Part shown: piece after piece, positions 1-64,000 of the stretch
How the letters are laid out: every line of letters begins with the position of its first letter
How positions within the stretch are numbered: the stretch's first letter is position 1
Assembly: GCA_963838485.1 (NCBI GenBank)
Contig: CAWIRY010000115.1
Coordinates: forward strand, 2,323 to 66,322
Length of the DNA stretch: 64,000 nt
Direction: 5' to 3'
Source: an uncultured delta proteobacterium
GTDB lineage: Bacteria; Desulfobacterota; RBG-13-43-22
Notes under the pieces: generated by a model
Databases searched by the model: none
Told to the model about the DNA's origin: nothing
The model's input: only the letters and a program-made list of their open reading frames with translations
Program-made: the position numbers and the translations under genes

Positions 1-1657
1 AGGTCAACTCCCCGTTCAGGTTGGCTTTCTAATTTTCGCTCCTTAAAGAATTCATCCATGGCCGGAAGATTCTGCAGGAAGATGACTGGTCCTTTGACAA
101 ATACATAGGCATGCTCCAAAACCCTTTCGAGTTCCCGGACATTCCCGGGCCAGGGATGGGTCATGAACAGCCGCAGGACCTTCGGGTCCAGGCCGCGAAC
201 CTCCTTGCCATATTTTTTATTGAGACGGACCATAAAATATTCGATCAGCAAAGGGATATCTTCCCGGCGTTCGCGAAGGGGCGGGAGGGTGATCGGAACG
301 GTACGGAGGCGGTAAAAGAGGTCTTCCCGAAAGATCCCTTCCCGAAGGGCTTCGGACAGATCCCTGTTGGTGGCGCTGATGATACGGGCCTGCATGGGGA
401 TCAATCGGGTTCCCCCTACCCGCTCAAAAACTTTTTGCTCTAAGACCCTTAGGAGTTTTACCTGGAGCTCCGGCTTAAGTTCGCCTATCTCATCCAGAAA
501 TAAGGTCCCTCCCCGGGCCAGCTCAAACCGTCCGACTTTGGAACGAACTGCACCGGTAAAAGCGGCCTTCTCATGGCCGAACAACTCCGACTCCAGGAGG
601 GATTCCGCCAAAGCGGAACAATTTACGGCAACAAAAGGGCCTTCTTTATAAGGCGATTGATTATGGATCGCTTTGGCGATCAGTTCTTTTCCGGTGCCGC
701 TTTCACCTTGAATCAAAACACTCACATCGCTGGCAGCTAAGTCGGGGAGCATCTCAAAAATGCGGGTCATAGAAGGACTTTTGCCGATGATATCCGAGTG
801 GGAATGTCGGCGAGGGATAGACTCCAGCTTTTCTTGTAATTCTATCAAAGGCCGGAAGGATTCCACGGCCCCGACTACCAGGCCGCTACGATCGCGGACC
901 ACGCTGGTATTGACCAACACGGGCAGCTTGGTTCCCTGTTTATCGAGCATCCTAACATCCTGGTCCAACCGGGTAAGTCCAGTCTCCAAGGTGAGGCGTA
1001 AAGGACAATCAGATTGACAAAGATCAGAACGAAAGATTTCCCAGCAAAAGCGTCCCAATACTTCATCACGGCGGTAGCCGGTAATCTTTTCAGCCGTTTG
1101 GTTAAAGGAGATAATCCTCCAGCGGGAATTAATGGTAAAGATGCCCTCGGCCAATTGTTCCAAAAGGGACCCAAAACCCAGGTTTGGCATTTGGGGCATT
1201 AGAGATGGATCGGTAAAATGTCTGGGCTGAATAGCCCCATAGTCGGCGTCCTGAAAACTTAACAGGACCCCGGCGACATGTTTTCCAGGGCCGAAAATGG
1301 GATTGGCCGAGTAAAGGCAGTTAAAGGGATTGCCCTGGGCATCTTCAGCCTTGGCTATTAAGTTCTGCGTGCTCACGCCTTTTCCCAAGGCATTATCCAA
1401 CGCGGATTGCGCTTCGGCTAAATGAGGACCTTGTAGGAAATTGTCCAGAACGAAATGTTCCCCCGAAAACATGTCGCGGCCAAAGAGATGTCTCGCCGTT
1501 TCGTTTGACCCCATAATTCTTAATTTTTGGTCCAATACTACGGTTGCCTCTCCGGCCAGGAGGATTTGGGACTTTCCTTCAAAGTCGTTTTCCTGATCGT
1601 CCAAGTCCTCTGTTACCATTTTTTCATCAGCCGGCTCTTGAGCCCTGTGAGACTTCA
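1..1657 (-). CDS. Sigma-54-dependent Fis-family transcriptional regulator with N-terminal PAS domains. Partial: the C-terminal HTH lies beyond the window start.
   Basis: Minus-strand translation gives MKSHRAQEP...PAS...GKSPSMTRIFEML...VLIQGESGTGKELIAKAIHNQSP...GAVRSKVGRFELARGGTLFLDEIGEL... These are sigma-54 activator AAA+ motifs (GESGTGKE, GAFTGA-like, ESELFGHEKGAFTGA). The ATG is at 1655-1657. The ORF runs off the window edge. Confidence 0.85.
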
Positions 1658-1730
1658 TTGGGGTTTCCTGTCAAGAAGATCGGGAGTCCACTTTTCCCTT
1701 TCCTCTTTTTTTTCTAATTCTTCCTTGGCG

Positions 1731-1988
1731 TTAGCCAAAAATGCGTTTCATTTCTTCGTCCTCCAGAAAAGAGGAGACATTCCAACAAAAAGCCCGAAGG
1801 TGGTTATTGGCCAACCCCGGTTTCAATAATCTGAATACTTCATCAAAGCCCCGGGATTTAACCAGGTCGGACACTTCCCGCAGCCCATGCCAGGCCTTCG
1901 GATCATTGTTTTTGTGGGCATTTTCATAGGCCTGACAAAGATTATTGACTCTGGTTACCGAGCAGCGCTTGCAGCTTCGATCCCCCAT
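1731..1988 (-). CDS. Small hypothetical Cys-containing protein (CKRC motif).
   Basis: 85-aa ORF MGDRSCKRCSV... on the same strand as the regulator, immediately downstream of a strong sigma-70-like promoter. No confident family assignment. Confidence 0.45.
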   Translation of the reverse strand: MGDRSCKRCSVTRVNNLCQAYENAHKNNDPKAWHGLREVSDLVKSRGFDEVFRLLKPGLANNHLRAFCWNVSSFLEDEEMKRIFG

Positions 1989-2031
1989 AATTCAGATCCT
2001 TTTTAAGTGTAGAGTACCCCCCGCATTAGGT

Positions 2032-2059
2032 GGAGAGGGCATTATACACGTTGTCGTTA
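2032..2059 (-). promoter_or_regulatory. Sigma-70-type promoter on the minus strand: TTGACC, 17-nt spacer, TATAAT.
   Basis: The reverse complement of 2032-2059 reads TTGACCccattaacgacaacgtgTATAAT. It lies about 40 nt upstream of the 1988 start codon. Confidence 0.45.
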
Positions 2060-2248
2060 ATGGGGTCAAATAACTTTAAAAAAAATGGGAGATCAACCGC
2101 TTAGGATGGAAAGGCCGGTGGAATAGGGGGGCAGTGAGGAAAAGGTAAAATGTTCTCCTGAAACCTGGTGGAAATACCCGGGGAGCCCCGAGCCGGTATG
2201 ATGGCCGGGGCCACCCGTTAGGCACCAAAGCTTAGAGCTTTATTGGGT

Positions 2249-2602
2249 TCAGAAATTAAAGACTTTGGCTTCGGCGGCCAGATCGATCAAATGGGGTCCC
2301 CCATCCAGGACCATATTGGAAAAGAATTTGGCCTCATCCACCTGACGGGCCTTGGCACAGGGGATTCAGACCCCGATGGGGATCTCGTTTTCCACCAGAT
2401 AGGGCAGATAGTCATCGGGGCAGTCTCCGGTTGCCGTTTTGCCGGACATATCCCGGCTGGAATCGGCCCATCTTACCCCGTCGTCGATAAAAAAGACATC
2501 CACCTTATGTCCTTTGGAATGGGCGATCTTACTGAACTGAAAACACCGGGTGGCACTTCCCACCTCATCTTTGCTCAAGACAAATAAAAAATTGGCCATC
2601 AC
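2249..2602 (-). CDS. DsrE/DsrF (YchN)-like family protein with an in-frame TGA (candidate selenocysteine, UxxC motif).
   Basis: Minus-strand ORF MMANFLFVLSKDEVGS...LPYLVENEIPIGV-[TGA at 2366..2368]-IPCAKARQVDEAKFFSNMVLDGGPHLIDLAAEAKVFNF. The reading frame continues cleanly through the TGA to a TGA stop at 2249-2251. An AAGGAG RBS precedes the start. The total of about 117 aa is typical of the DsrE family. Confidence 0.65.
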
Positions 2603-2620
2603 TTTCTCCTTGTTAAATTT

Positions 2621-3061
2621 TTAATCCCTTATTTGTGTTACAGGGTCTCCAGTTTTAACCTCTCCACTTTCAATGACCTGACAAAAAACGCCTTTGGTCG
2701 GTAAAAGCGAATATCCCTTGTAATTGTAGGTATGAGATCGGGAGAGGTCTTTCCCGAGTTGAATGATTATCAGTTTGGCTTTGCCTACCTGTAGTTTTGA
2801 TCCACAGTCCATGGAGTGGATATCGATTCCTTCGGTTCTGATATTTTCGGCAAAACATCCGGGTTCTGCTGAAAGGCCGGTTTCCCGGCAAAAGGTTTGG
2901 ACATCCTCTTCGGCCAGGAGACTGACCTCCTTTTCCGTTCCGGCATGGGAATCCCCCTCGAGACCCCAGGCCACCCGGAACAGACCAGCCTTAGCATTTT
3001 TTTTCGGTTCGGGCCGTTTTGGACTTAAACACACCCCAAGCACTTTACCGGATTTTTTCAT
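2621..3061 (-). CDS. MOSC domain-containing protein.
   Basis: 146 aa with ...GLEGDSHAG..., a MOSC-like beta-barrel signature. Confidence 0.65.
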   Translation of the reverse strand: MKKSGKVLGVCLSPKRPEPKKNAKAGLFRVAWGLEGDSHAGTEKEVSLLAEEDVQTFCRETGLSAEPGCFAENIRTEGIDIHSMDCGSKLQVGKAKLIIIQLGKDLSRSHTYNYKGYSLLPTKGVFCQVIESGEVKTGDPVTQIRD

Positions 3062-3092
3062 ATCAACCTGTTACTTCCCATTTCGCCCTTTT

Positions 3093-3698
3093 TTATTCAA
3101 AAGCCATTTCCGGTTTCCAAACTTCCCAGACCTTACCCACCAAATCAGGTCCGGGTGTGAGGGTCGTATTCCCCGGCTGCCAACCCGATGGTGTGGCCTC
3201 ACCCGTGGCCCGAACATGCTGGAAGGCCTTGACCTGTCGTAAGAGTTCCGAGACATTCCGGCCGACCGGTGGGGTAACCACCTCCATGGCTTGAATGATC
3301 CCGTCAGGGTCTATCAGGAAACGCCCCCTGATGTCAACACCGGCTTCATCGTCGTAAACCCCATAGACCTTTCCCACCAGTCCCCCGGCATCGGAGAGCA
3401 TGGGAAAGGGTATTCCCCCCTTGACCATTTTGGAAAGTTCCTCTTCATTCCAGATCTTGTGTATAAAACGGCTGTCTGTGCTCACTGAGAGGACCTGGAC
3501 TCCGAGGGCCTTAAATTCTTCATATTTGGAGGCGACCGCCGCCAACTCGGTGGGTCAGACAAAGGTGAAATCACCCGGATAAAAACAGAGTACCACCCAC
3601 TCCCCTTTAAATTTGGAGAGACTGATGTTTTCAAAACCGCCATCGATAAAGGCGTTCACTTCAAAATCAGGTGCGGGTTTGCCCACTTTTGCCGTCAT
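3093..3698 (-). CDS. 2-Cys peroxiredoxin (AhpC/Prx1 family) with an in-frame TGA at the peroxidatic Cys position (candidate Sec-peroxiredoxin).
   Basis: Minus-strand frame: [47 protein letters not shown]-[TGA 3555..3557][28 protein letters not shown]... The canonical FTFVCPTE motif has Cys replaced by TGA. An AGGAGG RBS lies 7 nt upstream of the ATG at 3696-3698. The ORF tracks 3555..3806 and 3093..3545 are the two halves. Confidence 0.85.
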
Positions 3699-3872
3699 GA
3701 TAACCTCCTGTGGTGTGTTGGGGTTTCCTGATTCGACCGATTCCGTCCGGGGTACCCCGATCGGACCCTTTGCCGGCTTTACACAACCATCTTTTGCTTT
3801 AGCCATAATAGTCTCCTTAATGTTTTAGGTAAAACAACTTTGTATTGAATGGACGACTATTGACGATCTCTT

Positions 3873-4628
3873 CTAAGACTTTAAAATTCGTAAGTTCAGC
3901 TTCCGGACAAAATTTTTAAAATCCCGTGTACCACCTCCTTCGCTTACCATTTGCAAAATCCCTTTTGGATCAATAATCTCTATCCCGGAAAGCATGGTGA
4001 CCGGGGTGTCTTTAAAGGCCTCTTTTAAAAGCGGGGTTGAAGTCCCTAAGAGGACCACCTCCCGGCAGGAGGCCGCGGCCCTGAGCAGAGGATCGATGGT
4101 ATTATTGAGAAGTGTCGTTGAAGTGATCAGGGCAATCTGGCATTTAGGCAGCCACTCAAAGGCGGCCTCTTCCGGCAGGATCTCCCCGGGCTGTTCCCAT
4201 TTTTCAAAAATGGTCAGGTGTTTTACCCTCTTTTTCAGTTCGGATACCATTGGGGCAAAGTATCCTACCATACCCACCTCATCCCCGGGGTGGAGATTCA
4301 GGACCTTTAAAATATCCCCTTCCTGTGCTCCATGGATTTGATGATTTATCAGGGCATTGGCCGCGGCCAACCCCACGGTGGCTTCAATTTTTTCACCTGA
4401 ATTGAGCCCGGACAAAAGCGCGCCCACCGGCCGGCCGGCCAAAGGACGGAGGCCATGGAATACGGAACAGCCGCCCGGCAAATCCTGTCGGAAGGTTAAG
4501 GCCAGGCCGGTCCGGCCCGATTCGAGTTGCACCGCTGTATACCCTAAGCCGATACGCACATCTTTGACTTCTTCTTTCATGCCCTTGTCTCGCAGGGCTT
4601 GGATAATCTTTTCCTGTATTTTTGTCAT
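3873..4628 (-). CDS. DUF364/DUF4213-type Rossmann-like domain protein (hypothetical).
   Basis: 251-aa ORF. Domain-level resemblance only. Confidence 0.45.
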   Translation of the reverse strand: MTKIQEKIIQALRDKGMKEEVKDVRIGLGYTAVQLESGRTGLALTFRQDLPGGCSVFHGLRPLAGRPVGALLSGLNSGEKIEATVGLAAANALINHQIHGAQEGDILKVLNLHPGDEVGMVGYFAPMVSELKKRVKHLTIFEKWEQPGEILPEEAAFEWLPKCQIALITSTTLLNNTIDPLLRAAASCREVVLLGTSTPLLKEAFKDTPVTMLSGIEIIDPKGILQMVSEGGGTRDFKNFVRKLNLRILKS

Positions 4629-4630
4629 CG

Positions 4631-5572
4631 TTATCTCCTGACTTCTTTCCCCATGAGGGCAACCAATCCCTGAAGACGTTCTTCCGCCTCTTGGGTCATC
4701 TGCCTGAAAAGTTGGGCTATGGTCACCTCCTCTTTGATCAAGGCCGCGGCCTGCCCCATCAGGAAGACTCCTTTTTCCATGTCACCCTCGGTAACCGCCC
4801 TTCCAAGGGAGGCTATCGTCAGGTCATCAATCTTTTTTTTATTTCCCCCTTTTTTTTCCAGCCCGATGATTTCCCGGGCTTGTTTATTTTTAAGGACCCG
4901 AAACTCCAAACCGGTAAAACGGCCGATAACCGTGGTATCCCCATCCCCGGCCGTCAAAATCGCCTGTTTGTATAAGGGATGAAGTGTGGCTTCCCGGGTA
5001 GCTAAAAGCCGAGTGCCCATTTGAACCGCCTCCGCCCCCAGGGCCAAGGCTGCAGCCGAACCCCGTCCATCGGCAATCCCTCCCGCCGCTATCACCGGCA
5101 GGTCGGTAGCATCCTTGACCAGGGGAACTAAAACCAGGGTGCTTATTTCATCGGGACAGAGATTACCACCGGCTTCTGACCCCATGGCAATCAAGGCATC
5201 CGCCCCGGCCTGATCCGCTCTTTCGGCCATCTCCCGGTTGAAGACAACCTGCAAAACAATCCGCCCGGCCTTTTTGAATCGATGGACCCAGGGAAGAGGA
5301 TCCCCGGCAGAGAAATCAATAACGGGCACCTCTTCGTCGAAAACCACCTCGATGGCTTCCTTGGCTGAGCCCAGACGGAGGGGGATGTTGATGGCAAAGG
5401 GCTTTGCGGTTATCTGGCGAAGCCGCCTAATTTCCTTCCGTAAGTCTTTCGGTTGAAAGGTGGCCGCCGCAATGGTCCCCAGCCCTCCGGCTTCACAGAC
5501 CGCAGCGGCCATATCCGCCCCGGTAATCCAGGCCATGGCCCCCTGGAGAAGGGGATATTGAATTTTAAGCAA
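4631..5572 (-). CDS. Nitronate monooxygenase / FabK-like NAD(P)H-dependent flavin oxidoreductase.
   Basis: 313 aa, MLKIQYPLLQGAMAWITGADMAAAVCEAGGLGTIAA... This is the NPD/FabK TIM-barrel signature. Confidence 0.75.
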   Translation of the reverse strand: MLKIQYPLLQGAMAWITGADMAAAVCEAGGLGTIAAATFQPKDLRKEIRRLRQITAKPFAINIPLRLGSAKEAIEVVFDEEVPVIDFSAGDPLPWVHRFKKAGRIVLQVVFNREMAERADQAGADALIAMGSEAGGNLCPDEISTLVLVPLVKDATDLPVIAAGGIADGRGSAAALALGAEAVQMGTRLLATREATLHPLYKQAILTAGDGDTTVIGRFTGLEFRVLKNKQAREIIGLEKKGGNKKKIDDLTIASLGRAVTEGDMEKGVFLMGQAAALIKEEVTIAQLFRQMTQEAEERLQGLVALMGKEVRR

Positions 5573-5696
5573 GCGGGTTATTGAAGTTTGAATGGCTCAC
5601 CTCCTGGGAAATTCTCATTCTTTTCCCCACCTTGTAGAGGCAAAATTTTCAGCCGGGGTGGCCTGCCGGATATCGATGGAAATCCGATCCGGATGA

Positions 5697-7052
5697 TCAT
5701 TTAACCGCCACCCTTAATTTTGCCAATGCCTGGTGCGCGGCGTTGATCAAAGGGTGCACCGTGGGCGCCGAAGTGAGCAAGGGATGGGTGGCGATCTGCA
5801 TCATATCCAGGTCGCGGACATTCAGCTTAGTCTGTATCCCGATGGCTATGGTATTGATTAACTCACCGACGGAGGGCCCTCCCGACAACTGACCGCCAAG
5901 CAGCGTCCCCCCTTTATCGGCGAAGATCAGCTTGACATTCAGCGGGGATGATCCGGGAAGTACTCCCGGGTGGCGATCCGGGGCAACGGCCTGACCCGTA
6001 ACAATCCTAAATTTCTCTTGTTCACAGGCACGGCAAGTCATCCCGGCGCTGGCCAGGGAAATATCCCCGATCTTGGTTGAAAAGGCAGAGACGGTCCCCT
6101 GAATCTGCCGGAGAACGCGGATACCGTAAATATTGGTTCCGGCGATTCTCGCTTCAGCCGTCGCTGTTGAGGCCAGCCAAACAGGGGCCTCTTTTCTGGT
6201 AAAAAAATCCCGTTTCAAAGCGCAATCACCCACAGCGAAAACATTTTTCGTTCTGGTTCTCATATAAGAATCAACCCATATAGAGCCGCTTTCGGTGCAA
6301 AACAATCCTGCCTTTTTGGCCAAATCAATGTTCGGTTTGCCACCGATGCCCAGGATGACGAGATCGGCGGCCAGGGTCTCTCCGTTATCCAGAGTGACTG
6401 ATTCCACCCGGGTATTTCCATCAATGGATGCGGCCCGCCGATTACAATGAATGACGACCCCAGCCCGCTCCGGTTCCTTGGAGGCATCATCAGAGAATTC
6501 ATCGTCAAAGGCACCGCTAAGAAGCTTCGGCACCATCTCCACGATATGCACCTTGGCCTTGGAGTTGCGGGCCAGTTCGTCGGCAAATTCCACCCCTATA
6601 AAGCCTCCTCCGATGATAACCGCCTGCCTGGCCCTTTGCGCCCTTTCCCGGAGAGCAGTCATGGCCGAAAGGCTTTTTTCAATGGCAAAAACGCCATCTC
6701 TTTCGATGCCGGGAATAGGAGGGATAATGGGCTTGCTCCCGGTGGCCAGGGCCAGCCTCTCATACTGAAGTTCCTGGCTCGATTCCAGGGTCAACTTGGA
6801 GGCTACTGTATCTAAGGAAATCGCTTTGCCGACTATGATTTCTATACCTGCCTTCTCTAAAGGCGCCATACCCATGATGTTCTGGGCCGGGTCAGCCAGG
6901 GTGTGCATCATGTAAGGAATGGCGCAGGGAATTACGCCATCGGCGATTTCCTTGATGACACAAACCGACTTGTCAGGATAAACACTTTTGGCTGTGAGGG
7001 CCGTGATAACCCCTGCAGGTCCCCCGCCGACTATGATGATATTGTAGTTCAT
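5697..7052 (-). CDS. FAD-dependent pyridine nucleotide-disulfide oxidoreductase (NADH oxidase / CoA-disulfide reductase family).
   Basis: 451 aa, MNYNIIIVGGGPAGV (FAD GxGxxG), a VIPCAIPY active-site Cys, and a second Rossmann fold VIIGGGFIGVE. Confidence 0.8.
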   Translation of the reverse strand: MNYNIIIVGGGPAGVITALTAKSVYPDKSVCVIKEIADGVIPCAIPYMMHTLADPAQNIMGMAPLEKAGIEIIVGKAISLDTVASKLTLESSQELQYERLALATGSKPIIPPIPGIERDGVFAIEKSLSAMTALRERAQRARQAVIIGGGFIGVEFADELARNSKAKVHIVEMVPKLLSGAFDDEFSDDASKEPERAGVVIHCNRRAASIDGNTRVESVTLDNGETLAADLVILGIGGKPNIDLAKKAGLFCTESGSIWVDSYMRTRTKNVFAVGDCALKRDFFTRKEAPVWLASTATAEARIAGTNIYGIRVLRQIQGTVSAFSTKIGDISLASAGMTCRACEQEKFRIVTGQAVAPDRHPGVLPGSSPLNVKLIFADKGGTLLGGQLSGGPSVGELINTIAIGIQTKLNVRDLDMMQIATHPLLTSAPTVHPLINAAHQALAKLRVAVK

Positions 7053-7137
7053 TTTATTCTCCTTTCGTCTGTCAGTTTACCCATTAATTATAGGGTGGTG
7101 TCTTTGAATAAAGACCTCATAACCATTTATTTACCGT

Positions 7138-7932
7138 CTATATTTTCCCCCTTCTTCTTAAGGTGTCTTCGTCACTGATCGTTTTGGTGAATCTCTTCTG
7201 ACTCTCATAGATGGAAATGACATGGAGTCCGTTAAAAAAACCCTTGACTTTAAGCAGCTCTTCCCTTCCGACCGGATCAACTCCGCAAGGTCGTAAGGGG
7301 GTATTGAGTTGTATTTCATCGGGAAGGATTTTTTTTGTTATCCGTAAAATCTCTTCGGCATAGTTTATATTTTCTTTTAAGAACATAATTTGCAGTGCAA
7401 GCCTTCCTTGAAAATGTCTTTTGAATTCCTTTAACCCTTCCAGGATTGTATCAAATCTTATGCCTTTAAGGGGTTGATTGATCATTTCAAAAGATTCCTG
7501 TGAGAAGGCATCCAGTTTGCAAATAACGAAATCAGCGCCTGCTAACTCTTTCCTGACATCCTTTCTGCCCATCAATGATGAGTTGGTAATCACGGCAATA
7601 GGCTCTTGCCTGATTGCCTTTACGGCATTAATCATCTGCCCCAAATTTGTTGCCAGGGTAGGCTCGCCCCTTCCCGAGAAGGTAATATAATCTATGGATA
7701 TTTGGGGGAGGGCCCTAATTTCTTCCAAAATATCTTCGTTCGAAACGTACTGCTGACGTGTTGCCGTAAGGGACCCGGTCTTTCCCAACTGACAATAAAG
7801 GCAATCGAAACTGCATATTTTATCCTTTTGTGAAAGCAGGTCCACCCCGAGGGAACTCCCCACTCTCCAAGAAGAAACCGGCCCGTAGATATATTGAAGT
7901 TTTGTTTTCATTGGGGCCACATTCTTACGCAC
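7138..7932 (-). CDS. Radical SAM protein.
   Basis: 264 aa with CSFDCLYCQ (CxxxCxxC) after YIYGPVSSWRVGSSLGVDL. Confidence 0.75.
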   Translation of the reverse strand: MRKNVAPMKTKLQYIYGPVSSWRVGSSLGVDLLSQKDKICSFDCLYCQLGKTGSLTATRQQYVSNEDILEEIRALPQISIDYITFSGRGEPTLATNLGQMINAVKAIRQEPIAVITNSSLMGRKDVRKELAGADFVICKLDAFSQESFEMINQPLKGIRFDTILEGLKEFKRHFQGRLALQIMFLKENINYAEEILRITKKILPDEIQLNTPLRPCGVDPVGREELLKVKGFFNGLHVISIYESQKRFTKTISDEDTLRRRGKI

Positions 7933-7967
7933 CTATGATTTCTTCAATGTCACTGTTGAATTTTGTC

Positions 7968-8606
7968 CTATTTTTCTTTCTCTCCGTAGATCAATTTCGA
8001 CCTTCCGGTCTGGCTCATCTCTTCGGCTATATTTTTGAACTTTTCTCCCAATAAGGCCCCTTCTTCAAGAAAATTTCTTGTATTCTTGGAGCCGAGGAGC
8101 AGGAGCCTGAGATAAAAAAGTAGGCGTAGAAATAGTTTTTCGGGTTTGGCATGCTCCATCAAACAGAATCTCCCTCCCTGCCTGAGAACCCTGGCCACTT
8201 CATCGATGGCCATTGTCCTCTCAACTCCCTTCAATTCATAGAAGGCATGGGAGCAGGTGACCCCATGAAAGGAGTTGTTCTTAAAAGGTAATTGGGCGGC
8301 GTTGGCCTGGACCAGTCTGAGTTGGTTCATATTCAACTTTGTCGCCTTTTCTTTGGCTTTTTTAAGCATCCCCATGGAGAAATCGAGACCGATTACCAGG
8401 CCCTTCTTTCCTGCCCGCTTTCCTAATTCGATGGCCACTGAACCAGTTCCGGTGCAGAGATCCAAAGCCCTGTTTCCTTCTGAGAGATTTGCTTTCTCCG
8501 TGATAAATCTTCTGAGAGAACCCTCGATATCCCGGGAATGTAAGCGGATGATAACGTCGTAAATTCTCGAAAAAAGATCATAATAGATTTGTCTCAGAGA
8601 TTTCAT
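7968..8606 (-). CDS. Class I SAM-dependent methyltransferase.
   Basis: 212 aa with LDLCTGTGSVAIEL (motif I) and LIGLDFS. Confidence 0.8.
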   Translation of the reverse strand: MKSLRQIYYDLFSRIYDVIIRLHSRDIEGSLRRFITEKANLSEGNRALDLCTGTGSVAIELGKRAGKKGLVIGLDFSMGMLKKAKEKATKLNMNQLRLVQANAAQLPFKNNSFHGVTCSHAFYELKGVERTMAIDEVARVLRQGGRFCLMEHAKPEKLFLRLLFYLRLLLLGSKNTRNFLEEGALLGEKFKNIAEEMSQTGRSKLIYGEKEK

Positions 8607-8635
8607 ACTGAATTACGCTTCGAGTCCTGTCTCCT

Positions 8636-9232
8636 TCAGATTAAAAAAATCGCCGCCGCTATCACCGTGGTCCAGAGACCATTCCCCCTGGTAACGCAAG
8701 TGGTGGAAAAGGTGTCCACAATCTTTCCACTCATCCGATAAATTTCCCGTCTCTCGTCATAATCCTTTTGCGGGTCAAAATCGATCCCCAGGGTTGTGGC
8801 CAGCATAGTGGAAGCCAGATCTTCGGCAAAGTCGCTCATGACTTTCTCGTTCTCACCAAAGGCTGAATGTTCGGATAGATATCCATAATGACCTTCGTCC
8901 GTTGGGACTGCCAACCCGATAGAGGCTCCCATTAGTCTTTCGGGTTCATTGGAGCTGATCTCGGCCAGAACACAGTAGGTGATTTGACCCGGTAAAAGTT
9001 CTTTAATCCCGTCATCAAAAGGAATGAGCTTACAATTAGGAGGAAAGATCGAAGAGACGTAGACCAAATTACATTTCTCGATCCCGGCATCCCTCAAAGC
9101 CAGTTCAAAAGACTGCAATTTGGCCTCATGGCGGCCGATCCCTTTGGTGAAGAAGACCTTTTGGGGAACCAGCCAGACCTTATCGAGTTTGCCCGATCCC
9201 CTTCTTTGATTTGATTTGAAAGACGAATTCAA
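8636..9232 (-). CDS. pdaD: Pyruvoyl-dependent arginine decarboxylase.
   Basis: 198 aa with the [10 protein letters not shown] self-cleavage serine site and the overall PvlArgDC pattern. Confidence 0.75.
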
Positions 9233-9253
9233 ACCTTTCCTCCTTAGTTTTTT

Positions 9254-9613
9254 TTATCCATGGGGGATGTCCTTTTGAGGAAGCGTAAACCGGAAGGTAC
9301 TGCCCTTTCCCGGTGTGCTTTCGACCGAGATCGTTCCACCGTGGGCCGACACTATGGCTCTGGCGATGGATAGACCAAGTCCAGATCCTTCCCCGTTTCT
9401 GTTTATCCGGCAAAAGGCATCGAAAACGCAGGGCAAATCTTTTTCGTCAATTCCAATACCGGTATCCGACACCTCAACCATGATGTCGTGTTCCCTTTTT
9501 TCGAGTTTAACAATGACCTTTTCCCCTGGATTGGTGTATTTTATGGCATTATCCAGCAAATTTTTTAAGGATCCGTGGTCAGTCTTTTTAATTTCAATCT
9601 TGCGGGGAAGCAA
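9254..9613 (-). CDS. Histidine-kinase-like ATPase (HATPase_c) domain only. Truncated sensor-kinase remnant with a TTG start; possible pseudogene.
   Basis: 119 aa with the N-box LKNLLDNAIKYT, G1 DTGIGI and G2 GSGLGLSIA, but no HisKA/H-box. The upstream sequence is occupied by the CDF-NifX gene. Confidence 0.45.
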   Translation of the reverse strand: MLPRKIEIKKTDHGSLKNLLDNAIKYTNPGEKVIVKLEKREHDIMVEVSDTGIGIDEKDLPCVFDAFCRINRNGEGSGLGLSIARAIVSAHGGTISVESTPGKGSTFRFTLPQKDIPHG

Positions 9614-10937
9614 CGAATGAATGCTCTTCCCTTCCTATCTCAGATTCCTCAGCCGGGTGCGGTGCGGTAATCGGTTCGCTCTGGTGGTTCCCGAATTTTT
9701 CTATGGTTTCAAGTACCGTCGAACCTTCTTCGGCCCGATAGAGGTCTAGAAAATGGTCTTTCAGCATATGGAAGGAAATCTCCCCGATTTTAGGTGTAAA
9801 AACAATATCCAGATTGTGCTTGATGACAGCCTTGATGACCTTTACCCCCACATGGATCCGGTCTTTTGTTTTAATAAACTCGTTGTAATAAAAATCCTCG
9901 ATCTCCAGGCCATTGCTGTTGAGCTTGAGAATGATGAAATAAGGGGCCCTCCCGAAGTGTCCAAATACTTTCGAATCCAATCCGTTGATATCTCCTACCG
10001 GGATTATTATTGACAGGTCGGTTTGTTTAGACGGTTCTATGTGCACGAAAACCGATTCAATTCCATCATAAGTTTTTATCACACGCTCTTCCACCTGGTC
10101 TGCCAGCTCATGGGCCTTATACACCGTCAAGGAAGGGCTGGTGGTGATGATACATTCCACCATTTTGAATGGCCCGAACTGCCGTATTTTTACCCCTCCC
10201 ACCCCCTTGACGCCCATCATTTTTAATAGTTGGCCTTGTATCTCTTGCTGCAGCTCTGGATCGAGGTTGGCGTCCATCAAAATCAGGATGGGCATCCAGA
10301 CATTCTTCAGGCCGAGACGGATAATAAGCAGGGCAATCAACATGACCACTGCACCCTCCCCGTAAGGGACCCGGTTATAGGCCAACAAAAGACCAGTCAG
10401 AACAACCAGGGAGATGCCTATATCCATAAAAGATTCAGAGGCATTGGCTAACAGGGCCCTCGACTTAATGGCCTCGCCTGTTTCTTTTTCCTTTTTGGCC
10501 ATGAAATAAGCCGCGGCCAGGGAGAGAACAGTAACCAAAACCGGCAGGATCGGAAAGGTATGCAAGGCCGGGATAAGAAATAGTTTTATAAATCCCTGAT
10601 ATAGATTCTCCAACCCAGCCAGGGTAATCAATATTCCAATGACCAGGGTTACGAACGTCTCGGCTCGGTATAATCCATAAGGAAATTTTTTACTTTTTTT
10701 TCGGGAAGCCAGCCAGAGCCCTAACCAGGAGGCGAAGATGGCCACAACGTCAACGCCGCTGTGGAAGGCGTCGGCGATGAGAATTCTGGAATCGAACAGG
10801 GTGCCTATGATAAATTTGCTAAGGGCCAAAAATAAAATCAAAAGGGATGCGGTCAAGGCAACCTTCTGACCCTGTTTAAGGCTATCGGTATGGTCTTTCG
10901 CGGTTTCCATTTTTTTCGTCGAAACTCGGCTAATCAC
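9594..10937 (-). CDS. Cation diffusion facilitator (CDF) transporter fused to a C-terminal NifX/NafY-like (dinitrogenase FeMo-cofactor-binding family) domain.
   Basis: 447 aa. The N-terminus has 6 TM helices and a CDF cytoplasmic domain. The C-terminus reads ...LSIIIPVGDINGLDSKVFGHFGRAPYFIIL...IVFTPKIGEISFHML..., the same motif as the free NifX-like proteins at 15919 and 16510. The true start may be the internal METAKD at about 10910. Confidence 0.7.
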   Translation of the reverse strand: MISRVSTKKMETAKDHTDSLKQGQKVALTASLLILFLALSKFIIGTLFDSRILIADAFHSGVDVVAIFASWLGLWLASRKKSKKFPYGLYRAETFVTLVIGILITLAGLENLYQGFIKLFLIPALHTFPILPVLVTVLSLAAAYFMAKKEKETGEAIKSRALLANASESFMDIGISLVVLTGLLLAYNRVPYGEGAVVMLIALLIIRLGLKNVWMPILILMDANLDPELQQEIQGQLLKMMGVKGVGGVKIRQFGPFKMVECIITTSPSLTVYKAHELADQVEERVIKTYDGIESVFVHIEPSKQTDLSIIIPVGDINGLDSKVFGHFGRAPYFIILKLNSNGLEIEDFYYNEFIKTKDRIHVGVKVIKAVIKHNLDIVFTPKIGEISFHMLKDHFLDLYRAEEGSTVLETIEKFGNHQSEPITAPHPAEESEIGREEHSFVASPQD

Positions 10938-11151
10938 CCTTTAAAAATTGGCGGGTCATAAAAGATCCGCACTGAGGGCAATTTCTTTGGAAACAAGGGA
11001 CACCTGGTTTATGGGGGACCACAAGACGGCATTGGGGACAGATACAGTTCGTAGAAGGCCCTCCCGGCCCGATGGCCCTGATGCCTCTTCCGCCACCGAA
11101 CCCTCTGCCTTTGCCACGTTGTCGCCCGCCTCCCTTGAGCATAAAGGGCAT
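10930..11151 (-). CDS. Glycine-rich small protein with a C-terminal CxxC...CxxC zinc ribbon (DUF5320-like N-terminus); paralog of 15697..15906.
   Basis: MPFMLKGGGRQRGKGRGFGGGRG...CICPQC...CPQCG. An AGGAGG RBS lies 6 nt upstream of the ATG at 11149-11151. The longer ORF-track N-terminal extension is rejected. Confidence 0.55.
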   Translation of the reverse strand: MPFMLKGGGRQRGKGRGFGGGRGIRAIGPGGPSTNCICPQCRLVVPHKPGVPCFQRNCPQCGSFMTRQFLKGD

Positions 11152-11362
11152 GATGACCTCCTTTTGATTATTCCGGAAAGGTTTTTTCTCCCAAGGCCAT
11201 GGGGCAAAGGGCGGTAATGAAGATTTTGTTTGCCTACAGAGAAAAGGGTTGTTTTTAAGAAATTTTGCAAGGCCCACACCCCACCTAAATTTCTACTTCG
11301 TCGCTTTAATAAAGATGAACCTCGGCGGAAAAGCACGAGGTTCTTTGGTTACGGATTGTTAT

Positions 11363-11699
11363 TCATTCTTTGGTTTTCTGTTTTTCCAATTCCCCCAGCC
11401 GTTGCTCAATAGAGCTGAGGATGTCCCGCAATGAAGAAGCCTCTTCTTTGAGTTGAGAGGTTTCTTCTTCGCCGGTTGGGTTATAAGACGGGAAAAACCC
11501 CCGTCTCCTGGCCCAAGGACCGAGAAAATAACTCCCCAGACCCAAGCCCATACCCCAAAGGCCCCGACCCATGCCCCGGCCTCTGCCGAACCAGCCCGAA
11601 CCGGCTGGGTTTCGGAGAGCACCGGTTCCGCAAGTAACCCCGGCCTCCTCCTGTTCTTGGTCCCATTCCCATGGGACCCGTTCGATCAAAACCTGGCAT
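11363..11699 (-). CDS. DUF5320-type glycine-rich / coiled-coil protein with an apparent +1 frameshift near 11625.
   Basis: Frame A reads MPGFDRTGPMGMGPRTGGGRGY..., the canonical DUF5320 N-terminus. Frame B continues ...CGTGALRNPAGSGWFGRGRGMGRGLWGMGLG...NPTGEEETSQLKEEASSLRDILSSIEQRLGELEKQKTKE. Removing one T from tacttgc restores a single ORF. Confidence 0.5.
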
Positions 11700-11759
11700 A
11701 ATGCATTCCTCCTTCTTTGCCAGAGTTGGTTCCCCGAAGGGAACCAGGCTTTCAAGTCA

Positions 11760-12200
11760 TTACAATTCCCTTTTCCCGTTCGACTTAATATAGCTTTCAA
11801 TAGCCTGACGCAGTGTGTCCCGGGCCAGAATGGCGCAATGCTGGTGATCCACCGGAAGCACTGGCAGACTCTTAGCAATCTCTTTTTCATCAATATCCCA
11901 GGCCTCCTCCAGGTCTTTTCCCTTGGCCAGGGCCGCAGCAATCGAGGCACAAGCCCGGCTGACAGCACATCCATTGACCCGAAAGCGGCTCTCCAAAATT
12001 CTATCTCCCTGGATTCTTAAAGAAATCTCCATAGTGTCTCCGCAAGGTCCGATCACCCTGGCATGACCGTCCGGTTGGTCGATGATCCCTTCGTTATAAG
12101 GGCCCAGCCAGAACTGGACGGCCTGACCGGGAACGGATACTGGTTTGTCCTTATCTTTAGAAACCGGCATTGTCGAAAAATGGGCCAAATCGGATGACAT
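11760..12200 (-). CDS. NifU/IscU-like Fe-S cluster assembly scaffold.
   Basis: 146 aa with GPCGDTMEI, the IscU CGD motif, plus further conserved Cys residues. Confidence 0.75.
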   Translation of the reverse strand: MSSDLAHFSTMPVSKDKDKPVSVPGQAVQFWLGPYNEGIIDQPDGHARVIGPCGDTMEISLRIQGDRILESRFRVNGCAVSRACASIAAALAKGKDLEEAWDIDEKEIAKSLPVLPVDHQHCAILARDTLRQAIESYIKSNGKREL

Positions 12201-12218
12201 CGTTTTTTAATCAACTCC

Positions 12219-13100
12219 CTAATCCTTGAGCAGGTGCTCCTGAATTCTTCCCCAGATTGTTTTAATTTCCGCGCCCAGGCCATTTCGACTCCATTCCAAA
12301 ATGGTTTTCCCCTGGATCATGGCCTCGGTTACCGCCGGATCATAGGGAAGGCTTCCGGCCAGGCCCAGTCCCTTCTCCCGGCAATAGGTTTCAATTTGTC
12401 CGGCCATCTCTTTGTTCAGATCATATTTATTGATCAGAACCATCCCCGGGATTTTGAAATAATTACTCAGACTAAGCACGCGATCCAGGTCATGCAGTCC
12501 CAACAGGGTCGGTTCAGTGACGATCAAAACCCCGTCAGCGCCGGTCAGGGAAGAGATCACCGGACAACCGATGCCCGGAGGGCCATCCACCAGGATCAAA
12601 GGCAGTCCTTTTGCTTCGGCCAGATCCTTTGCTTTACCTCGTATGAGGGCCACCAGCATCCCCGAGTTCTCCTGTCCCACCCCTAACTGGGCATGGACCA
12701 TGGGTCCAAAGCGCGTTTCTGAGACATACCATTCCCCGCAAACCGCCAAAGGAAATTCAATGGCCCCGAAAGAACAAAATTGGACACAGACGCCACAGCC
12801 TTCACAGGAGATCGGGTCAACCTGAAAGTCTTCGCTGATGGCCTCAAAACGGCAGACTTCAAGGCAACGGCCGCAGTCCGTACATAACTCCTGGATAATC
12901 TTCGCCTTGAGGCCCCCCATGAATTCCTCTCGGCTTTTGACTTCAGGCGCGAGCAGCAAGTGTAGATCTGGGGCATCCACATCACAGTCGACCAAAACCT
13001 TGTTAGGGATTAGCGCGGCCAGGGCACCGACCAAACTGGTTTTGCCGGTTCCTCCTTTGCCACTCAAAACACATAATTCTTTTATTTTATTTATAGCCAT
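12219..13100 (-). CDS. MinD/ParA-superfamily P-loop ATPase with an inserted 2x[4Fe-4S] ferredoxin domain.
   Basis: 293 aa with the deviant Walker A SGKGGTGKTS and CTDCGRCLEVC / CEGCGVCVQFC. Confidence 0.8.
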   Translation of the reverse strand: MAINKIKELCVLSGKGGTGKTSLVGALAALIPNKVLVDCDVDAPDLHLLLAPEVKSREEFMGGLKAKIIQELCTDCGRCLEVCRFEAISEDFQVDPISCEGCGVCVQFCSFGAIEFPLAVCGEWYVSETRFGPMVHAQLGVGQENSGMLVALIRGKAKDLAEAKGLPLILVDGPPGIGCPVISSLTGADGVLIVTEPTLLGLHDLDRVLSLSNYFKIPGMVLINKYDLNKEMAGQIETYCREKGLGLAGSLPYDPAVTEAMIQGKTILEWSRNGLGAEIKTIWGRIQEHLLKD

Positions 13101-13112
13101 ACCGTTTTGCCT

Positions 13113-13382
13113 TTATTCAATATAGACGGGTACTGCCTCTTGCTGATTAGAAGCGGTAATGGGGTTTGGGGTTGCATCATGGTTAAAACTCCCGTCCTTT
13201 GACTTCCTTAAGATGTCTTTGTTATGGGGCTCGAAAAGAATTAAATCAAACTCCACTGACTTGAGGAAGGCTATGGCAGTCTCCAATGAAACCGTTGAGT
13301 GTATTAACGATCCTTCCTGAACGATTATATATTGGGCCTGGTAATCAGCATTGATGTGTAAAATTTTAACCGGGTTTCTCAT
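13113..13382 (-). CDS. Hypothetical small protein (degenerate receiver-like?).
   Basis: 89-aa ORF between the two MinD-Fd paralogs; weak REC-like pattern KILHI...FDLILFEP. Confidence 0.3.
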   Translation of the reverse strand: MRNPVKILHINADYQAQYIIVQEGSLIHSTVSLETAIAFLKSVEFDLILFEPHNKDILRKSKDGSFNHDATPNPITASNQQEAVPVYIE

Positions 13383-13419
13383 GGCCCTTCCTTTCTGCTA
13401 ATAAGGACAGCCGTTTCCC

Positions 13420-14283
13420 TTAATGTGTTTCTAAATATTTTTTTATGTGCCTCCTGAGGATTTCATGGAATAACCTCTGAAATTTTTCCTTCCATTCCGG
13501 GTGAATTTCAACGAGTGATTGCCCCAGGGCATAACCCTCGGCTATTTTGCGTTCGAAAGGGATTTCCATCAGCAAAGGAATGTCTTTCGATCGCAAATAT
13601 TTTTGAACCTCCTGGTCTCCCATGTCGGCCCGGTTCAGGATGACCCCAAAAGGAATACCTAAGCTTCCGAGGGCGGCTACGGCCAGCTTCAAATCATAAA
13701 GCCCGAAAGGGGTGGGCTTGGTCACCAGGATCGTATAATCCGACCCTTTAACGGTCTGTATGACCGGGCAGGAGGTGCCCGGCGGGGCATCCAGGATGGC
13801 CAGTACATAATTCTTGATTCGTTTTTTAACCTCCCGGATTAAAGGGGGAGACATGGGCTCCCCAACCCGCAACCGGCCATGGACAAAACGAATGACTCCG
13901 GACCAACCCTCTTCTATCTCTCCCAATTCTTTTTTCCCTGGGTTCAGGGCCTTTGGTTCGCAGACCAGGAAGCACCCTCCGCAGGCATGGCACATTTCCG
14001 GAAAAGTCAGGATCGTTTCCCCGAGCACCAAAATGGCCTTGAACTGGCACAATTGGGAACAGGCCCGGCAGTAGGTGCATTTGGTTTCATCGACCACCGG
14101 GATCTGAGCATAAATCGTCTCTTTATTTTCCCATCGGGGCTTCATGAAGATATGGCCGTTGGGGGCTTCCACATCGCAATCCAGGAGTTGGACCGGTTTC
14201 TGCAAAGAAGTCGCCAGGGCCACGGCCACGCTGGTCTTGCCTGTCCCCCCTTTACCGCTGGCTATACTAATGATCACAGACAT
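13420..14283 (-). CDS. MinD/ParA-superfamily ATPase with ferredoxin insert (paralog of 12219..13100).
   Basis: 287 aa with SGKGGTGKTS and CTYCRACSQLC / CHACGGCFLVC. Confidence 0.8.
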   Translation of the reverse strand: MSVIISIASGKGGTGKTSVAVALATSLQKPVQLLDCDVEAPNGHIFMKPRWENKETIYAQIPVVDETKCTYCRACSQLCQFKAILVLGETILTFPEMCHACGGCFLVCEPKALNPGKKELGEIEEGWSGVIRFVHGRLRVGEPMSPPLIREVKKRIKNYVLAILDAPPGTSCPVIQTVKGSDYTILVTKPTPFGLYDLKLAVAALGSLGIPFGVILNRADMGDQEVQKYLRSKDIPLLMEIPFERKIAEGYALGQSLVEIHPEWKEKFQRLFHEILRRHIKKYLETH

Positions 14284-15557
14284 TGGCTCCGGTAATCAGG
14301 GATTGATTGACATACTGGGCAATCAATTCTTCCGGAGCCAGTTGAGGTGCCCCGGTTAACACCTTGATCCCACTTTCATTAAAGAGACTGACCGCCCTTT
14401 GGCCCATGCCGCCGGCGATGATGAGGTGGACCCCTTTTTCACCCAGCCAGCGGGGCAGGAGACCGGGTTCATGGGGGGGAGGGGTGACCAATACTTTTTG
14501 AATAATGTTTTTCCCTTGTAAATCGATTAAGGCAAACTGTTCGCAATGACCGAAATGATTACAAAGTTTCCCCTCGGCCATGGGAATGGCGATCTTTAAA
14601 CTGTCAAGGGTTGAATTTTTTGAGTCTATCATGGGTAATACCTCCGTTATTAGTTTTTTTATTTCCTTTGGGCTTTGGATTGTCGCCGTTATGATCTTTT
14701 CGATAATGTTATCAAGAGCACCTTTCACCGCAGGTGCCGGGTTATGAAGGAGATAGGCCTGCCCTTGATCCCCTTTTTCCATGAGTTGAATGTCAAAAGG
14801 AATACTTCCTAAGAAAGGGACCTTCATGGAGACGGCCGTGCGTTTCCCCCCGTCTTTTTTAAATATGGCCGATTCCTGACCGCAGTGAGGGCAGATATAG
14901 CCACTCATGTTTTCCACCAATCCCATTATGGGCATATTAACCTGGCGGGCAAAAATTGATGGATTTGCGCACATCGGCCAGGGAGATCTCCTGGGGAGTG
15001 GTTACAATAACCGCCTGGGCTTCCGGGATGGTCTGGGCCACGGTCAGGGGCTCATCCCCCGTTCCCGGTGGGGAATCAATGATCAGGAAATCCAGGTCTC
15101 CCCAGATCACATTGGCAATAAATTGGCGAATAACCCCGATCTTCAGGGGACCGCGCCAGATGGTCGGTGAATCCTTGTCAGGCATCAGCACTTCAATAGA
15201 AATCACCTTTAAGAGGTCATTGACAGGAACCGGATGGATTCCCACATTTTCCTGAATGGGGGCCCGGCCATTAAGCCCGAGCATCCGGGGGATGCTCGGG
15301 CCGTGCAAATCCACATCCATCAGGCCGACCTGATAGCCTTTTAGGGATAGTCCTACGGCTAAATTTACCGCTAAGCTGCTTTTCCCGACTCCGCCTTTGC
15401 CGCTCATGATTAATAATTTATTTTTAATCCGGGACAATGACCTGGCGATGGAGGCATCTTCCGCCCGTTGGGATTCATTTCCCGCTTCCGAACCGTGTCC
15501 ACAACTACTCATAACAGAAACTCCTTTCAATTTTTTTGTTTCAAAATTTTTTTTCAA
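14267..15557 (-). CDS. Mrp/ApbC (NBP35) Fe-S carrier ATPase fused to a C-terminal NifX/NafY-like domain. Apparent 1-nt frameshift in a T5 run at about 14950.
   Basis: ORF 14937..15557 ends ...DVRKSINFCPPG*. ORF 14267..14974 continues ...FARQVNMPIMGLVENMSGYICPHCG..., the Mrp CPHC motif, then ...KIAIPMAEGKLCNHFGHCEQFALIDL...HLIIAGGMGQRAVSLF, which is NifX-like. Deleting one T from aatttttgcc fuses the frames. Confidence 0.7.
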
Positions 15558-15696
15558 AAACCCATTTTTGTTTAAGCCCCGCCAAGGGCGCAGTGAGAGG
15601 TGGCACCTCCATTGGCGGGAATCATCCGGCTTTTGCCGGAAAGATATTTCTTGATCCGTCTTGGCCTTCTCGGCGCATAAGCGACCGGATTAATCT

Positions 15697-15906
15697 CTAT
15701 TCCCGAACCATAGTCGTGCCACATTTGGAACACTTTATGGTATTGCAAGGCACTCCCCGGGAATGGGAACTCTTATTCCCGCATTTAGGGCAGAGACAAT
15801 TACCGCCGGCTCCCATGCCGGTACCTCCACCCATTCCTCCTCGTCCCGATCCAAGACCTCCACCTGGGCCTTTTCCTGCCGGACCTGTGCCATCTCTTCT
15901 GGGCAT
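15697..15906 (-). CDS. Glycine-rich DUF5320-like protein with a C-terminal zinc ribbon.
   Basis: MPRRDGTGPAGKGPGGGLGSGRGG...CLCPKCG...CSKCG. Confidence 0.55.
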   Translation of the reverse strand: MPRRDGTGPAGKGPGGGLGSGRGGMGGGTGMGAGGNCLCPKCGNKSSHSRGVPCNTIKCSKCGTTMVRE

Positions 15907-15918
15907 AATTCCTCCTTT

Positions 15919-16281
15919 TTAACTCCAGTGCCCTTCTACATTATGGGCCTGGGCAAAGTTAACTTTTCCTTGTTTATATTGATTTATAGCTTCTTGCACA
16001 AGACCGGAAACCCCTACGGCCACCTGAACCCCTGCTGCCTTTAAAACCTGGTAGGCCTTGGGGCCGCAATTACCGGTCAGAACAACCTTGGCCCCATGCT
16101 CCACAACCGTCTGGGCCGCCTGAATCCCAGCTCCCTGGGGCAATTGCAGATTCTGCCGATTTTCAATGACTTCTAAGGACAAGGTTTCCGGATCCACGAT
16201 AAGGAAATAGCCTGCCCGGCCGAAACGGGGATCGATTGCGCTATCCAAACTTTTCCCTTTAGAACTAATGGCCAGTTTCAT
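15919..16281 (-). CDS. NifX/NafY-like (dinitrogenase FeMo-cofactor family) domain protein.
   Basis: MKLAISSKGKSLDSAIDPRFGRAGYFLIVD...VVLTGNCGPKAYQVLKAAGVQV. A GGAAGGAG RBS precedes the ATG at 16279-16281. The ORF-track 5' extension overlaps the ferredoxin gene in another frame and is rejected. Confidence 0.7.
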   Translation of the reverse strand: MKLAISSKGKSLDSAIDPRFGRAGYFLIVDPETLSLEVIENRQNLQLPQGAGIQAAQTVVEHGAKVVLTGNCGPKAYQVLKAAGVQVAVGVSGLVQEAINQYKQGKVNFAQAHNVEGHWS

Positions 16282-16333
16282 TTTTTTTAAACTCCTTCCT
16301 GATTGATGACTTAACAATTCAAGCACCGCAAAC

Positions 16334-16519
16334 CTACCCTTCGGTAACGGTAATAGCCCCGGTTTCACAGACCTCGAGACAACTTTCGCAACCGAGACAT
16401 TCGTCTCCATTGACCACCACAGCCTTATTATCTTGTAACTCATAGACCCCCACTGGACAGACATCGACGCAGTTTCCATCACCGACACACTTTTCAGTAT
16501 CCACCGTAACTACAAACAT
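16334..16519 (-). CDS. 2x[4Fe-4S] ferredoxin.
   Basis: 61 aa with CVGDGNCVDVCP and CLGCESCLEVC. Confidence 0.8.
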   Translation of the reverse strand: MFVVTVDTEKCVGDGNCVDVCPVGVYELQDNKAVVVNGDECLGCESCLEVCETGAITVTEG

Positions 16520-16869
16520 TTTCTCTGCCCCCTTCTTCCCTTTCTACCCCGGCAGCAGGGAACCTTTAAATTTCCCTGCAAATATTCTCCGATAATCTGA
16601 TCCACTTCTCCAAAGACGGAAAAAGCCACCTGTATTCCCAAATGATTCAATCCCATCCTGTCCTGATCTCGAATTCCACCGCAAATCAGTTGCCCTATTC
16701 CCAGTTGTCTCAGTAGGATTATTTTTTCATCCGGTAGCCAGTGACTGATATCCAATTCTCTTTTGTCCACCAGCCGGTTCTTTTCAATTTCCAGGATTAT
16801 CATTCTCCTGGCACAGTCCAGCCGTGGAGAGACCCGATCTAAAAAAATGGGGATTGCCACTTTTATCAT
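16510..16869 (-). CDS. NifX/NafY-like domain protein.
   Basis: MIKVAIPIFLDRVSPRLDCARRMIILEIE...QLGIGQLICGGI. Confidence 0.65.
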   Translation of the reverse strand: MIKVAIPIFLDRVSPRLDCARRMIILEIEKNRLVDKRELDISHWLPDEKIILLRQLGIGQLICGGIRDQDRMGLNHLGIQVAFSVFGEVDQIIGEYLQGNLKVPCCRGRKGRRGQRKCL

Positions 16870-17114
16870 TTTTAGCCCTCGGTATTAATATAGTATCAAA
16901 AAATATGCCAAGGGGTCGGTTAGACTGTGGGCTGGTCAGTTTGATGGGATGGTGGAGTCTTTCCCCCGGTAAAAATCAGGACTCAGAAGAGTCTAAGTCT
17001 CCGAAAAAAGGAGATTTCGTATTTTCACGGAATGACAAAAATGGGTTGATTCGGATTTATTAAAAGATACTCAGATTGAAATCGTCTGGCAACAGGCCGG
17101 GTTTTGAAAAGCCA

Positions 17115-17165
17115 TTATTTATTGCAAAATGCAATATATTCATTGCATAATTGCATTTTGTAATA
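17115..17165. promoter_or_regulatory. Cluster of TTGCA palindromes/repeats (candidate activator binding site or UAS) between the sigma-54 regulator gene and the NifX-cluster operon.
   Basis: ATTGCAaaaTGCAAT (inverted repeat) at 17121-17135, followed by cATTGCATAATTGCATttt. Confidence 0.3.
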
Positions 17166-17175
17166 ACGGGAGGGA

Positions 17176-18505
17176 TTAAGAGAGGTGTTTTAGTTTCCGC
17201 CAGAGGGTCGTCGGGTGGATACCTAATTCCTGGGCGGCCCGGCCGCGATGGCCCCGATATTTTTCAAGGACTTTTTTAATGATTTCTCCTTCCTGGTCTT
17301 TCAGCCTTTGTCCTGAAGGGCGGGGAGACGGGGGATTCTCCTGAGGTCCCTTTTGAAGCTCGGGAGGCAGATGCCCCAATTGAATAACGGAACCATGGCA
17401 GAGTACAAAGGCATGTTCCAGGATATTTTCCAGTTCCCGGATATTACCGGGATAGGCATAGTTCATTAAGACTTCCAGAACCTTTGGGGATACCTGCGCG
17501 ATTTTTTTTCCGGTTTGAATGTTCAATTTTTGGATGAAGTGTTCGATCAAAAGGGGAAGGTCTTCTCGACGCTCTTTCAGGGTAGGCAGGTCTAATTGCA
17601 GCACCTTCAGTCGGTAATACAAGTACATCCCGAAATCGGACGGTCTCGACTAGGCCTTTCAGGTCTTTGTTGGTGGCTGAGATCAGGCGGGCCTTGACCT
17701 GTTTTGTTACATTCGATCCTAAGGGTTCATAACTTTTCTCCTGTAGCACCCTTAACAACTTGGCCTGTATCGATAAAGGTAAGTCTCCGATTTCATCCAA
17801 GAATAAAGTCCCTCCGTCAGCCAGGGCGAATTTCCCTGGTTTGTCTTTTTTGGCATCGGTAAAGGCCCCCCGCACATAGCCGAAAAGTTCGGATTCCAAG
17901 AGGGTCTCGGGAAGGGCGCTGCAATTAATGGCGATAAAGGGTTTATCTCGGCGAGGGCTTAAATGGTGAATGGCCTTGGCCAGGAGTTCTTTTCCTGAGC
18001 CGCTGGGACCTTGAATCAGGACCGTGCTGTCACTCCGTGCGATATCAGGTAGAAGATTGAAAATTTTTTGGAGAGCATCACTTTTCCCAATGATATCACC
18101 TACATTATATTTTTGTCTGATTTCTTTACGGAGGGCTTCGATGGCCGTCAAGTCCCGAAAAGTCTCCACACCGCCCATTACTTTTCCACGACTGTCTTTT
18201 AAGATAGCCGTGGTTATGCTGATGGGAACGACTTTACCCCGGGCATTCAAGATATTGACCGGCAAATCGACGACATTTTTCCCAACCTTCAAGGTCCGGG
18301 CCAAGGCACAGGCTTCCTGGCAGATGTCGGCCTGAAAGATTTCAAAACATTTCTTGCCGATAGCTTTTTCCCGTGAGAATCCGGTTATGGTTTCGGCCGC
18401 CTGATTGAAGGAGGTAATCACCCGATCATTATTTATGGTAAAGACCCCTTCGGTAATACTATCCAGGATGATTTTTAAAAAGGCAGGGGTGGACTTCATG
18501 ATCAT
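17176..18505 (-). CDS. Sigma-54-dependent Fis-family regulator with a PAS domain. Apparent 1-nt frameshift in a G-run near 17630.
   Basis: ORF 17444..18505 reads ...PAS...VLIQGPSGSGKELLAKAIHHLSPRRDKPFIAINC...ESELFGYVRGAFTDA...LISATNKDLKGLVETVRFRD. ORF 17176..17628 continues YLYYRLKVLQLDLPTLKERREDLPLL...AAQELGIHPTTLWRKLKHL, a Fis-type HTH. Confidence 0.85.
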
Positions 18506-18640
18506 ATTATCCTGGTTTTTAAAGCCTTTTTCAAGGCCTTCTTTTGCTTATTTTTTTTATCCAATGGATGAAAATATATATTTATTTCTCCCCTATATTA
18601 AGGTATATTCAAAAATTCAATACTTTTTGGAGAAGGAGTT

Positions 18641-19984
18641 ATGTTTTTTAAAATCAGTCTTTATTCAGCCTTGATTGTTTTCGGATTCGGGTCGGGTTAC
18701 AAGGTTTTGAGGTGGTTTCAATGCCGGATCGGCGATCAGGCCAAAGGGATCTCGACCGGGGAACGCTTTTCCCAGGCCCTCAGAGGGGTTTTCTCTACAT
18801 TATTTAGCCGAAAATTGTCTCTCCTGGTCAAGATTTGGGTCCTGGAGGTCCTCTTCCAAAAGCAGATAAGCAGAGAAGGTTTTTCCCGTTGGCTCATGCA
18901 CATTTGTATTGCCTATGGATTTTTGTTCCTGCTCCTGATGCACGCCCTGGACCGTTATGTCAGCCAAAAGTTGTTCAGCGGATACGTTGCCACCCTGAAT
19001 CCTTTTCTCTTTCTAAGAAATTTATTCGGGGCCATCCTGTTGATTGGTCTGAGCATCGCTGGATATCGCCGTCTTTTCAACCGGGTTATGCGGCAGACTA
19101 CCCGGGGCATAGATATTTATGCCCTGGTAGTCCTTTCGCTAATAGTTTTTTCCGGGATTTTTTTGGAAGCCACCAAGATTGTTTCCTACCAACGTTATCA
19201 GGAAATGGTTACGGAAAATTCTTCGATATCCGATGAAGGGGAGGCCAGGGCCTTGAAGGCCTATTGGGCCAAGGAATTTGCCGTCGTCTTCCCCCAGACC
19301 CCTCCTGCGGATTCGATAACCTTAAAAAAGGGTCAAGAACTCCATGTCCTTAATTGCGCTTCCTGCCATTCGAAGCCGAGTTCGGCCTTTTTATCTTATG
19401 GACTGGCCAAAGCGATCGGACCAGCAGCAGCCCTGGTGGTGGGTCAAAGCAGTGTCAGGAACTTCCTGTGGTATTTCCATTTCCTGGTTTGCTTTATCGG
19501 CTTGGCCTTACTTCCCTTTACAAAATTTTTTCATCTTTTGACCAGTCCCCTGGTGCTTCTGATAAACGGGGTGATGGACCGGGCTACGGCCCTGCCGGCC
19601 AATATCGCCACCGTTCAGGCCATCGAACTGGACGCCTGCACCCATTGCGCCACCTGCACACTGCATTGTTCGGTGAGGCCGATCTTTCAGCACATCCCCA
19701 ATCTGACCATTTTGCCCTCGGAAAGATTAGCCGCTTTTAAGTCCATGGTTTTTCAAAAAGAGACCGCTTCCAATGAACTTACCCGTTGCCAGGAAGGGGC
19801 TTCCATTTGTACCAACTGCTTTAATTGCACCCAACGCTGTCCCGTGGGGATAGTGGCCAGGAATTGTGGTTTTGCCTGCGGGATGATCTTCAGCATCTGG
19901 GTTGCCCTGATCTGTTCGTCTCCACCCGTGATAGGCATGTGGCCAGGTTCGATCAAGATAAGACCAAGGTCCTTACTCCTTTGA
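18641..19984 (+). CDS. HdrE/DsrM/NarI-like membrane b-type cytochrome domain fused to a 2x[4Fe-4S] ferredoxin domain.
   Basis: Polytopic N-terminus with conserved His pairs, then CTHCATCTLHCS...CTNCFNCTQRCP. The C-terminal 45 aa are of uncertain reading. Confidence 0.6.
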   Translation: MFFKISLYSALIVFGFGSGYKVLRWFQCRIGDQAKGISTGERFSQALRGVFSTLFSRKLSLLVKIWVLEVLFQKQISREGFSRWLMHICIAYGFLFLLLMHALDRYVSQKLFSGYVATLNPFLFLRNLFGAILLIGLSIAGYRRLFNRVMRQTTRGIDIYALVVLSLIVFSGIFLEATKIVSYQRYQEMVTENSSISDEGEARALKAYWAKEFAVVFPQTPPADSITLKKGQELHVLNCASCHSKPSSAFLSYGLAKAIGPAAALVVGQSSVRNFLWYFHFLVCFIGLALLPFTKFFHLLTSPLVLLINGVMDRATALPANIATVQAIELDACTHCATCTLHCSVRPIFQHIPNLTILPSERLAAFKSMVFQKETASNELTRCQEGASICTNCFNCTQRCPVGIVARNCGFACGMIFSIWVALICSSPPVIGMWPGSIKIRPRSLLL

Positions 19985-20316
19985 GCCTAAAGCGTAAGGC
20001 CTTTAGGAATGATGTCTATCTTTCCTTCCAGGGTAATACCTTTAATAGCTGTTATGAATGCGTGACTTGCACGAACACCTGCCCGGTGGTCGTCAATTAT
20101 AAAAATCCCACGGAGGAACTGGGGTTACTTCCCCATCAAATTATGCACAGTTTGAAATTCGGTTTTCAGGAACATATCCTGGGGCCGGGGATGGTCTGGG
20201 AGTGCCTGGGTTGCTATAATTGTCAGGAAAGCTGCCCTCAGGGGGTTCGGGTAACGGATATCCTTTTTGAACTTAAAAATGAGGCCTTTCAACAGGCCGG
20301 AAATCTCAAGGCTTAA
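19981..20316 (+). CDS. HdrC-like 2x[4Fe-4S] protein. Start assigned to the TTG overlapping the upstream stop (TTGA); uncertain.
   Basis: ...CYECVTCTNTCPV...WECLGCYNCQESCPQG. Confidence 0.5.
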   Translation: MSLKRKAFRNDVYLSFQGNTFNSCYECVTCTNTCPVVVNYKNPTEELGLLPHQIMHSLKFGFQEHILGPGMVWECLGCYNCQESCPQGVRVTDILFELKNEAFQQAGNLKA

Positions 20317-20331
20317 AGAGGTAAATTATCA

Positions 20332-21123
20332 ATGCAAATGATTTTGTTTCCGGGCTGCAAAGTCCCTTACTATGTCCCTTCTTATGAGACCTCCAGTCGA
20401 ATGGTTTTAGAAAAATTCGGGATTGAATTAATGGATGTCGAACTGAACTGTTGTGGATACCCCATCCGTTTTCTGGATTTCAAGGCCTTTATTTTCTCTT
20501 CGGCCCGAAATATCGCCCTGGTCGGCGAAAGAGGCTTGCCTTTGCTGTGCCTTTGTAAGTGTTGCTACGGCACCTTGCGGTATGCGGATTTTCTTTTAAG
20601 AAAAAATGAGGCCCTTTTGAAAGAAGTCAACGAGGTATTAAAAGAAGAAGGACTCCGGTATCCTTCCAGGATAGAAATTAAGCATCTTTTAAGTGTTTTT
20701 TTTGAGGACATTGACCCGACCAATATCTGGAAAAAAAATACCCGACCTTTTCAAAATCTTAAAGTGGCCGCCCATTATGGGTGTCATATCCTGCGCCCCC
20801 GGGATGTGGTGCGATTTGATAACCCCGTTAAGCCCGACAGGTTTGAGACCTTGATAGATGTAACCGGAGCCATCAGTGTGGATTGGTCGCTGAGGACTCA
20901 ATGTTGCGGGGAGCCTTTATGGGGGAAAAATAATACATTGGCCCTGCAACTGACCAAGAAAAAAATAGCCAGCGCTAAACAAGCGGAGGCTGATGTGCTT
21001 TGCGTGGGCTGCACTCATTGTCAAATGCAATTTGAGAGAGTACGGGAAATGACGAGAAATGAAGATGACAAAAATCAGAGTTTACCATCCATCTTTTATC
21101 CCAACTGTTGGGACTCAGCTTAG
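20332..21123 (+). CDS. HdrB-like protein with two CCG domains.
   Basis: 263 aa with NCCGYP...CxxC and QCCGEP...CVGCTHC. Confidence 0.8.
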   Translation: MQMILFPGCKVPYYVPSYETSSRMVLEKFGIELMDVELNCCGYPIRFLDFKAFIFSSARNIALVGERGLPLLCLCKCCYGTLRYADFLLRKNEALLKEVNEVLKEEGLRYPSRIEIKHLLSVFFEDIDPTNIWKKNTRPFQNLKVAAHYGCHILRPRDVVRFDNPVKPDRFETLIDVTGAISVDWSLRTQCCGEPLWGKNNTLALQLTKKKIASAKQAEADVLCVGCTHCQMQFERVREMTRNEDDKNQSLPSIFYPNCWDSA

Positions 21124-21213
21124 GCTTGGAGGGCCAGGTCCTGGGAATTGACAAGAAGGTGTTGGATCTGATAGAATCGAGAAATTCCGCTGTTTAAAAC
21201 ATTTGGATGAAAT

Positions 21214-21504
21214 TTAAGCCGGGCCGATAACCCAGTTCTGGATCAAAGAGAGCGTCAGTACCCGGTAATTTTTAAAGACTTTCCCCAGTTCTTCATACTT
21301 GACCTTGGCCAGGGGCGGATACATCATCAGGATCAGGCCGATGGCGATGGGGAGATTGGTCGTATCATATTGGAAGAGATTCCAGAACTGAACTACCTTG
21401 GGATAGAGATAGCCGGACCCTACACCCACCAGCATGGCCAAAAAGATCCACAGGGTCAGAAAACGGTCCAGAAAGGAAAGTTTTTTAGGAGTCGTTTCGG
21501 GCAT
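21214..21504 (-). pseudogene. 5'-terminal fragment (96 codons) of an ACR3 arsenite efflux gene; truncated duplicate of 34474..35565.
   Basis: [25 protein letters not shown]... is about 95% identical to the N-terminus of the full-length copy. Homology to the second copy ends at about 21222. Confidence 0.75.
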
Positions 21505-21610
21505 AGTGTTTCCCTCCTTTTCAGGTTTTAAGAAGGGCCTCGATTTGTTCCTTTATTAATGATTCCGGCGGAATCTTTGAGAATGGACCATTCTCGGAGA
21601 CATAGAACCG

Positions 21611-21844
21611 TCACCCCAGGCCGGTTTGGGAAAGCTTCCTGGCCGACGGTTCCAAATCGAAGCCATTGATTTTAATGGTCGGAGAGCCGAAAAATTGATT
21701 TGTCCTGGCTTCTTCCTCGGTATTTATTAAAATTGGTTCAATCAGGATGTTGAGCTGTTTTTCATCTAACACTTTTTGAACCGCCTCCAGCGCCTTGTCT
21801 TTGGCCGGTCAACCCCGGGTATAAAGGACCTGAATATTATGCAT
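21611..21844 (-). CDS. Thioredoxin_3 (redox-active disulfide protein 2)-like 77-aa protein with an in-frame TGA in place of the first CxxC Cys (candidate single-Sec protein).
   Basis: MHNIQVLYTRG-[TGA 21809..21811]-PAKDKALEAVQKVLDEKQLNILIEPILINTEEEARTNQFFGSPTIKINGFDLEPSARKLSQTGLG*. It aligns in length and motif with the Cys paralog at 42163..42396 (VLGPGCPKCG...FGVISTPAVVVDG). Confidence 0.5.
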
Positions 21845-21896
21845 AATCTCCCCGTACTAAAAAAGTTTTCCATCTCCCGGATGGCAAGCATCAGGA

Positions 21897-22169
21897 TCAG
21901 CCATCGGCATCAGTGCCGGGTTGGATCTCGAGGGGAGGAAATGGGGTTGAGGATTGAGGGTTTGTAGCCTTCTTTTCTGGAGTGGGCTTAGGGGCAGGGT
22001 TTGGCTTGTCCGAATTCGAAGTCTGCTTATTGTCCTCAGAACATTCCTGCTGTTGCGGATTGGCTGAACCGGGGGGAAGGTTTTTTTTCTCCTCGGCAAA
22101 AGAAAAGGACCCGATTAGAATAATCAGTAAAACCAAAAACAGTATTGTCAATATGTTTCGACCTGTCAT
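21897..22169 (-). CDS. Secreted Pro/Gln-rich low-complexity protein (signal peptide).
   Basis: MTGRNILTILFLVLLIILIGSFSFA-EEKKNLPPGSANPQQQECSEDNK... Confidence 0.45.
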   Translation of the reverse strand: MTGRNILTILFLVLLIILIGSFSFAEEKKNLPPGSANPQQQECSEDNKQTSNSDKPNPAPKPTPEKKATNPQSSTPFPPLEIQPGTDADG

Positions 22170-22879
22170 AGCCTATCTTACCTTTATTCCTTTCCAATGT
22201 TTGTTAAATAAAGGTACTATACCCGGCAGCCTCCAATATTTCAATCAATCTTTGTCTCACCGCAATTCGGAGGGCAAAGAGGGCGATAACGCAAGATGGG
22301 TATTTCGTCTCCATAAAAAGAGAGGGGAGTGAAGAGTTGGGATCGCTGACTCAAGATCAATGTTACCGAGGTTTAGGGGATAACCTGCCATATTGTGATT
22401 GAGTTTGGAAGATTTTTTAAAGCTTTGTCTCAATGGCAGCTCTCAACAGAAAGAGGTTCAGGGTTTTGAACTGTGCCGTTAGCCTATTTATGCTTGACAA
22501 TCCTGCTTGTTATACCATTAAAATTACAAAGAATTTTATGGGGAATGCCCCGACTGAAACCCCATAAGATATTGTGATCCTTCCTCAGCGGCTCCGTTCT
22601 TCATGCGTCAATCCAAAATTGCTTTCAATGCTTTGAATATTTTCATGTTCTTCCTGCGAGCAACTTCGGATTGACGCTTATTCGAAATGTGGGAGAATTG
22701 GTTGGAATATCTCGGCCTTGACCTCTGGATGGCTTTGTTTTTTTTGCTTCGGTCCTCTTTATCTTTGAGCTGGCTCTGAGTTTATCACATTGTCCATTTT
22801 TCGGGGACCACTTTACCTCCGAGCACACCGACTGTTCGATGGAACCATTGACCTCAAGGTTGCCAGGATTGGTGTTCAA

Positions 22880-23512
22880 TCACTTTACAAATGACCGCAT
22901 GCAGGCAATAGCTGGCTGGAAATTTTTAGAAGGAAATGACTCAAATTCATAATAACCTTCTCCCTGGCAGGTCAGGCATGGTGTCCCCTGTTTGACCGGA
23001 TAGGCTTCATAGCAGACCGGGCAAATTTGGATCTCTCCTTTTTTATTTTTTTCGTAATACCGAGTGATTTGAACCGGTGCCGAATTTAACATCCTTCTGC
23101 CGGCTGTCAAAATATCTTGAACCAATACAGATAAGGGAAGCTCTTTTTTATCCACCAGACGCATATACCAATTATAAACCTTAGGAAAGGCGGAAAGCCT
23201 TCTGAGATCCATCCAGACCCTATATCCCTGAAGACTTTTTTTATTGTAAAGACTCAAAGCAAATTTATCCCAATCCAGGATCTTCATCCAGCCGTTGCCA
23301 CAGGTGCAGGGGGTGAAGAGTTGGACCGCATCGGGCAGGCAGTGAATCGTTTCTACTATGGCATCGGCCTCCAGTTCACTACCCAATAATTCCTGTGCCC
23401 AATCGACCATAAAACCGCCAATGACCACACCCGGGGCGGCCCAACCATGAAATTTTTCAATTGTTTTAATAAAATCTTCTAATGTCCTTCCACAAATGGT
23501 TTCTTTTTCCAT
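22880..23512 (-). CDS. FmdE/FwdE-family protein with a C-terminal zinc ribbon.
   Basis: 210 aa, ...HGWAAPGVVIGGFMV...CPVCYE...CLTCQGEG. Confidence 0.65.
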   Translation of the reverse strand: MEKETICGRTLEDFIKTIEKFHGWAAPGVVIGGFMVDWAQELLGSELEADAIVETIHCLPDAVQLFTPCTCGNGWMKILDWDKFALSLYNKKSLQGYRVWMDLRRLSAFPKVYNWYMRLVDKKELPLSVLVQDILTAGRRMLNSAPVQITRYYEKNKKGEIQICPVCYEAYPVKQGTPCLTCQGEGYYEFESFPSKNFQPAIACMRSFVK

Positions 23513-23775
23513 GTCTGCTTTCGATCTGTTTTGATGGTTCGTCGGTGCCTGCTTCAGGCAGGCATGAGCGCTTAGTTCGAAAATAGATTTTAGACCACCC
23601 TTGATCTCTGTAGGGGCCTATGTAGAGGCGGGTTTAAAACCCGCCCCTACGGGAGATTTTCATGTTCCGTGACCATCCTGCCTGTTCGGTTTGTGGGGAG
23701 ACCCGCGTAAGGCCTCAGTGTCCGTGACCAAGAGAAAAAGGGATCACGCTTGGACGGAGACCTTTTACAACCCCG

Positions 23776-26700
23776 TTAAACAGGAACTACGTTCACCCGG
23801 GTATTGGAAAAAGAGGCACTGCCGCCGATTGGGTCGGTCAAGCAGACATCCTTTAACAACGGGTCCACGGCCATGATATGGTTAACACAGATCCCCGTAG
23901 CCCGACGGCGGTCCCCAGAAATTTTGTGGCCATCGACCACCACATCATTGGACCCATAGGCCCAGTGACCGTAGTGCCAGGACACGGCCAGGGTCCCCGG
24001 ACGAATCCCTTCAACGATATTGACCCGTGCGATCATAGGCACCAGCCGGTTTTCTCCGTCTTTCAACTCTAACTTCCCGCTGGGATTGTCCACCGAAACC
24101 AACCGCACTCGTTGGTCCTGTTTAATGCCGATTTTTAAGGCATCTTCCCGATGAATCAGGATCTTGTTCTCCGGCCTCAAGGCGATGTTGCTCCAGTAGT
24201 TGGAGATGGTCCGGGAGTGACCGCCGAAGGCCTCTTTATAGGTGATGATCTTAAACGGATATTCTTGACCCCGCTTTAGGGGTTTACCGGCAGAATCGAA
24301 TTCCCCGCCAATAAATGGGACACCACTGAAATATGTCCCGCTGAGGCTGTTTTTTTGGGAAGCCACTTCCTCCACGAAGAGGTGAAACATGCTATTCAGG
24401 GCACTTTTCATTTTATCGCCCTCATAGGCTTGGCTGAAATCTGCAAACCGCCCCCCGCGGTTGAGGACATAAACGACTTTCCGCCATTCATTCTCTGACC
24501 GCAGGGCTTGCTTCCAACGCTTTTCGTTAAAAACAGAAAGGGGCAGATGTCGTCTGGCCTTTTGAAAGAGGGCCATTTCGGCGGCATCGGCTTCAGGGAC
24601 ATCCTCGCCGCCCTTATCTCCAAAGGCAATATTGGCCACTTCTTTAAGATACCAGTCCTCCGGCCGGGTGAATGGTATCCCCTTACCAAAGGCGTCCTGG
24701 CCGAATCCGGAGAGCTTCATCCGGGTTCCCACGGCAATTAAAAATGTTTCCATGCAGATAGGCATCCGTTCACCGTTCACCTCCACTTCTTCGGTGAAGG
24801 GTATGGCCACGGGTTGTCGTACCTTGCCTACTTTGGTGGGCACATCCGGCGTATCGTGTGGCATTCCCCACCGTTCCAGATAGGTCAGATCCGGGACAAT
24901 GTAGTCTGCATACATGGAGGTCTCGCCGATGACAATATCACTGGCAATGAAGAGCGGTACCCGGGCCGGATCCTTGAGCATGTCAATGATATGTTGGGTC
25001 CCGCCGGGTATAGAAAGGGCCGGAGTGCCCATGTGAAGGAAAAGGATTTTCCCGGCATAGGGATATCCGGCTGTGAAGGAGGGGATGACCTCCTGGTAAA
25101 CATTGCCGGTAAAGGGATACCAGGGCCGCTTGGCCGGGTAGCCATGTTCTTTGAAAAGGGTGAAATCTTCATACCGGCTCTTCTCACGAGTAATCCTAGG
25201 CCCAAAGGCTTTAAGAGGTCCGGAATGCATATTCTCCAATGGATAGATACTGTCTGGTTTATCTCCAACCTCATGCCAAGAGCCGCCCCCCTTACTGAGG
25301 CCCCCTTTATAATCGGCATTGCCGATGAGGACATTTAAAGTAATGATCAGACAACCGTTATAATATCCGTCTGTCTGCTGTACCGGTCCCCGATACATCT
25401 CCACCACAGACCTCTTTCCGTGAGAGGTGAACTCCCTGGCCACTTCGATGATGGTCATGATATCCACTCCGCTTTCTTCGGCATACTCCTTTAACGTGCG
25501 GGCCATGGCCTGTTCGGTCAGGAGTTGAAAGGCGCTCTTCACGGACAGGCCTTTCACCTGGGTCTTGACCAGGAGATCTCCTTCTATCGGTTTATTTTCA
25601 TCTTCCGGATCTACGGCAATCAGCCGGCCTGCGCGGGAGACTACCCTCTGTTTGGCTGTGCCGATGCCCGCTTCATCGGCCTTCAACAAGGCTATGGGGT
25701 GTCCTTCTACGATCTTTACCAAGTGGCTGGCGTTGGTCCAGGTCGGTTCATCGTCGGCCTTGGCAGCCCCCTTGTTGGCGTTTTCCAGGTACCGTTGGTC
25801 ATAACGGTTATTTTCCAGTATCCATCGAATCATGGCCATAGCCAAGGCCCCGTGGCCATTGGGTTGGACTGGAAGCCACCAGTTGGCCTTACCGGCATCG
25901 TTGGAGAGCCGTGCATCCACCACCGCGGTCTTCAGACCCCGGTGAAGTTTTCCGGTGGTGACCTTCTCGGCCATGGTCACCAGGCTGAAGTTGGCTGTAA
26001 AAGCCCCGGTTCCCCAGAAAATAACAAACTCGGCGTTAGCCAGGTCGGGTTTCATGTGGTTAGTTTTATGTCCGGTCATCAGGTCATAGGCGATGTGGTG
26101 AGACTGCTCACAAATAGTGGTATGTTCATAATGATTCTTCGATCCAAGGGATAATTCGGTAAACCATTTCATTAATTGGGCACGGCCTGGTTGAATGCGG
26201 CCAGCCAGGAAGACGAAGCCGTTATTTTTCGGTCCGAGATCCGGATGTTCAGGATCAATAAGCTGATCCAGATGTTCTCGATACTTTTTCTTAAATTCAA
26301 CAACACTCAATTCCCCCTTGCCACACTTCTGGGCATCTTCAGCCATTTTTTTTGATAACTCGACATCCCTCATGGCCACTACCTCGTCAAATCCCGGGTA
26401 TGGGCGGCTGTCTCCTGCCTCGGCGAACAACTTGCCTCCGCGGACGACTTCTTCTATGAATTGGTTAAAAGGGATGCTCTGCCACTTATTGGACCCTCGT
26501 TCGCCGGCTCGTTTAAGTACCTTTCGAATCCGGTAGGGATCGTAATAGGTTTGGATACCGGCCTGCCCCTTGGCGCACAGCTTCCCGTCAATAGTCGCCG
26601 CATCCTGGGGGCGGGTCTTATAAGGAATATGGGGGAGAAAAGTCTGAGGGCTGTAAGGACTCCCCGTCAACTTGGCCAGGGTTCCGTCCCAGATTTTGGC

Positions 26701-26952
26701 CTTGATCTGGCAGGATACATGGCATTGGAGGCAGGTGGTATAAATCTGGTTTTGGGGCTGGGCCAGCTCGTATGCGCCCTGGCTGTCTGCCTCTTTGGTC
26801 TCGGTCAGGCCTCCAAAAATTTTGCTTGCCTGAGCGGCCAGGATGGCACATCCCCCCACAAAGGCTGTTGACTGGATCAATTGACGACGAGTAATTCCTT
26901 TTTGCTCGTTTTTCTTGTTTTCTACAGATCGTTGGTCATGTTTGACGCGCAT
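23776..26952 (-). CDS. ttrA: Molybdopterin (bis-MGD) oxidoreductase catalytic subunit, TtrA-like, with a Tat signal.
   Basis: 1058 aa with TRRQLIQSTAFVGGCAILAA (Tat) and CLQCHVSCQ (an N-terminal [4Fe-4S] motif). The size and the B-C-A gene order match tetrathionate reductase. Confidence 0.65.
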   Translation of the reverse strand: MRVKHDQRSVENKKNEQKGITRRQLIQSTAFVGGCAILAAQASKIFGGLTETKEADSQGAYELAQPQNQIYTTCLQCHVSCQIKAKIWDGTLAKLTGSPYSPQTFLPHIPYKTRPQDAATIDGKLCAKGQAGIQTYYDPYRIRKVLKRAGERGSNKWQSIPFNQFIEEVVRGGKLFAEAGDSRPYPGFDEVVAMRDVELSKKMAEDAQKCGKGELSVVEFKKKYREHLDQLIDPEHPDLGPKNNGFVFLAGRIQPGRAQLMKWFTELSLGSKNHYEHTTICEQSHHIAYDLMTGHKTNHMKPDLANAEFVIFWGTGAFTANFSLVTMAEKVTTGKLHRGLKTAVVDARLSNDAGKANWWLPVQPNGHGALAMAMIRWILENNRYDQRYLENANKGAAKADDEPTWTNASHLVKIVEGHPIALLKADEAGIGTAKQRVVSRAGRLIAVDPEDENKPIEGDLLVKTQVKGLSVKSAFQLLTEQAMARTLKEYAEESGVDIMTIIEVAREFTSHGKRSVVEMYRGPVQQTDGYYNGCLIITLNVLIGNADYKGGLSKGGGSWHEVGDKPDSIYPLENMHSGPLKAFGPRITREKSRYEDFTLFKEHGYPAKRPWYPFTGNVYQEVIPSFTAGYPYAGKILFLHMGTPALSIPGGTQHIIDMLKDPARVPLFIASDIVIGETSMYADYIVPDLTYLERWGMPHDTPDVPTKVGKVRQPVAIPFTEEVEVNGERMPICMETFLIAVGTRMKLSGFGQDAFGKGIPFTRPEDWYLKEVANIAFGDKGGEDVPEADAAEMALFQKARRHLPLSVFNEKRWKQALRSENEWRKVVYVLNRGGRFADFSQAYEGDKMKSALNSMFHLFVEEVASQKNSLSGTYFSGVPFIGGEFDSAGKPLKRGQEYPFKIITYKEAFGGHSRTISNYWSNIALRPENKILIHREDALKIGIKQDQRVRLVSVDNPSGKLELKDGENRLVPMIARVNIVEGIRPGTLAVSWHYGHWAYGSNDVVVDGHKISGDRRRATGICVNHIMAVDPLLKDVCLTDPIGGSASFSNTRVNVVPV

Positions 26953-26955
26953 GGG

Positions 26956-28107
26956 TTAATTTCCTCCCTCATTGACAGATTTTGTTGAAAGGATTGGCAG
27001 AAACCGGATGCCCAGATAAAAGAGGGCGATAAATAGGGCCACAGCGAAGGCAAAGACCGACCATTCATGGATCGATGGGAAGTATACGAACTTGAGCCGG
27101 TTATCCGAATAGGCCTCCTGAAGTCCCTTCATGGCCGGGGTTACTTGGCCAGGGATCACCTGGTTCAGGCGAACCGCGAAGTGGGCCACGGCAATCAGCA
27201 GGCCAGCCCATCCGGCATTCAGACGGTTTGCTGGCTTCCGTATCAGCATCACCAATGGAATGATGATTCCGGCCAGAAGGTGAACGATCCAAAAGACGTA
27301 CCAATAGGAACCGAAGAGGATGGACCAGAGCACCGTATAGGTTCTATCCCTTCCATACCACATGGTTACCGAAAATTCCGACCACTCCAGAATGATTACC
27401 AGGAAGAGCAGGCCTACGACTGACCGACTCAAGAGGGATAGGGTCTCCCGGTCCTTGGAAGAATCCGTGAAACAGAAAAAGGCTGCGACAGCTAAGATCA
27501 AGGCAAGGCCGGAAGACAAACCATCGCCAATAGAGAGGACCGGGCCGAGGGAGGTGTGCCAATAGGGACTGGATATCAGGGTGGCGAATTCAGCACCGTT
27601 GCCGCCGGAGAAGATGATGGCCAGGCCCATACCGATCCAGCCGAGGCGGCGGTAGGTCTTGGTTGCTAAGGGATAGGGTTTTATTTCCATGGCCAGGATT
27701 ATGGCGATATAGGCCAAGTAGCCCATCGAAATCCAACTGGAGATGGTCAACAGGGAGAAAAAGTTGGGCCGAAAAAAGACCTCCTGCAGTCGCCACATAT
27801 GCCCCAGGTCGAAGGAGATGATCGTAAGCCCAACCACCAGGTTGACCAGGGACAGCCACAGGGCGGGACGTACCAGGCCACGGAATCGCTCAATTTGAAA
27901 GGCATAACAAACCCAGGCAAAAAAGGAAACCCCCTCTGCCAGGCCGATAAAATAGATTTTTGCGGAAACCCATAATCCCCAGGGGACGTAGCTGCCGTAA
28001 TCGGCGAGCAGATGACCATATATCATCCGCTGCATTACACCGAAAAGGCCCCAGATCATCAGGGCGACCCAGGCAATACCGATGACTTTTTTTTGCGTTT
28101 TTGTCAT
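26956..28107 (-). CDS. ttrC: NrfD/PsrC-family membrane anchor (TtrC-like).
   Basis: 383 aa, polytopic, lying between the Fe-S and catalytic subunit genes. Confidence 0.65.
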   Translation of the reverse strand: MTKTQKKVIGIAWVALMIWGLFGVMQRMIYGHLLADYGSYVPWGLWVSAKIYFIGLAEGVSFFAWVCYAFQIERFRGLVRPALWLSLVNLVVGLTIISFDLGHMWRLQEVFFRPNFFSLLTISSWISMGYLAYIAIILAMEIKPYPLATKTYRRLGWIGMGLAIIFSGGNGAEFATLISSPYWHTSLGPVLSIGDGLSSGLALILAVAAFFCFTDSSKDRETLSLLSRSVVGLLFLVIILEWSEFSVTMWYGRDRTYTVLWSILFGSYWYVFWIVHLLAGIIIPLVMLIRKPANRLNAGWAGLLIAVAHFAVRLNQVIPGQVTPAMKGLQEAYSDNRLKFVYFPSIHEWSVFAFAVALFIALFYLGIRFLPILSTKSVNEGGN

Positions 28108-28119
28108 AAAATTTCTCCT

Positions 28120-29094
28120 TTAAACCAGGTAATAAACAGAAGGGTTCGTTCCTAATTCCTCTTTTAGTCGGGTGACCCGTGAAGAACCTATAAGCTCATG
28201 GGCCAGGCTGTGAAGGTCATGGTAATCCCCGAAATAGGTGGCCCCACCCACACAGGTCGTAACGCAGGCAGGGAGCATGCCCTCACGGAGCCGATGGAGA
28301 CAGAAATGGCACTTCCGGGCGTTTCCGATGGGGGAGCGTTCCCGGTGGGGATCCCGCCGCCACTTTTTGCTGTACTCGAAGTTAGGCCGGGTTTCATAAT
28401 TCATAATCGCCGGGGTAGAGCCCCCATAAAATTCTCCGAAATCCGCTGTGCGTGCGTTGTACGGACAGGCCGCCACGCAGTTGCGGCAACCGATACAAAT
28501 TTCATAATCTATGACCACGACCCCATCTTCTCTCTTCCAGGTCGCCCTGACCGGGCAGACCGGCACACAGGGCGGTTTGTCACATTGCATGCAAGGTCTG
28601 GGGGTGAAGATCCTTCGTACATCCGGGAACTGCCCTACTTCCTGTTCGGGCACGACCCGGTAAACCACGCCCGGGGGTAGATTATTCTCCGTACAGCAGG
28701 ATACGGTGCAGGCCTTACAGCCGATACATTTCTGCTGATCAATCACCATCACCCATTTGCGTTCCCGGACGGGCTTTTTCATGGCTTTCAAAAGTTCTGC
28801 CCGCATCCGTTCCAGGGTGCTGCCCTCGGCAAAGCTTTCCGGATGGTTCAGCGGTTTGGCCTCAGGGGCGGTTTCCAGGGCCAAGGCAGACTTGGCTGTC
28901 AATGACCCCAAAATCCCCATACCACTGATAGCCGCCAGTGAACGGCCAATAAAATTCCGGCGTTCCAAGTCAGCCCCCGTCGCCTCCGCAGTAGATTTTG
29001 TCTGGCGCTGCCTGGAATCTTGGTCCCCTTTCCCCTGGGCGGATCCTTTCTGGGGGCTGGGATTGGATCGATTGGATGAAAACTTTTCGGTCAT
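28120..29094 (-). CDS. ttrB: Four-cluster [4Fe-4S] electron-transfer subunit (TtrB-like) with a Tat signal.
   Basis: 324 aa with [16 protein letters not shown] and multiple CxxCxxCxxxCP motifs. Confidence 0.65.
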
Positions 29095-29251
29095 AAAAAT
29101 CTCCTTTCTAAAATGTGAAGCCGGATAATGATCATAATTCCTGGGCCAAAATGATACCTCTCTGATTCATAACCCAATGGCCTTTCGAACACTAAGCGAA
29201 GATAGAGTCAAGTTAACCCTCCTTCCGCAAATAGTGATGTTATCCATGCCC

Positions 29252-30223
29252 TCAGCTTTCCGTTTGATTTAGATAAATATGATCCGGATGATTGAGGATC
29301 ACTTTGGTGTCCGGCGGAACGCTCGACGTAATCCAGACGTTGCCTCCGATGGTCGTTCTGGCCCCAATAACGGTCTCACCTCCTAAGATAGTGGCATTGG
29401 CATAAATAATCACGTCATCCTCAATGGTTGGATGGCGCTTCTTGTCACGATAAAGATTGCCGGCATTCTGGGGCAGAGAGAGAGCCCCCAGGGTTACTCC
29501 TTGATAGATCCGCACCCGGTTCCCAATCACCGTGGTTTCACCGATGACCACGCCGGTTCCATGGTCGATAAAAAAATACTCTCCGATCTGGGCACCGGGA
29601 TGAATATCGATTCCCGTCCTGCTATGGGCGTATTCAGTCATCATTCGGGGAAGTAAAGGGATGCCCATCCCATGTAACGTATGGGCGATCCGGTAAACGG
29701 TTATGGCAAAAAGTCCCGGATAGCTGACAATAATTTCCGTGTGACTTTTGGCTGCCGGGTCTCCCTCAAAGGCGGCCTGGATATCTTTGATCAGCAGATT
29801 TTTTGTGTTTGGAAGGCTTTGTAGGAACTCGGCGGCTTTTTCATACCCTCGATCGAGGTGAAAGCTGCAAGGCCAATCAAGTTGGTTGCATTCGTGGGGA
29901 AAAGACAAACGGATTTGCTTGACTAATATCTTGTAAAGGGTCTGAATTCCCAAGGCCAGGTTATTTTCTCGCTGATCAGGATTCAAAACTTGATCGCCCA
30001 AATTTCCAGGGAATAGTATTCGTCTGATTTGATCCACCAGTTGGATGACTTCTTCCGGATTGGGTGAGGAAACACTGTCATTGTCCCTTTCCGAGGAAAT
30101 GGGTTCGGACCCATTAAGTAATTCCAAGGCCAGTGAATGGCAAACATCTGAGATGGATTGAGATTGGTAAAACCTTTTCGGGGACGGGTGTGTGGCCAGG
30201 GTTCTCATGCCGATCATCCTCAA
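29252..30223 (-). CDS. cysE: Serine O-acetyltransferase.
   Basis: SATase N-terminal domain plus hexapeptide repeats FFIDHGTGVVIGETTVIGNRVRIYQGVTLG. Confidence 0.8.
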   Translation of the reverse strand: MRMIGMRTLATHPSPKRFYQSQSISDVCHSLALELLNGSEPISSERDNDSVSSPNPEEVIQLVDQIRRILFPGNLGDQVLNPDQRENNLALGIQTLYKILVKQIRLSFPHECNQLDWPCSFHLDRGYEKAAEFLQSLPNTKNLLIKDIQAAFEGDPAAKSHTEIIVSYPGLFAITVYRIAHTLHGMGIPLLPRMMTEYAHSRTGIDIHPGAQIGEYFFIDHGTGVVIGETTVIGNRVRIYQGVTLGALSLPQNAGNLYRDKKRHPTIEDDVIIYANATILGGETVIGARTTIGGNVWITSSVPPDTKVILNHPDHIYLNQTES

Positions 30224-30846
30224 CGTTTTATTTGAAAAATTCCATAGGTTGCCCGAAAATTGGGTAGATGGTTGATCATCTTACCTCTTTTATCCTGATC
30301 CTGGGTATTGATGGCCGTCCATTTAACAATCTCAAAGCCGACTTCCCCTGAAAATCGTTTAAAATCCTTGATGGTGATGACCCGGATATTCGGGGTGTCG
30401 TACCATTGATAAGGAAGCTGGGGGGTGACCGGTGCATAGCCTCTAAACATCAACTGCATTCGTATCCGCCAGTGACTGAAATTCGGAAAACTGACGATCC
30501 CGTTGTGTCCGATGCGCAGTATCGACCGGATCAATTGATCCGGTTCATAAACCAGTTGAAGCGTCTGGCTCAAGACTACATAGTCGAAACTCTTATCCGG
30601 AAAGTCTTCTATCTCTTCATTCAGATCCCCTTGCAGAACGGAAAGTCCCCTTTCGATGCAGCGGGCGGTCTTGGACTCATTCTTTTCGATGCCCTTACCC
30701 TCAATATTCTTTTGGGTCTTCAGGTACAAGAGAAGATCCCCTTCCCCGCAGCCGAGATCCAGTACCCTGGCCCCCGGTTCGATCCAGGAAGCCACCAACT
30801 GCAGGTCAAAACGAATCCCATTATTTTTAAAGTTCACGATAGACAC
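30220..30846 (-). CDS. metW: Methionine biosynthesis protein MetW.
   Basis: 208 aa with VLDLGCGEGDLL, adjacent to metX. Confidence 0.75.
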   Translation of the reverse strand: MSIVNFKNNGIRFDLQLVASWIEPGARVLDLGCGEGDLLLYLKTQKNIEGKGIEKNESKTARCIERGLSVLQGDLNEEIEDFPDKSFDYVVLSQTLQLVYEPDQLIRSILRIGHNGIVSFPNFSHWRIRMQLMFRGYAPVTPQLPYQWYDTPNIRVITIKDFKRFSGEVGFEIVKWTAINTQDQDKRGKMINHLPNFRATYGIFQIKR

Positions 30847-31993
30847 GATCCAAAAATCCCCTGATCATTTCACTTAATTTTTCATTGGGAAGCAGGAAGG
30901 CGTCATGTCCCCATTGGGCTTCGATTTCACAGAAGCTGACATCCTTACCATTTTTTTTTAAGGCCCGTGCAATGGCCTTGGATTGGTAAGTGGGGTACAA
31001 CCAATCAGAGGTAAAGGAGACCACCAGAAATTTGGTCCGAGTTTTAGAAAAGGACTGTACCGCAGATCCGTTGCCGTGTTGGAGACCCAGATCAAAATAA
31101 TCGGCGGCCTTGGTGATATATAAGAAAGAGTTGGCATCGAACCGTTCGACGAATTTTGTGCCCTGATACCTTAAATAGCTTTCCACTTGAAAATCAGCCT
31201 CAAAGTTATAAGAGAAATCATTCTTATCCTGGAGTCGGCGACCGAATTTCTGGCGCATGGATTCATCGGAAAGGTAGGTGATATGCCCGATCATACGGGC
31301 CACTGCCAGGCCTAAGGAAGGGCCAGTCCCCGAGTAGTAATCGCCGCCGTTCCAGTTGGGATCTGCCATGATGGCCTGCCGGGCCACCTCATTGAAGGCA
31401 ATGGCCAGGGCCGAATGTTTAGTGGTCGTCGCCAGGGGGATGGCGGAAATAATCATCTCGGGAAAGAGAACGGACCATTCCAACACCTGCATCCCACCGA
31501 TGGATCCCCCGATAACCGAGAGGATCTTTTTAATACCCAGATGATCCAGCAATTGCCTTTGGGCCAAGACCATGTCCCCAATGGTTACCACCGGAAAGTT
31601 CAAGCCATAAGGTTTATCACTCTTGGGGTTAATAGAAGAAGGCCCGGTTGATCCCAGACAGCTTCCCAGGATATTGGAACAGATGACAAAATATTTATCG
31701 GTATCGATTCCCTTTCCCGGCCCGACCATAATATCCCACCAGCCCGGCTTGTTGTCCTCCTGGGAATAATAGCCGGCCACGTGGGAATCCCCGGATAAGG
31801 CATGTAATATGAGGACAGTATTGTCCTTCTCCCTGTTTAATGTCCCATAGGTTTCATAAGCCAGGGTCAACGGTCCCAGGCGGGTCCCGCATTCCAGAAC
31901 CATCTCATCGGGAGGTTCGGCGAAGGTGAAATATTTTTTTTCCACCACTCCCACGGAGATCCCTTTGGGGTCATTTTCAATATATTCGCTCAA
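30827..31993 (-). CDS. metX: Homoserine O-acetyltransferase. Start tentatively the TTG at 31993, overlapping the metY stop as TTGA.
   Basis: ...VLILHALSGDSHVAGY...GGSIGGMQVLEW... (alpha/beta hydrolase, GxSxG). Confidence 0.75.
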   Translation of the reverse strand: MSEYIENDPKGISVGVVEKKYFTFAEPPDEMVLECGTRLGPLTLAYETYGTLNREKDNTVLILHALSGDSHVAGYYSQEDNKPGWWDIMVGPGKGIDTDKYFVICSNILGSCLGSTGPSSINPKSDKPYGLNFPVVTIGDMVLAQRQLLDHLGIKKILSVIGGSIGGMQVLEWSVLFPEMIISAIPLATTTKHSALAIAFNEVARQAIMADPNWNGGDYYSGTGPSLGLAVARMIGHITYLSDESMRQKFGRRLQDKNDFSYNFEADFQVESYLRYQGTKFVERFDANSFLYITKAADYFDLGLQHGNGSAVQSFSKTRTKFLVVSFTSDWLYPTYQSKAIARALKKNGKDVSFCEIEAQWGHDAFLLPNEKLSEMIRGFLDRVYREL

Positions 31994-33254
31994 TGGGGGA
32001 GTCCCTCTAAAGCCTGTCCCAGGTCCTCGCAAAGATCCTCGGCATCCTCAATCCCTACGGAAAGGCGGATCATATCGGGTCTAATCCCCAAGCTCTGCCG
32101 GGTTTCTTCATCAAAAGAAATATACTGGGAGGAGTATGGGTGAATCACCAGGGTCTTGCAGTCCCCTAAATTGGCCAGGTGATAGATTAAACGAAGCCGT
32201 TTGATAAATTTAAAACAGGCCCCCTGGTCCTTGAGGCCGAAGGTAATCAAACCGCCAAATCCTTTCCCCTTAAACTGGGTCTCCGCCGTAAGGTGGGAGG
32301 GATGGTCTTTGAATCCGGGGTAATTGACCCAAACAACCTCGGGTCTTCCTTTTAAGTATTCGGCGATCAAGGCGGTATTTTTTAAAGTCTCTTTCATCCG
32401 AAGCGACAGGGTGTCCAAACCGAGCATGGTCAAAAAGGAATGAAAGGGGGACTGGGTAGTTCCGAAATTGATATGGTGTTCCCTCCATACCTTATCCAGG
32501 AAGGCCAAAGGCCCCTTGCGGTCGATAAAGGGTTTAAAGTCCGGGAAGCGGTCTTCGGACCAGGGGAAGGTGCCCTTATCGATTACCACACCCCCGACGG
32601 CTGCCCCGTGACCACTTAGATATTTGGTAGTGGAATGAATAACTATATCGGCACCGAACTCAAAAGGACGGCACAAGGTAGGGCGAGGTCAGGGTGTTGT
32701 CCACGACCAGGGGGATCCCCTGACGATGGGCAACATCGGAAATTTTTTTGAGGTTCGGGATATCCAGCTTGGGGTTGCCGATAGTTTCCAGGTAGACAAA
32801 CCGTGTCTGGTTATTGATGGCTTTGGCAATGGCCTCAATGTCAGTGGACTCCACCAGCCGAGCCTGGATACCATATTTCTTAAACACCTTATTAAAAAGG
32901 AGGTACGTGGACATGAAGAGGGAATTCCCGGAAACAAATTCATTCCCCGTCCTGAGCAACGCCATACAGGCATTGGTAACGGCCGGCCATGCCTGATGAC
33001 ATGACGATGGCGCCCTGCCCTCCTTCTAATAGGGTTAGTTTCTCTTCCAAAGTGCGGTTGGTGGGATTGGTTAACCTCATGTAGATATGATCGGCGGTCT
33101 GCCCGGCAAAAGTCTGACTTAAACTTTCCGCAGTCGGATGAAGGTGTGAAGCGGTCTGGAAGATCGGGGACAGGGTCGACCCCTCCCAGGATTCCGGCGA
33201 TTGTCCGGCGTGGATGACTTGGGTGTCAAAATGATATGGGGTTTCGCTTACCAT
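31990..33254 (-). CDS. metY: O-acetylhomoserine sulfhydrylase (PLP-dependent, MetY-like), split over three frames by two 1-nt indels at about 32960 and 32670.
   Basis: Segments ...QVIHAGQSPE...SSGMAG / ...LLRTGNEFVSGNSLF...IPLVVDNTLTSPYL / ...GADIVIHSTTKYLSGHG... Ordered together they give a complete MetY. Confidence 0.7.
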
Positions 33255-33291
33255 AAGGGTCTTCCATCGATTTAAAAGGTTTATCCGTCAA

Positions 33292-33696
33292 TTAGAATTC
33301 CAAAATAGGTTTAAAGACTTGGCATTTTTTACAGATTTCAATCTTGTCGCTCCAATTTTTATGGACTTCACCTTCACAGATGGTCCCGTTTATAAACCAG
33401 CAGAGGAGGCCGGCTTTATATTTCCAAGCCGGACATTGCTTTTTTCTATCGGGAGGGCATTTTTTAATAGTCCAGCAGGGTTTAGAACTTAAGGCTAATT
33501 TCTTTTGTCCCGAAATCAAGAAAAGGATCTGTCGTTCCATGTTGTCTGGAATGTTGCGCCAGCCTTGTTCATAGCTGTGAACGGCCTTAATCGAAGTCAT
33601 CAGAAGTTGGGCCAATTCCTTCTGTGTCAGCCCTAACTGTTTTCGGTAAAAAGCAAATTTTTTACTGTCCATTTTTCCCTCGATAGAGGCATCCAT
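33292..33696 (-). CDS. XRE-family HTH regulator fused to a C-terminal Cys-rich (8 Cys) domain.
   Basis: LTQKELAQLLMTSIKAVHSYEQG (HTH_3), then CWTIKKCPP...CPAWKYKAGLLCWFINGTICEGEV...CKKCQVF. Confidence 0.55.
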   Translation of the reverse strand: MDASIEGKMDSKKFAFYRKQLGLTQKELAQLLMTSIKAVHSYEQGWRNIPDNMERQILFLISGQKKLALSSKPCWTIKKCPPDRKKQCPAWKYKAGLLCWFINGTICEGEVHKNWSDKIEICKKCQVFKPILEF

Positions 33697-33880
33697 AAAT
33701 TAATTTGATTAAAAGATACCACAATGTGGTATAAATGTCAAGAAAAAAATAGTGATTTAAATAACTCAAGGGGATGAAAAGGAAGAGGAATTAGAGTAAT
33801 CCCCTAATTTAAAACCACTTTTTTCGTTATACTGTGGATGGGATAGAGATTACCGGGCGGGGTGGTATGGTATAAGGAGT

Positions 33881-34405
33881 TCATTGATCAAGATTAAAAG
33901 GGGTCAAATACTCGCTTAGCTTTTTTCTGTTTTCCATCGACAGCGGGGGGCAGTCTTCCGCACCTTTTACCCCCTCGGTAACGGCTACGGCAAAAACCAT
34001 ACAGGTCGGTTCTCCGCATTCCCGGCAGTTGGTTTTCGGCAAGATCTTCAGGACCTCAAAGACCTGCGGACGGGGCAGGCTTTCATAGGATGGCTCGATT
34101 TCATCCCGTTTTTCCCAGGCTTCATTAATTTCCCGTTTCAGCCACTCAAGGATCTTATCCGCTTCGCCCTCGTCCTTAAGGGCATTAATGGTGATCTTAT
34201 CGGGATGAACGGTAATGAGCTTACCCTGGGGCCGAAACGTGACGGCCGGGGGGTCTTGATAATACTCGTCGCCGCCAAGCACGGCATTCAGGTAAGGTAA
34301 CACCTCTCTGATATTTTCATCCAGGTGGGCGATGCAGTGCAGGGACTGGAAACTTGGATTGCACTCGGGCCGAAAAATTTCTTTACTATAGCCACTTAGC
34401 AGCAC
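33881..34405 (-). CDS. Hypothetical protein with a C-terminal PF04060-type [4Fe-4S] motif.
   Basis: ...LPKTNCRECGEPTCMVFAVAVTEG...CPP. Confidence 0.45.
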   Translation of the reverse strand: MLLSGYSKEIFRPECNPSFQSLHCIAHLDENIREVLPYLNAVLGGDEYYQDPPAVTFRPQGKLITVHPDKITINALKDEGEADKILEWLKREINEAWEKRDEIEPSYESLPRPQVFEVLKILPKTNCRECGEPTCMVFAVAVTEGVKGAEDCPPLSMENRKKLSEYLTPFNLDQ

Positions 34406-34473
34406 GATCTTATTCTCCTATCTGTTTTTGTTTTTCGCCCTGGACCTTGTGCCTTGTACCTTGAGCCTCTCTT

Positions 34474-35565
34474 TTATGGTTTGCAGGTGACATGACAAAC
34501 ACCGGTCGGCGTTTCTACGGCAAAGGGGAAGTATTTCCGTTTGAACCAGAGGGCTACGTTGACCAGACTGATCAGGACCGGGACCTCGACCAATGGGCCG
34601 ATGACGGCGGCAAAGGCCGCTCCCGATTTGATGCCGAAAACGGCCACGGCCACGGCAATGGCCAGCTCGAAATTATTGGAGGCGGCGGTGAAGCTCAAGG
34701 TGGTGGCCTGTTCATAAGTCGCCTTGACCTTCACGGACATATAGAAAGAGATAAAGAACATGATGACGAAATAGATCACCAAAGGCAGGGCAATACGCAG
34801 CACATCTAAGGGCAATTGGACGATATATTCCCCTTTGAGAGAGAACATGACGATAATGGTGAAGAGCAGGGCGATGAGGGTGATAGGACTGATTTTGGGG
34901 ATGAATTTTTCATGGTACCAAATCTTGCCCTTGATTTTGATCAGGGTGAATCGGGTGATGATCCCGGCAATAAAAGGAATCCCCAGATAAATAAAAACAC
35001 TCTTGGCGATCTGGCCGATGGAGATGTCCACCACCGTGCCTTTCAGGCCGAACCAGCCCGGCAGGATGGTGATAAAGATATAGGCGTAAACGGAGAAAAA
35101 GAGGACCTGAAAGATGGAATTGAAAGCCACCAAACCGGCACAGTATTCGGTGTCGCCAGAGGCCAGTTCATTCCAGACAATGACCATGGCGATACAGCGG
35201 GCCAGACCGATCATGATTAAACCCACCATGTATTCCGGGTATCCGGCCAGAAAAAGGATGGCCAGAAAGAACATGAGGATGGGGCCGATAACCCAGTTCT
35301 GGATCAAAGAAAGCGTCAGTACCCGGTAATTTTTAAAGACTTCCCCCAGTTCCTCATACTTGACCTTGGCTAAGGGTGGATACATCATCAGGATCAGGCC
35401 GATGGCGATGGGGAGATTGGTGGTGTCATATTGGAAGAGATTCCAGAACTGGACCACCTGGGGATAGAGATAGCCGGACCCTACACCTACCAGCATGGCC
35501 AAAAAGATCCACAGGGTCAGAAAACGGTCCAGAAAGGAAAGTTTTTTAGGGGTTGGTTCGGTCAT
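34474..35565 (-). CDS. acr3: Arsenite efflux transporter, ACR3 family.
   Basis: 363 aa, [25 protein letters not shown]... with 10 TM helices. Confidence 0.9.
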
Positions 35566-35670
35566 TTGTCCTCCTTCCTTGTCAGGTGTTAAGAAGAGCC
35601 TTGATTTGTTCTCTGATTAATGATTTCGGTGGAATTTTTGAGAATGAACCATTCTCGGAAATGTAATAGC

Positions 35671-35905
35671 GTCACCCCAAGCCGGTTTGCCATAGGTCCC
35701 TGGCGGAGGGTTCCAAATCGAAGCCATTGATTTTAATGGTTGGAGAGCCGAGAAATTGATTTGTCCTGGCTTCTTCCTCGGTATTTATTAAAATTGGTTC
35801 AATCAGGATGTTGAGCTGCTTTTCATCTAACACTTTTTGAATCGCCTCCAGTGCCTTGTTTTTGGCCAGTCAGCCCTGGGTATAAAGGACCTGAATATTA
35901 TGCAT
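35671..35905 (-). pseudogene. Second copy of the TGA-containing thioredoxin_3-like gene. The in-frame TGA is conserved, but a 1-nt insertion (C at about 35816) shifts the frame after codon 28.
   Basis: MHNIQVLYTQG-[TGA 35870..35872]-LAKNKALEAIQKVLDE, then a frameshift. With the extra C removed it reads through as copy 1 does (...SPTIKINGFDLEPSARDLWQTGLG). Confidence 0.45.
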
Positions 35906-35958
35906 AGTCTCTCCCGCACTGAAAAAGTTTTCCATCTCCCGGATGGCAAGCATCAGGA

Positions 35959-36231
35959 TCAGCCATCGGCATCAGTGCCGGGTTGGATCTCGAGCGGAGG
36001 AAATGGGGTTGAGGATTGAGGGTTTGTAGCCTTCTTTTCCGGAGTGGGCTTAGGAGCAGGGTTTGGCTTGTCCGAATTAGAAGCCTTCTTGTTGTCCTCA
36101 GAACACTCTTGCTGTTGCGGATTGGCTGAACCGGGGGGAAGGTTTTTTTTCTCCTCGGCAAAAGAAAAGGACCCGATTAGAATAATCAGTAAAACCAAAA
36201 ACAGTTTTGTTAATATATTTCGATTTGTCAT
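35959..36231 (-). CDS. Secreted Pro/Gln-rich protein (copy 2).
   Basis: MTNRNILTKLFLVLLIILIGSFSFAEEKK... Confidence 0.45.
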   Translation of the reverse strand: MTNRNILTKLFLVLLIILIGSFSFAEEKKNLPPGSANPQQQECSEDNKKASNSDKPNPAPKPTPEKKATNPQSSTPFPPLEIQPGTDADG

Positions 36232-36265
36232 AACCTTCCTAACCTTTATTCCTTTCCAGCAGGGG

Positions 36266-37480
36266 TTAAATAAAGGTACTATACCCGGCAGCCTCCAATA
36301 TTTCAATCAGTCTTTGCCTCAAGCTATAATACCTCCAGTCCCAAAGCCTCGAGAGAAATTCTTTCCACGGTATAATATGAATGCCATCGTGAATCCGTTG
36401 CTTACGTTCATTGCATACCAGGTAGGCGCTCCTAGGCTGGTAGTCCTGGACGAAGGCCTTCAGGGGACGGAGTTCTGCGCTGCCGATACGAGCGGCGCCC
36501 TTGACTTCGATAGCGATTTCCCCGCGGCCTAATATAAAATCAACTTCCAAACCCGTTTTGGTCCTCCAGAAATTAATCTCATATTCCAGATCACTGTAGG
36601 AACGATGGGCGATGAACTCCATGAGGATAAAATGCTCAAAGGCCCTTCCAAACTGTTCTCCCTTTTGTTCAGGGATATGGCGCCCGGTGAGACCACCGAC
36701 AATTCCAACATCGAACAAATAGAACTTTCCAGCCTTGGTGATGACCTGCCTTTCCTGGCGTTTTTTGTACGGCTCGATCATGATCCCGAGTAAGGTGTCA
36801 ACCAGGATTTGATAATATTCTTTGACGGTTTTAGCATCCACCCCGCATTCCCGGGCGATGTTGGCATAGTTGGTCAATTCCCCGTGGGAATATCCCATAG
36901 CCTCAAAAAATCTTGAAAAGGCTGGAATATTCCGGGTAAGACCTTCATCAAAAACCTCCTCTTTGAGGTAATCCCGGACATAAGACCGAAGCGATTTACG
37001 GTATTCTTCTTCCAGATAATGAGCGGGTATCAGGCCCCTATTTAAGGCCTTGAGGAGATCGAGGTTCCCTATTTCCATAGAAATCAGCGGATGCATCTCG
37101 TAACGCCAGGCCCGGCCTCCCAGGAGGTTGGCCTTGCCCCGTTTCAATTTCCTGGCGCTGGAACCGCATAAAAGGAAACGAAGTCCCTTGTTCTCTATTA
37201 GCCAGTGCACCTCATCAAGCAATTGCGGGACCTTTTGGACTTCATCAATGATGATCGGCTCCTTGAGTTGCTGCGGATTGGATGCCAAGAGCTGTTCTCG
37301 TAACAGATAGGGGCGCTTGGCGAAATCCAGGAAAAGATCAGTTCGCAACAAATCGAACCGCAGGCTTTTAGGGAAAGCCTCTTTAAGGAAGGTTGTTTTT
37401 CCAGTTTTTCTCGGTCCCCAGAGAAAAGCTGACTTTCCTTTCGGAAGGGTGATCCGGATTATTCTTTTGATGTTAACCAT
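36266..37480 (-). CDS. AAA+ ATPase with a DUF4143-type C-terminal domain.
   Basis: 404 aa with the Walker A GPRKTGKTT. Confidence 0.7.
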   Translation of the reverse strand: MVNIKRIIRITLPKGKSAFLWGPRKTGKTTFLKEAFPKSLRFDLLRTDLFLDFAKRPYLLREQLLASNPQQLKEPIIIDEVQKVPQLLDEVHWLIENKGLRFLLCGSSARKLKRGKANLLGGRAWRYEMHPLISMEIGNLDLLKALNRGLIPAHYLEEEYRKSLRSYVRDYLKEEVFDEGLTRNIPAFSRFFEAMGYSHGELTNYANIARECGVDAKTVKEYYQILVDTLLGIMIEPYKKRQERQVITKAGKFYLFDVGIVGGLTGRHIPEQKGEQFGRAFEHFILMEFIAHRSYSDLEYEINFWRTKTGLEVDFILGRGEIAIEVKGAARIGSAELRPLKAFVQDYQPRSAYLVCNERKQRIHDGIHIIPWKEFLSRLWDWRYYSLRQRLIEILEAAGYSTFI

Positions 37481-38129
37481 TAAGGATAATCCTCCTTTTT
37501 AGTTATACTAAAAAGGAATAGTATTCCCTAAGAAATCAACTGTCAACAAGAAAGAGTGGTGGAGCTTTAAGGCTCTCCCCTATCTCCGATGCTATCGAAC
37601 ATTGTTCTGAATGAACCGGACTGGGAACCGGAAAGACGAGGACACTGAGTGATCTCTATTGATATACGGCTTTCTACCGCCTTGAGTACGGTATTCAAAC
37701 CATCCAGTTTCATCTTTCTTGCTTCTTTTCCTACTTCCCTGGGAATTATCAATGATCGGGCGGGACGTAGGTGGTTCGAATTATGAGGCTAAAATGGTCG
37801 AACATATTAAAAGTGAGGGGAGATCAGGAATTATTCTTCCTTCTAAATTAAAAAACTGACTTTTACGGAGTTGTAGTATATTACATAATTAGTATATAGT
37901 GATATAGTTTGAGCTATTGATGTTGTCAAGTAAAATTTAACTGCTCAATTGTCGGATTTAAAAATCCGAATGGACTTAAAATCCAAGACGAAGGAGGTGA
38001 GCTGGATGAAACAAAATCGCATGTTTATTCCGGAAATAATTCCTTTACTTTCTTGCTTGACATTACTTCGTAGTATAATTTACAAATAGTCATGTAAATT
38101 TAATTATTACACGTAAAAAGGATTTTGAT

Positions 38130-38360
38130 ATGAAAACCAGGGTCACCGCCAGGGGACAGGTCTCCATTCCCTCTCTGATTAGAAAAAAGTTCAACATCGA
38201 GCCTGAATCGCAGGTCATCTGGCAGACCAAGGGAAACACGATCAGGGTTATCCCAATCCCCAAAAATCCGGTATCGGCTTTCAGGGGGAAGGGGTCGGGA
38301 AAATACTCTACCGAAAAGATGATCCGGGACCGGCAGGATGAAAGATGTAAAGAAAATTAA
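38130..38360 (+). CDS. AbrB/MazE/SpoVT-family DNA-binding protein.
   Basis: MKTRVTARGQVSIPSLIRKKFNIEPESQVIW... Confidence 0.55.
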   Translation: MKTRVTARGQVSIPSLIRKKFNIEPESQVIWQTKGNTIRVIPIPKNPVSAFRGKGSGKYSTEKMIRDRQDERCKEN

Positions 38361-38379
38361 AAAGTAAGGAGACAATGTT

Positions 38380-38817
38380 ATGTCCGCAGGTAAGGACAAG
38401 GTGTTATTTGTCTGCGTGCATAATTCAGCCCGGAGTCAGATGGCCGAGGCCTTATTGAAAAGAATGGCCGGTGATCGGTATGAGGTGGAGAGTGCCGGGC
38501 TGGAGCCGGGGCAGTTAAATCCCCTGGCCGTGGAGGTCATGAAGGAAATCGGTATTGATATTTCCGAAAATCAGACCAAGAGCGCCTTTGATCTTTTTAA
38601 ACAAGGAAAGTTGTACACCTATGTAATTACGGTCTGCGATGAGACCGAGGTCGAGCAATGCCCCTTTTTCCCAGGGATCACCTCTCGTCTCCATTGGGGT
38701 TTTGCCGATCCTTCCGGCTTTGAAGGAAATCACGAAGAAAAACTGGAAAAGACCAGGCAGGTCCGAGAGGCCATCAGGGATAAGATCGAAGCTTGGCTCA
38801 AGAAGATTAATGATTGA
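38380..38817 (+). CDS. arsC: Arsenate reductase, LMW-PTP / thioredoxin-coupled type.
   Basis: [17 protein letters not shown], the CX5R P-loop. Confidence 0.85.
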
Positions 38818-38874
38818 GAAGCCATAAAGGATAAAATCCAACGCCAAAAATTTTTCCGCCCTTAACTCCTTGAC

Positions 38875-40020
38875 TTAACGCGCGACCATGAAGGTGGCCA
38901 TCAACAGCCCGAACAGAAAGAGACCATAAAGACCGTAAAAGCGGGCATATCCCAAGGAAGCGATCGCTTTTCCCCCGATGGCCGCGCCGACCCCGCCGCC
39001 ACCCATAAAACAAAAGGCCACCAAAGACATGGCCGTGCCCCGGGCCATCTTGGCAAACTCGGTTGCAAAAGTCAGCAGACTCGAATGGGCCAACATGAAT
39101 CCGATACCCAGAAGGGCCACCCCCAGGATCAGCATCAGTACACTGGTTTTGACCCCATATAATAGGAAATCCGCCCCCATGGCCACAATCAGCCCCAATA
39201 CCAAAGTATTCGGCCTGCCGAGATGGGGGACGATTTTTCCCACCAATCGCCCAGTTATGACCGCCCCGGCCCCAAAGGCGGTCAGGGTCAGCCCGATATA
39301 AAGATAGTTGAAATGGAAGAGGTGCTCCGTGTAGGCTCCCAAATAGGAAAAAGAGCCGATGATCAGGATGCCCTCGACCAGTATAATCAAATATATCAGC
39401 AGACTTTTTGAACTGCCGATCAGGTCCAGATAGGGCTTCAGAAACTGACTGTGGGGATTTTTTTTAGAGGAGGCTTCCCGGCCGGTAGAGATGAGTAGGA
39501 TGGTGGCTATCACTGATAAGGCGGCGTAGGTGAAAAAGACCCCACGCCAACTGACAAAGAAGGCGATGGACCCGCCGATAGCCATGCTGAGTCCCTGCCC
39601 TAAAAAGGCGATGCCCATAAAGGTCCCGATGGCCTGCTGCCGCCGCTCCATGGGGACAACGTCGCCGATCAGGGCCAGGGAGATGGGCATGACCGAGGCG
39701 GCAAATATCCCGGTCAGGGCGCGGTAAAGGCCGAGATCCAATAACCCAAGTCCTAAACCACAGAGGGCCGTACCGATGGTGAAGAAGATCATGGAAAAGG
39801 TAATGACCTGCTGTTTCCCGAAGCGGTCGGCCAGGGGGCCGAAGACCAGTTGAAAAAGGCCAAAAGGGATCATATAGGCACTGATAAGCAGCCCGGCCTG
39901 AACCGGAGATACCCGGATAGAGCGGGCGATGGCCGGCAGGATGGGTGAGACCACCCAGTTATCGGCCATGACCACGAACCCGGCCAGACCGAGGATCATA
40001 ATAAGACGATTTTCTTTCAT
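38875..40020 (-). CDS. MFS transporter.
   Basis: 381 aa, 12 TM helices. Confidence 0.75.
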   Translation of the reverse strand: MKENRLIMILGLAGFVVMADNWVVSPILPAIARSIRVSPVQAGLLISAYMIPFGLFQLVFGPLADRFGKQQVITFSMIFFTIGTALCGLGLGLLDLGLYRALTGIFAASVMPISLALIGDVVPMERRQQAIGTFMGIAFLGQGLSMAIGGSIAFFVSWRGVFFTYAALSVIATILLISTGREASSKKNPHSQFLKPYLDLIGSSKSLLIYLIILVEGILIIGSFSYLGAYTEHLFHFNYLYIGLTLTAFGAGAVITGRLVGKIVPHLGRPNTLVLGLIVAMGADFLLYGVKTSVLMLILGVALLGIGFMLAHSSLLTFATEFAKMARGTAMSLVAFCFMGGGGVGAAIGGKAIASLGYARFYGLYGLFLFGLLMATFMVAR

Positions 40021-40074
40021 GGAGATATTTCCTTATAAGGCTGCCCGAGACAGCCATTTGAAGAGGTTTAGATG

Positions 40075-40779
40075 TTAGGTAATAAAAGGGTTGACTATAA
40101 AATAAAGGCCCAGTAACACGATGAGCACCCCGGCCCCGCGACGGAACCATTGGGCGCCGGTCTGCCAGGACTGGTTTTCGATGACTTTACGGACGGCGGC
40201 CGTCGAGCTGCCGGCAATCAGGATGGGCAGGCAATGGCCGATGGCAAACAGCAAAATCAACAGGATCCCGTTGGCTATCTTTCCCTGAACCGTGATGATG
40301 GCCAGGATTGGGGCGATAAAGCCGAAGGTGCAGGACCCGGAAAGAACCCCATAGGCCAGACCCAGGACAAAGGCCCCAAAAATGCCTTTTAAATTCAACC
40401 GATATAATAAGCTGCCGGACATGGAACATTTCTCGACCCCCAGCATCCCCAAAGCCACCCAGATCAGGATCAACCCTATAAGGATCTGCCAGTAGTTACC
40501 CACGTCGCCCAGCATACGTCCCAGAAGGGAACAGATGATGCCGATCAAAGCGATGGTGATAAACAGTCCGGAGGTAAAGGCTACGGAGTAATATCCGGCC
40601 TGTCGGGCCTGGACCGTCTTTTCCTGCCCGGCCACATAGGCCACGATCAACGGGATGGAGGCCAGATGGCAGGGGCTGAAGACCACGCTGATCATGCCCC
40701 AGAAAAAGGCCCCCAGGGCGGCTATATAGGTTTCCCCGACAAGCCAGTCATTGACGGTCAGGAAAATATTTTCCAGCAT
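40075..40779 (-). CDS. ccdA: Cytochrome c-type biogenesis / thiol-disulfide transporter CcdA (DsbD TM domain).
   Basis: 234 aa with two conserved membrane Cys (SPCHLASIPL and a second). Confidence 0.8.
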   Translation of the reverse strand: MLENIFLTVNDWLVGETYIAALGAFFWGMISVVFSPCHLASIPLIVAYVAGQEKTVQARQAGYYSVAFTSGLFITIALIGIICSLLGRMLGDVGNYWQILIGLILIWVALGMLGVEKCSMSGSLLYRLNLKGIFGAFVLGLAYGVLSGSCTFGFIAPILAIITVQGKIANGILLILLFAIGHCLPILIAGSSTAAVRKVIENQSWQTGAQWFRRGAGVLIVLLGLYFIVNPFIT

Positions 40780-40800
40780 GGAAACCTCACCTGTTAAAGA

Positions 40801-41187
40801 TTATTTGACCCCGATCTTTTTTAACTGGCTGACAATATCTTTCTCGCTCATAAACCCTTCATGGCGGAAGACTTCTTTACCGGTTTTATCATAGAAAATC
40901 TGGGTCGGTATGACCTGAATATTGAAAGGCTTGGCCTGTTCCGGGAACTTCCAGACGTCAATAAAAACGACGGCAGCCTTGCCCTGATAATCCTTCTCCA
41001 GCTTGGTCATAATTGGGGCCATCAACTTGCAGGGAATGCAGGCATTGGCCCCCAGGTCAACCAGGGTTACCATGCCTTTGACCGGTACTTCTTTATAGCT
41101 GCCTGCCTGGGATAATTGAACTCCCGTCAAAAATAAAAATCCGATGAGGAGCACACCCGCAATTTTTTGATAAGGCCAATTGTTCAT
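40801..41187 (-). CDS. Membrane-anchored/secreted thioredoxin-family protein (CIPC).
   Basis: 128 aa, signal/anchor followed by LGANACIPCKLMAP. Confidence 0.7.
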   Translation of the reverse strand: MNNWPYQKIAGVLLIGFLFLTGVQLSQAGSYKEVPVKGMVTLVDLGANACIPCKLMAPIMTKLEKDYQGKAAVVFIDVWKFPEQAKPFNIQVIPTQIFYDKTGKEVFRHEGFMSEKDIVSQLKKIGVK

Positions 41188-41206
41188 TTTTTTATTTTCC
41201 TTCCTC

Positions 41207-41488
41207 TTAAATCAGTCCGAATTGAATCAATTTTTTTTCAATCTCCGTTTGAGGGAAAAAACCGGTATGCCTGAAAACCTCCCGGCCGTTTTTGTCAAAG
41301 AACACCTGCACCGGTACGTATTTGATCCCGAAACGAGCCGTTAAAATCACTTCCTGGTTCACATGGACGAAAAGGACATTTAACTTGTCTTTATATTTCT
41401 TCTCCAGGTCGGCCAATATGGGGGTCATCATGTCACAGGGCCCGCAGCCGGTGGCCCCAAAGTCGATCAGACTCGGTTTACCGGACAT
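41207..41488 (-). CDS. Thioredoxin (CGPC).
   Basis: 93 aa, DFGATGCGPCDMMTP. Confidence 0.8.
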   Translation of the reverse strand: MSGKPSLIDFGATGCGPCDMMTPILADLEKKYKDKLNVLFVHVNQEVILTARFGIKYVPVQVFFDKNGREVFRHTGFFPQTEIEKKLIQFGLI

Positions 41489-41605
41489 CCTGGCCCGGTC
41501 TACCGGGTTGTCTCGGGCCAGGATGCTTTGTTTTTTTACCCAGTCTTCATTAAGCCGGACGGATGCTTGCCGAACGAGAGTTTGGATGTAATGACGTTGA
41601 GCCTC

Positions 41606-42130
41606 CTACCTTTTTTGTTGAGTCAAAAGATGCTTCAGCAGGTCACGAGTCTCTTCAAAAGAAGCGCTCCCGATCATCCCTTTGTTCTGGACATAAAAAT
41701 TCTTTAATTCCCCCTCTGTTATGTTGCCGGGCTTTACCTTTTCAGAGAGAAACTTCGTGATTGTCTTTTCTTCTTCATCTCCCGGTTTATGTCCTGCCTT
41801 ATAGGCTTCCTGAAGGACCAATTGCTTGGTGGCCATTTTTTCCAACAGATAAAAGGCATTTCTAATAAGTTGCTTATGTAATGCCGAGTCCGATTGGTTA
41901 ATCTCCCTGGTAAGTTCCGATTCTTTAATGTTCAGACTCCCGGAGGTTAACAGGGTGCCTTTGGGCAGCTTGGACAGGGTTGCCGACTTAAGGGCATCAG
42001 AAGCCAGCCCGTGATATAGTTCCTCAACGGTTTGACCGGCCTGGGCGTTAAATAAGACCAATAAAGACTGGAGCAAGAACAGCAGGATGAGAAAAAATAG
42101 ACTAACAGATAGTGGTTTGCCGGTAGCCAT
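41606..42130 (-). CDS. Hypothetical secreted/membrane-anchored protein.
   Basis: Start taken at MATGKPLSVSLFFLILLF... The longer ORF-track extension overlaps the thioredoxin_3 gene and is rejected. Confidence 0.35.
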   Translation of the reverse strand: MATGKPLSVSLFFLILLFLLQSLLVLFNAQAGQTVEELYHGLASDALKSATLSKLPKGTLLTSGSLNIKESELTREINQSDSALHKQLIRNAFYLLEKMATKQLVLQEAYKAGHKPGDEEEKTITKFLSEKVKPGNITEGELKNFYVQNKGMIGSASFEETRDLLKHLLTQQKR

Positions 42131-42162
42131 AGATTTTCCTTTTTGTATCGGCGTTACCTTGG

Positions 42163-42396
42163 TTATTTTTTTATCCAGGCAAGAATTTCTTCTTTCTTGG
42201 GGACCTTGCCCACCGACATTACCTGGCCGTCCACAACCACTGCCGGGGTGCTGATGACTCCAAAGGTCATTATTTTCATGATGTCGGTGACTTTTTCCAC
42301 CGTGGCCTCCACTCCTACTTCGGCCACCACTTCCTTGACGATTTTTTCGGTTTGTCCGCATTTGGGACATCCCGGTCCAAGCACTTTGATTTCCAT
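42163..42396 (-). CDS. Thioredoxin_3 family protein (redox-active disulfide protein 2).
   Basis: 77 aa, MEIKVLGPGCPKCGQTEK... Confidence 0.8.
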   Translation of the reverse strand: MEIKVLGPGCPKCGQTEKIVKEVVAEVGVEATVEKVTDIMKIMTFGVISTPAVVVDGQVMSVGKVPKKEEILAWIKK

Positions 42397-42408
42397 ATTA
42401 ATGCCTCC

Positions 42409-43350
42409 TTACTGAGAGCTTTTTTCTAAAGAATGGTTGTCCTTGCATATCGTGCATAGTAAATCCACGGGTTCATAAGATTTGCTCTCAAATTGAAGAA
42501 TGGGATGATCGATGTCGAATTTAGATAAGAGCAGGGCCCGTACTTTTTTAGCCAACTCGTCCACCTGGCAGAGCATCTGGTCCGGCACAATCACGTGGGC
42601 CGCCAGGGCGATAATCCCGGAAGAGGGGTTCCAGACATGGAGGTGGTGAAGGCTTTCGATGCCCTCCAGACCCTCGACCGCTATTCGAATGGCCTTCAAA
42701 TCGATACCCGGCGGGGTGGCGTTCATCAAAATGAGCAGAGCTTTCTTTAATAAACTCCAGCCGCTGTAAAGGATCAAGAAAACGATGACCCAGGACACAA
42801 TAGGGTCCAGCCAGTACCAGGGATAAAACAGCCAGATTAGCCCCAGGATAGCCACCCCAAGGGATGTCAGGGCATCGGTCAACATATGGAGAAAGGCACC
42901 GCGCATGTTGAGGTTTTCTTTGGCACCGGCGTGGAGCATCCAGGTAGATATGCCATTGGCCACAACGCCCAGGAGGGCCGCCCCAATGACGATATTTCCG
43001 TGGATGGGGGCCGGATTTTTCAAACGAATCCAGCCTTCCACGGCTATGAACAGGGCGGCTCCGAAGAGGAGGGCCGTATTGAAAACTGCGGCCATGACCT
43101 CCACCCGTTTATAGCCGAAGGTCAGGGAAAGCGTAGGTCCCCGTTTGCCGATTTTCAAGGCCATATAACTGATCAGGATCGAAGCTAAGTCGCTTAGATT
43201 ATGCAAGGCGTCACTGATCAAAGCCATACTGCCGGCCATGATGCCGGCGACGATCTGAACAGCCGGGATGATCAGATTCATCACCATGGTGATGAACAGA
43301 CGTTTGCCCCAGGAGGTTTCCGGGTTGTGATTATGATGATGTGGATCCAT
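42409..43350 (-). CDS. CDF family metal cation efflux transporter (CzcD-like).
   Basis: 313 aa, His-rich N-terminus, 6 TM helices and a CDF C-terminal domain. Confidence 0.85.
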   Translation of the reverse strand: MDPHHHNHNPETSWGKRLFITMVMNLIIPAVQIVAGIMAGSMALISDALHNLSDLASILISYMALKIGKRGPTLSLTFGYKRVEVMAAVFNTALLFGAALFIAVEGWIRLKNPAPIHGNIVIGAALLGVVANGISTWMLHAGAKENLNMRGAFLHMLTDALTSLGVAILGLIWLFYPWYWLDPIVSWVIVFLILYSGWSLLKKALLILMNATPPGIDLKAIRIAVEGLEGIESLHHLHVWNPSSGIIALAAHVIVPDQMLCQVDELAKKVRALLLSKFDIDHPILQFESKSYEPVDLLCTICKDNHSLEKSSQ

Positions 43351-43403
43351 AAGGAATACTGATTAACTATATGAATAATTAGTAATTATTCGATGAAAAA
43401 ATT

Positions 43404-43739
43404 TTACAACCGGGTCATTAAATGATGCTGCTCCCTGGCCTGGGCTTTTAAGAGCTTGGAAACCCCGGTCAGCAGGTCCAGGATTTCGGGGGTTTTTATC
43501 CGGTATAGGATGCGCAGGCCGTCTTTACGGGATTCCAAAATACCGACCTGTTTCAAGATCGAAAGATGCTTGGAGACGTTGGCCTGTTCCTGATTAATGG
43601 CCGGAAATATTTCACAGACGCAGCGTTCCCCATCCTTTAAAAGTTCCAAAATTTGCAATCGCGTAGGCTGGCCCACGGCCTTGAGGATCGAGGCCTGGCC
43701 TTCCAATATCTTTTGTTTCATCTGATTTGATTTTTCCAT
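43404..43739 (-). CDS. arsR: ArsR/SmtB-family metalloregulator.
   Basis: 111 aa with the ELCVCE-like motif (GERCVCEI) and a winged HTH. Confidence 0.85.
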   Translation of the reverse strand: MEKSNQMKQKILEGQASILKAVGQPTRLQILELLKDGERCVCEIFPAINQEQANVSKHLSILKQVGILESRKDGLRILYRIKTPEILDLLTGVSKLLKAQAREQHHLMTRL

Positions 43740-43787
43740 AATGGATTATATAGTTATATTCTTTTCCCTTAAAGTCAAGAAAAAAAA

Positions 43788-44864
43788 TTACAGAAGGGCA
43801 TTAAAGAGAAAACCCACCAGAAGAATTCCCGTTGCCACCACCCCGACAAAGACCGCAATGAGCCGTGGTTTCAAGACCTTTCGCAGGATAATGGTTTCCG
43901 GCAATGATAAGCCGATAACGGCCATCATAAAGGCCAGCACTGTGCCCAGGGCGGCCCCTTTTTCCAAAAGGGCCTGGACTACCGGGATGATCCCGGCGGC
44001 ATTGGAGTACATGGGAACACCCAACAGGACGGCCAAGGGGACCGACCACCAGGCCTCTTTGCCCATGATGGAGGCCATAAAACCAACGGGAACGTAGCCG
44101 TGGATGGCCGCGCCGACAGCGATACCGGCAACAACATACAGCCAGACTTTGCCGACGATGTCTTCGACCGCCTGCCAGGCGTAGTCGATCCGGCTCGACC
44201 AGTTCAGGGTTTCCATGAATAAGGGGGAGCCGTTGGTCCTGATTTCCCGGACCCAATCTTCGATATGGTTTTCCATGTGTAACCGACCGATGACCCAGCC
44301 GCTGACAATGGCAATCATCAATCCGGTCGTCAAATAGAGGAGGGCCACCTGCCAGCCAAAGAGCCCGAACAAAAGCACCAGGGCGATTTCATTGACCATG
44401 GGGGCAGAGATCAGGAAGGACAAAGTGACTCCCAAAGGTACCCCGGCTTCGACAAAGCCAATAAATAAAGGGATGGCCGAGCAGGAGCAGAAAGGGGTGA
44501 CGATTCCCAGGCCGGCGGCCAGAACATTTCCGGCCGATTCCTTTTTGTCGGCTAAAATAGCCCTGGTTTTTTCCGGGGTAAAGAAAGAGCGCAGGATCCC
44601 CACTCCAAAGACCACCAGGGTAAGGAGCATCAGCACCTTGGGGACATCGTAGAGAAAAAAGGCGATGGCCTCGGCCAAATGAGTGCCTCTGTTCAGGCCA
44701 AACAAATCAAAGGTCAACCACTCGGTGAGTTTGGGCAATTGATAATAGAAAATCCACCAGGCCATCAAGGCCACCAACAGGATAAGCAGTTTTTTTCGCA
44801 GGCTTATTTGGCCGGAATTTTCATTGATCCTTTGAATACATTCACAGGAAACGGTGTCGTTCAT
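43788..44864 (-). CDS. arsP: DUF318/ArsP-family permease (organoarsenical efflux type).
   Basis: 358 aa with the TPFCSCSAIP motif. Confidence 0.7.
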   Translation of the reverse strand: MNDTVSCECIQRINENSGQISLRKKLLILLVALMAWWIFYYQLPKLTEWLTFDLFGLNRGTHLAEAIAFFLYDVPKVLMLLTLVVFGVGILRSFFTPEKTRAILADKKESAGNVLAAGLGIVTPFCSCSAIPLFIGFVEAGVPLGVTLSFLISAPMVNEIALVLLFGLFGWQVALLYLTTGLMIAIVSGWVIGRLHMENHIEDWVREIRTNGSPLFMETLNWSSRIDYAWQAVEDIVGKVWLYVVAGIAVGAAIHGYVPVGFMASIMGKEAWWSVPLAVLLGVPMYSNAAGIIPVVQALLEKGAALGTVLAFMMAVIGLSLPETIILRKVLKPRLIAVFVGVVATGILLVGFLFNALL

Positions 44865-44995
44865 CTTTGTTTTTTATTCCTTTTCAGCGGTTTTGATTTT
44901 TTATTAAACCACTTTATGACTATGTAGTAATATAGTTATAAAATGAGGAATGTCAAGAAAAAATTGAAACATGGAGAGGTATTTTTGAAGGTCCA

Positions 44996-45026
44996 TAAAA
45001 AAGCCGTCTCAAAGGCGGCTTTTTGT
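44996..45026 (-). terminator. Rho-independent terminator; bidirectional (A-run / hairpin / T-run).
   Basis: aaaaaaGCCGTCtcaaaGGCGGCttttttg, downstream of the minus-strand gene 45053..45325. Confidence 0.6.
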
Positions 45027-45052
45027 TTTAGCCTGAAAACGGCGGCGGTTTT

Positions 45053-45325
45053 TTAGGTTCTTTTCAGGATTTCGAGGGCCTGCTCATATTCCCTCAGCCT
45101 TTGCTCCCAGATTTTCAGCTCCTCATGGTCTTTCAGCCACATCTCAAAATCAAGGTTCTTGGCTGCCTGCAGGTCCGGCTCGAGAGTCTGCAGAAATGCC
45201 TCTGTAGTCATGCCAAATTTTTTTTCTCTGGCCAGAAGGGCCTTTTTCTGTTGGCCAATAACCCTACGGCACAGCGAGATCTCTCTGCCGATGGAGATCT
45301 CGTACTCATCTGTGTGCATGATCAA
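45053..45325 (-). CDS. Hypothetical protein.
   Basis: 90-aa ORF with its own terminator. Confidence 0.4.
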   Translation of the reverse strand: MIMHTDEYEISIGREISLCRRVIGQQKKALLAREKKFGMTTEAFLQTLEPDLQAAKNLDFEMWLKDHEELKIWEQRLREYEQALEILKRT

Positions 45326-45609
45326 CTCTCTGCTTTAGAGGTTTGATAAGAATTTACATTTAGGATGGAAAGAGTATAATATAAACAGAAAGAGTGGTCA
45401 ATGAAGAAAGGGGCCTGCTTCCCCTCAGATTTAGATTAGGGGAGGGGGGGCAAGCAGTTTAATCCTCTTGACAGCGGCTTTATTTTTAAATAAATTTAAT
45501 ATAATAACCAAGAAAGGAGGGGGGAGATCAAAGGAAATAAAAAAATCAATTAGAAACCTCATTACTTGTTAATATCTTTAACCTTTATCTAAAAAGGGAG
45601 ATCAAGGGC

Positions 45610-47055
45610 ATGGAAGAAAAAAAACAGGGCATAAACGAAGACTGGATGTCTTTATGGATTGGGCTGTTTATATTCATTCTGTCCATGGGGGTATTTATCG
45701 GGGCTGACATCCTTGGATTTGGTGTAAACGCGGCAATATGGACGAATTTATCAAAGGCATTAAGTCCTATATCCAAAGCCTATAGCGGTTTGGGCGGAGT
45801 AGGATCCCTCATTGCGACCTATCTATTTCTACTCATTGTTATGACCATCAGTGCGAAAATCTTGAAAGCCGATATTAAGCGGTTTATCGGAGGTTTTACC
45901 GCCGTTTTCTTGATCAGCTATATCTGCTGGATCATCGGAAGCTGGGCCCATGTGGCCGTCACAATACCCCCTGATATGAAGAAATTCGGAATCTCCTGGT
46001 CGTTGAAACTGACGCCTGAAGGGGGGTTTATTGTTGCGCTGGTCGCCGGCCTGATCGTCGGTAATTTTTTTCCTGGTTTTGCCGAAGCCATAAAGGAGGG
46101 TGTAAGGCCTGAATTATACATCAAGACCGCCATTGTCATTCTGGGTGGATTTTTGGGTATTACCGCGGCAGAAAAGTTGGGACTGGCCACAGCAGTAATG
46201 TTCAGGGGGCTGTGTGCAATCGTCGAGGCTTACCTGATTTACTGGGCCTTGGTCTATTTCGTTGCCAGGAAATACTTTAAATTCAGCCGGGAATGGGCAG
46301 CACCTCTGGCTTCAGGCATATCGATATGTGGTGTGTCCGCGGCCATAGCCACGGGTGCGGCAATAAAGGCCAGGCCGAAGATCCCCATCATGGTATCTTC
46401 ACTGGTGGTTATCTTTGCCGTTGTCGAGCTATTGGTACTCCCGTTTCTTGCGGAGAAGTTTGTCTGGAAAGAGCCGATGGTCGCGGCGGCCTGGATGGGA
46501 CTGGCGGTTAAGACCGACGGAGCGGCGGTTGCCAGCGGCGCTGTCACTGAATCTCTCATAAGGGCCAAGACACTCGAGATGACGGGGGTGAACTATAAGG
46601 AAGGCTGGATGATAGGGACAGCGGCCACGGTGAAGGTATTTATTGATATTTTTATAGGGGTCTGGGCCTTTATCCTGGCCATAATCTGGTGTACTGTTAT
46701 AGAATGCAGACCGGGAGAAAAGTTCCGACCAGGTCAGATATGGGAGAGGTTCCCAAAGTTTGTTATCGGCTATGTGATTACCTTTCTTATCATTTTATTT
46801 ATCGGGATGAAATTACCTGGGTTGATGGGCAAAACAAAGGCAGCCATGGGGGAAGGTAATATCTTCAGGGTAATATTCTTCGTGATGACCTTTTTCACCA
46901 TCGGTGTCATGTCTAATTTTAAAAAGCTTTGGGAAGAAGGGATCGGCAAATTAGCCGCCGTTTATCTGATCTGTCTCTTCGGGTTTATCATCTGGATAGG
47001 GCTGTTCATCTCCTGGATATTTTTCCATGGGGTGCATCCCCCTTTGGTAGGATAA
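45610..47055 (+). CDS. Polytopic integral membrane protein (putative transporter; YeiH/UPF0324-like resemblance uncertain).
   Basis: 481 aa, at least 12 predicted TM segments, with an RBS before the start. Confidence 0.5.
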   Translation: MEEKKQGINEDWMSLWIGLFIFILSMGVFIGADILGFGVNAAIWTNLSKALSPISKAYSGLGGVGSLIATYLFLLIVMTISAKILKADIKRFIGGFTAVFLISYICWIIGSWAHVAVTIPPDMKKFGISWSLKLTPEGGFIVALVAGLIVGNFFPGFAEAIKEGVRPELYIKTAIVILGGFLGITAAEKLGLATAVMFRGLCAIVEAYLIYWALVYFVARKYFKFSREWAAPLASGISICGVSAAIATGAAIKARPKIPIMVSSLVVIFAVVELLVLPFLAEKFVWKEPMVAAAWMGLAVKTDGAAVASGAVTESLIRAKTLEMTGVNYKEGWMIGTAATVKVFIDIFIGVWAFILAIIWCTVIECRPGEKFRPGQIWERFPKFVIGYVITFLIILFIGMKLPGLMGKTKAAMGEGNIFRVIFFVMTFFTIGVMSNFKKLWEEGIGKLAAVYLICLFGFIIWIGLFISWIFFHGVHPPLVG

Positions 47056-47118
47056 AATGAATTTGAAAGAATTTCCTGAAAAATCAATAGACCTTCCTGA
47101 GCCAGAAAGGAGCTATTT

Positions 47119-47277
47119 ATGGCTGAAGAACTTAAAATAGTCGACGAATTAAAGGAGATGGAGTACGAACCCCTTCTTCCCATAGAGAAAAAACTTATAG
47201 GTTATAGCCTGATAATCGGGGTGGTTCTTCTTGGACTGCTTATCTGGGCCAGTTATACCTTCTTCCCCGGACAGTAA
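47119..47277 (+). CDS. Small single-TM protein (52 aa), possibly an accessory subunit of the upstream transporter.
   Basis: AAAGGAG RBS 7 nt before the ATG. MAEELKIVDELKEMEYEPLLPIEKKLIGYSLIIGVVLLGLLIWASYTFFPGQ. Followed by a strong GC hairpin. Confidence 0.3.
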   Translation: MAEELKIVDELKEMEYEPLLPIEKKLIGYSLIIGVVLLGLLIWASYTFFPGQ

Positions 47278-47293
47278 AGGATATTCATCACTG

Positions 47294-47327
47294 CAGCCCT
47301 GCTGCCGTCAAGGGCAGCAGGGCTCCA
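47294..47327 (+). terminator. Strong GC-rich hairpin (12-bp stem) after the transporter operon. No immediate U-tract.
   Basis: gcAGCCCTGCTGCCgtcaaGGGCAGCAGGGCTcc. Confidence 0.3.
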
Positions 47328-47541
47328 ATGATGGAAATCAGGGTTTTTATTAACTACCGGTAATAATTGAAAAGGGTTGTCGTGCTGGTTTTGTTTTGAT
47401 AAGCTTTCCCGATTCTCAGGATAAGCCTCATTTATACATCCAGGGAAGGCCGGAGGATGGCTCACCATTTTCTCTTGGAAACCATGGCCCGTGGGGGGAG
47501 TCAGGCCCGGGGGAGGAGGGGAATTCGCTCCTTGCCAATGT

Positions 47542-48579
47542 TCAAAGTTTAGGGCATCCCCGACAGGGAGGAGCCAGGTTCCCCTTGTTAAAAGAACGAC
47601 GAAAACGACTATAATCCTTTTTCCGCCAGATATCTCTCAGCGGTTCCTGGTTAATATTTCCAAACACCAGGCGCTCATAGGGCTTTTCTTTTCCCTGCCG
47701 GAGAAATTTACCGCCAGGGATCATCAGGTTGGTGAATACGCAGGGGGTCACGGAACCATCTGAGGCTACACATAAAGCCCGGCGGATATTTTCGGTGCAC
47801 TCTTGGCGTTTTCCGAGAAGGGGTGGCAGATTGAAATGGATCGGCAAGCCGCTTTGCGCCCCGGTTCGGACCACCCCCTGAAGAATATTTTCCAATTCTT
47901 TATATTTCCCTTCCGTGGCTGGTTGGATGGTTTCTAATTCCAATTCCGGTTGGGCCACGAAATCCAGAGTACTTATGACCACCTGACTGATGTCCAGTCC
48001 CTGCAAAAGGGAGGTCAAAAGGTCCAAATCTTTCATTCGGGAGCGAAACAACATATAGGCTATATGGATAGCCGGTTTCCGGCTGTTGGCCCGTTTTTTT
48101 TCCCGATTCAGGGTTCGGATGGTTTCCAATATCTGTTCCAGTCTGGTTCCCCGGCGGATACTATCATTATGGAAGTCCGCTCCAGCCAGGGAGAAGGCCA
48201 CGACATCCAATTCAGAGGCCACCAAACGGGTTATCCGCTCCGGGTTCAAGAGCATCCCGTTGGTGGTCGTCCCTACCCGACATCCGGCGGCCTTGGCTAT
48301 GGCGGTCATAGTAAAAAATTCCGGATGGAGAAAAGGTTCCCCCCAACCCTGTAAATGAACCATTCGGGATAGGGCGAAAGCCGATTGGAGTCTCTTGAAG
48401 GATTCCAAAGGAAGATATCGATTCTGCCAGATATCCCGGTAGGCCGTGCGAGGGCAATAACAGCAGGCTGCCGGACAATCCGAAGTGACCTCCACCTGAA
48501 TCCAGTCGAAACGAGGCTCAAACAATGAAAATAGCCTGGTCCATCGGTAAGCCGACCTCTCTTTTTCTGAATTATTCAT
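47542..48579 (-). CDS. Radical SAM protein with a C-terminal SPASM/twitch Cys-rich domain.
   Basis: 345 aa with CPAACCYC (CxxxCxxC) and a C-terminal CVASDGSVTPCVF...CRGCPK. Confidence 0.8.
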   Translation of the reverse strand: MNNSEKERSAYRWTRLFSLFEPRFDWIQVEVTSDCPAACCYCPRTAYRDIWQNRYLPLESFKRLQSAFALSRMVHLQGWGEPFLHPEFFTMTAIAKAAGCRVGTTTNGMLLNPERITRLVASELDVVAFSLAGADFHNDSIRRGTRLEQILETIRTLNREKKRANSRKPAIHIAYMLFRSRMKDLDLLTSLLQGLDISQVVISTLDFVAQPELELETIQPATEGKYKELENILQGVVRTGAQSGLPIHFNLPPLLGKRQECTENIRRALCVASDGSVTPCVFTNLMIPGGKFLRQGKEKPYERLVFGNINQEPLRDIWRKKDYSRFRRSFNKGNLAPPCRGCPKL

Positions 48580-48588
48580 TCTAAAACT

Positions 48589-48675
48589 TTATGTCATTGG
48601 TTGATGGTCACTGTGACTACCTTCTCCATACCCGTGTTCTGGAAAGTGCCATTTATCTTGAAAGGCTGAATCCAT
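48589..48675 (-). CDS. Candidate 28-aa micro-ORF 10 nt upstream of the rSAM/SPASM gene (possible RiPP-type precursor); weak evidence.
   Basis: MDSAFQDKWHFPEHGYGEGSHSDHQPMT*. No clear RBS. An alternative 32-aa frame is also open. Confidence 0.15.
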   Translation of the reverse strand: MDSAFQDKWHFPEHGYGEGSHSDHQPMT

Positions 48676-48722
48676 GCTGAAAATACTGGCATTAAGAAAC
48701 CGGTAACCCCTATCGGTCTTAT

Positions 48723-48911
48723 TTACCACCAACTTGCAACCTTATCATGAGAAAAGATAAGCTCCACCAGTTTGGCGTAATCCACCTCTCCTTCATAAAG
48801 AGAAAAACTATCCGCCTCGTTTTCCTCGGAAAGGATTTTGGCTAATTTAAGGACTTCCTCAGTAGGCCTGGATCGATAAATGTGTAAGAGTTTCATGGCT
48901 ACCTCATTCAA
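48723..48911 (-). CDS. DsrH/TusB-like small protein (tentative).
   Basis: 62 aa, MKLLHIY...SFSLYEGEVDY...VASWW, which resembles the TusB/DsrH pattern. It follows a DsrE-DsrF-like gene pair. Confidence 0.4.
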   Translation of the reverse strand: MNEVAMKLLHIYRSRPTEEVLKLAKILSEENEADSFSLYEGEVDYAKLVELIFSHDKVASWW

Positions 48912-49033
48912 GGTTCAAGGTTCAAGGTACGAGGTATAAAGTTTAAAGAAAAACCACATGCCGGATATTTGTATCTCCCATCAAAAGTTTTTCAATACCC
49001 ATTCCTTTTGAGGGCACCACAAGGCATGAAAAA

Positions 49034-49122
49034 GGATTCGGGGGTCCGGGGGTCAAGGATTCAAGTGAAAGGGTTGAATTAAAACCCCTTGAACCCTCGA
49101 CCCCTGGAATCCTGGAACCCTA
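49034..49122. repeat. Member of a dispersed short intergenic repeat family (GGATTCAAG...AAAACCC...TTGAACCC, imperfect palindrome).
   Basis: Shares about 60-70 nt with 62187..62265. Related GGTTCAAGG tandem or half copies occur at 48905..48940, 51019..51052, 61154..61186 and 34438..34472 (reverse orientation). Confidence 0.6.
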
Positions 49123-49130
49123 TTTTCGAA

Positions 49131-50988
49131 CTAAAAGGGAACTATAAAATCCATTTCTTTTAATTTTTGACCCAATTGTTCATAGGTAATGGGCTGAAAC
49201 CCATACTTCTCCACATTGGCCGGGACGTTGGAATATAATTCACCCTCCATATCCAGGACTGTGCGTCTTCAGCCACGATTGGACAAAGTTAGCATTAAAG
49301 GAGTTTGCATTTAGATAGCTGGTCTGGGCAAAAGTGGCTATAATTTAAATAGCCATAGAAAGGAACAAGAGGATGGAAACAGCAATCGCCCAGAAAGTGG
49401 ATCAGGAAGAAAGAGCACCGCAGGGAAGCGCGGCAAAACTCATCAGGGAAATTCGGACTAAGAACCGCAGGAAGTTCTCCTCAGAAGACAAGATCAGGAT
49501 TGTACTTGAAGGATTCCGAAAGGAACAACCCATCTCAGACCTCTGTAGAAGAGAGGGCATTTCATCTGCCCTTTACTATTCATGGCTCAAGGATTTCATG
49601 GAAGCAGGCAAGGCGCGCCTTAAGGGTGACAGCCTGAGAGAGGCAAACAATATTGAAGTCAAGGAACTCCGGTCAGAAAACGGCAGGCTGAAAGAGCTGG
49701 TAGGAGAACAGGCCCTGCATCTGCAGCTTTTTAAAAAAAGTCTGAATCCGTAGCGGAAGGCTGGTACCGGAAGATGGATGGGAAGAGCAGAGAGGATCTG
49801 ATCGTGAAGATAGAGAAGCAGGAAGGCAAGAAGGGTGAGGCGCTCAGAGACCTGGATATACCAAGGTCTACCTATTACACCTGGCGGAAGGCCTATCAGT
49901 CACAGGGGATAGAAGGCGTTACCAAGACAAAACCCTCAGCCAAACGTATATGGAACCGACTGAGAGCGGTTGAGGTCGAGCAGGTGCTTGAAATTGCTCG
50001 CCTTACTCCAGAGCTTTCTCCAAGGCTTCTGGCTGTGAAGATCAGCGATGAAGAGGTCTTCTCAGTGTCAGAATCAACGGTCTATCGGATACTGAGGGAC
50101 AATAACCTGATAGCTCCCCGTCCACTTCCGGAGATGCCGGCTGAGAAACAGTGGAGGCATAAGACCGCTCATCCTGATGAACTTTGGCAGTGTGACGGAA
50201 CAAGCCTTTTTGTCATAGGATGGGGATACTACAAGCTCATCCCTGTTGAGGATGATTACTCACGAAAAATAATAGCTCATGACTTACGGCCTGATGAAAC
50301 AGGATTCAGCGTATCGGACATAATGGAGATGGGCATAGAGAACGCCAGAAGAGAAGGGCATCTGGTTGCCGCCATGCCGAAACTTTACACAGACAATGGC
50401 TCAGGCTTTGCCTCAAAGGTCCTTGCCGGGTATCTGGACGTCCATGGGATAAGACATATCTTCGGCACCCCATATCATCCTCAGGGCAGAGGGAAGATTG
50501 AGCGATTCAATCGGAGGATCAAGGAGAAGCTATGCCTTATGGTTTACTGCTCTCCCGATGAGCTCAAAAAGGCAATTGATGAGGCCATAGCAATCTATAA
50601 CGCTACCCCGCATGAAGCATTGAACAACGTATCCCCCAATGATGTCTATGCGGGAAGAAAGGAGGCCATTCTACAGAAGAGAAAAGAAAAAAAACAATTG
50701 ACCATGCAGCGGAGGAAACAGTACAATTTATACGGCAATGGGATTAACAATGATGGCTCAGATCAGTATCAAAGTGCAAACTCGCTATGACAAAATCTGT
50801 CCAAAAAGGTCTGAAGATATACAATCCAGGACCCAATCCAGATTTTCGCGAAAAGGCTCGGTCATTTCCACTTCATGATCAAGGACAAAGAAATACACCG
50901 AGTTATTCTCTGCAGCCAAGCCCAGGGTTGAGCGAAGCCCTTCCCAGTCTTCCTCCTTGGATCTTATTAAGAAAGCCACTTTTTTCAT
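49131..50988 (-). pseudogene. DsrF/TusC-like gene split by an IS insertion (N-terminal part 50824..50988, C-terminal part 49131..49258).
   Basis: N-terminal part [40 protein letters not shown]...DWVLD. C-terminal part VLDMEGELYSNVPANVEKYGFQPITYEQLGQKLKEMDFIVPF*. Both junctions carry GTCCTGGAT. Confidence 0.6.
49259..50823 (+). mobile_element. IS3-family insertion sequence: orfA 49373..49753, an A7 slippery site at about 49733, orfB 49774..50790 with an rve DDE domain. Imperfect terminal IRs TGTGCGTCTTCAG... / ...CTGAAGATATACA. Flanked by a 9-bp direct repeat ATCCAGGAC.
   Basis: OrfA has an HTH and leucine zipper (…LKDFMEAGKARL…ELVGEQALHLQLFKK). OrfB has DDE residues (DGT.., ..TDNGSGF.., ..E). 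The ends begin with TG and end with CA. Confidence 0.85.
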
Positions 50989-51055
50989 GTTGTTGTTCTC
51001 TCTTTATTACTGGTTTTTCCCCGGCCCCTTGACCCCTCGAATCCTGGACCCCTTT

Positions 51056-51364
51056 TTACATCACGATATAACGGTCCACTTCGTCGATCATCTCACCGTG
51101 GCGGGCCTGGGTGCCGAAATCTTTATCCCCTATTCCGGGGGCCGGCTTCCCTTTCAAGCCTTTAGATTCATAACTCACATTGCACAGGGATTTTTTCCCG
51201 AGACCGATCAACTCTTTGAACTCAGGTTCCTGGGTCAACATGACCCCTTTGTGGGTAAAGAAGAGAATCACTTCTTTGCCGGCCGCTTCGGCGGCCTTGG
51301 TGATTTCGATCACATGTCTGAGGTTTTTATCGGAGGAAACGAAGATCCCCAATTTTTCAGCCAT
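51056..51364 (-). CDS. DsrE/TusD-like family protein.
   Basis: 102 aa, MAEKLGIFVSSDKNLRHVIEITKAA...ILFFTHKGV... Confidence 0.65.
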   Translation of the reverse strand: MAEKLGIFVSSDKNLRHVIEITKAAEAAGKEVILFFTHKGVMLTQEPEFKELIGLGKKSLCNVSYESKGLKGKPAPGIGDKDFGTQARHGEMIDEVDRYIVM

Positions 51365-51379
51365 GACCTGCTCCTTATT

Positions 51380-51616
51380 TTATTTTTTCTTGACGTAAAA
51401 ACGGACAAACCCCTGGTCTTCTTTTTCTCCAAGATAGGTGTTTCCCGTACGATTGGTCCAGCCGGGCAGGTCATTTCTGGTCCCCGGATCGGTACTCATA
51501 ATCTCTAAGATCTGTCCGGATTTTAGGGTTTCAATAGCCTTTTTGGTTTTTAAAACCGGCATAGGGCAACTGAGTCCCCGGGCATCCAAAGTTTGATCGG
51601 GTTTAATATCTTCCAT
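51380..51616 (-). CDS. TusA-like sulfurtransferase (CPxP).
   Basis: 78 aa, LDARGLSCPMPVLKTKKA. Confidence 0.85.
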   Translation of the reverse strand: MEDIKPDQTLDARGLSCPMPVLKTKKAIETLKSGQILEIMSTDPGTRNDLPGWTNRTGNTYLGEKEDQGFVRFYVKKK

Positions 51617-51839
51617 GATGATTTCCTCCTTTTTGGATAAACTATAAGTTTACAACCGGATGTTGTCAAATGGTAATTTTTGGAAATTTTTCCTTGAAGA
51701 TGTCCGGCCCCAAGCCTAATTTATAGGTTTACAGCCCCGGCTTTTTTTAGTAAGACGGTCATTAATGAAAGTAACCGTTCGGAGTTTAAGGGCGAAGTTT
51801 AGAAAAATAGTTGGGAAGGAATAAAAACGACTTCAGGGT

Positions 51840-53957
51840 ATGGGAAAAATCGATTACCAAAAAAATCTAACCAAGACCCAGCAGGAGGCGGTTTTTTCAC
51901 CGGACGGGCCTACCTTGGTCATTGCCGGGGCCGGAAGCGGAAAGACCCGCACCCTGGTCTATCGGGTGGCCTGGCTGGTTGAAAACGGGATTCCCCCGGA
52001 AAGGATCCTTTTGTTGACCTTTACCCGGAAGGCTTCCCAGGAGATGCTCCGCCGGGTGGAAATCATGCTGGAGAGGTCCTGCCAGGGAGTGGCCGGCGGG
52101 ACTTTCCATTCCTTAGCCTATAAAATCTTGCGGATTCATGGGGCCGCTATCGGTCTTAAAGGACCTTTATCGGTGTTGGATCGGAAGGACAGTGAGGAGA
52201 TTGTCGGCAAGATTATTAAAGAGAATGGATGGGACAAAAATAAGGATCGACCGGATAAAAAGGAATTTATGGAGCTCTTGAGTCGTATTGTCAACCGAGG
52301 CCAAAGCTTCGAAGAAGGGCTTTCCAATTCATTTTTCGAGACGGATTCTAACTTAGCCCAACTCAAGGATCTGAACCTGGAGTATGAGGCCTTTAAAAGA
52401 CAGCATGGCTTGCTTGATTATGATGATCTTTTAAGTCAGTGTCTGCACCTCTTCAGGCAGGAAACCCAGGTGGTCCAAAAACTGGCCTCTTTTTATCACT
52501 ATGTTTTAGTGGATGAATATCAGGACACCAATTTACTCCAGGCCGAAATGGTCCGCCATCTGGCCAGGGGAAATGTCATGGTGGTTGGGGATGATTCCCA
52601 ATCCATTTACGGATTTCGGGGTGCCCACTTTAAAAATATCCTAGACTTTCCAAATCAATATCCCGGGACCCGTCTCATCAAATTGGAGGAAAACTTCCGC
52701 AGCTCCCAGCCGATCCTGAATCTGGCTAATAAGGTCATCAGTTATTCCAAAGAGCGATACAGCAAGTGCCTCTTTTCCCGGTTTAAAAAGGGAGAACCGC
52801 CTTGTTGTCTCGAAGTGCCTTACGAAGAGACCCAGTCCCAGTATGTCACCCAGCGACTTCAGGAATTCCATAACCAGGGGATCCCCTGGGAGGAAATGGC
52901 CGTCCTTTTTCGGGCCGGCCATCATTCCTTTAACCTGGAAGTGTTTCTCCAGAAGCAGGGCATCCCTTTTAAGAAATACGGCGGCCGTCGCTTTGTGGAA
53001 GGGGCCCATATTAAAGATCTCTTGTCCTACTTAAAGGCAATCCACAATCCCAAGGATGTTTTGGCCTGGGAAAGGATCTTGAAACTTTTAGAGGGGTTGG
53101 GACCCAAAAGGGCCCAGGAGATCGTCGAGCGGATGGCGGTCTGCCCGGACTGGCCCTCACGCCTGGAATGCCTTTCTCAATACCCTCGCCTGAAATCTCA
53201 GCTTAAAGATTTTTCGGCCCTGTTCCTGGCGCTGATCGACCAACCCCTTCAGACGCCAACCCAGGCCCTGGAAACGATCTGGGGATATTATAAAAATCTG
53301 TTGCCCGGCCTGTATGAGGAACCGCAGCGCCGGCAGAAAGAGATCGAAGAAATCATCCGGGTCAGCTATAATTATACCGAGACGGAGGCCTTGTTAGGCG
53401 ATTTGAGCCTTGAGGTCTATGAGGAACGAGGCAATCTTGAAAAGGACCGATTGATCCTGTCTACCGTCCATTCGGCCAAAGGTCTGGAGTGGAGGATCGT
53501 TTTCATCATCTGGCTGGCGGAAGGCCGTTTTCCTTCCAACCATGCCCAGATGGATCCGGAGGAAATGGAAGAAGAAAGGCGACTCCTTTATGTGGCCATC
53601 ACCAGGGCTAAAGAAAAGCTATTTATGACCTGTCCGCTCACCCTTTCTCAGAGGGACGGCGGGTGGCAGAAGAATGACCTCTGTCACTTCATCGCCGACA
53701 TCCCTGAAGAGACATTGGCCCGGCAAGGAAGACCGAGCCTGAATCATCCGCCGCGGGTGGAATCAGATTATGTTCATGAAATCCAACCGGAAGATGATAA
53801 TGGTTTTTTAAAAGGGACCAAGGTCTTCCATCCCCTCTTTGGCAATGGGGTCATCCAGGAACCGCCCCGAGAGAGAAAGGTCCGGGTCCTCTTTAAACGA
53901 TACGGCTCCAAGGTCCTTCACCTGGATTATGCCCGTCTGGAAAGAGGGGATTCTTAA
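51840..53957 (+). CDS. UvrD/PcrA/Rep-family ATP-dependent DNA helicase.
   Basis: 705 aa, AGAGSGKTRTL Walker A, ...VDEYQDTN..., and the remaining SF1 motifs. Confidence 0.85.
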   Translation: MGKIDYQKNLTKTQQEAVFSPDGPTLVIAGAGSGKTRTLVYRVAWLVENGIPPERILLLTFTRKASQEMLRRVEIMLERSCQGVAGGTFHSLAYKILRIHGAAIGLKGPLSVLDRKDSEEIVGKIIKENGWDKNKDRPDKKEFMELLSRIVNRGQSFEEGLSNSFFETDSNLAQLKDLNLEYEAFKRQHGLLDYDDLLSQCLHLFRQETQVVQKLASFYHYVLVDEYQDTNLLQAEMVRHLARGNVMVVGDDSQSIYGFRGAHFKNILDFPNQYPGTRLIKLEENFRSSQPILNLANKVISYSKERYSKCLFSRFKKGEPPCCLEVPYEETQSQYVTQRLQEFHNQGIPWEEMAVLFRAGHHSFNLEVFLQKQGIPFKKYGGRRFVEGAHIKDLLSYLKAIHNPKDVLAWERILKLLEGLGPKRAQEIVERMAVCPDWPSRLECLSQYPRLKSQLKDFSALFLALIDQPLQTPTQALETIWGYYKNLLPGLYEEPQRRQKEIEEIIRVSYNYTETEALLGDLSLEVYEERGNLEKDRLILSTVHSAKGLEWRIVFIIWLAEGRFPSNHAQMDPEEMEEERRLLYVAITRAKEKLFMTCPLTLSQRDGGWQKNDLCHFIADIPEETLARQGRPSLNHPPRVESDYVHEIQPEDDNGFLKGTKVFHPLFGNGVIQEPPRERKVRVLFKRYGSKVLHLDYARLERGDS

Positions 53958-53959
53958 CC

Positions 53960-55354
53960 ATGGCCGGCCATCCCTTTGAGCGTTTGAGTTATGACCTGGA
54001 ATACGATCAGGGCCTGTCCTATCTTTACAATTTACAAAAATTCGGTATGAAATTCGGCTTATCCAAGACGGAAAATCTGCTCCGAGCCTTTAATAACCCT
54101 GAAAGACACCTCCGTATGATCCATGTGGCCGGCTCCAATGGAAAAGGTTCGGTGGCGGCCATGTTGTCCTCCATCTACAATCGCGCCGGATATAGGGTCG
54201 GATTATTTACCTCGCCGCATCTGATCGATTTCCGGGAGCGGTTCCAAATTAACGGCCGGATGATCTCCAAAGAGAAAACCCTGGAGTTGGTTAAAGAGAT
54301 CAAGGAAAGGACCGATCCTAATGAGCCCCCGACCTTTTTTGAATTTGTCACGGCCATGGCCCTGCTTTATTTCTATCGAGAAAAGGTGGATCTGGCTATT
54401 ATGGAGGTTGGGCTTGGGGGGCGACTGGACTCCACTAATATCATCGAACCCCTGATAACTGTTATCACTACCATCTCCCTGGAGCATCAGGAATATCTTG
54501 GGGAAACCCTGGGAAAAATCACCCTGGAAAAGGCCGGAATTATTAAACCTAAAATTTTTTTGGTAACCGGGGTCGAACAAAAAAAAGTCCAACGTCTTCT
54601 GGAAAAGGTCTGTCATGAAAAACAGGCCCCCATGTTGCTGGCCGGAAGGGATTTTAAGACAAGAAAGATAGGGCAGGGGAGATTTAGCTATTTGGGATTT
54701 TATAGTTCGGAGTTCGGAATGACAGAACAGTCCGAAGTTCGGAGTTCGGGGTTCGGAGTGGAAGAGGGTGTTCCGAAATTAAATGGGCTCCGCTCGGGCC
54801 TGCTTGGGGATCATCAGATCCGAAACGCCGGTCTGGCCCTTACGGTTATCGATTGTTTAAAGAAAAAATTTCCGGTTAACACAGAAGCTATTCGGGAAGG
54901 GCTTTTGAAGGTGGCTTGGCCGGGGAGGATGGAGGTTTTATCCGAAAGGCCCTGGATCGTCCTGGATGGGGCTCATAATCCCGGGGCCATGAAGACCTTA
55001 GCCCAAAACCTCCCCCGGGTGTTTTCCTATAAAAGGCTTTTGCTGATCATCGGGATGATGAGGGATAAGGCGATTGAGCAAACTTTTAAGTATATGATCC
55101 CCCAGTCCGATATCGTTTTTTTGACCCGGGCCGAATACGACCGCTCAGCCGACCCGGAGACCTTAAGACCTTTTGTCGAGGGGAAAAGTCTGCCCTGCCG
55201 TATTTCAAAAGATATTCCCACAGCCATACAACGAGCCAGGCAGGAAGCCGACCCAGAGGATTTGATTTTAATTACCGGATCACTTTTTATTGTAGGCGAG
55301 GCTCGAGCCTGGTGGGGAAGAGAAGGGTTAAGCCCGAACCCCAATGAAGGTTGA
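53960..55354 (+). CDS. folC: Bifunctional folylpolyglutamate synthase / dihydrofolate synthase.
   Basis: 464 aa, HVAGSNGKGSVAAM. Contains an in-frame repeat-derived insert at about 54700-54780. Confidence 0.85.
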   Translation: MAGHPFERLSYDLEYDQGLSYLYNLQKFGMKFGLSKTENLLRAFNNPERHLRMIHVAGSNGKGSVAAMLSSIYNRAGYRVGLFTSPHLIDFRERFQINGRMISKEKTLELVKEIKERTDPNEPPTFFEFVTAMALLYFYREKVDLAIMEVGLGGRLDSTNIIEPLITVITTISLEHQEYLGETLGKITLEKAGIIKPKIFLVTGVEQKKVQRLLEKVCHEKQAPMLLAGRDFKTRKIGQGRFSYLGFYSSEFGMTEQSEVRSSGFGVEEGVPKLNGLRSGLLGDHQIRNAGLALTVIDCLKKKFPVNTEAIREGLLKVAWPGRMEVLSERPWIVLDGAHNPGAMKTLAQNLPRVFSYKRLLLIIGMMRDKAIEQTFKYMIPQSDIVFLTRAEYDRSADPETLRPFVEGKSLPCRISKDIPTAIQRARQEADPEDLILITGSLFIVGEARAWWGREGLSPNPNEG

Positions 55355-55496
55355 CAAGAGTCTGATATGGTCACCCTTTGGGGGTTATTGAAAAGTGAGA
55401 GGGGACCAAATATATTAGGCGGTTATCTGTTGTAATAGGGGAAAAGATGTGCTAAAAAGTCGGTACAGGTTTTATCTCAGAGTTAGGGAGTTGAAT

Positions 55497-57782
55497 ATGC
55501 CCAACCGGTTTTGGACCCTGGGGATTCTGATTTTTTTACTAATCATCTTGGGGGTGCCCCTTTCTTCCCGACCCGCAGAAAACCTTACAACCATGGGGAC
55601 GGGATCAGGCAAAGAACCCTGGGATATTGAGGCCCGAGAGTTGACCTATGATAAAGACACCGATATCTATACGGCCATTGGAGAAGTGGTCATCAAACAG
55701 GGCACTCAGGTCTTAAAGTGTGATTATGCCCAGGTGGATCACCAAACCATGATTGCCAAGGCCCGTGGGCATGTGCAATTTACTTCAGCCGGGGATGAGA
55801 TGCAGGGAGAGGAATTGACGGTCGATTTAAAGACAAAAAACGGGGAAGTACAAAAAGGACATCTTTTCTTAAAAAAGAATCATTTTTACGTTACCGGTGA
55901 GGAGATTTATAAAATCGGAGAATCCACCTATCGGGTCCAAAACGCGACTCTGACCTCTTGTGATGGGGAAAATGTGCCTTGGGAGATAAAGGCCAAGGAC
56001 TTAGTGGTCACCACCGAGGGTTATGGACAGGCTTGGGGCCCCTCCTTCCTGATAAAAAATTTTCCCATTTTATATTCTCCTTATGCGGTATTTCCGGCCA
56101 AGACCACCCGCCAAAGCGGCTTATTGATGCCCCAGCAGGGATATTCAAGCCGTGATGGCTACACGTTTGACCTCCCTTTTTATTGGGCCATTTCTCAGAA
56201 TACCGACGCTACCTTTTACGAGTATTTGATGACTCGCCGAGGATTGATGCAAGGGGCGGAATATCGGTATGCCCTTTCTCCCCAATCCAAGGGCACCATG
56301 ATGATGGATTATCTCCATAAAGACGGGGCAAGCCAGGAAGAATTCGATAAAGGAGATATCAGTCAACCCTATTCGGAACGGTATTGGTTCCGTTCCAAGA
56401 TGAATCAGGGACTTCCGGCCAATATGGATCTGAAAATGGATCTGGATTGGGTCAGCGACCAGGATTATCTGAAAGAATTTCTGGGTACCCCTGACGGCCT
56501 GAACCGTAATCGACAGTACTTTTTAAGTGAATTTAGTCGGGACCTGGATGATGAAACCCAACTCCTGCGGAGAAATGCCGCGGTACTCACCAAGAACTAC
56601 GGGGCCTATAATTTTACCGGGGGGTTCACCTATTATCAGGACACAACCAATGTCAATAATACCTTGAATCAGCTTCCCTACGCCCGTTTTGACAGTATCA
56701 AACAGGAATTCTTGAAAAACTTTTTTCTGCAATGGGGGTCTTCCTACAACAACTTTTGGCGCAACGAACTGGATCGCGGACAGGTGCTGGAATTGACCCC
56801 GACCGTTTACTATCCCTACAAATTTAGAAGTTATCTTAATCTGGAAGCCTCCCTTGGGGCAACCGAGGACTTATATCAGGTCGACAATAAACAGAGTGAT
56901 TCCGTTGATTCTTGGGGAAATCGTTCGGTTCCCAACTTCCGGTTGGATACGTCAACCGATTTTCAAAGGGTCTTTGACATTGAGGGAGACGAGGTTCAAA
57001 AAATCAAACATACCATCCGACCTCAAATCATCTATAATTATATCCCGGATATTAAGCAGGACTCCCTTCCCGGTTTTATTTCGGCTATTGCCAAGACCAA
57101 TACCCTGACCTATTATTTGATCCAAACCTTTACGTCAAAGTCGTTGCTGGGAAAGAGTCCGCAAGGGGAGGACCTTTTCGGCTACCGGGATTTTCTTTCC
57201 TTGAAATTATACCAGACCTATGACATTAATGTGGCCCAGGAAGGGTCCGTCACTACTACCACGACTATCCCCACCCCCATCAACACCATCCCCATTGTCC
57301 CTCTTACCGCTACGACCGGGAGCTCCACTTCTTCAACGACTGTCTCCCCCACTACTACTACTACCACCACGGTCACTTCACAACCCTTTTCCGACGTTAC
57401 CGCTGAACTGGATTTAATCCCCCGCCAGAATCTAACCTTAAGGTCCAGCGTGGGCTGGTCCCCATATACCAATCGGCTGGATACACAAACGCACAACTTG
57501 ACCCTCTCTGACAAGGCAGGCGATCGGGCCTATATAGAATATTTATCCACCTCAGGGGACCAGTTCCGACAGGTCAATGCCAACTTATACTGGAAAATCA
57601 GTTCCATCTGGGCGGTTAATTTTCTTACCCAATATTCCCTGGACCAGAATAAAAGTTATCAAACTACTATGGGAGTGGCTTATACCCATCAGTGTTGGGG
57701 TATAAAAGTCAATTACATGGATCAGCCGGGTAATTCAACAATACTCTTTTCTTTTTCTTTAAAAGGGTTGGCCGAGTTTTAA
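55497..57782 (+). CDS. lptD: LPS-assembly outer-membrane protein LptD (OstA).
   Basis: Signal peptide, an OstA N-terminal domain, a C-terminal beta-barrel ending ...LFSFSLKGLAEF, and an internal Thr-rich low-complexity segment. Confidence 0.8.
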   Translation: MPNRFWTLGILIFLLIILGVPLSSRPAENLTTMGTGSGKEPWDIEARELTYDKDTDIYTAIGEVVIKQGTQVLKCDYAQVDHQTMIAKARGHVQFTSAGDEMQGEELTVDLKTKNGEVQKGHLFLKKNHFYVTGEEIYKIGESTYRVQNATLTSCDGENVPWEIKAKDLVVTTEGYGQAWGPSFLIKNFPILYSPYAVFPAKTTRQSGLLMPQQGYSSRDGYTFDLPFYWAISQNTDATFYEYLMTRRGLMQGAEYRYALSPQSKGTMMMDYLHKDGASQEEFDKGDISQPYSERYWFRSKMNQGLPANMDLKMDLDWVSDQDYLKEFLGTPDGLNRNRQYFLSEFSRDLDDETQLLRRNAAVLTKNYGAYNFTGGFTYYQDTTNVNNTLNQLPYARFDSIKQEFLKNFFLQWGSSYNNFWRNELDRGQVLELTPTVYYPYKFRSYLNLEASLGATEDLYQVDNKQSDSVDSWGNRSVPNFRLDTSTDFQRVFDIEGDEVQKIKHTIRPQIIYNYIPDIKQDSLPGFISAIAKTNTLTYYLIQTFTSKSLLGKSPQGEDLFGYRDFLSLKLYQTYDINVAQEGSVTTTTTIPTPINTIPIVPLTATTGSSTSSTTVSPTTTTTTTVTSQPFSDVTAELDLIPRQNLTLRSSVGWSPYTNRLDTQTHNLTLSDKAGDRAYIEYLSTSGDQFRQVNANLYWKISSIWAVNFLTQYSLDQNKSYQTTMGVAYTHQCWGIKVNYMDQPGNSTILFSFSLKGLAEF

Positions 57783-58333
57783 ACTCCATCAGGGTGGTCT
57801 ATAAAAAACAGGCCTTGTTATGCTCTAAGGACGGGCTGTTACGGTGCACCCTCTTCAAGTCCGGCCTGAAAGGGCCTTACTCTATTTTTAACCTTTTCTT
57901 TTCCTTCCAAGAAAAAACCCGGCCAACCGCCAGGGCCTATTGTCTAAAGATCCCGATTTTTATTTGATAAGCCGGAAACCAGGCCTTCGCCTTTCATTGC
58001 GAACAGGGCCGTGGGTAGACAGGGTTGGCCCCCAACCCGAAGACAGTAACTTGCCCGGGCAGGGATTGCTTTACTTTACTTGTCATGCCAGACTTTTTAC
58101 GAAGCCGTCATTTTTGATGGACTCGTAAAAACCCGTCATTCCCGCGCAGAGCCTGTCCTCGACCCGATCGGGGACGGGAATCCAGGCCAGGCGTAACGAA
58201 TTAAAAACACTGGATTCCCATTTCCACGGGAATGACTAAAATGGGTGCTTGCGGACTTTTTACGAAGCCGTCATTTTTGATGGACATTTTTTTTGATTTA
58301 TGTTTAATTTAATATTTTTGAAATAAAAAGGCC

Positions 58334-59239
58334 GTGGATAAGATCCGTCAAATCATCGAAGAATTTCTAAAACAAAATGAGGCCGAAAGAAGGTTGGCCC
58401 TTCATTCCCTGCGGGGGTATCGCCAGGATTTGGAGGAGTTTTTGAAATATCTCACCCTTCAGGGGGTAGAGGATCTTGGGCAATTAGATCTGCCTTTGTT
58501 AAGGGGTTTTCTAAGCGCGCTGCACAAGAAAAATAAAAAAAGCACGGTGGCCCGAAAAATGGCCGCCCTTCGGTCCTGTTTTGGTTATGCCCAGAAGAAG
58601 GGATGGGTTCTGGAAAACCCGGTAGCCCATGTTCGAACGCCCAAGATCGAAAAAACGATTCCTCCTTTTCTGACGGAAAAAGAGGTGGAGCACTTGCTGC
58701 AAGAGCCGATTGCCGATTCCTGGTTGGAGCTTCGCGACCAGGCTTTCTTGGAGCTCTTTTATGCCTCCGGGTTGCGGTTGAGTGAATTAACCCATCTGAA
58801 CTGGAGTTCCCTGGATCTTTCCCTGGGTCTGGTCCGGGTCCTCGGAAAGGGGGGGAAGGAAAGGATTGTCCCGGTGGGACGGAAGGCCATCGGGGCCTTA
58901 AGCCAATATTACCAGGCCTTGATGCAGGCACAAAAAAGATCGGAATTTAAGATCAACGACCCTCAGGCCGTGTTTTTGAACCGGTCCGGGGAAAGGGTCA
59001 GCGATCGGACTGTAGCCCGCAGAATGAAAAAACGGGTTGTAGGGGTAGATTTGTCACCCACCATCAGCCCCCATGCCCTGCGTCACAGCTTTGCCACGCA
59101 CTTATTGAATGCCGGGGCCGACCTGCGGGTCGTCCAGGAAATGTTGGGACATACCTCCCTGTCCACAACCCAGAAATACACTCATGTCAGCATGAGTCAT
59201 TTGCTTGAAGTCTATCGAAAGGCCCATCCAAGGGGGTAA
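58334..59239 (+). CDS. xerC: Tyrosine recombinase XerC/XerD.
   Basis: 301 aa with the R..HxxR..Y catalytic motifs ([10 protein letters not shown]...TQKYTHV). Located upstream of hslVU. GTG start. Confidence 0.85.
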
Positions 59240-59240
59240 G

Positions 59241-59768
59241 ATGTTTGAAGGAACAACCATATTGGCCCTGCGTCATCAGGGGAAGGTAGTCATTGCCGGT
59301 GACGGTCAGGTCACCATGGGACAGACGGTGATGAAACATCGGGCCAGGAAGATCCGGCGTCTGTATCATGATCAAATCCTGACCGGGTTTGCCGGCTCCA
59401 CCGCCGACGCCCTGACCCTGTTTGAAAGGCTGGAGGTCAAACTGGAACAGTTTAGCGGGAATTTGACCAGGGCGGCGGTGGAGATGGCCAAGGATTGGCG
59501 CACGGATAAGATCTTACGACGCCTGGAGGCCTTATTACTGGCGGCAGATAAGGACCATATATTGATATTGTCCGGAACCGGCGATGTCATGGAGCCGGAC
59601 GACGAGGTGGCGGCCATTGGTTCCGGCGGCCCTCTGGCCTTGTCGGCGGCTAAGGCCCTGTTGGGGTTTTCCACTCTTAGCCCAACGGACATTGCCCGGG
59701 AGGCCATGAAGATTGCCGCTTCCCTGTGCATTTACACCAACGAACAGATTGTTTTGGAGGAATTATAG
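59241..59768 (+). CDS. hslV: ATP-dependent protease subunit HslV.
   Basis: [27 protein letters not shown]..., with Thr near the N-terminus. Confidence 0.9.
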
Positions 59769-59769
59769 A

Positions 59770-61150
59770 TTGGTCGATAATTACTTAACACCCAGGGAGA
59801 TCGTCTCTGAACTGGATAAATATATCGTCGGGCAGGATGCGGCTAAACGAACGGTGGCCATTGCCTTGCGGAACCGCTGGCGAAGGCAGCAGGTTCCGGA
59901 AGCGATTCGGGATGAGATCGCCCCTAAAAATATTATCATGATCGGCCCCACCGGGGTGGGAAAGACAGAGATCTCCAGACGGCTGGCCCGATTGGCCCAA
60001 TCTCCTTTCCTCAAGGTGGAAGTGACCAAATTTACGGAAGTGGGCTATGTGGGAAGGGACGTGGAATCCATGGTTCGGGACTTGACCGAGCTGGCCATTA
60101 ATATGATCAAGGGAGAAGAAAAACAAAAGGTCATGTCCAAGGCCCGGGAAATCGCCGAAGAACGTTTATTGGACTTGTTGCTTCCCCCAAAGTCCGAGAC
60201 CTCCAAGCCCGAAGAACCGGCCGGGCAGGAAAAGATTCTGGAAGTGGTCCGAAAACCCATCAACGAACCTTTATCCACGCGGGAAAAGCTCAGGAGCCTT
60301 TTTCGAGAAGGAAAATTGGAAGAGCGTTACGTGGATATGGAAATATCCCAAAGGGTGGTTCCCTTGGTCGAGATCTTTTCCAATGTGGGGATGGAAGAGA
60401 TGGACCTCAACCTGAAGGACATGTTCGGTAATCTTTTTCCCAAAAAAACCAAGCGGCGCAAGGTCAAGGTCCCGGAGTCCTTTGAGATGCTGGTTCAGGA
60501 GGAGTCTCAGCGTCTGATTGATATGGACAAGGTGACCGAAGAGGCCATCCGCAAGGTGGAACAAACCGGGATCATCTTTTTAGACGAGATCGATAAAATC
60601 GCCGGGCGGGGTTCCAGCCAAGGTCCGGATGTCTCCCGAGAAGGGGTTCAGCGGGACCTCTTGCCCATTGTCGAAGGATCCCACGGTGACCACCAAATAC
60701 GGGATGGTTCGAACCGATCACATCCTGTTTATTGCTTCCGGGGCCTTTCATAATTCCAAGCCGTCCGATTTGATTCCGGAATTGCAGGGGCGGTTTCCCA
60801 TCCGGGTGGAATTGAATTCCCTGACTCAGGAAGACTTTATCCGTATTTTAACCGAGCCCCAGTCGGCCTTGACCACCCAATACTTGGAATTGATGAAAAC
60901 CGAAGGGATCACCTTAACTTTTTTATCCGAAGCCGTGGCTGAAATCGCCCGTATCGCCTATAATGTCAATCAAAGGACGGAAAATATCGGGGCCCGCAGG
61001 CTGCATACCATTATGGAGAGATTGTTGGACGATTTGTCTTTCGAAGCCCCGGACCAGGCCGAAAAAAGCTGCACCATTACGGCCGAATACGTCCGAAATA
61101 AACTGTCGGCCATTGAAGAGAATGAGGATCTGAGCCGGTATATCCTGTAG
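59770..61150 (+). CDS. hslU: ATP-dependent protease ATPase subunit HslU. Apparent 1-nt frameshift in a C-run near 60690.
   Basis: ...[18 protein letters not shown]...FLDEIDKIA...[13 protein letters not shown] | [22 protein letters not shown]... Confidence 0.85.
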
Positions 61151-61175
61151 AAAAGGTTCAAGGTGCAAGGTTTGA

Positions 61176-62144
<969 letters not shown>

Positions 62145-62186
62145 TAAGGGGAATCCTGTACCCCAAAGGCAGCGACGAAATAGGCA

Positions 62187-62265
62187 AGAGGATTCAAAGG
62201 GTCATGGGCCCGAGGATTCAAGTGAAAGGTCTGGAAATTAAAACCCTGGAATCCTTGAACCCTGG
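62187..62265. repeat. Second full copy of the GGATTCAAG / TTGAACCC intergenic repeat, between argB and argD.
   Basis: gaggattcaagtgaaagg...aaaaccctggaatccttgaaccc. Confidence 0.6.
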
Positions 62266-62279
62266 TTTCACACTCAGAG

Positions 62280-63497
62280 GTGGATATTTTGACGGAATCC
62301 CAAAAAAACATCGATCAGATTGTGCAACGGGCCAATAGGGTCCTGATGCACACCTATGCCCGAATCCCGGTAGCCTTGGTCAAAGGGCAGGGGTGCCGGG
62401 TTTGGGATCAGGACGGGCGTGTTTATCTGGATTTTTTGGCCGGTATCGCCGTAACGGCCTTAGGACATAGTCATCCAAGGGTCGTGGAAAGCCTGAAGGA
62501 CCAAGCGGAAAAGATTTTTCATACTTCCAACCTGTATCACATCGAACCCCAGATTGCCCTGGCCGAAAAACTCGTTGCCCATTCGTTTGCCGACCAGGTT
62601 TTTTTCTGCAACAGCGGCACCGAGGCCAACGAAGGGGCCATCAAGCTGGTCCGCCGGTATTCCCATGAAAAATTCGGGCCCGAGAAAACCACCATCCTCT
62701 GTATGAAAAACAGCTTTCATGGTCGGACCCTCGGATCTCTCTCGGCCACCGGTCAGGTGAAATTTCAAAAGGGCTTTGGACCCTTGGTTCCTGGTTTTTC
62801 CTTTGTGCCTTTTAATGATCTTCCGGCCTTGGACCGAAATTGGGACCATTCGGTTTGTGCGGTCATGATGGAACCCATCCAAGGCGAGGGGGGCGTTCGG
62901 GTCCCTGACCCGGACTATCTCAAAGAGGTAAAAAAAAGGTGTCAGGAGCGTCAGGCCTTATTGATCTTGGATGAGGTCCAGACCGGCTTGGGACGTACCG
63001 GGTCCTTGTTTGCCCATGAACAGTTTGGCGTCCAACCGGATATCATGACCCTGGCCAAGTCCTTGGGAAATGGTCTGCCTATCGGGGCCTTGCTGGCCAC
63101 CAAGGAGGTGGCCGGCGCTTTCCAGCCGGGGACCCATGCGGCTACCTTTGGCGGAAATCCCCTGGTAACGGCCGTGGCCCTGACGGTTCTGTCGATCATT
63201 TCAGAGGAAGGGTTCCTGTCCCGGGTGAAACAAACAGGGGCCTTTTTCAAGGATCGCCTGAATGAGTTAAAGGGGGAATTTACCCAGGTAATTGAGGTCC
63301 GGGGCATGGGTCTCCTCCTGGGTATGGCCTTGGACCGACCGGGAAAGCCTTATGTCGAGGCTTGTTTTGATAAGGGCTTATTAATCAATTGTACGCAAGA
63401 CACGATCCTGCGGTTTACGCCGCCTTTGGTTGTTGAAGAAGAAGACGTTGAGTCCTTGATCAAGGTCTTGAGGGAACTTTTGAAAAAGGGATTATAA
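62280..63497 (+). CDS. argD: Acetylornithine aminotransferase (class III PLP aminotransferase).
   Basis: 405 aa, ...LILDEVQTGLGRTGSLFAHEQFGVQPDIMTLAKSLGNG... Confidence 0.85.
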   Translation: MDILTESQKNIDQIVQRANRVLMHTYARIPVALVKGQGCRVWDQDGRVYLDFLAGIAVTALGHSHPRVVESLKDQAEKIFHTSNLYHIEPQIALAEKLVAHSFADQVFFCNSGTEANEGAIKLVRRYSHEKFGPEKTTILCMKNSFHGRTLGSLSATGQVKFQKGFGPLVPGFSFVPFNDLPALDRNWDHSVCAVMMEPIQGEGGVRVPDPDYLKEVKKRCQERQALLILDEVQTGLGRTGSLFAHEQFGVQPDIMTLAKSLGNGLPIGALLATKEVAGAFQPGTHAATFGGNPLVTAVALTVLSIISEEGFLSRVKQTGAFFKDRLNELKGEFTQVIEVRGMGLLLGMALDRPGKPYVEACFDKGLLINCTQDTILRFTPPLVVEEEDVESLIKVLRELLKKGL

Positions 63498-63575
63498 AAG
63501 ACAAGCCTGAAAGCCACAGACGGAAGAAAAGGGTGCCTCTCCCGAAATGAATGCTCATGAAGAAATGGTTGCCCT

Positions 63576-64000
63576 ATGAAAAGAGACTTTCTGAAATTAA
63601 GCGATCTGACGGCCATTGAAATCGAGTCCATCTGGAAAAGGTCCAGGGAATATAAGGAAGGCCGGGTTCAGGATTTGCCCTTAGATGGGAAGAATATCGG
63701 CCTCCTTTTTGAAAAACCTTCCACCAGGACCCGGCTTTCCTTTGAAGTGGCTATTGTTCAGACCGGGGGCTATCCCGTGTTTATTAGCAGCCGGGATACC
63801 CAGATGATCCGCAATGAACCCTTGAAGGATACGGCCCGGATCTTGTCCCGATACCTGAATGGCTTGGTGGTCCGCACCTTTGCCCAGAAGACCTTGGAGG
63901 ACCTTTCCCAATACGGCACTATCCCGGTCATCAATGCCTTGAGTGATCTTTACCATCCGGCCCAGATCCTGAGCGACTTATTTACGATTTGGGAAAGGAA
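63576..64000 (+). CDS. argF: Ornithine carbamoyltransferase (partial, N-terminal part).
   Basis: MKRDFLKLSDL...LLFEKPSTRTRLSFEVA... The STRTR carbamoyl-phosphate motif is present. The ORF runs off the window. Confidence 0.8.
   Translation, partial: MKRDFLKLSDLTAIEIESIWKRSREYKEGRVQDLPLDGKNIGLLFEKPSTRTRLSFEVAIVQTGGYPVFISSRDTQMIRNEPLKDTARILSRYLNGLVVRTFAQKTLEDLSQYGTIPVINALSDLYHPAQILSDLFTIWER

Follow-up and report, generated by a model that had tools for sequence, protein, structure and literature searches.

The window analysed here, a stretch of DNA 64,000 nucleotides long, holds two copies of a short gene whose reading frame meets a TGA after eleven codons, and one of the copies adjoins an acr3 arsenite efflux gene, as an earlier note on this DNA had observed, lying directly upstream of it. 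The locus raises the question of whether this TGA is translated, where the protein ends and what it would do beside an arsenite pump. The earlier note had read the gene as a 77-residue Thioredoxin_3-like protein with a single Sec. Judged from the sequence comparisons below, the gene is a real selenoprotein gene, but one of 107 codons with two predicted Sec codons and a predicted thioredoxin fold; it belongs to the family called DF. The length of 77 residues does not hold, as the supposed stop at 21611..21613 is a second conserved in-frame TGA. The genes and the repeat that carries them are as follows.

21521..21844, minus strand: DF gene copy 1, 107 codons plus stop, MHNIQVLYTRG-U-PAKD...
21809..21811, minus strand: first in-frame UGA of copy 1, codon 12, predicted Sec where the family has its invariant first Cys
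21611..21613, minus strand: second in-frame UGA of copy 1, codon 78, predicted Sec at the second Cys, in the C-R-x-Y motif
21214..21504, minus strand: truncated acr3 remnant downstream of copy 1, about 95 codons, within which the repeat ends
35582..35905, minus strand: DF gene copy 2, intact, 107 codons with both TGAs and a full-length acr3 downstream
35870..35872 and 35672..35674, minus strand: first and second TGA of copy 2, in frame
34474..35565, minus strand: acr3 arsenite efflux transporter, TIGR00832 461.7 bits (cutoff 282.8)
21221..22259, 1,039 bp: repeat copy 1, with the ORF of a small secreted protein, the DF gene and the acr3 5' end
35282..36321, 1,040 bp: repeat copy 2, 14,061-14,062 bp from repeat copy 1

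The 1.04-kb duplication is borne out as a direct repeat with 91.8% identity between its two copies, and the DF coding sequences within it are 89.8% identical, with 33 substitutions and 0 indels. Copy 1 translates over 21611..21844 (minus strand) as MHNIQVLYTRG*PAKDKALEAVQ...FFGSPTIKINGFDLEPSARKLSQTGLG*, with the TGA as codon 12, and copy 2 as MHNIQVLYTQG*LAKNKALEAIQ..., with the TGA at 35870..35872; the in-frame TGA is thus kept in both diverged copies and the flanking residues differ (R/Q, P/L and D/N), just as had been described. An extra C at about 35816, which was said to break the frame of copy 2, is absent: 35672..35905 consists of the same 234 nt, in frame, and the sole 1-nt indel of the repeat precedes the start codon, falling between it and the Shine-Dalgarno region, so that copy 2 has no frameshift. 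What the duplication left behind as copy 1 is a further, intact DF gene, together with the truncated acr3. Its true stop is 21521..21523, 29 codons past the second TGA, and the stop of copy 2 lies 16 nt ahead of the acr3 ATG, within the acr3 ribosome-binding region.

Our codon-by-codon comparison took in 12 sequences: both copies from the window, plus ten relatives that came from several independent metagenome projects and were as little as 62% identical in protein sequence. TGA stands at codons 12 and 78 in 12/12, so the first TGA is kept in every relative found elsewhere, and the same two TGAs are present in independent assemblies from different projects. L002, L004 and L006 (the last being the L001 stretch again) agree with this result, and in L011, which is N-masked at the first site, only the second TGA is visible. 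Synonymous changes are found before the first TGA (CAT/CAC, AAT/AAC, CAG/CAA and GGT/GGC), the sequence is conserved on both sides of it at the homologous loci, well past the 11-codon ORF, and the 29 codons past the second TGA are conserved in the same comparison. The frame is under selection at the protein level in all three parts, ahead of the first UGA, between the two and past the second, and we consider it highly probable that both are translated, presumably as Sec.

A word-indexed protein search gave four 53-aa fragments only, and an exhaustive search with DNA scans was needed to reveal the family. Exhaustive HMMER searching with the 65 residues between the TGAs returned 147 cluster representatives, of which the full-length members have about 100-115 aa and the consensus ...LYFxGCPxx...F(L)GSPT(I/V)x(I/V)NGxD(I/L)EP...G(L)xCRxY...G(x)P...(M/L)I..A. 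When 44 sequences were aligned, C12 was invariant and C78 present in at least 90%, and both TGAs of the window fall on these Cys columns. CxxC does not occur in the family; its first Cys is paired with a distal Cys in G-x-C-R-x-Y, which is the other codon that is TGA in the window copies. The view of a single-Sec protein in which Lys had replaced the second Cys of a CxxC is thereby overturned, and the Lys of U-P-A-K is normal for the DF family, since the fourth position is variable there (Y, H, K and so on). Many database entries stop exactly one residue short of the second Cys column, which is the product expected of a gene caller where the second-Cys codon is TGA, and some entries lack both ends. 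DNA scans of genomes and metagenomes gave four forms, named here by Cys (C) or TGA (U) at the two positions.

C..C form: the majority of loci
U..C form: L015, which has the Cys twins L012 and L013
C..U form: L036, L044, L047, L063, L140 and L158
U..U form: L001-L010, L087-L089 and also L086

Family profiles place the protein in the same way. With both TGAs read as Cys, copy 1 scored 100.5 bits and copy 2 98.3 bits on NF049942 ("DF family (seleno)protein"; cutoff 70), the full read-through covering positions 1-95 of the 96 in the profile. On Pfam DUF2703 (PF10865; cutoff 23.6) the 107-aa read-through passed marginally with 25.6 bits and the 77-aa form stayed below with 22.0. Pfam Thioredoxin_3 (PF13192) gave 14.5-17.5 bits, under its cutoff of 24.8, and the motif is U-P-A-K, not CxxC. 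The proposal of a Thioredoxin_3-like selenoprotein is therefore right as to the thioredoxin fold and the TGA on an invariant Cys, in line with the NF049942 score, and wrong as to Thioredoxin_3 membership (17.5 vs 24.8 bits). There was no match of the DF protein to TIGR00412 (MTH895-ArsE; cutoff 62 bits) or, at E up to 1, to the ArsD profiles (PF06953 / NF033727), and it has no vicinal Cys. An AlphaFold model of the Cys homolog P0012 (pLDDT 95) shows a thioredoxin fold to which a beta-hairpin is added at the C-terminus, and this hairpin carries the second Cys region. These results point to a cytoplasmic 107-residue thioredoxin-fold selenoprotein of the DF / DUF2703-like kind, in which both conserved Cys would be replaced by Sec (U12 and U78).

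The window encodes another small protein of this superfamily at 42163..42396, which had been taken for a Cys paralog of the DF protein. It is a bona fide CPKC protein of the MTH895/ArsE type (Thioredoxin_3 102.6 bits, TIGR00412 108 bits), BLASTP against the DF read-through gives E = 0.2 and its C-terminal motif is a different one (FGVISTPAVVVDGQ), so that the paralogy falls away and the shared length of 77 aa is fortuitous. The MTH895/ArsE protein and DF do share the superfamily fold, and both are small and lie in metal(loid) resistance islands, but the former has a classical CPKC and DF has no CxxC.

The surroundings of the gene are rich in arsenic and redox functions. Behind copy 2 the window has acr3, a PF04060 Fe-S protein, a helix-turn-helix protein, genes of methionine biosynthesis, a TtrB/NrfD/TtrA-like molybdoenzyme, which with 505 bits on TtrA falls far short of the equivalog cutoff, and FmdE, and then comes copy 1. 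On the other side of copy 2, further along the window, are a thioredoxin-type ArsC, an MFS transporter, CcdA, two thioredoxins, the CPKC Thioredoxin_3 protein, a CDF transporter, ArsR and an ArsP/SaoE-like permease. Elsewhere in the window a Cys/Met PLP enzyme is broken into three pieces and HslU into two, and these frameshifted genes suggest assembly errors.

The earlier note had suggested checking whether Cys or Sec homologs sit beside acr3 in related genomes, and for the U..U loci of the window clade we found that they do: acr3 follows the DF gene directly in every one that has enough downstream sequence. The acr3 of these loci is 91-96% identical to that of the window (with the exception of the L088 fragment, 52% over 54 residues), unlike the DF protein, whose identity among them falls to 62%. 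Linkage to acr3 is limited to this U..U clade plus L047 and is not family-wide. Three C..C members on long contigs have the gene order merR-DF-merT(P), in which DF overlaps merT by 4 nt, and in one case merA is nearby; among the 160 loci retrieved a MerR-like neighbour was seen at 64 and a MerT-like neighbour at about 50; one cluster representative, P0144, is a MerR-DF fusion. DUF2703 fusions to ArsD and MOSC domains have been described by Pawlowski et al. (PMC3091736), and a DUF2703 gene lies within the ars cluster of Rhodococcus aetherivorans BCP1, in the order arsR-acr3-arsC2-arsC3-DUF2703-arsO (PMC6514093). The Rhodococcus protein and the window DF thus both occur in arsenic-gene neighbourhoods, but the former is a Cys form, described with a CXXC, that is encoded downstream of arsC and not co-transcribed with it (PMC6514093), whereas the window protein has no CxxC and two predicted Sec, and its gene is directly upstream of acr3.

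What such a protein may do can be pictured as follows. SelB would decode both UGAs as Sec, the second being served by a GGUC hairpin and the first by a weaker element within the strongly conserved 30 nt downstream. The selenols of U12 and U78 would then come together in the active site of the thioredoxin fold, as a pair that binds soft metal(loid)s, and the DF protein, from a gene presumed to be co-transcribed and probably translationally coupled with acr3, would capture As(III) in the cytosol and pass it to Acr3; the Cys-type relatives may have an equivalent role for Hg(II) with MerT. We prefer binding and hand-off over a classical disulfide reductase because the predicted product is a small cytosolic thioredoxin-fold protein that has two conserved soft ligands and whose gene is probably coupled in translation to that of a transporter for a thiophilic metal(loid). 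Taken as a whole, a two-Sec (U12/U78) protein that captures As(III) and hands it to Acr3 is the best explanation of the locus, and we judge it to be probable by a modest degree. The arsenite hand-off function in itself is put forward tentatively, as something a little short of probable.

As(III) usually prefers three soft ligands and DF has only two that are conserved, which counts against the hand-off. To our knowledge there is no dedicated cytosolic chaperone for Acr3-type pumps, and the literature we searched contained none. The working analogy is ArsD, a small thioredoxin-fold protein found beside arsenite efflux functions that lacks redox CxxC chemistry, takes up As(III) via soft ligands and passes it to the pump. 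The likeness of DF to it would be functional only, as DF shows no sequence membership and would use two distant Sec with Acr3 as its proposed partner, whereas ArsD uses the triad Cys12-Cys13-Cys18 and the ATPase it serves is ArsA. A second analogy for the proposed binding and hand-off may be the MerA N-terminal domain.

The same two-Sec protein might instead be a redox enzyme, in which U12 and U78 cycle between a diselenide and two selenols and which reduces, for instance, the thioredoxin-coupled ArsC (38380..38817), oxidised Acr3 or other thiols. Such a cycle would suit a thioredoxin fold whose first Sec occupies the place of the canonical nucleophile, but the CxxC motif is absent and, from general selenium chemistry, a diselenide is very hard to re-reduce. 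Possible partners are at hand, since the island holds an ArsC of the low-molecular-weight-phosphatase type, thioredoxins and CcdA; yet ArsC is 3 kb off and on the opposite strand, and the tight gene coupling is to transporters (acr3, merT) and not to reductases. A thioredoxin-like role has been proposed for the Rhodococcus DUF2703 protein (PMC6514093). Among the alternatives this one survives best, and we regard it as unlikely.

The redox enzyme and the preferred arsenite-capturing protein alike would contain two Sec, and that this organism decodes Sec is indicated by an independent gene in the window.

3093..3698, minus strand: Sec-peroxiredoxin gene, FTFV-U-PTE, with the TGA at 3555..3557

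The read-through of this gene aligns with AhpC-TSA over the full length, through the TGA, at 134 bits. We take this TGA to sit where the peroxidatic Cys is expected, and a hairpin (UUGGcGGC-GGUC-GCCuCCAA) is found at +13..32, with its GGUC at +21..24. It fits the TxxU peroxiredoxin, a selenoprotein type given in a 2026 review (PMC13188914). Within the 64-kb window there is no selA, selB, selC or selD, and ARAGORN detected no tRNA, and hence no tRNA-Sec, in it. TGA is the ordinary stop of 11 of the 44 Pfam-supported ORFs in the window, which shows that the genetic code is standard. Besides the peroxiredoxin, other candidates for TGA read-through in the window were not convincing; FmdE extended by 78 codons (22643..23512), for example, has nothing recognisable in the extension. 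At the related locus L001, a 166-aa Thioredoxin_3 ORF with an in-frame 74-aa ORF behind it was rejected as a selenoprotein because the intervening stop is TAA.

A search for SECIS elements after the TGAs at 21809 and 35870, which the earlier note had suggested, was extended to the second TGA of each copy and gave the following sites.

21579..21595, minus strand: hairpin, candidate SECIS 2 of copy 1, GAGAAUG-GUC-CAUUCUC, 15 nt past the second UGA
35640..35656, minus strand: hairpin after the second UGA of copy 2, GAGAAUG-GUU-CAUUCUC
21782..21792, minus strand: weak and tentative candidate SECIS 1 of copy 1, CGCU-GGA-GGCG, +20..30 from the first UGA
35843..35853, minus strand: SECIS 1 candidate site of copy 2, weakened or disrupted by a G to A change, CACUGGAGGCG

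The hairpin after the second UGA has a stem of 6-7 bp and is present in 12/12 U..U genes, with GGUC at +25..28; the SECIS of E. coli fdhF has its GGUC at a roughly equal distance from the UGA. In the more distant U..U clade the hairpin reads GAGGAUG-GUC-GAUUCUC, where the A to G change behind N85D preserves a G.U pair, and the C..U relatives have strong GC hairpins at the corresponding place after their UGA. SECIS 2 is thus well supported. After the first UGA there is only an element of 3-4 bp, CGCU-GGA-RGCG, in which GAA or GAG at codon 20 keeps a U-A or U.G pair. Silent-site variation among the 12 U..U genes is 0.089 (8/90) in codons 13-21 and 0.021 (1/48) in codons 84-89, as compared to about 0.29 elsewhere (range 0.23-0.37), and this suppression argues for RNA-level constraint after both UGAs; the Fisher p values (~1e-5 for codons 13-21 and 3e-6 for codons 84-89) are descriptive only, as the sequences were treated as independent though they are related. 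Folding energy after the first UGA was no better than that of shuffled sequences in RNAfold, but the clear-cut Sec-peroxiredoxin, used as control, was likewise non-significant (z = +0.3), which makes this test uninformative rather than negative. A search of Rfam, over the whole window at gathering thresholds and over the locus at E up to 10, returned nothing relevant. For the first UGA the search therefore had a mixed outcome: the small element and the suppressed silent sites speak for a SECIS, the folding energy does not and the element of copy 2 is disrupted, and SECIS 1 is a plausible candidate.

The lack of a strong SECIS at the first UGA would be accounted for if only the second UGA were decoded and translation began at an internal GTG (codon 25), leaving the first 24 codons outside the protein; the resulting 53-aa ORF is indeed what gene callers annotate in every relative found. 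However, codons 1-11 are conserved at the protein level, with synonymous changes, behind a Shine-Dalgarno sequence and an ATG, and the NF049942 family profile begins at residue 4. Without beta-strand 1 and the first Cys/Sec both the fold and the site would be incomplete, and the Sec of the published DF protein is at this first position, all of which makes such a start quite improbable. Still less credible, and already refuted at the sequence level, is a 77-residue single-Sec protein that ends at 21611..21613. Although TGA is also an ordinary stop codon in the window, at this position it is never TAA or TAG, whereas the downstream stop at codon 108 varies (TGA or TAA among the 12, and in L002 TAG one codon later). 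The 87 nt that follow, earlier taken as intergenic, stay in frame with silent and conservative changes in the two copies and five related contigs, i.e. the 29 downstream codons are conserved as codons; the TGA itself aligns with the conserved Cys of C-R-x-Y and has the GGUC hairpin downstream. On NF049942 the 77-aa form reaches 77.8 bits and positions 1-73 of the profile, and read-through of the second TGA adds ~23 bits. Decaying pseudogenes, sequencing errors or a non-standard code with TGA as sense, which the frameshifted genes of the window might bring to mind, can be dismissed as refuted at the same level, as both TGAs recur in independent assemblies from different projects, protein selection is visible on all sides, TGA terminates ordinary genes here (11/44) and these columns hold Cys in the homologs, and neither Trp nor Gly.

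The two-Sec protein of 107 residues has a published counterpart. In 2025 deep-Sep predicted a "hypothetical protein DF" in Desulfosediminicola flagellatus (strain IMCC35005, WP_419720682.1), for which neither TGA-containing homologs nor a recognised domain were then known (PMC12013277), and a 2026 review lists DF under NF049942, with one Sec and no motif (PMC13188914). The Sec of the published protein (...SLVNUNAATEIKE...TIEQFGIS) corresponds to the first Sec column of the window proteins, but its sequence stops one residue before the second Cys/Sec column, whereas the window proteins run 29 residues past the second TGA. In L086, a relative of the published protein, both positions are TGA (MHIRVISLAN*GAATE...EQFALA*RRYGVSSTPPEKMIEAAITEASK*). 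With an end one residue short and a relative of this kind, the published DF model is very likely truncated at its second Sec codon. A link to acr3 has not been described for published DF with its one Sec; in the window genes TGA stands at both conserved Cys and acr3 is adjacent. In NCBI the Cys members, the only forms that the protein search gave, are named "DF family (seleno)protein" or "DUF2703 domain-containing protein", and since they are so named and the NF049942 profile spans the C-terminal part, the curators may already be aware of the full length of DF.

Two Sec in one metal-binding protein have precedents in selenoprotein-rich anaerobes, where MbdU (with CU x2) and the heavy-metal-binding UxxU protein NF041115 (PMC13188914) are presumed to use them as soft-metal ligands. 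These proteins have other folds and motifs, and their Sec are adjacent or 2 residues apart, as compared to 66 residues in DF. The selenoprotein claim itself is not new, as the DF family was named in 2025-26. What appears to be new relative to the literature searched is the second Sec with the true C-terminus, the two-Sec clade fixed upstream of acr3, and the merR-DF-merT context of the Cys forms. A joint reading of all this would be that the acr3-linked clade is a bis-selenolate (U12...U78) arsenite chaperone obligatorily coupled to Acr3, and the first selenoprotein of arsenite efflux; that the published DF family is a two-site Cys/Sec family in which the second Sec was overlooked along with 25-30 residues at the C-terminus; and that its Cys members are an unnamed component of mer operons that acts with MerT. 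In this combined form we hold the claim to be possible but rather doubtful.

For annotation, the correct model is a protein of 100-110 residues with a two-residue Cys/Sec site, instead of the 53-aa fragments that are called at present. The pattern of acr3 here and merT at many Cys forms provides a testable hypothesis for the DUF2703 and DF proteins, to which no function has been assigned. Two Sec 66 positions apart in 107 residues, one of them with only a weak SECIS candidate, would make this protein a compact system for testing Sec decoding and arsenic-selenium chemistry.

The predicted two-Sec thioredoxin-fold gene (DF; NF049942, DUF2703-like) lies within a direct repeat, and this repeat and further features of the window are as follows.

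3093..3698 (-), Sec-peroxiredoxin gene with an in-frame TGA at 3555..3557
21221..22259 and 35282..36321, the two copies of the 1.04-kb direct repeat
21897..22169 and 35959..36231 (-), 90-aa ORF of the repeat, directly preceding each DF copy
23776..29094 (-), operon in ttrBCA order
31990..33254 (-), Cys/Met-metabolism PLP enzyme gene, split over three ORFs
59713..61150 (+), HslU gene, split over two ORFs

The boundary of repeat copy 1 falls inside acr3, the arsenite efflux transporter gene, leaving a 95-codon remnant, and the ~13 kb between the copies hold a TtrBCA-like operon, FmdE and methionine-biosynthesis genes. Only a single copy of the repeat unit was found on the related contig L001/L006 (two labels for one stretch), and the duplication seems specific to the genome of the window. 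The direct repeat could mediate deletion of the ~13-kb segment. The 90-aa ORF has a signal-peptide-like N-terminus and a tail rich in Pro and Lys, and gave no family match; the related loci L001, L003 and L004 carry it at 83-87% identity, and in L008 the match is weak and partial.

The ttrBCA-order operon, which also adjoins the DF-acr3 pair in the relatives L001 and L002, encodes a 324-aa Fer4_11 protein, a membrane subunit of the NrfD type (383 aa) and a molybdopterin enzyme of 1058 aa. For the molybdopterin enzyme TtrA was the top match at 505 bits, far under the equivalog cutoff of 1750, and ArrA, at 88 bits, was not the best match.

The split PLP enzyme and HslU genes, both conserved, suggest either indel errors in a long-read assembly or real pseudogenes. 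Claims on small indels in the window need caution. Beyond the right-hand edge of the resistance island we observed an IS element (HTH_Tnp_1 and rve transposase ORFs, 49373..50790, +) and a tyrosine recombinase gene (58334..59239, +). A 254-aa ORF (41606..42370, -) without any Pfam match overlaps the Thioredoxin_3 gene (42163..42396) in a different frame and is probably spurious.

In the Sec-peroxiredoxin gene the AhpC-TSA match of the read-through product spans the TGA (134 bits), where the translation is [13 protein letters not shown], and a hairpin with a GGUC loop lies at about 3526..3545. Default annotation would miss this gene, which gene callers would cut in two at the TGA. Elsewhere, proteins with a Nitro_FeMo-Co (dinitrogenase cofactor-binding-like) domain cluster with Fe-S ATPases of the MinD/ParA type at 9594..16488 (-), including a CDF cation-efflux protein with a fused Nitro_FeMo-Co domain (9594..10937).

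In the wider family, a Cys-type DF/DUF2703 gene is flanked by merR and merT(-HMA), overlapping merT by 4 nt, in L167, L168 and L170 (8-kb loci, around 3500..5000) and in L171 (2193..3643). Among titled genome loci, such mer-operon members come mostly from Acidobacteriota/Terriglobia and Bryobacterales records. The Cys-type gene is a common mer operon component, so far apparently without a name. Because many members of the C..U type (Cys at the first and predicted Sec at the second conserved site; P0007, P0019, P0021, P0024, P0028, P0116 and others) carry a signal or lipoprotein-like N-terminus and a GC(x)ATPPT motif, their sequences suggest an exported sub-family within the DF selenoprotein family.

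Follow-up and report, generated by a model that had tools for sequence, protein, structure and literature searches.

Several described molybdenum reductases resemble the locus analysed here. The selenate reductase SrdBCA of Bacillus selenatarsenatis SF-1 (SrdA, BAJ83594) has its genes in B-C-A order and a Tat-exported, Cys-ligated Mo-bisPGD subunit. TtrBCA of Salmonella enterica and Shewanella sp. ANA-3 has the same order; both A and B bear Tat signals, the anchor is of NrfD type, and the catalytic subunit measures about 1020-1060 aa. ArrAB(C) of Shewanella sp. ANA-3 (PDB 6CZ7) is likewise a periplasmic Cys-ligated Mo-bisPGD oxyanion reductase, but its genes are ordered A-B and its A subunit is smaller. 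Finally, Ttr-like 'alternative' arsenate reductases of Pyrobaculum aerophilum, P. arsenaticum and Anaeromyxobacter sp. PSR-1, with candidates in Melioribacter roseus, Geobacter sp. OR-1 and Limisphaera, share lineage, architecture, a Gly-Arg motif and adjacent ars genes with our enzyme, and upstream of the Melioribacter genes stands a PhnD-like/kinase/regulator module such as most relatives of our enzyme have (PMC5492636, PMC12949373, PMC13608581). The PSR-1, OR-1, Melioribacter and Limisphaera proteins were likened by published description, outside our tree.

We scrutinized a 64,000-nucleotide stretch of a Desulfobacterota metagenome-assembled genome (the window), and confirmed in it four co-oriented ORFs that form a membrane-anchored, periplasm-facing molybdenum-enzyme locus (Table 1). 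The sequence-only reading had matched the order and sizes of the Fe-S, NrfD-like and Tat-targeted bis-MGD subunits to tetrathionate reductase, and the layout is indeed of Ttr type: the gene order is B-C-A, A and B both have Tat signals, and the anchor is an NrfD protein. The B subunit carries its RR motif at about residues 45-46 and matched Fer4_11 (76 bits) and other Fer4 models; against NCBIfam it scored 176 bits for TtrB (cut-off 416), 171 for DsrO and 150 for ArrB. The C subunit has about 9-10 hydrophobic segments and, from its family, would be the quinol-oxidising anchor; it had no NCBIfam TtrC match, and enterobacterial TtrC gave no BLASTP match to it at E<=1e-5. The A subunit contains Molybdop_Fe4S4, Molybdopterin and Molydop_binding domains and the Tat motif ITRRQLIQSTAFVGG. 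As judged from sequence, homology of the locus is far above chance, the best relative being 94% identical and hundreds 55-73% identical (E = 0).

Table 1. Features of the enzyme locus and its surroundings (window positions)
Feature	Position	Strand	Basis
Truncated Acr3 N-terminus, 96 aa	21214-21504		Pfam SBF positions 1-42
Direct repeat copy 1, contains truncated Acr3	21221-22259		Repeat search, blastn
FmdE-family protein, 210 aa	22880-23512	-	Pfam FmdE 104 bits, zf-Tbcl_FmdE 52 bits
GC-rich hairpin GUAGGGGCGGGUUUUAAACCCGCCUCUAC in A-fmdE gap	23622-23650	-	Fold of gap
A subunit, Tat-exported Mo/W-bisPGD catalytic, 1058 aa	23776-26952	-	Pfam, alignments, phylogeny
C subunit, NrfD/PsrC-type integral membrane anchor, 383 aa	26956-28107	-	Pfam NrfD 93 bits
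B subunit, SrdB/TtrB-like four-cluster ferredoxin-like electron-transfer protein, Tat-exported, 324 aa	28120-29094	-	Pfam, NCBIfam, RR motif
Serine O-acetyltransferase, CysE/EpsC-type	29252-30223	-	NCBIfam cysE 163 bits, EpsC 153 bits (cut-off 150)
metW	30220-30846	-	Pfam MetW 228 bits
metX	30827-32032	-	Pfam Abhydrolase_1
metY, split in three ORFs	31990-32676, 32660-32965, 32940-33254	-	Cys_Met_Meta_PP fragments (profile positions 1-91, 85-182, 182-381)
XRE-type HTH regulator, Cys-rich 'two-CW' C-terminal domain	33292-33696	-	Pfam HTH_3, NCBIfam two_CW_domain 54 bits
PF04060 Fe-S protein, after Acr3	33881-34405	-	Pfam FeS
Acr3 arsenite efflux pump	34474-35565	-	NCBIfam acr3 462 bits (cut-off 283)
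Direct repeat copy 2, 5' part of intact Acr3 gene and upstream region	35282-36321		Repeat search, blastn
LMW-phosphatase-type ArsC	38380-38817	+	Pfam LMWPc
MFS transporter, DsbD/thioredoxin pair, CDF transporter	within 38380-44864		Pfam MFS_1, DsbD_TM, Thioredoxin, Cation_efflux
ArsR	43404-43739	-	Pfam HTH_5
ArsP permease	43788-44864	-	Pfam ArsP_1

Membership in the tetrathionate reductases was a different matter. The best-scoring curated family for A was NCBIfam TtrA, yet at 505 bits against a cut-off of 1750, and the locus proteins fell below all three Ttr equivalog cut-offs. A was 30% identical to Salmonella TtrA and 27% to that of strain ANA-3 (27-31% over Salmonella, Citrobacter and ANA-3), and 29.7-31% identical to plasmid-borne ttrA flanked by ttrSR. 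The sequence-only reading had proposed catalytic-subunit phylogeny and active-site inspection as checks. A neighbour-joining (NJ) tree with 100 bootstraps placed A in a non-Ttr clade, the outcome which that reading had named as refuting it, outside the bona fide TtrA clade (98-99% support) and together with SrdA and relatives (77%). Arr and Arx formed a separate lineage (100%), as did the Pyrobaculum/Aeropyrum type, whose enzyme has 'RHTSACQLG' and is 29% identical to A; identity to ArrA was 20%, with 88 bits against 1600 for NCBIfam ArrA. Inspection of the active site found 'HTTICEQSHH' and a Gly-Arg motif in place of the 'HGAYCGLAYR', lacking Gly-Arg, of TtrA. By these measures we rejected A as a TtrA and the enzyme as a bona fide tetrathionate reductase; the TtrBCA-like interpretation is partly supported, for architecture and not for membership.

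The active site was then compared residue by residue. In a 25-sequence alignment, the FS0 cysteines C74, C77, C81 and C126 occupy invariant columns. The putative molybdenum ligand is C281, within EHTTICEQSHHIAY, aligned to PsrA Cys173 and ArrA Cys193; R252, H277, T278 and C281 correspond to R165, H189, S190 and C193 of ArrA. At the positions of ArrA Lys198 and Tyr210, which we take to have a role in arsenate binding, A has His286 and His299, and the pocket is thus not Arr-like in detail. The Gly-Arg motif (G251-R252, aligned with ArrA G164-R165) is present in the window clade and absent from Azospirillum and Pseudomonas homologues as well as from true TtrA, where its lack is on record (PMC12949373). 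It also occurs in SrdA and most non-Ttr branches, and is therefore not arsenate-specific.

SrdA is the characterised enzyme of highest identity, 45% over the 399 N-terminal residues of SrdA to which the comparison is confined, against 27-30% for TtrA proteins; other members of the window clade reach 55-56%. A lineage-specific insertion, 'RD..L.K.MA.DA...EFK.K...LD.LIDP.HPDLGPKNN', the B-C-A order and the joint clade also unite the two. A respiratory selenate reductase like SrdBCA would explain these likenesses, and proteins of Methanoperedens that group with SrdA bear the published annotation putative SrdA (PMC7327174). However, the surroundings of the molybdenum ligand differ, 'EHTTICEQSHH' facing 'EKTTLCGQTSN' in SrdA. 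The SrdA segment IEKTTLCGQTSNKAW departs from the clade-invariant EHTTICEQSHHIA (pattern AGRI...EHTT[IV]CEQSHH) at five positions around the ligand, and occurs in none of 386 collected relatives, whereas CEQSHH occurs in 150, so that SrdA looks like a derived offshoot. The FmdE and ars partners of the window also differ from SrdBCA, and no selenium-specific context was seen. Selenate is too scarce to account for so broad a clade, a Limisphaera strain with a Srd/Ttr-like complex respires arsenate and not selenate (PMC13608581), and the AioX-type proteins tested failed to bind selenate (PMC5908839). We consider selenate an improbable substrate.

The locus had been described as lying between arsenic resistance genes and a cysE-metWXY block. 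Both are present, but not in that order: cysE-metW-metX-metY (29252-33254) separates the enzyme from the main ars genes, and on the fmdE side the truncated Acr3 copy (21214-21504) is the sole arsenic gene. The direct repeat copies, matching over 1041 bp at 91.8% identity, bracket the block from fmdE to Acr3. The CysE/EpsC-type gene lies 157 nt upstream of B, as it does directly before B in relative L025, and met genes stand beside the cluster in L001, L002 and L024, downstream of fmdE in the first two. The XRE-type gene is immediately upstream of B in the 91-94% identical relatives L001, L012 and L025, and is a candidate local regulator. No ttrSR-like pair had been noticed nearby, and indeed no histidine kinase, LuxR-type TtrR or PhnD-like sensor was found within about 10 kb of the enzyme genes; the Cys-rich XRE regulator takes the place of an AioX-like sensor.

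We then surveyed the context of 83 related loci, in 73 of which B lies directly upstream of C-A. The usual partners were AioX-type sensors, Acr3, periplasmic rhodaneses, anion porins, and FmdE with Moco-biosynthesis genes. A true Acr3 occurred less than 10 kb away in 10 of the 83, representing about eight independent lineages (Desulfobacterota, Gemmatimonadota, Phycisphaerae, Tectomicrobia and others); this is an approximately 30-fold enrichment, chance alone predicting well under one in the 1.06 Mb of flank where the 10 were found. The Acr3 and PF04060 pair adjoined the enzyme genes in 7 related loci, and each of the four genomes in the window's own 91-94% group had ars genes directly upstream. 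The arsenic-rich neighbourhood flagged from the sequence thus recurs across phyla, and it is the strongest clue to the substrate.

A second clue came from the sensors. Upstream DNA of 6 kb or more was available for 54 related loci, and 35 of these had a periplasmic binding protein with a kinase/sigma-54 activator upstream of B. The binding protein was 37.5-37.9% identical to AioX (E = 7e-42) and did not significantly resemble the TtrS sensor domain, and the AioX/ArxX/ArrX pocket residues Y88, C106, Y131, S161, S/T163, H192 and D210 were kept in 33-34 of 37; Cys106 and Asp210 set the arsenic-sensing subfamily apart from PhnD (PMC5908839). These proteins are predicted sensors of arsenic oxyanions, found in the relatives and absent from the window. 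In Desulfobacterota, kinase and activator give way to one HAMP/sigma-54 activator fusion accompanied by a small receiver protein.

The resemblance to arsenite-binding AioX could also be read in the opposite direction, with an Arx-like anaerobic arsenite oxidase feeding electrons to the quinone pool. Arr- and Arx-type enzymes are closely related and reversible in vitro. The partner regulators, too, are mostly sigma-54 AAA+ activators, as in AioR and ArxR, rather than FixJ/CitB-type as in ArrR (PMC5908839). Against this, electron transfer to menaquinone would be uphill (As(V)/As(III) +139 mV, MK -74 mV; PMC13490349), no obvious high-potential acceptor system was seen in the window of this Desulfobacterota genome, the Moorella locus has a NarL/FixJ-type regulator like ArrR, and the Ttr-like enzymes of the literature cases are reductases. 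We regard oxidation as very unlikely.

The rhodaneses point elsewhere. A periplasmic rhodanese directly followed A or preceded B in 28 of the 83 loci; these proteins begin with a signal peptide or a lipoprotein peptide, and their extreme C-terminus, '...D[MFY]GC', is conserved. In the relatives such a rhodanese might take the sulfane sulfur of a substrate and present it, possibly on the C-terminal cysteine, to the molybdenum site of a reductase of thiosulfate, sulfite, polysulfide/persulfide, or tetrathionate by a non-canonical enzyme, and in the window the sulfide could feed the adjacent CysE/MetX/MetY pathway on the same strand. Consistent with this are the SQR nearby in L002, the met genes beside the cluster in L001, L002 and L024, TtrA as best curated match, and a sulfur disproportionator, Thermosulfurimonas dismutans, within the clade. 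Ttr-type BCA enzymes, one with an OprO/P-like porin as in 17 related loci, were induced during thiosulfate disproportionation or sulfite/H2 growth in proteomic studies (PMC9751629, PMC13490349). On the other hand, the associated sensors are AioX-like and not TtrS-like, sulfur chemistry offers no account of the Acr3 enrichment, and the enzyme lacks the features of bona fide Ttr. Rhodanese, SQR and porin are all missing from the window, and only a few Desulfobacterota show the cysE-met linkage. The Desulfolithobacter enzyme studied by proteomics is reported to cluster with authentic Ttr (PMC12949373) and so may not represent the window clade, and menaquinol-driven reduction of thiosulfate or sulfite is thermodynamically unfavourable (PMC13490349). 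A sulfur substrate is a serious but doubtful alternative. Rhodaneses also count for the selenate reading, in that srrD-F encode rhodaneses. These genes are named for the selenite reductase operon srr (PMC12949373).

On balance, we propose, with a probability of about 0.4, that the locus encodes a three-subunit periplasmic arsenate reductase that draws on quinol and belongs, among the complex iron-sulfur molybdoenzymes, to the Ttr/Srd/'alternative Arr' lineage. Arsenate is the substrate to which the gene neighbours point most, sulfur oxyanions and selenate being live rivals; the initial caution over the substrate was justified. A has Mo-bisPGD, the Cys281 ligand and one N-terminal 4Fe-4S cluster, and B is a four-cluster ferredoxin. 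By analogy with the family, C would oxidise menaquinol, and B and the FS0 cluster would relay electrons to the molybdenum centre, where an oxyanion, most likely arsenate, would be reduced on the periplasmic side; the adjacent Acr3, ArsC, ArsR and ArsP would handle the arsenite. Precedents for Ttr-like As(V) reduction come from Pyrobaculum, Anaeromyxobacter PSR-1 and Limisphaera, from paddy-soil transcripts, and from Melioribacter, where the context of sensor and ars genes is the same (PMC5492636, PMC13608581, PMC11462812, PMC12949373). Several observations weigh against arsenate: the nearest characterised homologue reduces selenate, the window has no AioX-like sensor, His286 and His299 replace the ArrA residues, the Gly-Arg motif is shared widely, and the Pyrobaculum-type enzyme is a separate clade. 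The rhodanese neighbours suit the chemistry of sulfur or selenium better than that of arsenate, the island around the Moorella locus is one of general metal resistance and not of arsenic, and clade members occur in sulfur disproportionators, in which Ttr-type enzymes with an OprO/P-like porin are abundant with no added arsenic (PMC9751629, PMC13490349).

The fourth gene lies 263 nt downstream of A, close to the 260 nt first estimated. The gap folds at -87.5 kcal/mol (z = -2.4); no U-tract follows its hairpin, on which a terminator scan made no call, and the hairpin sequence is unconserved in the 94% relative, where another inverted repeat occupies the same place. The protein has no signal peptide and shares the two-domain architecture of the FmdE/FwdE family (PF02663; PDB 3D00 of Syntrophus aciditrophicus, 2GVI, 2GLZ), matching the Syntrophus 'FwdE' 3D00 at E = 1e-48. 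An alpha+beta N-domain is followed by a C-terminal treble-clef zinc finger, not the zinc ribbon first suggested. In fmd/fwd operons FmdE likewise stands beside a Mo/W-bisPGD enzyme, there the cytoplasmic formylmethanofuran dehydrogenase, here a Tat-exported respiratory reductase; fusions of FmdE domains to the molybdopterin-binding domain PF00994 are on record (PMC2954224). Where downstream DNA reached 3 kb or more, in 53 related loci, FmdE followed A in 15, and in 9 of these 15 a MoeA-like PF00994 gene came next; MoaA and MoaC/MoaB genes often follow in the window clade. The same slot holds TorD in haloarchaea and a weakly NarJ/TorD-like gene on the Citrobacter plasmid. By this analogy, FmdE is probably a cytoplasmic cofactor-insertion or proofreading factor, a maturation chaperone acting on A before export, and would do for A what TorD/NarJ/ArrD-type chaperones do in related operons.

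Taken together, the alignments and the tree place A in a large and highly conserved clade, sister to the selenate reductase SrdA and marked by an active-site pattern of its own. It spans more than 370 species in many phyla, and is thus very widespread yet uncharacterised.

Four co-oriented genes for a molybdoenzyme were found on the minus strand of the window, in the order B (Fe-S subunit), C (NrfD-type anchor), A (catalytic subunit) and fmdE, with ORFs and Pfam domains that agree with the sequence-only reading. The fmdE gene lies downstream of A after a gap of 263 nt, and no ttrS or ttrR gene was found within about 10 kb of the locus. With all four genes present and no two-component pair nearby, that description is confirmed. 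A carries the Tat motif 'ITRRQLIQ' and the FS0 cysteines C74, C77, C81 and C126, and in the alignment its C281 falls on the residue that ligates Mo in PsrA and in ArrA. Several other genes of the window are split into overlapping ORFs (Table). Their counterparts are intact in L001, which together with L012 and L025 is one of three related loci 91–94% identical to the window, all from MAGs named 'uncultured delta proteobacterium'. This suggests either frameshift errors of long-read assembly or true pseudogenes. B, C, A and fmdE of the window are all intact, and together they make up a real molybdoenzyme operon of B-C-A order with FmdE as partner.

The locus had also been placed between arsenic resistance genes and a cysE-met block. 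Genes for Acr3, ArsC, ArsR and ArsP do lie nearby, 5–18 kb from the enzyme genes, but the order proved to be different, with cysE-met lying between the enzyme and the arsenic genes. In the closest relative (94% identity), the met genes are on the opposite side of the enzyme genes. A direct repeat of 1041 bp (21221–22259 and 35282–36321, 91.8% identical) encloses the block from fmdE to Acr3, and may have been left behind by a rearrangement or a partial duplication. At the end of its lower copy stands a truncated N-terminal part of Acr3 (21214–21504, 96 aa), and this copy also has the hairpin CCATCCGGGAGATGG and a small upstream ORF a second time.

Coordinates of features in the window; positions preceded by an L number belong to that related locus
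Feature	Position	Strand	Description
B subunit	28120–29094	minus	324 aa, multi-[4Fe-4S], Pfam Fer4_11, long N-terminal extension, twin-arginine motif
C subunit	26956–28107	minus	383 aa, NrfD family (Pfam 93 bits), about 9–10 hydrophobic segments
A subunit	23776–26952	minus	1058 aa; Molybdop_Fe4S4, Molybdopterin and Molydop_binding domains
FmdE-family protein	22880–23512	minus	210 aa, treble-clef zinc finger
Hairpin in the A-fmdE gap	23622–23650		strong, GC-rich, without U-tract
cysE-metW-metX-metY	29252–33254		between the enzyme genes and Acr3/ArsC/ArsR/ArsP
metY	31990–33254		broken into three overlapping ORFs
Acr3	34474–35565		arsenic gene
ArsC	38380–38817		arsenic gene
ArsR	43404–43739		arsenic gene
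ArsP	43788–44864		arsenic gene
PAS/sigma-54 activator	17176–18505		two overlapping ORF pieces
DsrK/HdrD-like Fe-S protein	18641–20316		two overlapping ORF pieces
ParA/NifX-like protein	14267–15557		two overlapping ORF pieces
Sensor (binding protein) examples	L002 1581–2549; L062 4624–5574		
Rhodanese examples	L002 11280–11840; L029 13117–13743; L067 7254–7991; L091 13218–13739		
Porin-like examples	L012 13436–14752; L035 12940–14160; L085 3723–5177		

On the far side of fmdE, the region 9594–16869 is densely packed with genes for Nitro_FeMo-Co (NifX/NifB-like) proteins, DUF5320, ATPases of the ParA/Mrp type that contain ferredoxin inserts, and a CDF transporter joined to a Nitro_FeMo-Co domain, with a sigma-54-like −24/−12 match beside it (16895–16910). 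The genes of this cluster likewise come after the enzyme locus in L001. On the plus strand (18641–21123), genes for membrane Fe-S/CCG-domain proteins resembling DsrM/DsrK or HdrD adjoin the PAS/sigma-54 activator (17444–18505), and the two probably form a unit separate from the molybdoenzyme genes. Control of the operon by this activator was considered and dropped, since no −24/−12 element was found upstream of B in the window and sigma-54 matches occurred at chance level; in L001 the activator travels with the HdrD/DsrK-like genes. A promoter and terminator scan of 21–36 kb gave counts not above those in shuffled sequence.

The B-C-A order, the Tat signals on A and B and the NrfD-type anchor are those of TtrBCA, to which the locus had been likened, and TtrA was the best curated NCBIfam model for A (505 bits, compared with 158 for PhsA and 88 for ArrA). 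The score is nevertheless far below the TtrA equivalog cut-off of 1750 bits; B likewise scored 176 bits against a TtrB cut-off of 416, and C gave no match to NCBIfam TtrC. Identity of A to TtrA proteins ranged from 27 to 31% (29.7% to a plasmid-borne ttrA product flanked by ttrSR; 30% to Salmonella and 27% to Shewanella ANA-3 TtrA as N-terminal references, 399 aa each, from Data Set S1B of PMC7327174). A neighbour-joining tree of 340 N-terminal columns (100 bootstraps; Psr/Phs/Sre outgroup), with TtrA, SrdA, Pyrobaculum/Aeropyrum, Arr and Arx proteins as references, gave a TtrA clade with 98% bootstrap and the window protein outside it. A full-length tree made without the truncated references showed the same separation. 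The active site also differs. The TtrA pattern is marked by the lack of Gly-Arg and by 'HGAYCG...YR' at the Mo ligand (PMC12949373), and in our alignments true TtrA, as well as the Azospirillum and Pseudomonas homologues, lacks Gly-Arg and has 'HGAYCG...', in contrast to AGRI and EHTTICEQSHH in the window. Because the tree places A outside the TtrA clade and closer to SrdA, the TtrBCA assignment is refuted, and on these sequence comparisons the window enzyme is judged not to be a bona fide tetrathionate reductase. A cofactor-less ActB of alternative complex III or a QrcB-like protein was also rejected, as neither the FS0 cysteines nor the Cys that ligates Mo vary and A reached only 52 bits with QrcB. 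Among solved structures there was no Ttr or Srd, and only PsrA and ArrA matched A, weakly.

Over the N-terminal 399 aa, A is 45% identical to SrdA of Bacillus selenatarsenatis and 47% identical to a Methanoperedens homologue, and SrdA is 55–56% identical to other members of the window clade. The window protein, SrdA and their relatives formed a joint clade in the N-terminal tree with 77% bootstrap. SrdBCA has the B-C-A order and the clustering in common with the window enzyme, as far as the first 399 aa of SrdA are compared, but around the Mo ligand SrdA reads 'EKTTLCGQTSN' instead of 'EHTTICEQSHH'. By its sequence, the window enzyme is assigned to the SrdA-containing clade and not to the SrdA active-site type. 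This bears on selenate, which is suggested as the substrate by the closest characterised enzyme being a selenate reductase. The SrdA ligand residues differ from the clade consensus and were found in none of 386 collected relatives, 150 of which have CEQSHH. SrdA therefore looks like a derived offshoot whose substrate cannot simply be carried over to the clade, and we consider selenate improbable.

Other families are more distant. ArrA is 20% identical to A, its model reaching 88 bits against an equivalog cut-off of 1600, and Arr and Arx form their own clade (100% bootstrap) apart from the window protein. In a HMMER alignment with ArrA of Shewanella ANA-3, G164-R165, H189-S190 and C193 correspond to G251-R252, H277-T278 and C281 of the window protein, whereas K198 and Y210 are replaced by H286 and H299. 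The Ttr-like enzymes of Pyrobaculum and Aeropyrum (29% identity), the one experimentally supported type of alternative arsenate reductase included in the comparison, form a separate clade. A B-C-A enzyme encoded on a Citrobacter plasmid is 37% identical, with the same Gly-Arg and an 'EHTNICELSHH' pattern.

The clade to which the window enzyme belongs, defined by 'AGRI...EHTT[IV]CEQSHH' and sister to SrdA, extends to thousands of proteins in more than 370 species and more than 15 phyla, with 50–70% identity among members. With A as the single query there were 1512 matches within the candidates that were scored, and with a profile 3375; relatives occurred in 371 species-level genomes, the best 80 being 49–94% identical. 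The phyla include Desulfobacterota, Planctomycetota, Gemmatimonadota, Acidobacteriota, Chloroflexota, Bacteroidota, Nitrospirota, Ignavibacteriota, Myxococcota and Firmicutes. Carriers are nearly all MAGs, one of them assigned to Thermosulfurimonas dismutans; the cultured ones are Neomoorella carbonis, Moorella humiferrea, Deferrisoma camini and Geothermobacter hydrogeniphilus. Among the members of ten 50% clusters, the only named ones were from Methanoperedens and Bathyarchaeia. Both 'AGRI..GR' (G251-R252) and 'EHTT[IV]CEQSHHIA' are invariant across the clade. As a kind, the clade is already known: earlier trees contain it, sometimes under the name TtrA and sometimes as SrdA.

The layout would work like a quinol:oxyanion reductase of the Ttr/Srd/Arr type, and from its sequence and gene context we consider arsenate the most likely substrate, with a probability of roughly two in five. 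The clade-invariant G251-R252 is what is expected of a Ttr-like alternative arsenate reductase; the Gly-Arg pair is kept in Arr, Arx and Ttr-like arsenate reductases and missing in bona fide Ttr (PMC12949373). It is not specific to arsenic, since SrdA carries the motif too. Ttr-like arsenate reductases have been proposed or shown in Pyrobaculum, Anaeromyxobacter PSR-1, Melioribacter and Limisphaera; the Melioribacter enzyme has the same sensor and ars context, and a Limisphaera strain with an Srd/Ttr-like complex respired arsenate, not selenate (PMC5492636, PMC13608581, PMC11462812, PMC12949373).

We compared the gene neighbourhoods of 83 non-redundant related loci, matching stop-to-stop ORFs to the proteins of the window and its relatives and clustering all neighbours. 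The B-C-A order was universal. Acr3-like transporters were near the enzyme genes in 14 loci, and 10 loci of about eight independent lineages had a true Acr3 within 10 kb, with 55% identity or more to window Acr3, itself an acr3 equivalog at 462 bits. The flanks amount to 1.06 Mb, for which chance would give well under one such case, assuming 1–2 acr3 genes per genome of 4–6 Mb. A PhnD-like periplasmic binding protein was encoded in 37 loci; where 6 kb or more of upstream sequence was available, it was present in 35 of 54. A HAMP/sigma-54 activator, or a kinase with an NtrC-type regulator, accompanied it (50 loci). In Desulfobacterota, a 738-aa HAMP/sigma-54 activator fusion and a small receiver-like protein replace the separate kinase and regulator. 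The binding protein was 37.5–37.9% identical to the arsenite sensor AioX of NT-26, Agrobacterium and Sinorhizobium (E = 7e-42) and about equally similar to PhnD; it had no significant similarity to the periplasmic domain of TtrS. The pocket of AioX, ArxX and ArrX consists of Y88, C106, Y131, S161, S163, H192 and D210, C106 and D210 setting this subfamily apart from PhnD, and each such sensor binds the substrate of its cognate molybdoenzyme (PMC5908839). The complete pocket, with S or T at 163, was present in 33–34 of the 37 binding proteins, and PhnD-like Gly/Lys in those of three loci (L052, L055 and L057).

In the window the arsenic-gene context is present and the AioX-like sensor itself is missing; the sensor module and the rhodanese described below are absent from the window and its three closest relatives. 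In this sublineage, an XRE-type regulator with a Cys-rich two-CW domain (33292–33696; pattern CW...C...C..W...CW...C...C..C) replaces the sensor module. It lies directly upstream of B in L001, L012 and L025, and may be a redox or metalloid sensor.

Arsenic islands also house a more distant B-C-A enzyme (37% identity), found inside arsRDABC islands on enterobacterial conjugative plasmids. These plasmids are of IncF type and occur in Citrobacter, E. coli, Salmonella and Enterobacter. On the Citrobacter arsenatis plasmid NZ_CP037863.1 (L007, 7112–12507), the enzyme and a NarJ/TorD-like gene lie in an arsRDABC/ArsC/phosphatase island, A being annotated only as 'molybdopterin-dependent oxidoreductase' and B as 'DsrO'. 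The Moorella locus was rejected as an arsenic island, since its genes (a Cd/Zn P-type ATPase, a CDF transporter and regulators of the ArsR/SmtB type) make it an island of resistance to metals in general.

Two further kinds of neighbour bear on the substrate. Periplasmic rhodanese-domain proteins were encoded in 28 of the 83 loci, directly after A or before B. Each starts with a signal or lipoprotein peptide, the catalytic loop is normal, and an acidic tail leads to a strikingly conserved extreme C-terminus '...D[MFY]GC' (in some, 'PSC'); those of Chloroflexota carry an additional TPR-like N-domain. The C-terminal cysteine arm recalls sulfur-carrier proteins, and we know of no description of it. 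In 17 loci there was a signal-peptide beta-barrel protein ending in '...KF' and weakly similar to phosphate-selective porin O/P, and one locus (L006, 3059–5501) has two clear Porin_O_P genes; no porin gene was found in the window. These neighbours suggest a dedicated outer-membrane entry for an anionic substrate, and the same pairing of enzyme and porin has been reported for Dissulfuribacter thermophilus (PMC13490349).

The rhodanese cysteine on its flexible acidic tail suggests a carrier of sulfane sulfur (or selenium) rather than a role with arsenate, which speaks for a sulfur or selenium compound as substrate. A type III SQR in L002 and the met/cys genes linked to the enzyme in a few Desulfobacterota point the same way. 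A Ttr-type B-C-A enzyme, perhaps of another clade, was strongly induced during thiosulfate disproportionation in Desulfolithobacter, and the Dissulfuribacter homologue with an OprO/P-like porin, again perhaps of another clade, was commoner on sulfite/H2 (PMC9751629, PMC13490349). The Desulfolithobacter enzyme, however, is reported to cluster with authentic Ttr (PMC12949373). We regard a sulfur substrate as unlikely, though less so than selenate, and the reverse direction, arsenite oxidation, as very improbable. The most likely order is thus arsenate, sulfur oxyanion or sulfane sulfur, selenate and, last, arsenite oxidation.

The fourth gene product has both domains of the FmdE family (PF02663 and PF23475), the N-domain scoring 104.3 bits against a Pfam gathering score of 22.9 and the treble-clef zinc finger 52.5 against 23.2. 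Its residues 5–187 matched the dimeric Syntrophus protein PDB 3D00 (E = 1e-48), and no signal peptide was found. An fmdE gene was present in 16 of the 83 loci; counting only those 53 whose downstream sequence spans 3 kb or more, the number is 15. It was followed by a MoeA-like PF00994 gene in nine, and sometimes by MoaA or MoaC/MoaB/MOSC genes. The same slot after A is occupied by a TorD-family chaperone in haloarchaeal relatives and by a weakly NarJ/TorD-like protein on the Citrobacter plasmid. Operons of another Mo/W-bisPGD enzyme also include FmdE, and in part of the family the protein is fused to PF00994 (PMC2954224). On these analogies, the most economical inference is that FmdE would act as a cytoplasmic cofactor-insertion or proofreading factor before Tat export. 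The hairpin in the A-fmdE gap of the window, and a different inverted repeat at the same spot in the 94% relative, hint that fmdE may be expressed at a lower level than B-C-A. A literature search for FmdE together with tetrathionate reductase found no paper. FmdE is, to our knowledge, a structurally solved family without known function, and the locus makes it possible to test whether FmdE helps to mature a molybdoenzyme that is exported by Tat.

It is possible, though doubtful, that the CEQSHH clade as a whole is a major overlooked family of periplasmic arsenic-oxyanion reductases with its own accessory kit. That kit would comprise AioX-type sensors, OprO/P-like anion porins, the C-terminal-cysteine rhodanese, and maturation by FmdE and the MoeA-like protein. 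The rhodanese would fit in if, under sulfidic conditions, the enzyme naturally acts on a thioarsenate, since monothioarsenate resembles thiosulfate in structure. If this were true, arrA-based surveys would greatly underestimate the microbial capacity for arsenic mobilisation. What makes the clade interesting is its size, its conservation, its AioX-type sensors and its accessory genes, through which the question of the substrate can be put to a direct test. Genes of the clade are routinely annotated as 'tetrathionate reductase' or 'anaerobic selenocysteine-containing dehydrogenase', and such labels lead to wrong sulfur-cycle inferences in MAG studies. A role in arsenate reduction would agree with the finding that ttrA-like transcripts outnumber those of arrA in paddy soils (PMC5492636, PMC13608581, PMC11462812, PMC12949373). 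The clade is strongly conserved across many phyla of soils and sediments. Should its enzymes reduce arsenate, as is suggested by the sensors and gene neighbours, much of the arsenic mobilisation that they bring about in flooded soils and aquifers would so far have gone uncounted, and the route would be an important one.

Follow-up and report, generated by a model that had tools for sequence, protein, structure and literature searches.

A 9-bp target-site duplication flanks an IS3-like insertion sequence that splits a DsrE/F/H-fold gene of a putative sulfur-relay operon

A 64-kb stretch of DNA, the whole of which is called the window here, holds an insertion sequence (IS) within a small gene of a TusA-led cluster, with the same nine bases on both sides. 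IS3 subgroups are described with target-site duplications (TSDs) of 3, 4 or 5 bp (PMC10045372). The locus raises the question whether the nine bases are a genuine TSD, and what kind of element would leave it. The parts of the element are as follows, by position in the window:

49260..50823, plus strand: complete insertion sequence with TGT...ACA ends, delimited by empty-site comparison and by the copies L006, L059, L128 and L005
49260..49290, plus strand: left terminal inverted repeat, starting with TGTGCGTCTTCAGCCACGATTGGACA, matched to the reverse complement of the right end
49373..49753, plus strand: orfA, 126 aa, with an HTH_Tnp_1 DNA-binding domain (Pfam PF01527, E 8e-12)
49733..49740, plus strand: A7G motif in the orfA/orfB overlap, presumed -1 shift site for OrfAB
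49774..50790, plus strand: orfB, 338 aa, with a conserved ATG, a DDE transposase (HTH_32 + rve + rve_3)
50793..50823, plus strand: right terminal inverted repeat, ending in TGTCCAAAAAGGTCTGAAGATATACA, paired with the left end

The IS is 1564 bp long, begins with TGTGCG, ends with ATATACA and lies antisense to the interrupted operon. The preliminary description had given 1565 bp (49259..50823); the element is real, but its left junction was set one base off. Similarity of the independent copies L006 (97%), L059 (95%) and L128 (99.7%) ends at the same bases and the partial copies L005, L129 and L130 support these positions, so the ends do not lie elsewhere. They show the TG...CA form expected of the IS3 family (here TGT...ACA), as described, and the inverted repeats are identical at 19 of 29 positions ungapped (21 of 31 over a longer stretch). 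The left-end motif TGTnnnnCTTCAGC is common to 26 metagenomic relatives and similar to the ISMex16 end TGTCCGnCGTCAGC, and the right-terminal 23-mer has exact matches in 83 metagenome contigs. A check for further copies revealed IS copies of 99.7-100% identity on other contigs, and an identical orfA protein is encoded there as well. OrfB of P0121 is 100% identical to that of the IS; an exact-protein look-up of it gave no record. No second copy was found within the window, and an OrfB search of the genome contigs returned only two loci.

orfB is in the -1 frame relative to orfA, and its frame is open from 49735 onwards. The A7 run (49733-49739) is followed by G. This 0/-1 arrangement, typical of IS3 elements, is conserved in the 26 relatives, and AAAAAAAG(T/C) is invariant among them at an overall identity of ~70%; A7G is found in 8/9 ISMex16-like elements and A6G in the ninth. 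The two ORFs and the A7 slippery site of the preliminary description are thus present, and an OrfAB fusion is presumably made at A7G by -1 slippage, either ribosomal or transcriptional. Against a frameshift speaks that OrfB has its own ATG, invariant in the relatives, and covers the NCBIfam IS481 model NF033577 in nearly full length (positions 2-283 of 284), so that the fusion is presumptive. The orfA frame reads AAA AAA AGU at the motif, which is off the canonical A_AAA_AAG phase. RNAalifold yielded no frameshift-stimulating structure 3' of A7G (-2 kcal/mol, no covariation), and there are no Rfam matches in the overlap region or the whole window.

Regarding the family, the earlier assignment to IS3 is sustained by the organisation and by the fused OrfAB, which passes the cut-off of the NCBIfam IS3 model NF033516 (167.6 versus 160 bits, positions 1-368; orfA accounts for positions 1-81). 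OrfB alone however stays below it (129 bits). The top-scoring model is that of IS481, although both OrfB (168.4 bits) and OrfAB (184.6 bits) are below its cut-off of 224. As controls on the IS3/IS481 models, InsF of IS3 and InsK of IS150 reach 339/91 and 350/89 bits and consist of HTH_21 + rve + rve_2, an architecture not found in OrfB of the IS. ISMex16 OrfB has HTH_32 + rve + rve_3 like the IS and scores higher on IS481 (218 bits) than on IS3 (186 bits). The catalytic residues of OrfB are D141, D207 and E243, plus K250. Since the domains and the HMM scores of OrfB both resemble IS481, the IS is, judged by its sequence, an atypical, IS481-leaning lineage of the IS3 family.

It might also be functionally an IS481 element, with OrfB from its own ATG as the complete transposase and orfA in a separate accessory or regulatory role, in which case a programmed frameshift would not be required. 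The model coverage and higher IS481 score of OrfB fit this idea, as do its domains unlike those of IS3 and IS150, the invariant orfB ATG, the off-phase A-run and the lack of a detectable conserved stimulating structure. Moreover, TGT...ACA ends with a 9-bp TSD agree with IS481, for which 2-15 bp, mostly 6, are described (PMC10045372). However, the score remains below the IS481 cut-off while OrfAB passes the IS3 model over its full length, and IS481 members are described as elements with a single transposase ORF without frameshifting, in contrast to the separate orfA and conserved overlap seen here. The nearest named relatives, ISMex16 and ISMch3 of Methylorubrum extorquens (38-40% aa identity in OrfB), carry the NCBI annotation IS3-like, and their CDS is joined across a frameshift. 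The invariance of A7G and the overlap across lineages only 38-70% identical is otherwise hard to explain, which suggests that slippage is under selection. We consider the functional assignment to IS481 rather improbable and retain the atypical IS3 lineage.

The target gene, its duplicated bases and its neighbours are arranged as follows:

48723..48896, minus strand: 57-aa gene downstream of the insertion, with a faint TusB/DsrH-like C-terminal motif
49131..49259, minus strand: 3' fragment of the 94-aa gene (duplicated VLD codons, codons 56-94, stop), defined by rebuild and orthologue comparison
49251..49259, no strand assigned: left TSD copy ATCCAGGAC, a single occurrence in the uninterrupted L001 and L003 orthologues
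50824..50832, no strand assigned: right TSD copy ATCCAGGAC, encoding V53-L54-D55 of the target protein on the minus strand
50824..50988, minus strand: 5' fragment, codons 1-55, of the 94-aa DsrE/F/H-fold gene
51056..51364, minus strand: 102-aa DsrE-fold gene with invariant Cys61, second in the operon
51380..51616, minus strand: TusA-family sulfur carrier gene, 78 aa, CPMP motif, first in the operon
51641..51669, minus strand: promoter-like site TTGACA-17-TATAGT (11/12) upstream of tusA, from a consensus scan only, of putative function

Both copies of the 9-mer abut the IS ends directly, and it occurs only four times in the window, both strands counted. Removal of the IS and one repeat copy in silico restores a minus-strand ORF of 94 aa, which aligns with intact 94-aa homologues (≤ 89% identity) without a gap at the junction (..DWVLD|MEGE..). 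In L001 and L003 the orthologue (82.5% nucleotide identity) is uninterrupted and carries GTCCTGGAT exactly once and in the same columns. Since the protein is rebuilt without a gap and the orthologous gene has a single 9-mer, the duplication is real, and the 9-bp TSD is proven by the empty site. This bears out the direct repeat proposed for both junctions, its excess over the published IS3 lengths and the splitting of one gene of a tusA-led cluster. Both proposed halves (50824..50988 and 49131..49258) were found, whereby the C-terminal part ends at 49259.

An assembly chimera, in which a repeat-collapsed IS is joined to unrelated flanks, would be in line with contigs carrying relatives of the IS, where flanks are shuffled among samples and flanking genes are non-contiguous; in the window, however, the flanks together make up a single gene that stays in register across the IS, and the TSD is perfect. 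A chimera would not yield this arrangement, which makes such an origin very improbable. A coincidental repeat, with a true duplication of 3-5 bp or IS ends elsewhere, draws on the IS3 expectation and the lack of a repeat at most other copies, but is refuted by the gapless rebuild to exactly 94 aa and the single 9-mer of the empty-site orthologue, besides four other copies fixing the IS ends, a chance of 4^-9 (~4e-6) for nine matching flanking bases and repeats of 9 and 10 bp in two relatives, so that its probability is practically nil.

The interrupted gene had been described as dsrF/tusC-like and its surroundings as a tusA-dsrE-dsrF-dsrH-like cluster. TusA is clear on Pfam PF01206 (E 9e-26, 90 bits versus a cut-off of 28.6) and has the motif GLSCPMP, with 61 bits on the NCBIfam TusA model, below its cut-off of 78. 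The DsrE/F/H fold is present in the 94-aa and 102-aa proteins, and the highest identities of the former are to DsrF (23%) and TusC (20%). Less well sustained are the family names, as all three small proteins are below the Pfam/NCBIfam thresholds: the 102-aa protein reaches 16.2 bits on Pfam DsrE (threshold 22.7), the 57-aa protein 16.7 bits on TIGR03011 (threshold 49.2), with sub-threshold matches in 12/27 members of its family, and the 94-aa protein has no match to the DsrE/DsrH family HMMs. Cys61 of the 102-aa protein is invariant in 22 homologues and a candidate counterpart of DsrE/TusD Cys78. The homologues of the 57-aa protein, in which no conserved Cys was found, are 56-58 aa long and start with the MKLL methionine. 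A search of relatives for an uninterrupted operon returned the order TusA-102-94-62(57) in L001-L003, and the operon is conserved in Desulfobaccales-like bacteria. Based on TusA and the fold similarity, we regard it as a putative sulfur-relay operon.

The flanks of other copies were surveyed in 26 full-length relatives from the end-motif scan, at the P0177 loci and in copies on long contigs. A flanking repeat is found in only 3 of ~55 examined copies of the lineage, hence a 9-10 bp rule for it rests on three sites. ISMex16-like plasmid copies show perfect repeats of 10 bp (pBAL398.3) and 9 bp (pLVM1). The length called atypical for IS3 thus does exceed 3-5 bp but recurs in ISMex16-like relatives, and a long duplication of 9-10 bp seems to be characteristic of the clade. 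Among the metagenome relatives flanking repeats were not detected at any length up to 600 bp, the pair from the window was the sole match when each of 33 left flanks was compared with each of 84 right flanks, and in the search for imperfect or decayed TSDs the mismatches over 9 bp equalled random expectation. The metagenome data are uninformative on TSDs because the flanks are shuffled between samples or stem from unrelated, truncated genes; in every case tested, copies without a repeat had non-contiguous or shuffled flanks. One example of non-contiguous flanks in the lineage is a cas3/CRISPR-array deletion.

Tentatively, a distinct subgroup that links IS3 with IS481 may comprise the IS together with ISMex16/ISMch3 and hundreds of relatives from metagenomes, a possibility to which we give limited credence. 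Such a subgroup would combine orfA and an off-phase A7G -1 overlap lacking a stimulatory structure with an IS481-type transposase having its own start and a TSD of 9-10 bp. It might further be marked by strikingly many copies without duplication and with non-contiguous flanks, which would point to adjacent deletions or replicative, intramolecular events as a frequent outcome. In the literature nothing specific was found on IS3-family elements with a 9-bp TSD or on the properties of ISMex16/ISMch3. If the subgroup holds true and none such is recognised yet, the accepted 3-5 bp rule for IS3-organised elements would be extended.

Taken together, a recent transposition of an IS3-like element into the 94-aa gene with a 9-bp TSD is the best explanation of the whole, and we consider it highly probable. 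In a Desulfobacca-like deltaproteobacterium, the IS would have inserted at codon 55/56 of the third gene of the four-gene TusA-led operon, thereby duplicating 9 bp of target. An OrfAB fusion transposase, arising by -1 slippage at the invariant A7G, would act along the copy-out/paste-in route of IS3 relatives. The target protein would be truncated after residue 55 and, given the antisense orientation of the IS relative to the operon, a polar effect on the downstream 57-aa gene is probable. The perfect TSD, the intact ORFs and the copies of 99.7-100% identity elsewhere indicate a recent event, in agreement with the recent IS activity suggested earlier. As for the proposed inactivation, the reading frame is split, and loss of function is presumed from this truncation.

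The insertion represents a clean natural knock-out, an ordinary kind of event, which is probably also polar within a compact, uncharacterised operon of TusA and mini-DsrE/F/H proteins, and it suggests that the cells can do without this operon in the conditions that were sampled. It marks the IS as recently active and, for elements of IS3 organisation whose catalytic ORF is IS481-like, contributes well-anchored evidence of 9-10-bp duplications. The length of a TSD mirrors transpososome geometry on the target DNA. Hence this lineage could help to show by what means the IS3/IS481/IS1202 group changes from one discrete TSD length to another. Programs that call IS boundaries from TSDs and expect 3-5 bp for the "IS3 family" would mis-call such elements.

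Compared to known systems, the operon resembles DsrEFH and TusBCD with TusA in that three small genes, two of which encode proteins of DsrE/F/H fold, come after a TusA gene, and in an invariant Cys of the first small protein as in DsrE and TusD. It differs by smaller proteins (102/94/57 aa versus PDB chains of 130/132/101 for DsrEFH and 119/95 for TusC/TusB), by scores below the family HMM thresholds and by a third protein without conserved Cys; the heterohexamer and persulfide transfer from TusA belong to DsrEFH/TusBCD and would be putative for the operon here, for which gene adjacency to TusA is shown. The IS481 family shares ends, HTH_32 + rve transposase, best HMM and TSD range with the IS, which in contrast has orfA, a frameshift-type overlap, a sub-cut-off score and 1.56 kb instead of the ~1-1.3 kb of IS481 members. 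IS3, IS150 and IS911 share with the IS two 0/-1 ORFs with an A-rich run, an HTH_Tnp_1 OrfA, TG...CA inverted repeats, an rve transposase of DD(35)E type and an OrfAB passing the IS3 model. Classical IS3 elements differ by TSDs of 3-5 instead of 9 bp and by an OrfB with HTH_21 and rve_2 in place of HTH_32 that reaches 339-350 bits (IS3, IS150) versus 129 on the IS3 HMM; the slippery run of the IS, in turn, departs from the canonical phase, and a conserved structure was not found downstream of it. Closest are ISMex16/ISMch3, with ~1.5 kb, TGT...ACA ends, the related terminal motif TGTnCGnCnTCAGC, a 0/-1 arrangement of orfA and orfB that has the A7G motif as well, an OrfB of HTH_32 + rve + rve_3 scoring higher on IS481 than on IS3, and 9-/10-bp flanking repeats where intact. 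They differ in OrfB identity (only 38-40%), in length (1510 versus 1564 bp) and in residing on alphaproteobacterial plasmids, whereas the IS is located on a Desulfobacca-like chromosome.

The IS that splits the 94-aa gene of the minus-strand operon (TusA, 102 aa, 94 aa, 57 aa) represents an ordinary, recent gene disruption; insertion and 9-bp duplication are both genuine. The features concerned are as follows.

49251-49259 and 50824-50832: ATCCAGGAC, abutting both IS ends
49260-50823: IS, 1564 bp, starting with TGTGCGTCTTCAGCC and terminating with ...GGTCTGAAGATATACA
49373-49753: orfA, 126 aa, HTH_Tnp_1
49733-49740: run of seven A followed by G (A7G), where orfA and orfB overlap in 0/-1 frames
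49774-50790: orfB, 338 aa from its ATG, frame open from 49735

On the minus strand, deletion of the IS with one repeat copy restores the 94-aa ORF. Searched against 5.8 billion proteins, the rebuilt protein yielded 285 homologues, mostly of exactly 94-95 aa. The best show 89% identity at 100% length coverage, the closest named one being from Desulfobacca sp., and the alignment contains no gaps across the junction (between ...ENLDWVLD and MEGELYSN...). An uninterrupted operon is found in three related loci (L001-L003) with the gene order TusA (78 aa), 102 aa, 94 aa and 62 aa, in sizes matching those of the window. In the orthologous empty-site DNA (82.5% identity) GTCCTGGAT occurs exactly once at the homologous columns, which rules out a duplication shorter than 9 bp. 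Since the IS runs antisense to the operon, it truncates the 94-aa protein, and we infer a polar effect on the 57-aa gene.

The preliminary description had reported a 1565-bp element between 9-bp direct repeats; the repeat is present at both junctions, with only 4 occurrences of the 9-mer in the window (both strands), and the element is one base shorter. Its terminal inverted repeats are imperfect (identity 19/29, or 21/31). The ends are corroborated by independent copies on other contigs, where similarity stops at the identical two end bases (L006, 97%; L059, 95%; L128, 99.7%), and by partial copies breaking off at the same two bases (L005, L129, L130). About 1500 OrfB homologues (E < 1e-20) derive mainly from short metagenome contigs, as is typical for repeats.

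The first operon gene encodes an unambiguous TusA (CPMP motif; 90 bits with Pfam) and is preceded by a promoter-like site (11/12). The last one in truth encodes 57 aa (start MKLL at 48896) and belongs to a family of 56-58 aa, 12 of whose 27 members show sub-threshold matches to the TusB/DsrH model, in its C-terminal 20 positions. The families of the 94-aa (P0001-P0120), 102-aa (P0241-P0321) and 57-aa (P0338-P0469) proteins are conserved and small, always occur together after TusA on Desulfobacterota-type contigs, and have no above-threshold Pfam assignment. A MarR/TrmB-type regulator precedes the operon of the relatives and a DrsE_2 protein follows it. A fair reading is TusA with a miniature DsrE/F/H-like trio at the fold level; of the proposed tusA-dsrE-dsrF-dsrH-like cluster, TusA and the fold-level likeness hold, while DsrEFH/TusBCD membership is not established.

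The 94-aa and 57-aa genes lie ~220 bp apart, versus ~26 bp in intact relatives. An imperfect palindrome of ~100 nt at 49028-49126 (GGGGGTCCGGGGGTCAAGGATTCAAG...CTTGAACCCTCGACCCCTGGAATCC; long hairpin, z -3.5), with related sequences at 62185-62285 and 51015-51055, has the appearance of another small REP/MITE-like insertion within this operon. Short GGTTCAAGG-type repeats are located at 48912-48954 and 61153-61190. A 1041-bp direct repeat is found at 21221-22259 and 35282-36321 (92% identity, 14 kb apart). It contains no long ORF and seemingly includes an N-terminal portion of a gene for ACR3-type arsenite efflux (21214-21504, minus).

As the preliminary description pointed out, 9 bp exceeds the usual 3-5 bp of IS3 elements, whose target-site duplications (TSDs) comprise 3 bp in most groups, 4 bp in the IS407 group and 5 bp in the IS2 group; those of IS481 span 2-15 bp, mostly 6 (PMC10045372). 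Of the 17 ISMex16-like copies inspected on finished plasmids, two are directly bordered by perfect repeats, one by repeats of 10 bp in Rhodopseudomonas pBAL398.3 (ACCGTGACGG) and one by repeats of 9 bp in Methylobacterium pLVM1 at 162160-163669 (GTCGTGTAC). Together with the window this gives three independent sites of 9-10 bp in ~55 copies, where ~2e-4 are expected by chance. Mild surprise comes only from this clade-level duplication, which ISfinder may already list.

None of the other copies (~37 metagenome, 15 plasmid) has a flanking repeat, a noteworthily high share. Wherever the cause could be tested, the flanks are non-contiguous. The flanks of L009 and L037 are unrelated truncated genes, and identical elements have their left and right flanks joined differently across samples. 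In lake metagenome contigs with identical OrfB P0177 (L108-L117), at least three left and at least four right flanks combine variously per sample. This points either to chimeras assembled across a multi-copy IS or to genuine inter-copy recombination, and it makes contigs of this kind a poor basis for TSD inference. The second pLVM1 copy resides within a broken older copy of itself (CP029174.1, 185175-187973), the latter also split by the IS5-family ISMpo7 with 4 bases duplicated (IS 1432-1435). At L128 on a 75-kb contig (ENA ERZ25039509 contig_35946; region 1-5381, IS 2388-3951), a CRISPR array adjoins the left end and a truncated cas3 the right end without TSD, apparently owing to an IS-associated deletion or rearrangement in the CRISPR-Cas locus. 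Missing TSDs are therefore attributed to assembly shuffling, inter-copy recombination or adjacent deletions, all documented for IS elements (PMC11708052), and are not evidence of a different insertion chemistry.

The A7 run described earlier as a slippery site is present. Across 26 relatives otherwise ~70% identical, neither AAAAAAAGTCT nor the 0/-1 arrangement varies, and A7G(T/C) is found in 8 of 9 ISMex16-like elements, with A6G in the ninth. Because of this invariance, selected slippage producing the OrfAB fusion is probable, as judged from sequence conservation. It might proceed by ribosomal -1 slippage of tRNA-Lys. The analogy to IS911/IS150 is weakened by the orfA frame (AAA AAA AGU, not A_AAA_AAG), by the lack of a conserved helix or covariation downstream of A7G (RNAalifold), and by the invariant ATG of orfB, with OrfB alone covering the whole IS481 model; an Rfam search at the overlap returned nothing. 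The ATG and the model coverage speak for an autonomous OrfB as a possible alternative. Transcriptional slippage (A7 to A8) is possible as well. Transposase expression might here be driven by a promoter-like site in the target DNA (49210-49239, plus strand, TCCACA-18-TATAAT, 10/12), ~20 bp upstream of the left IS end and directed into orfA; such sites are no more numerous in this region than expected from shuffling.

NCBIfam scores (cut-offs: IS3 160 bits, IS481 224 bits) and Pfam domains of OrfB proteins
E. coli IS3 InsF (control): IS3 339 bits; IS481 91 bits; HTH_21, rve, rve_2
E. coli IS150 InsK (control): IS3 350 bits; IS481 89 bits; HTH_21, rve, rve_2
ISMex16 OrfB: IS3 186 bits; IS481 218 bits; HTH_32, rve, rve_3
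Window OrfB: IS3 129 bits; IS481 168 bits; HTH_32 (with HTH_23/28/29), rve, rve_3

The controls show that the window OrfB (residues D141, D207, E243, K250) is atypical. The OrfAB fusion covers the whole IS3 model and passes its cut-off (167.6 bits), but fails that of IS481 (184.6 bits). Of the IS3-family assignment, organization and HMM stand, while classical TSD length and OrfB architecture do not. It behaves as an IS3-family IS does, and under NCBI's rules the element receives an IS3 annotation. Compared to IS481, it lacks the single ORF and misses the HMM threshold. The nearest annotated relatives, ISMex16 and ISMch3 on finished plasmids (OrfB identity 38-40%), are labeled 'IS3-like element ... 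family transposase' by NCBI with a joined frameshifted CDS, and share related termini (TGTCCGnCGTCAGC...ACA), the A7G motif and the OrfB profile. Taken together, the most fitting place for this unnamed element is within the IS3 family, in its IS481-leaning lineage of ISMex16/ISMch3-like elements.
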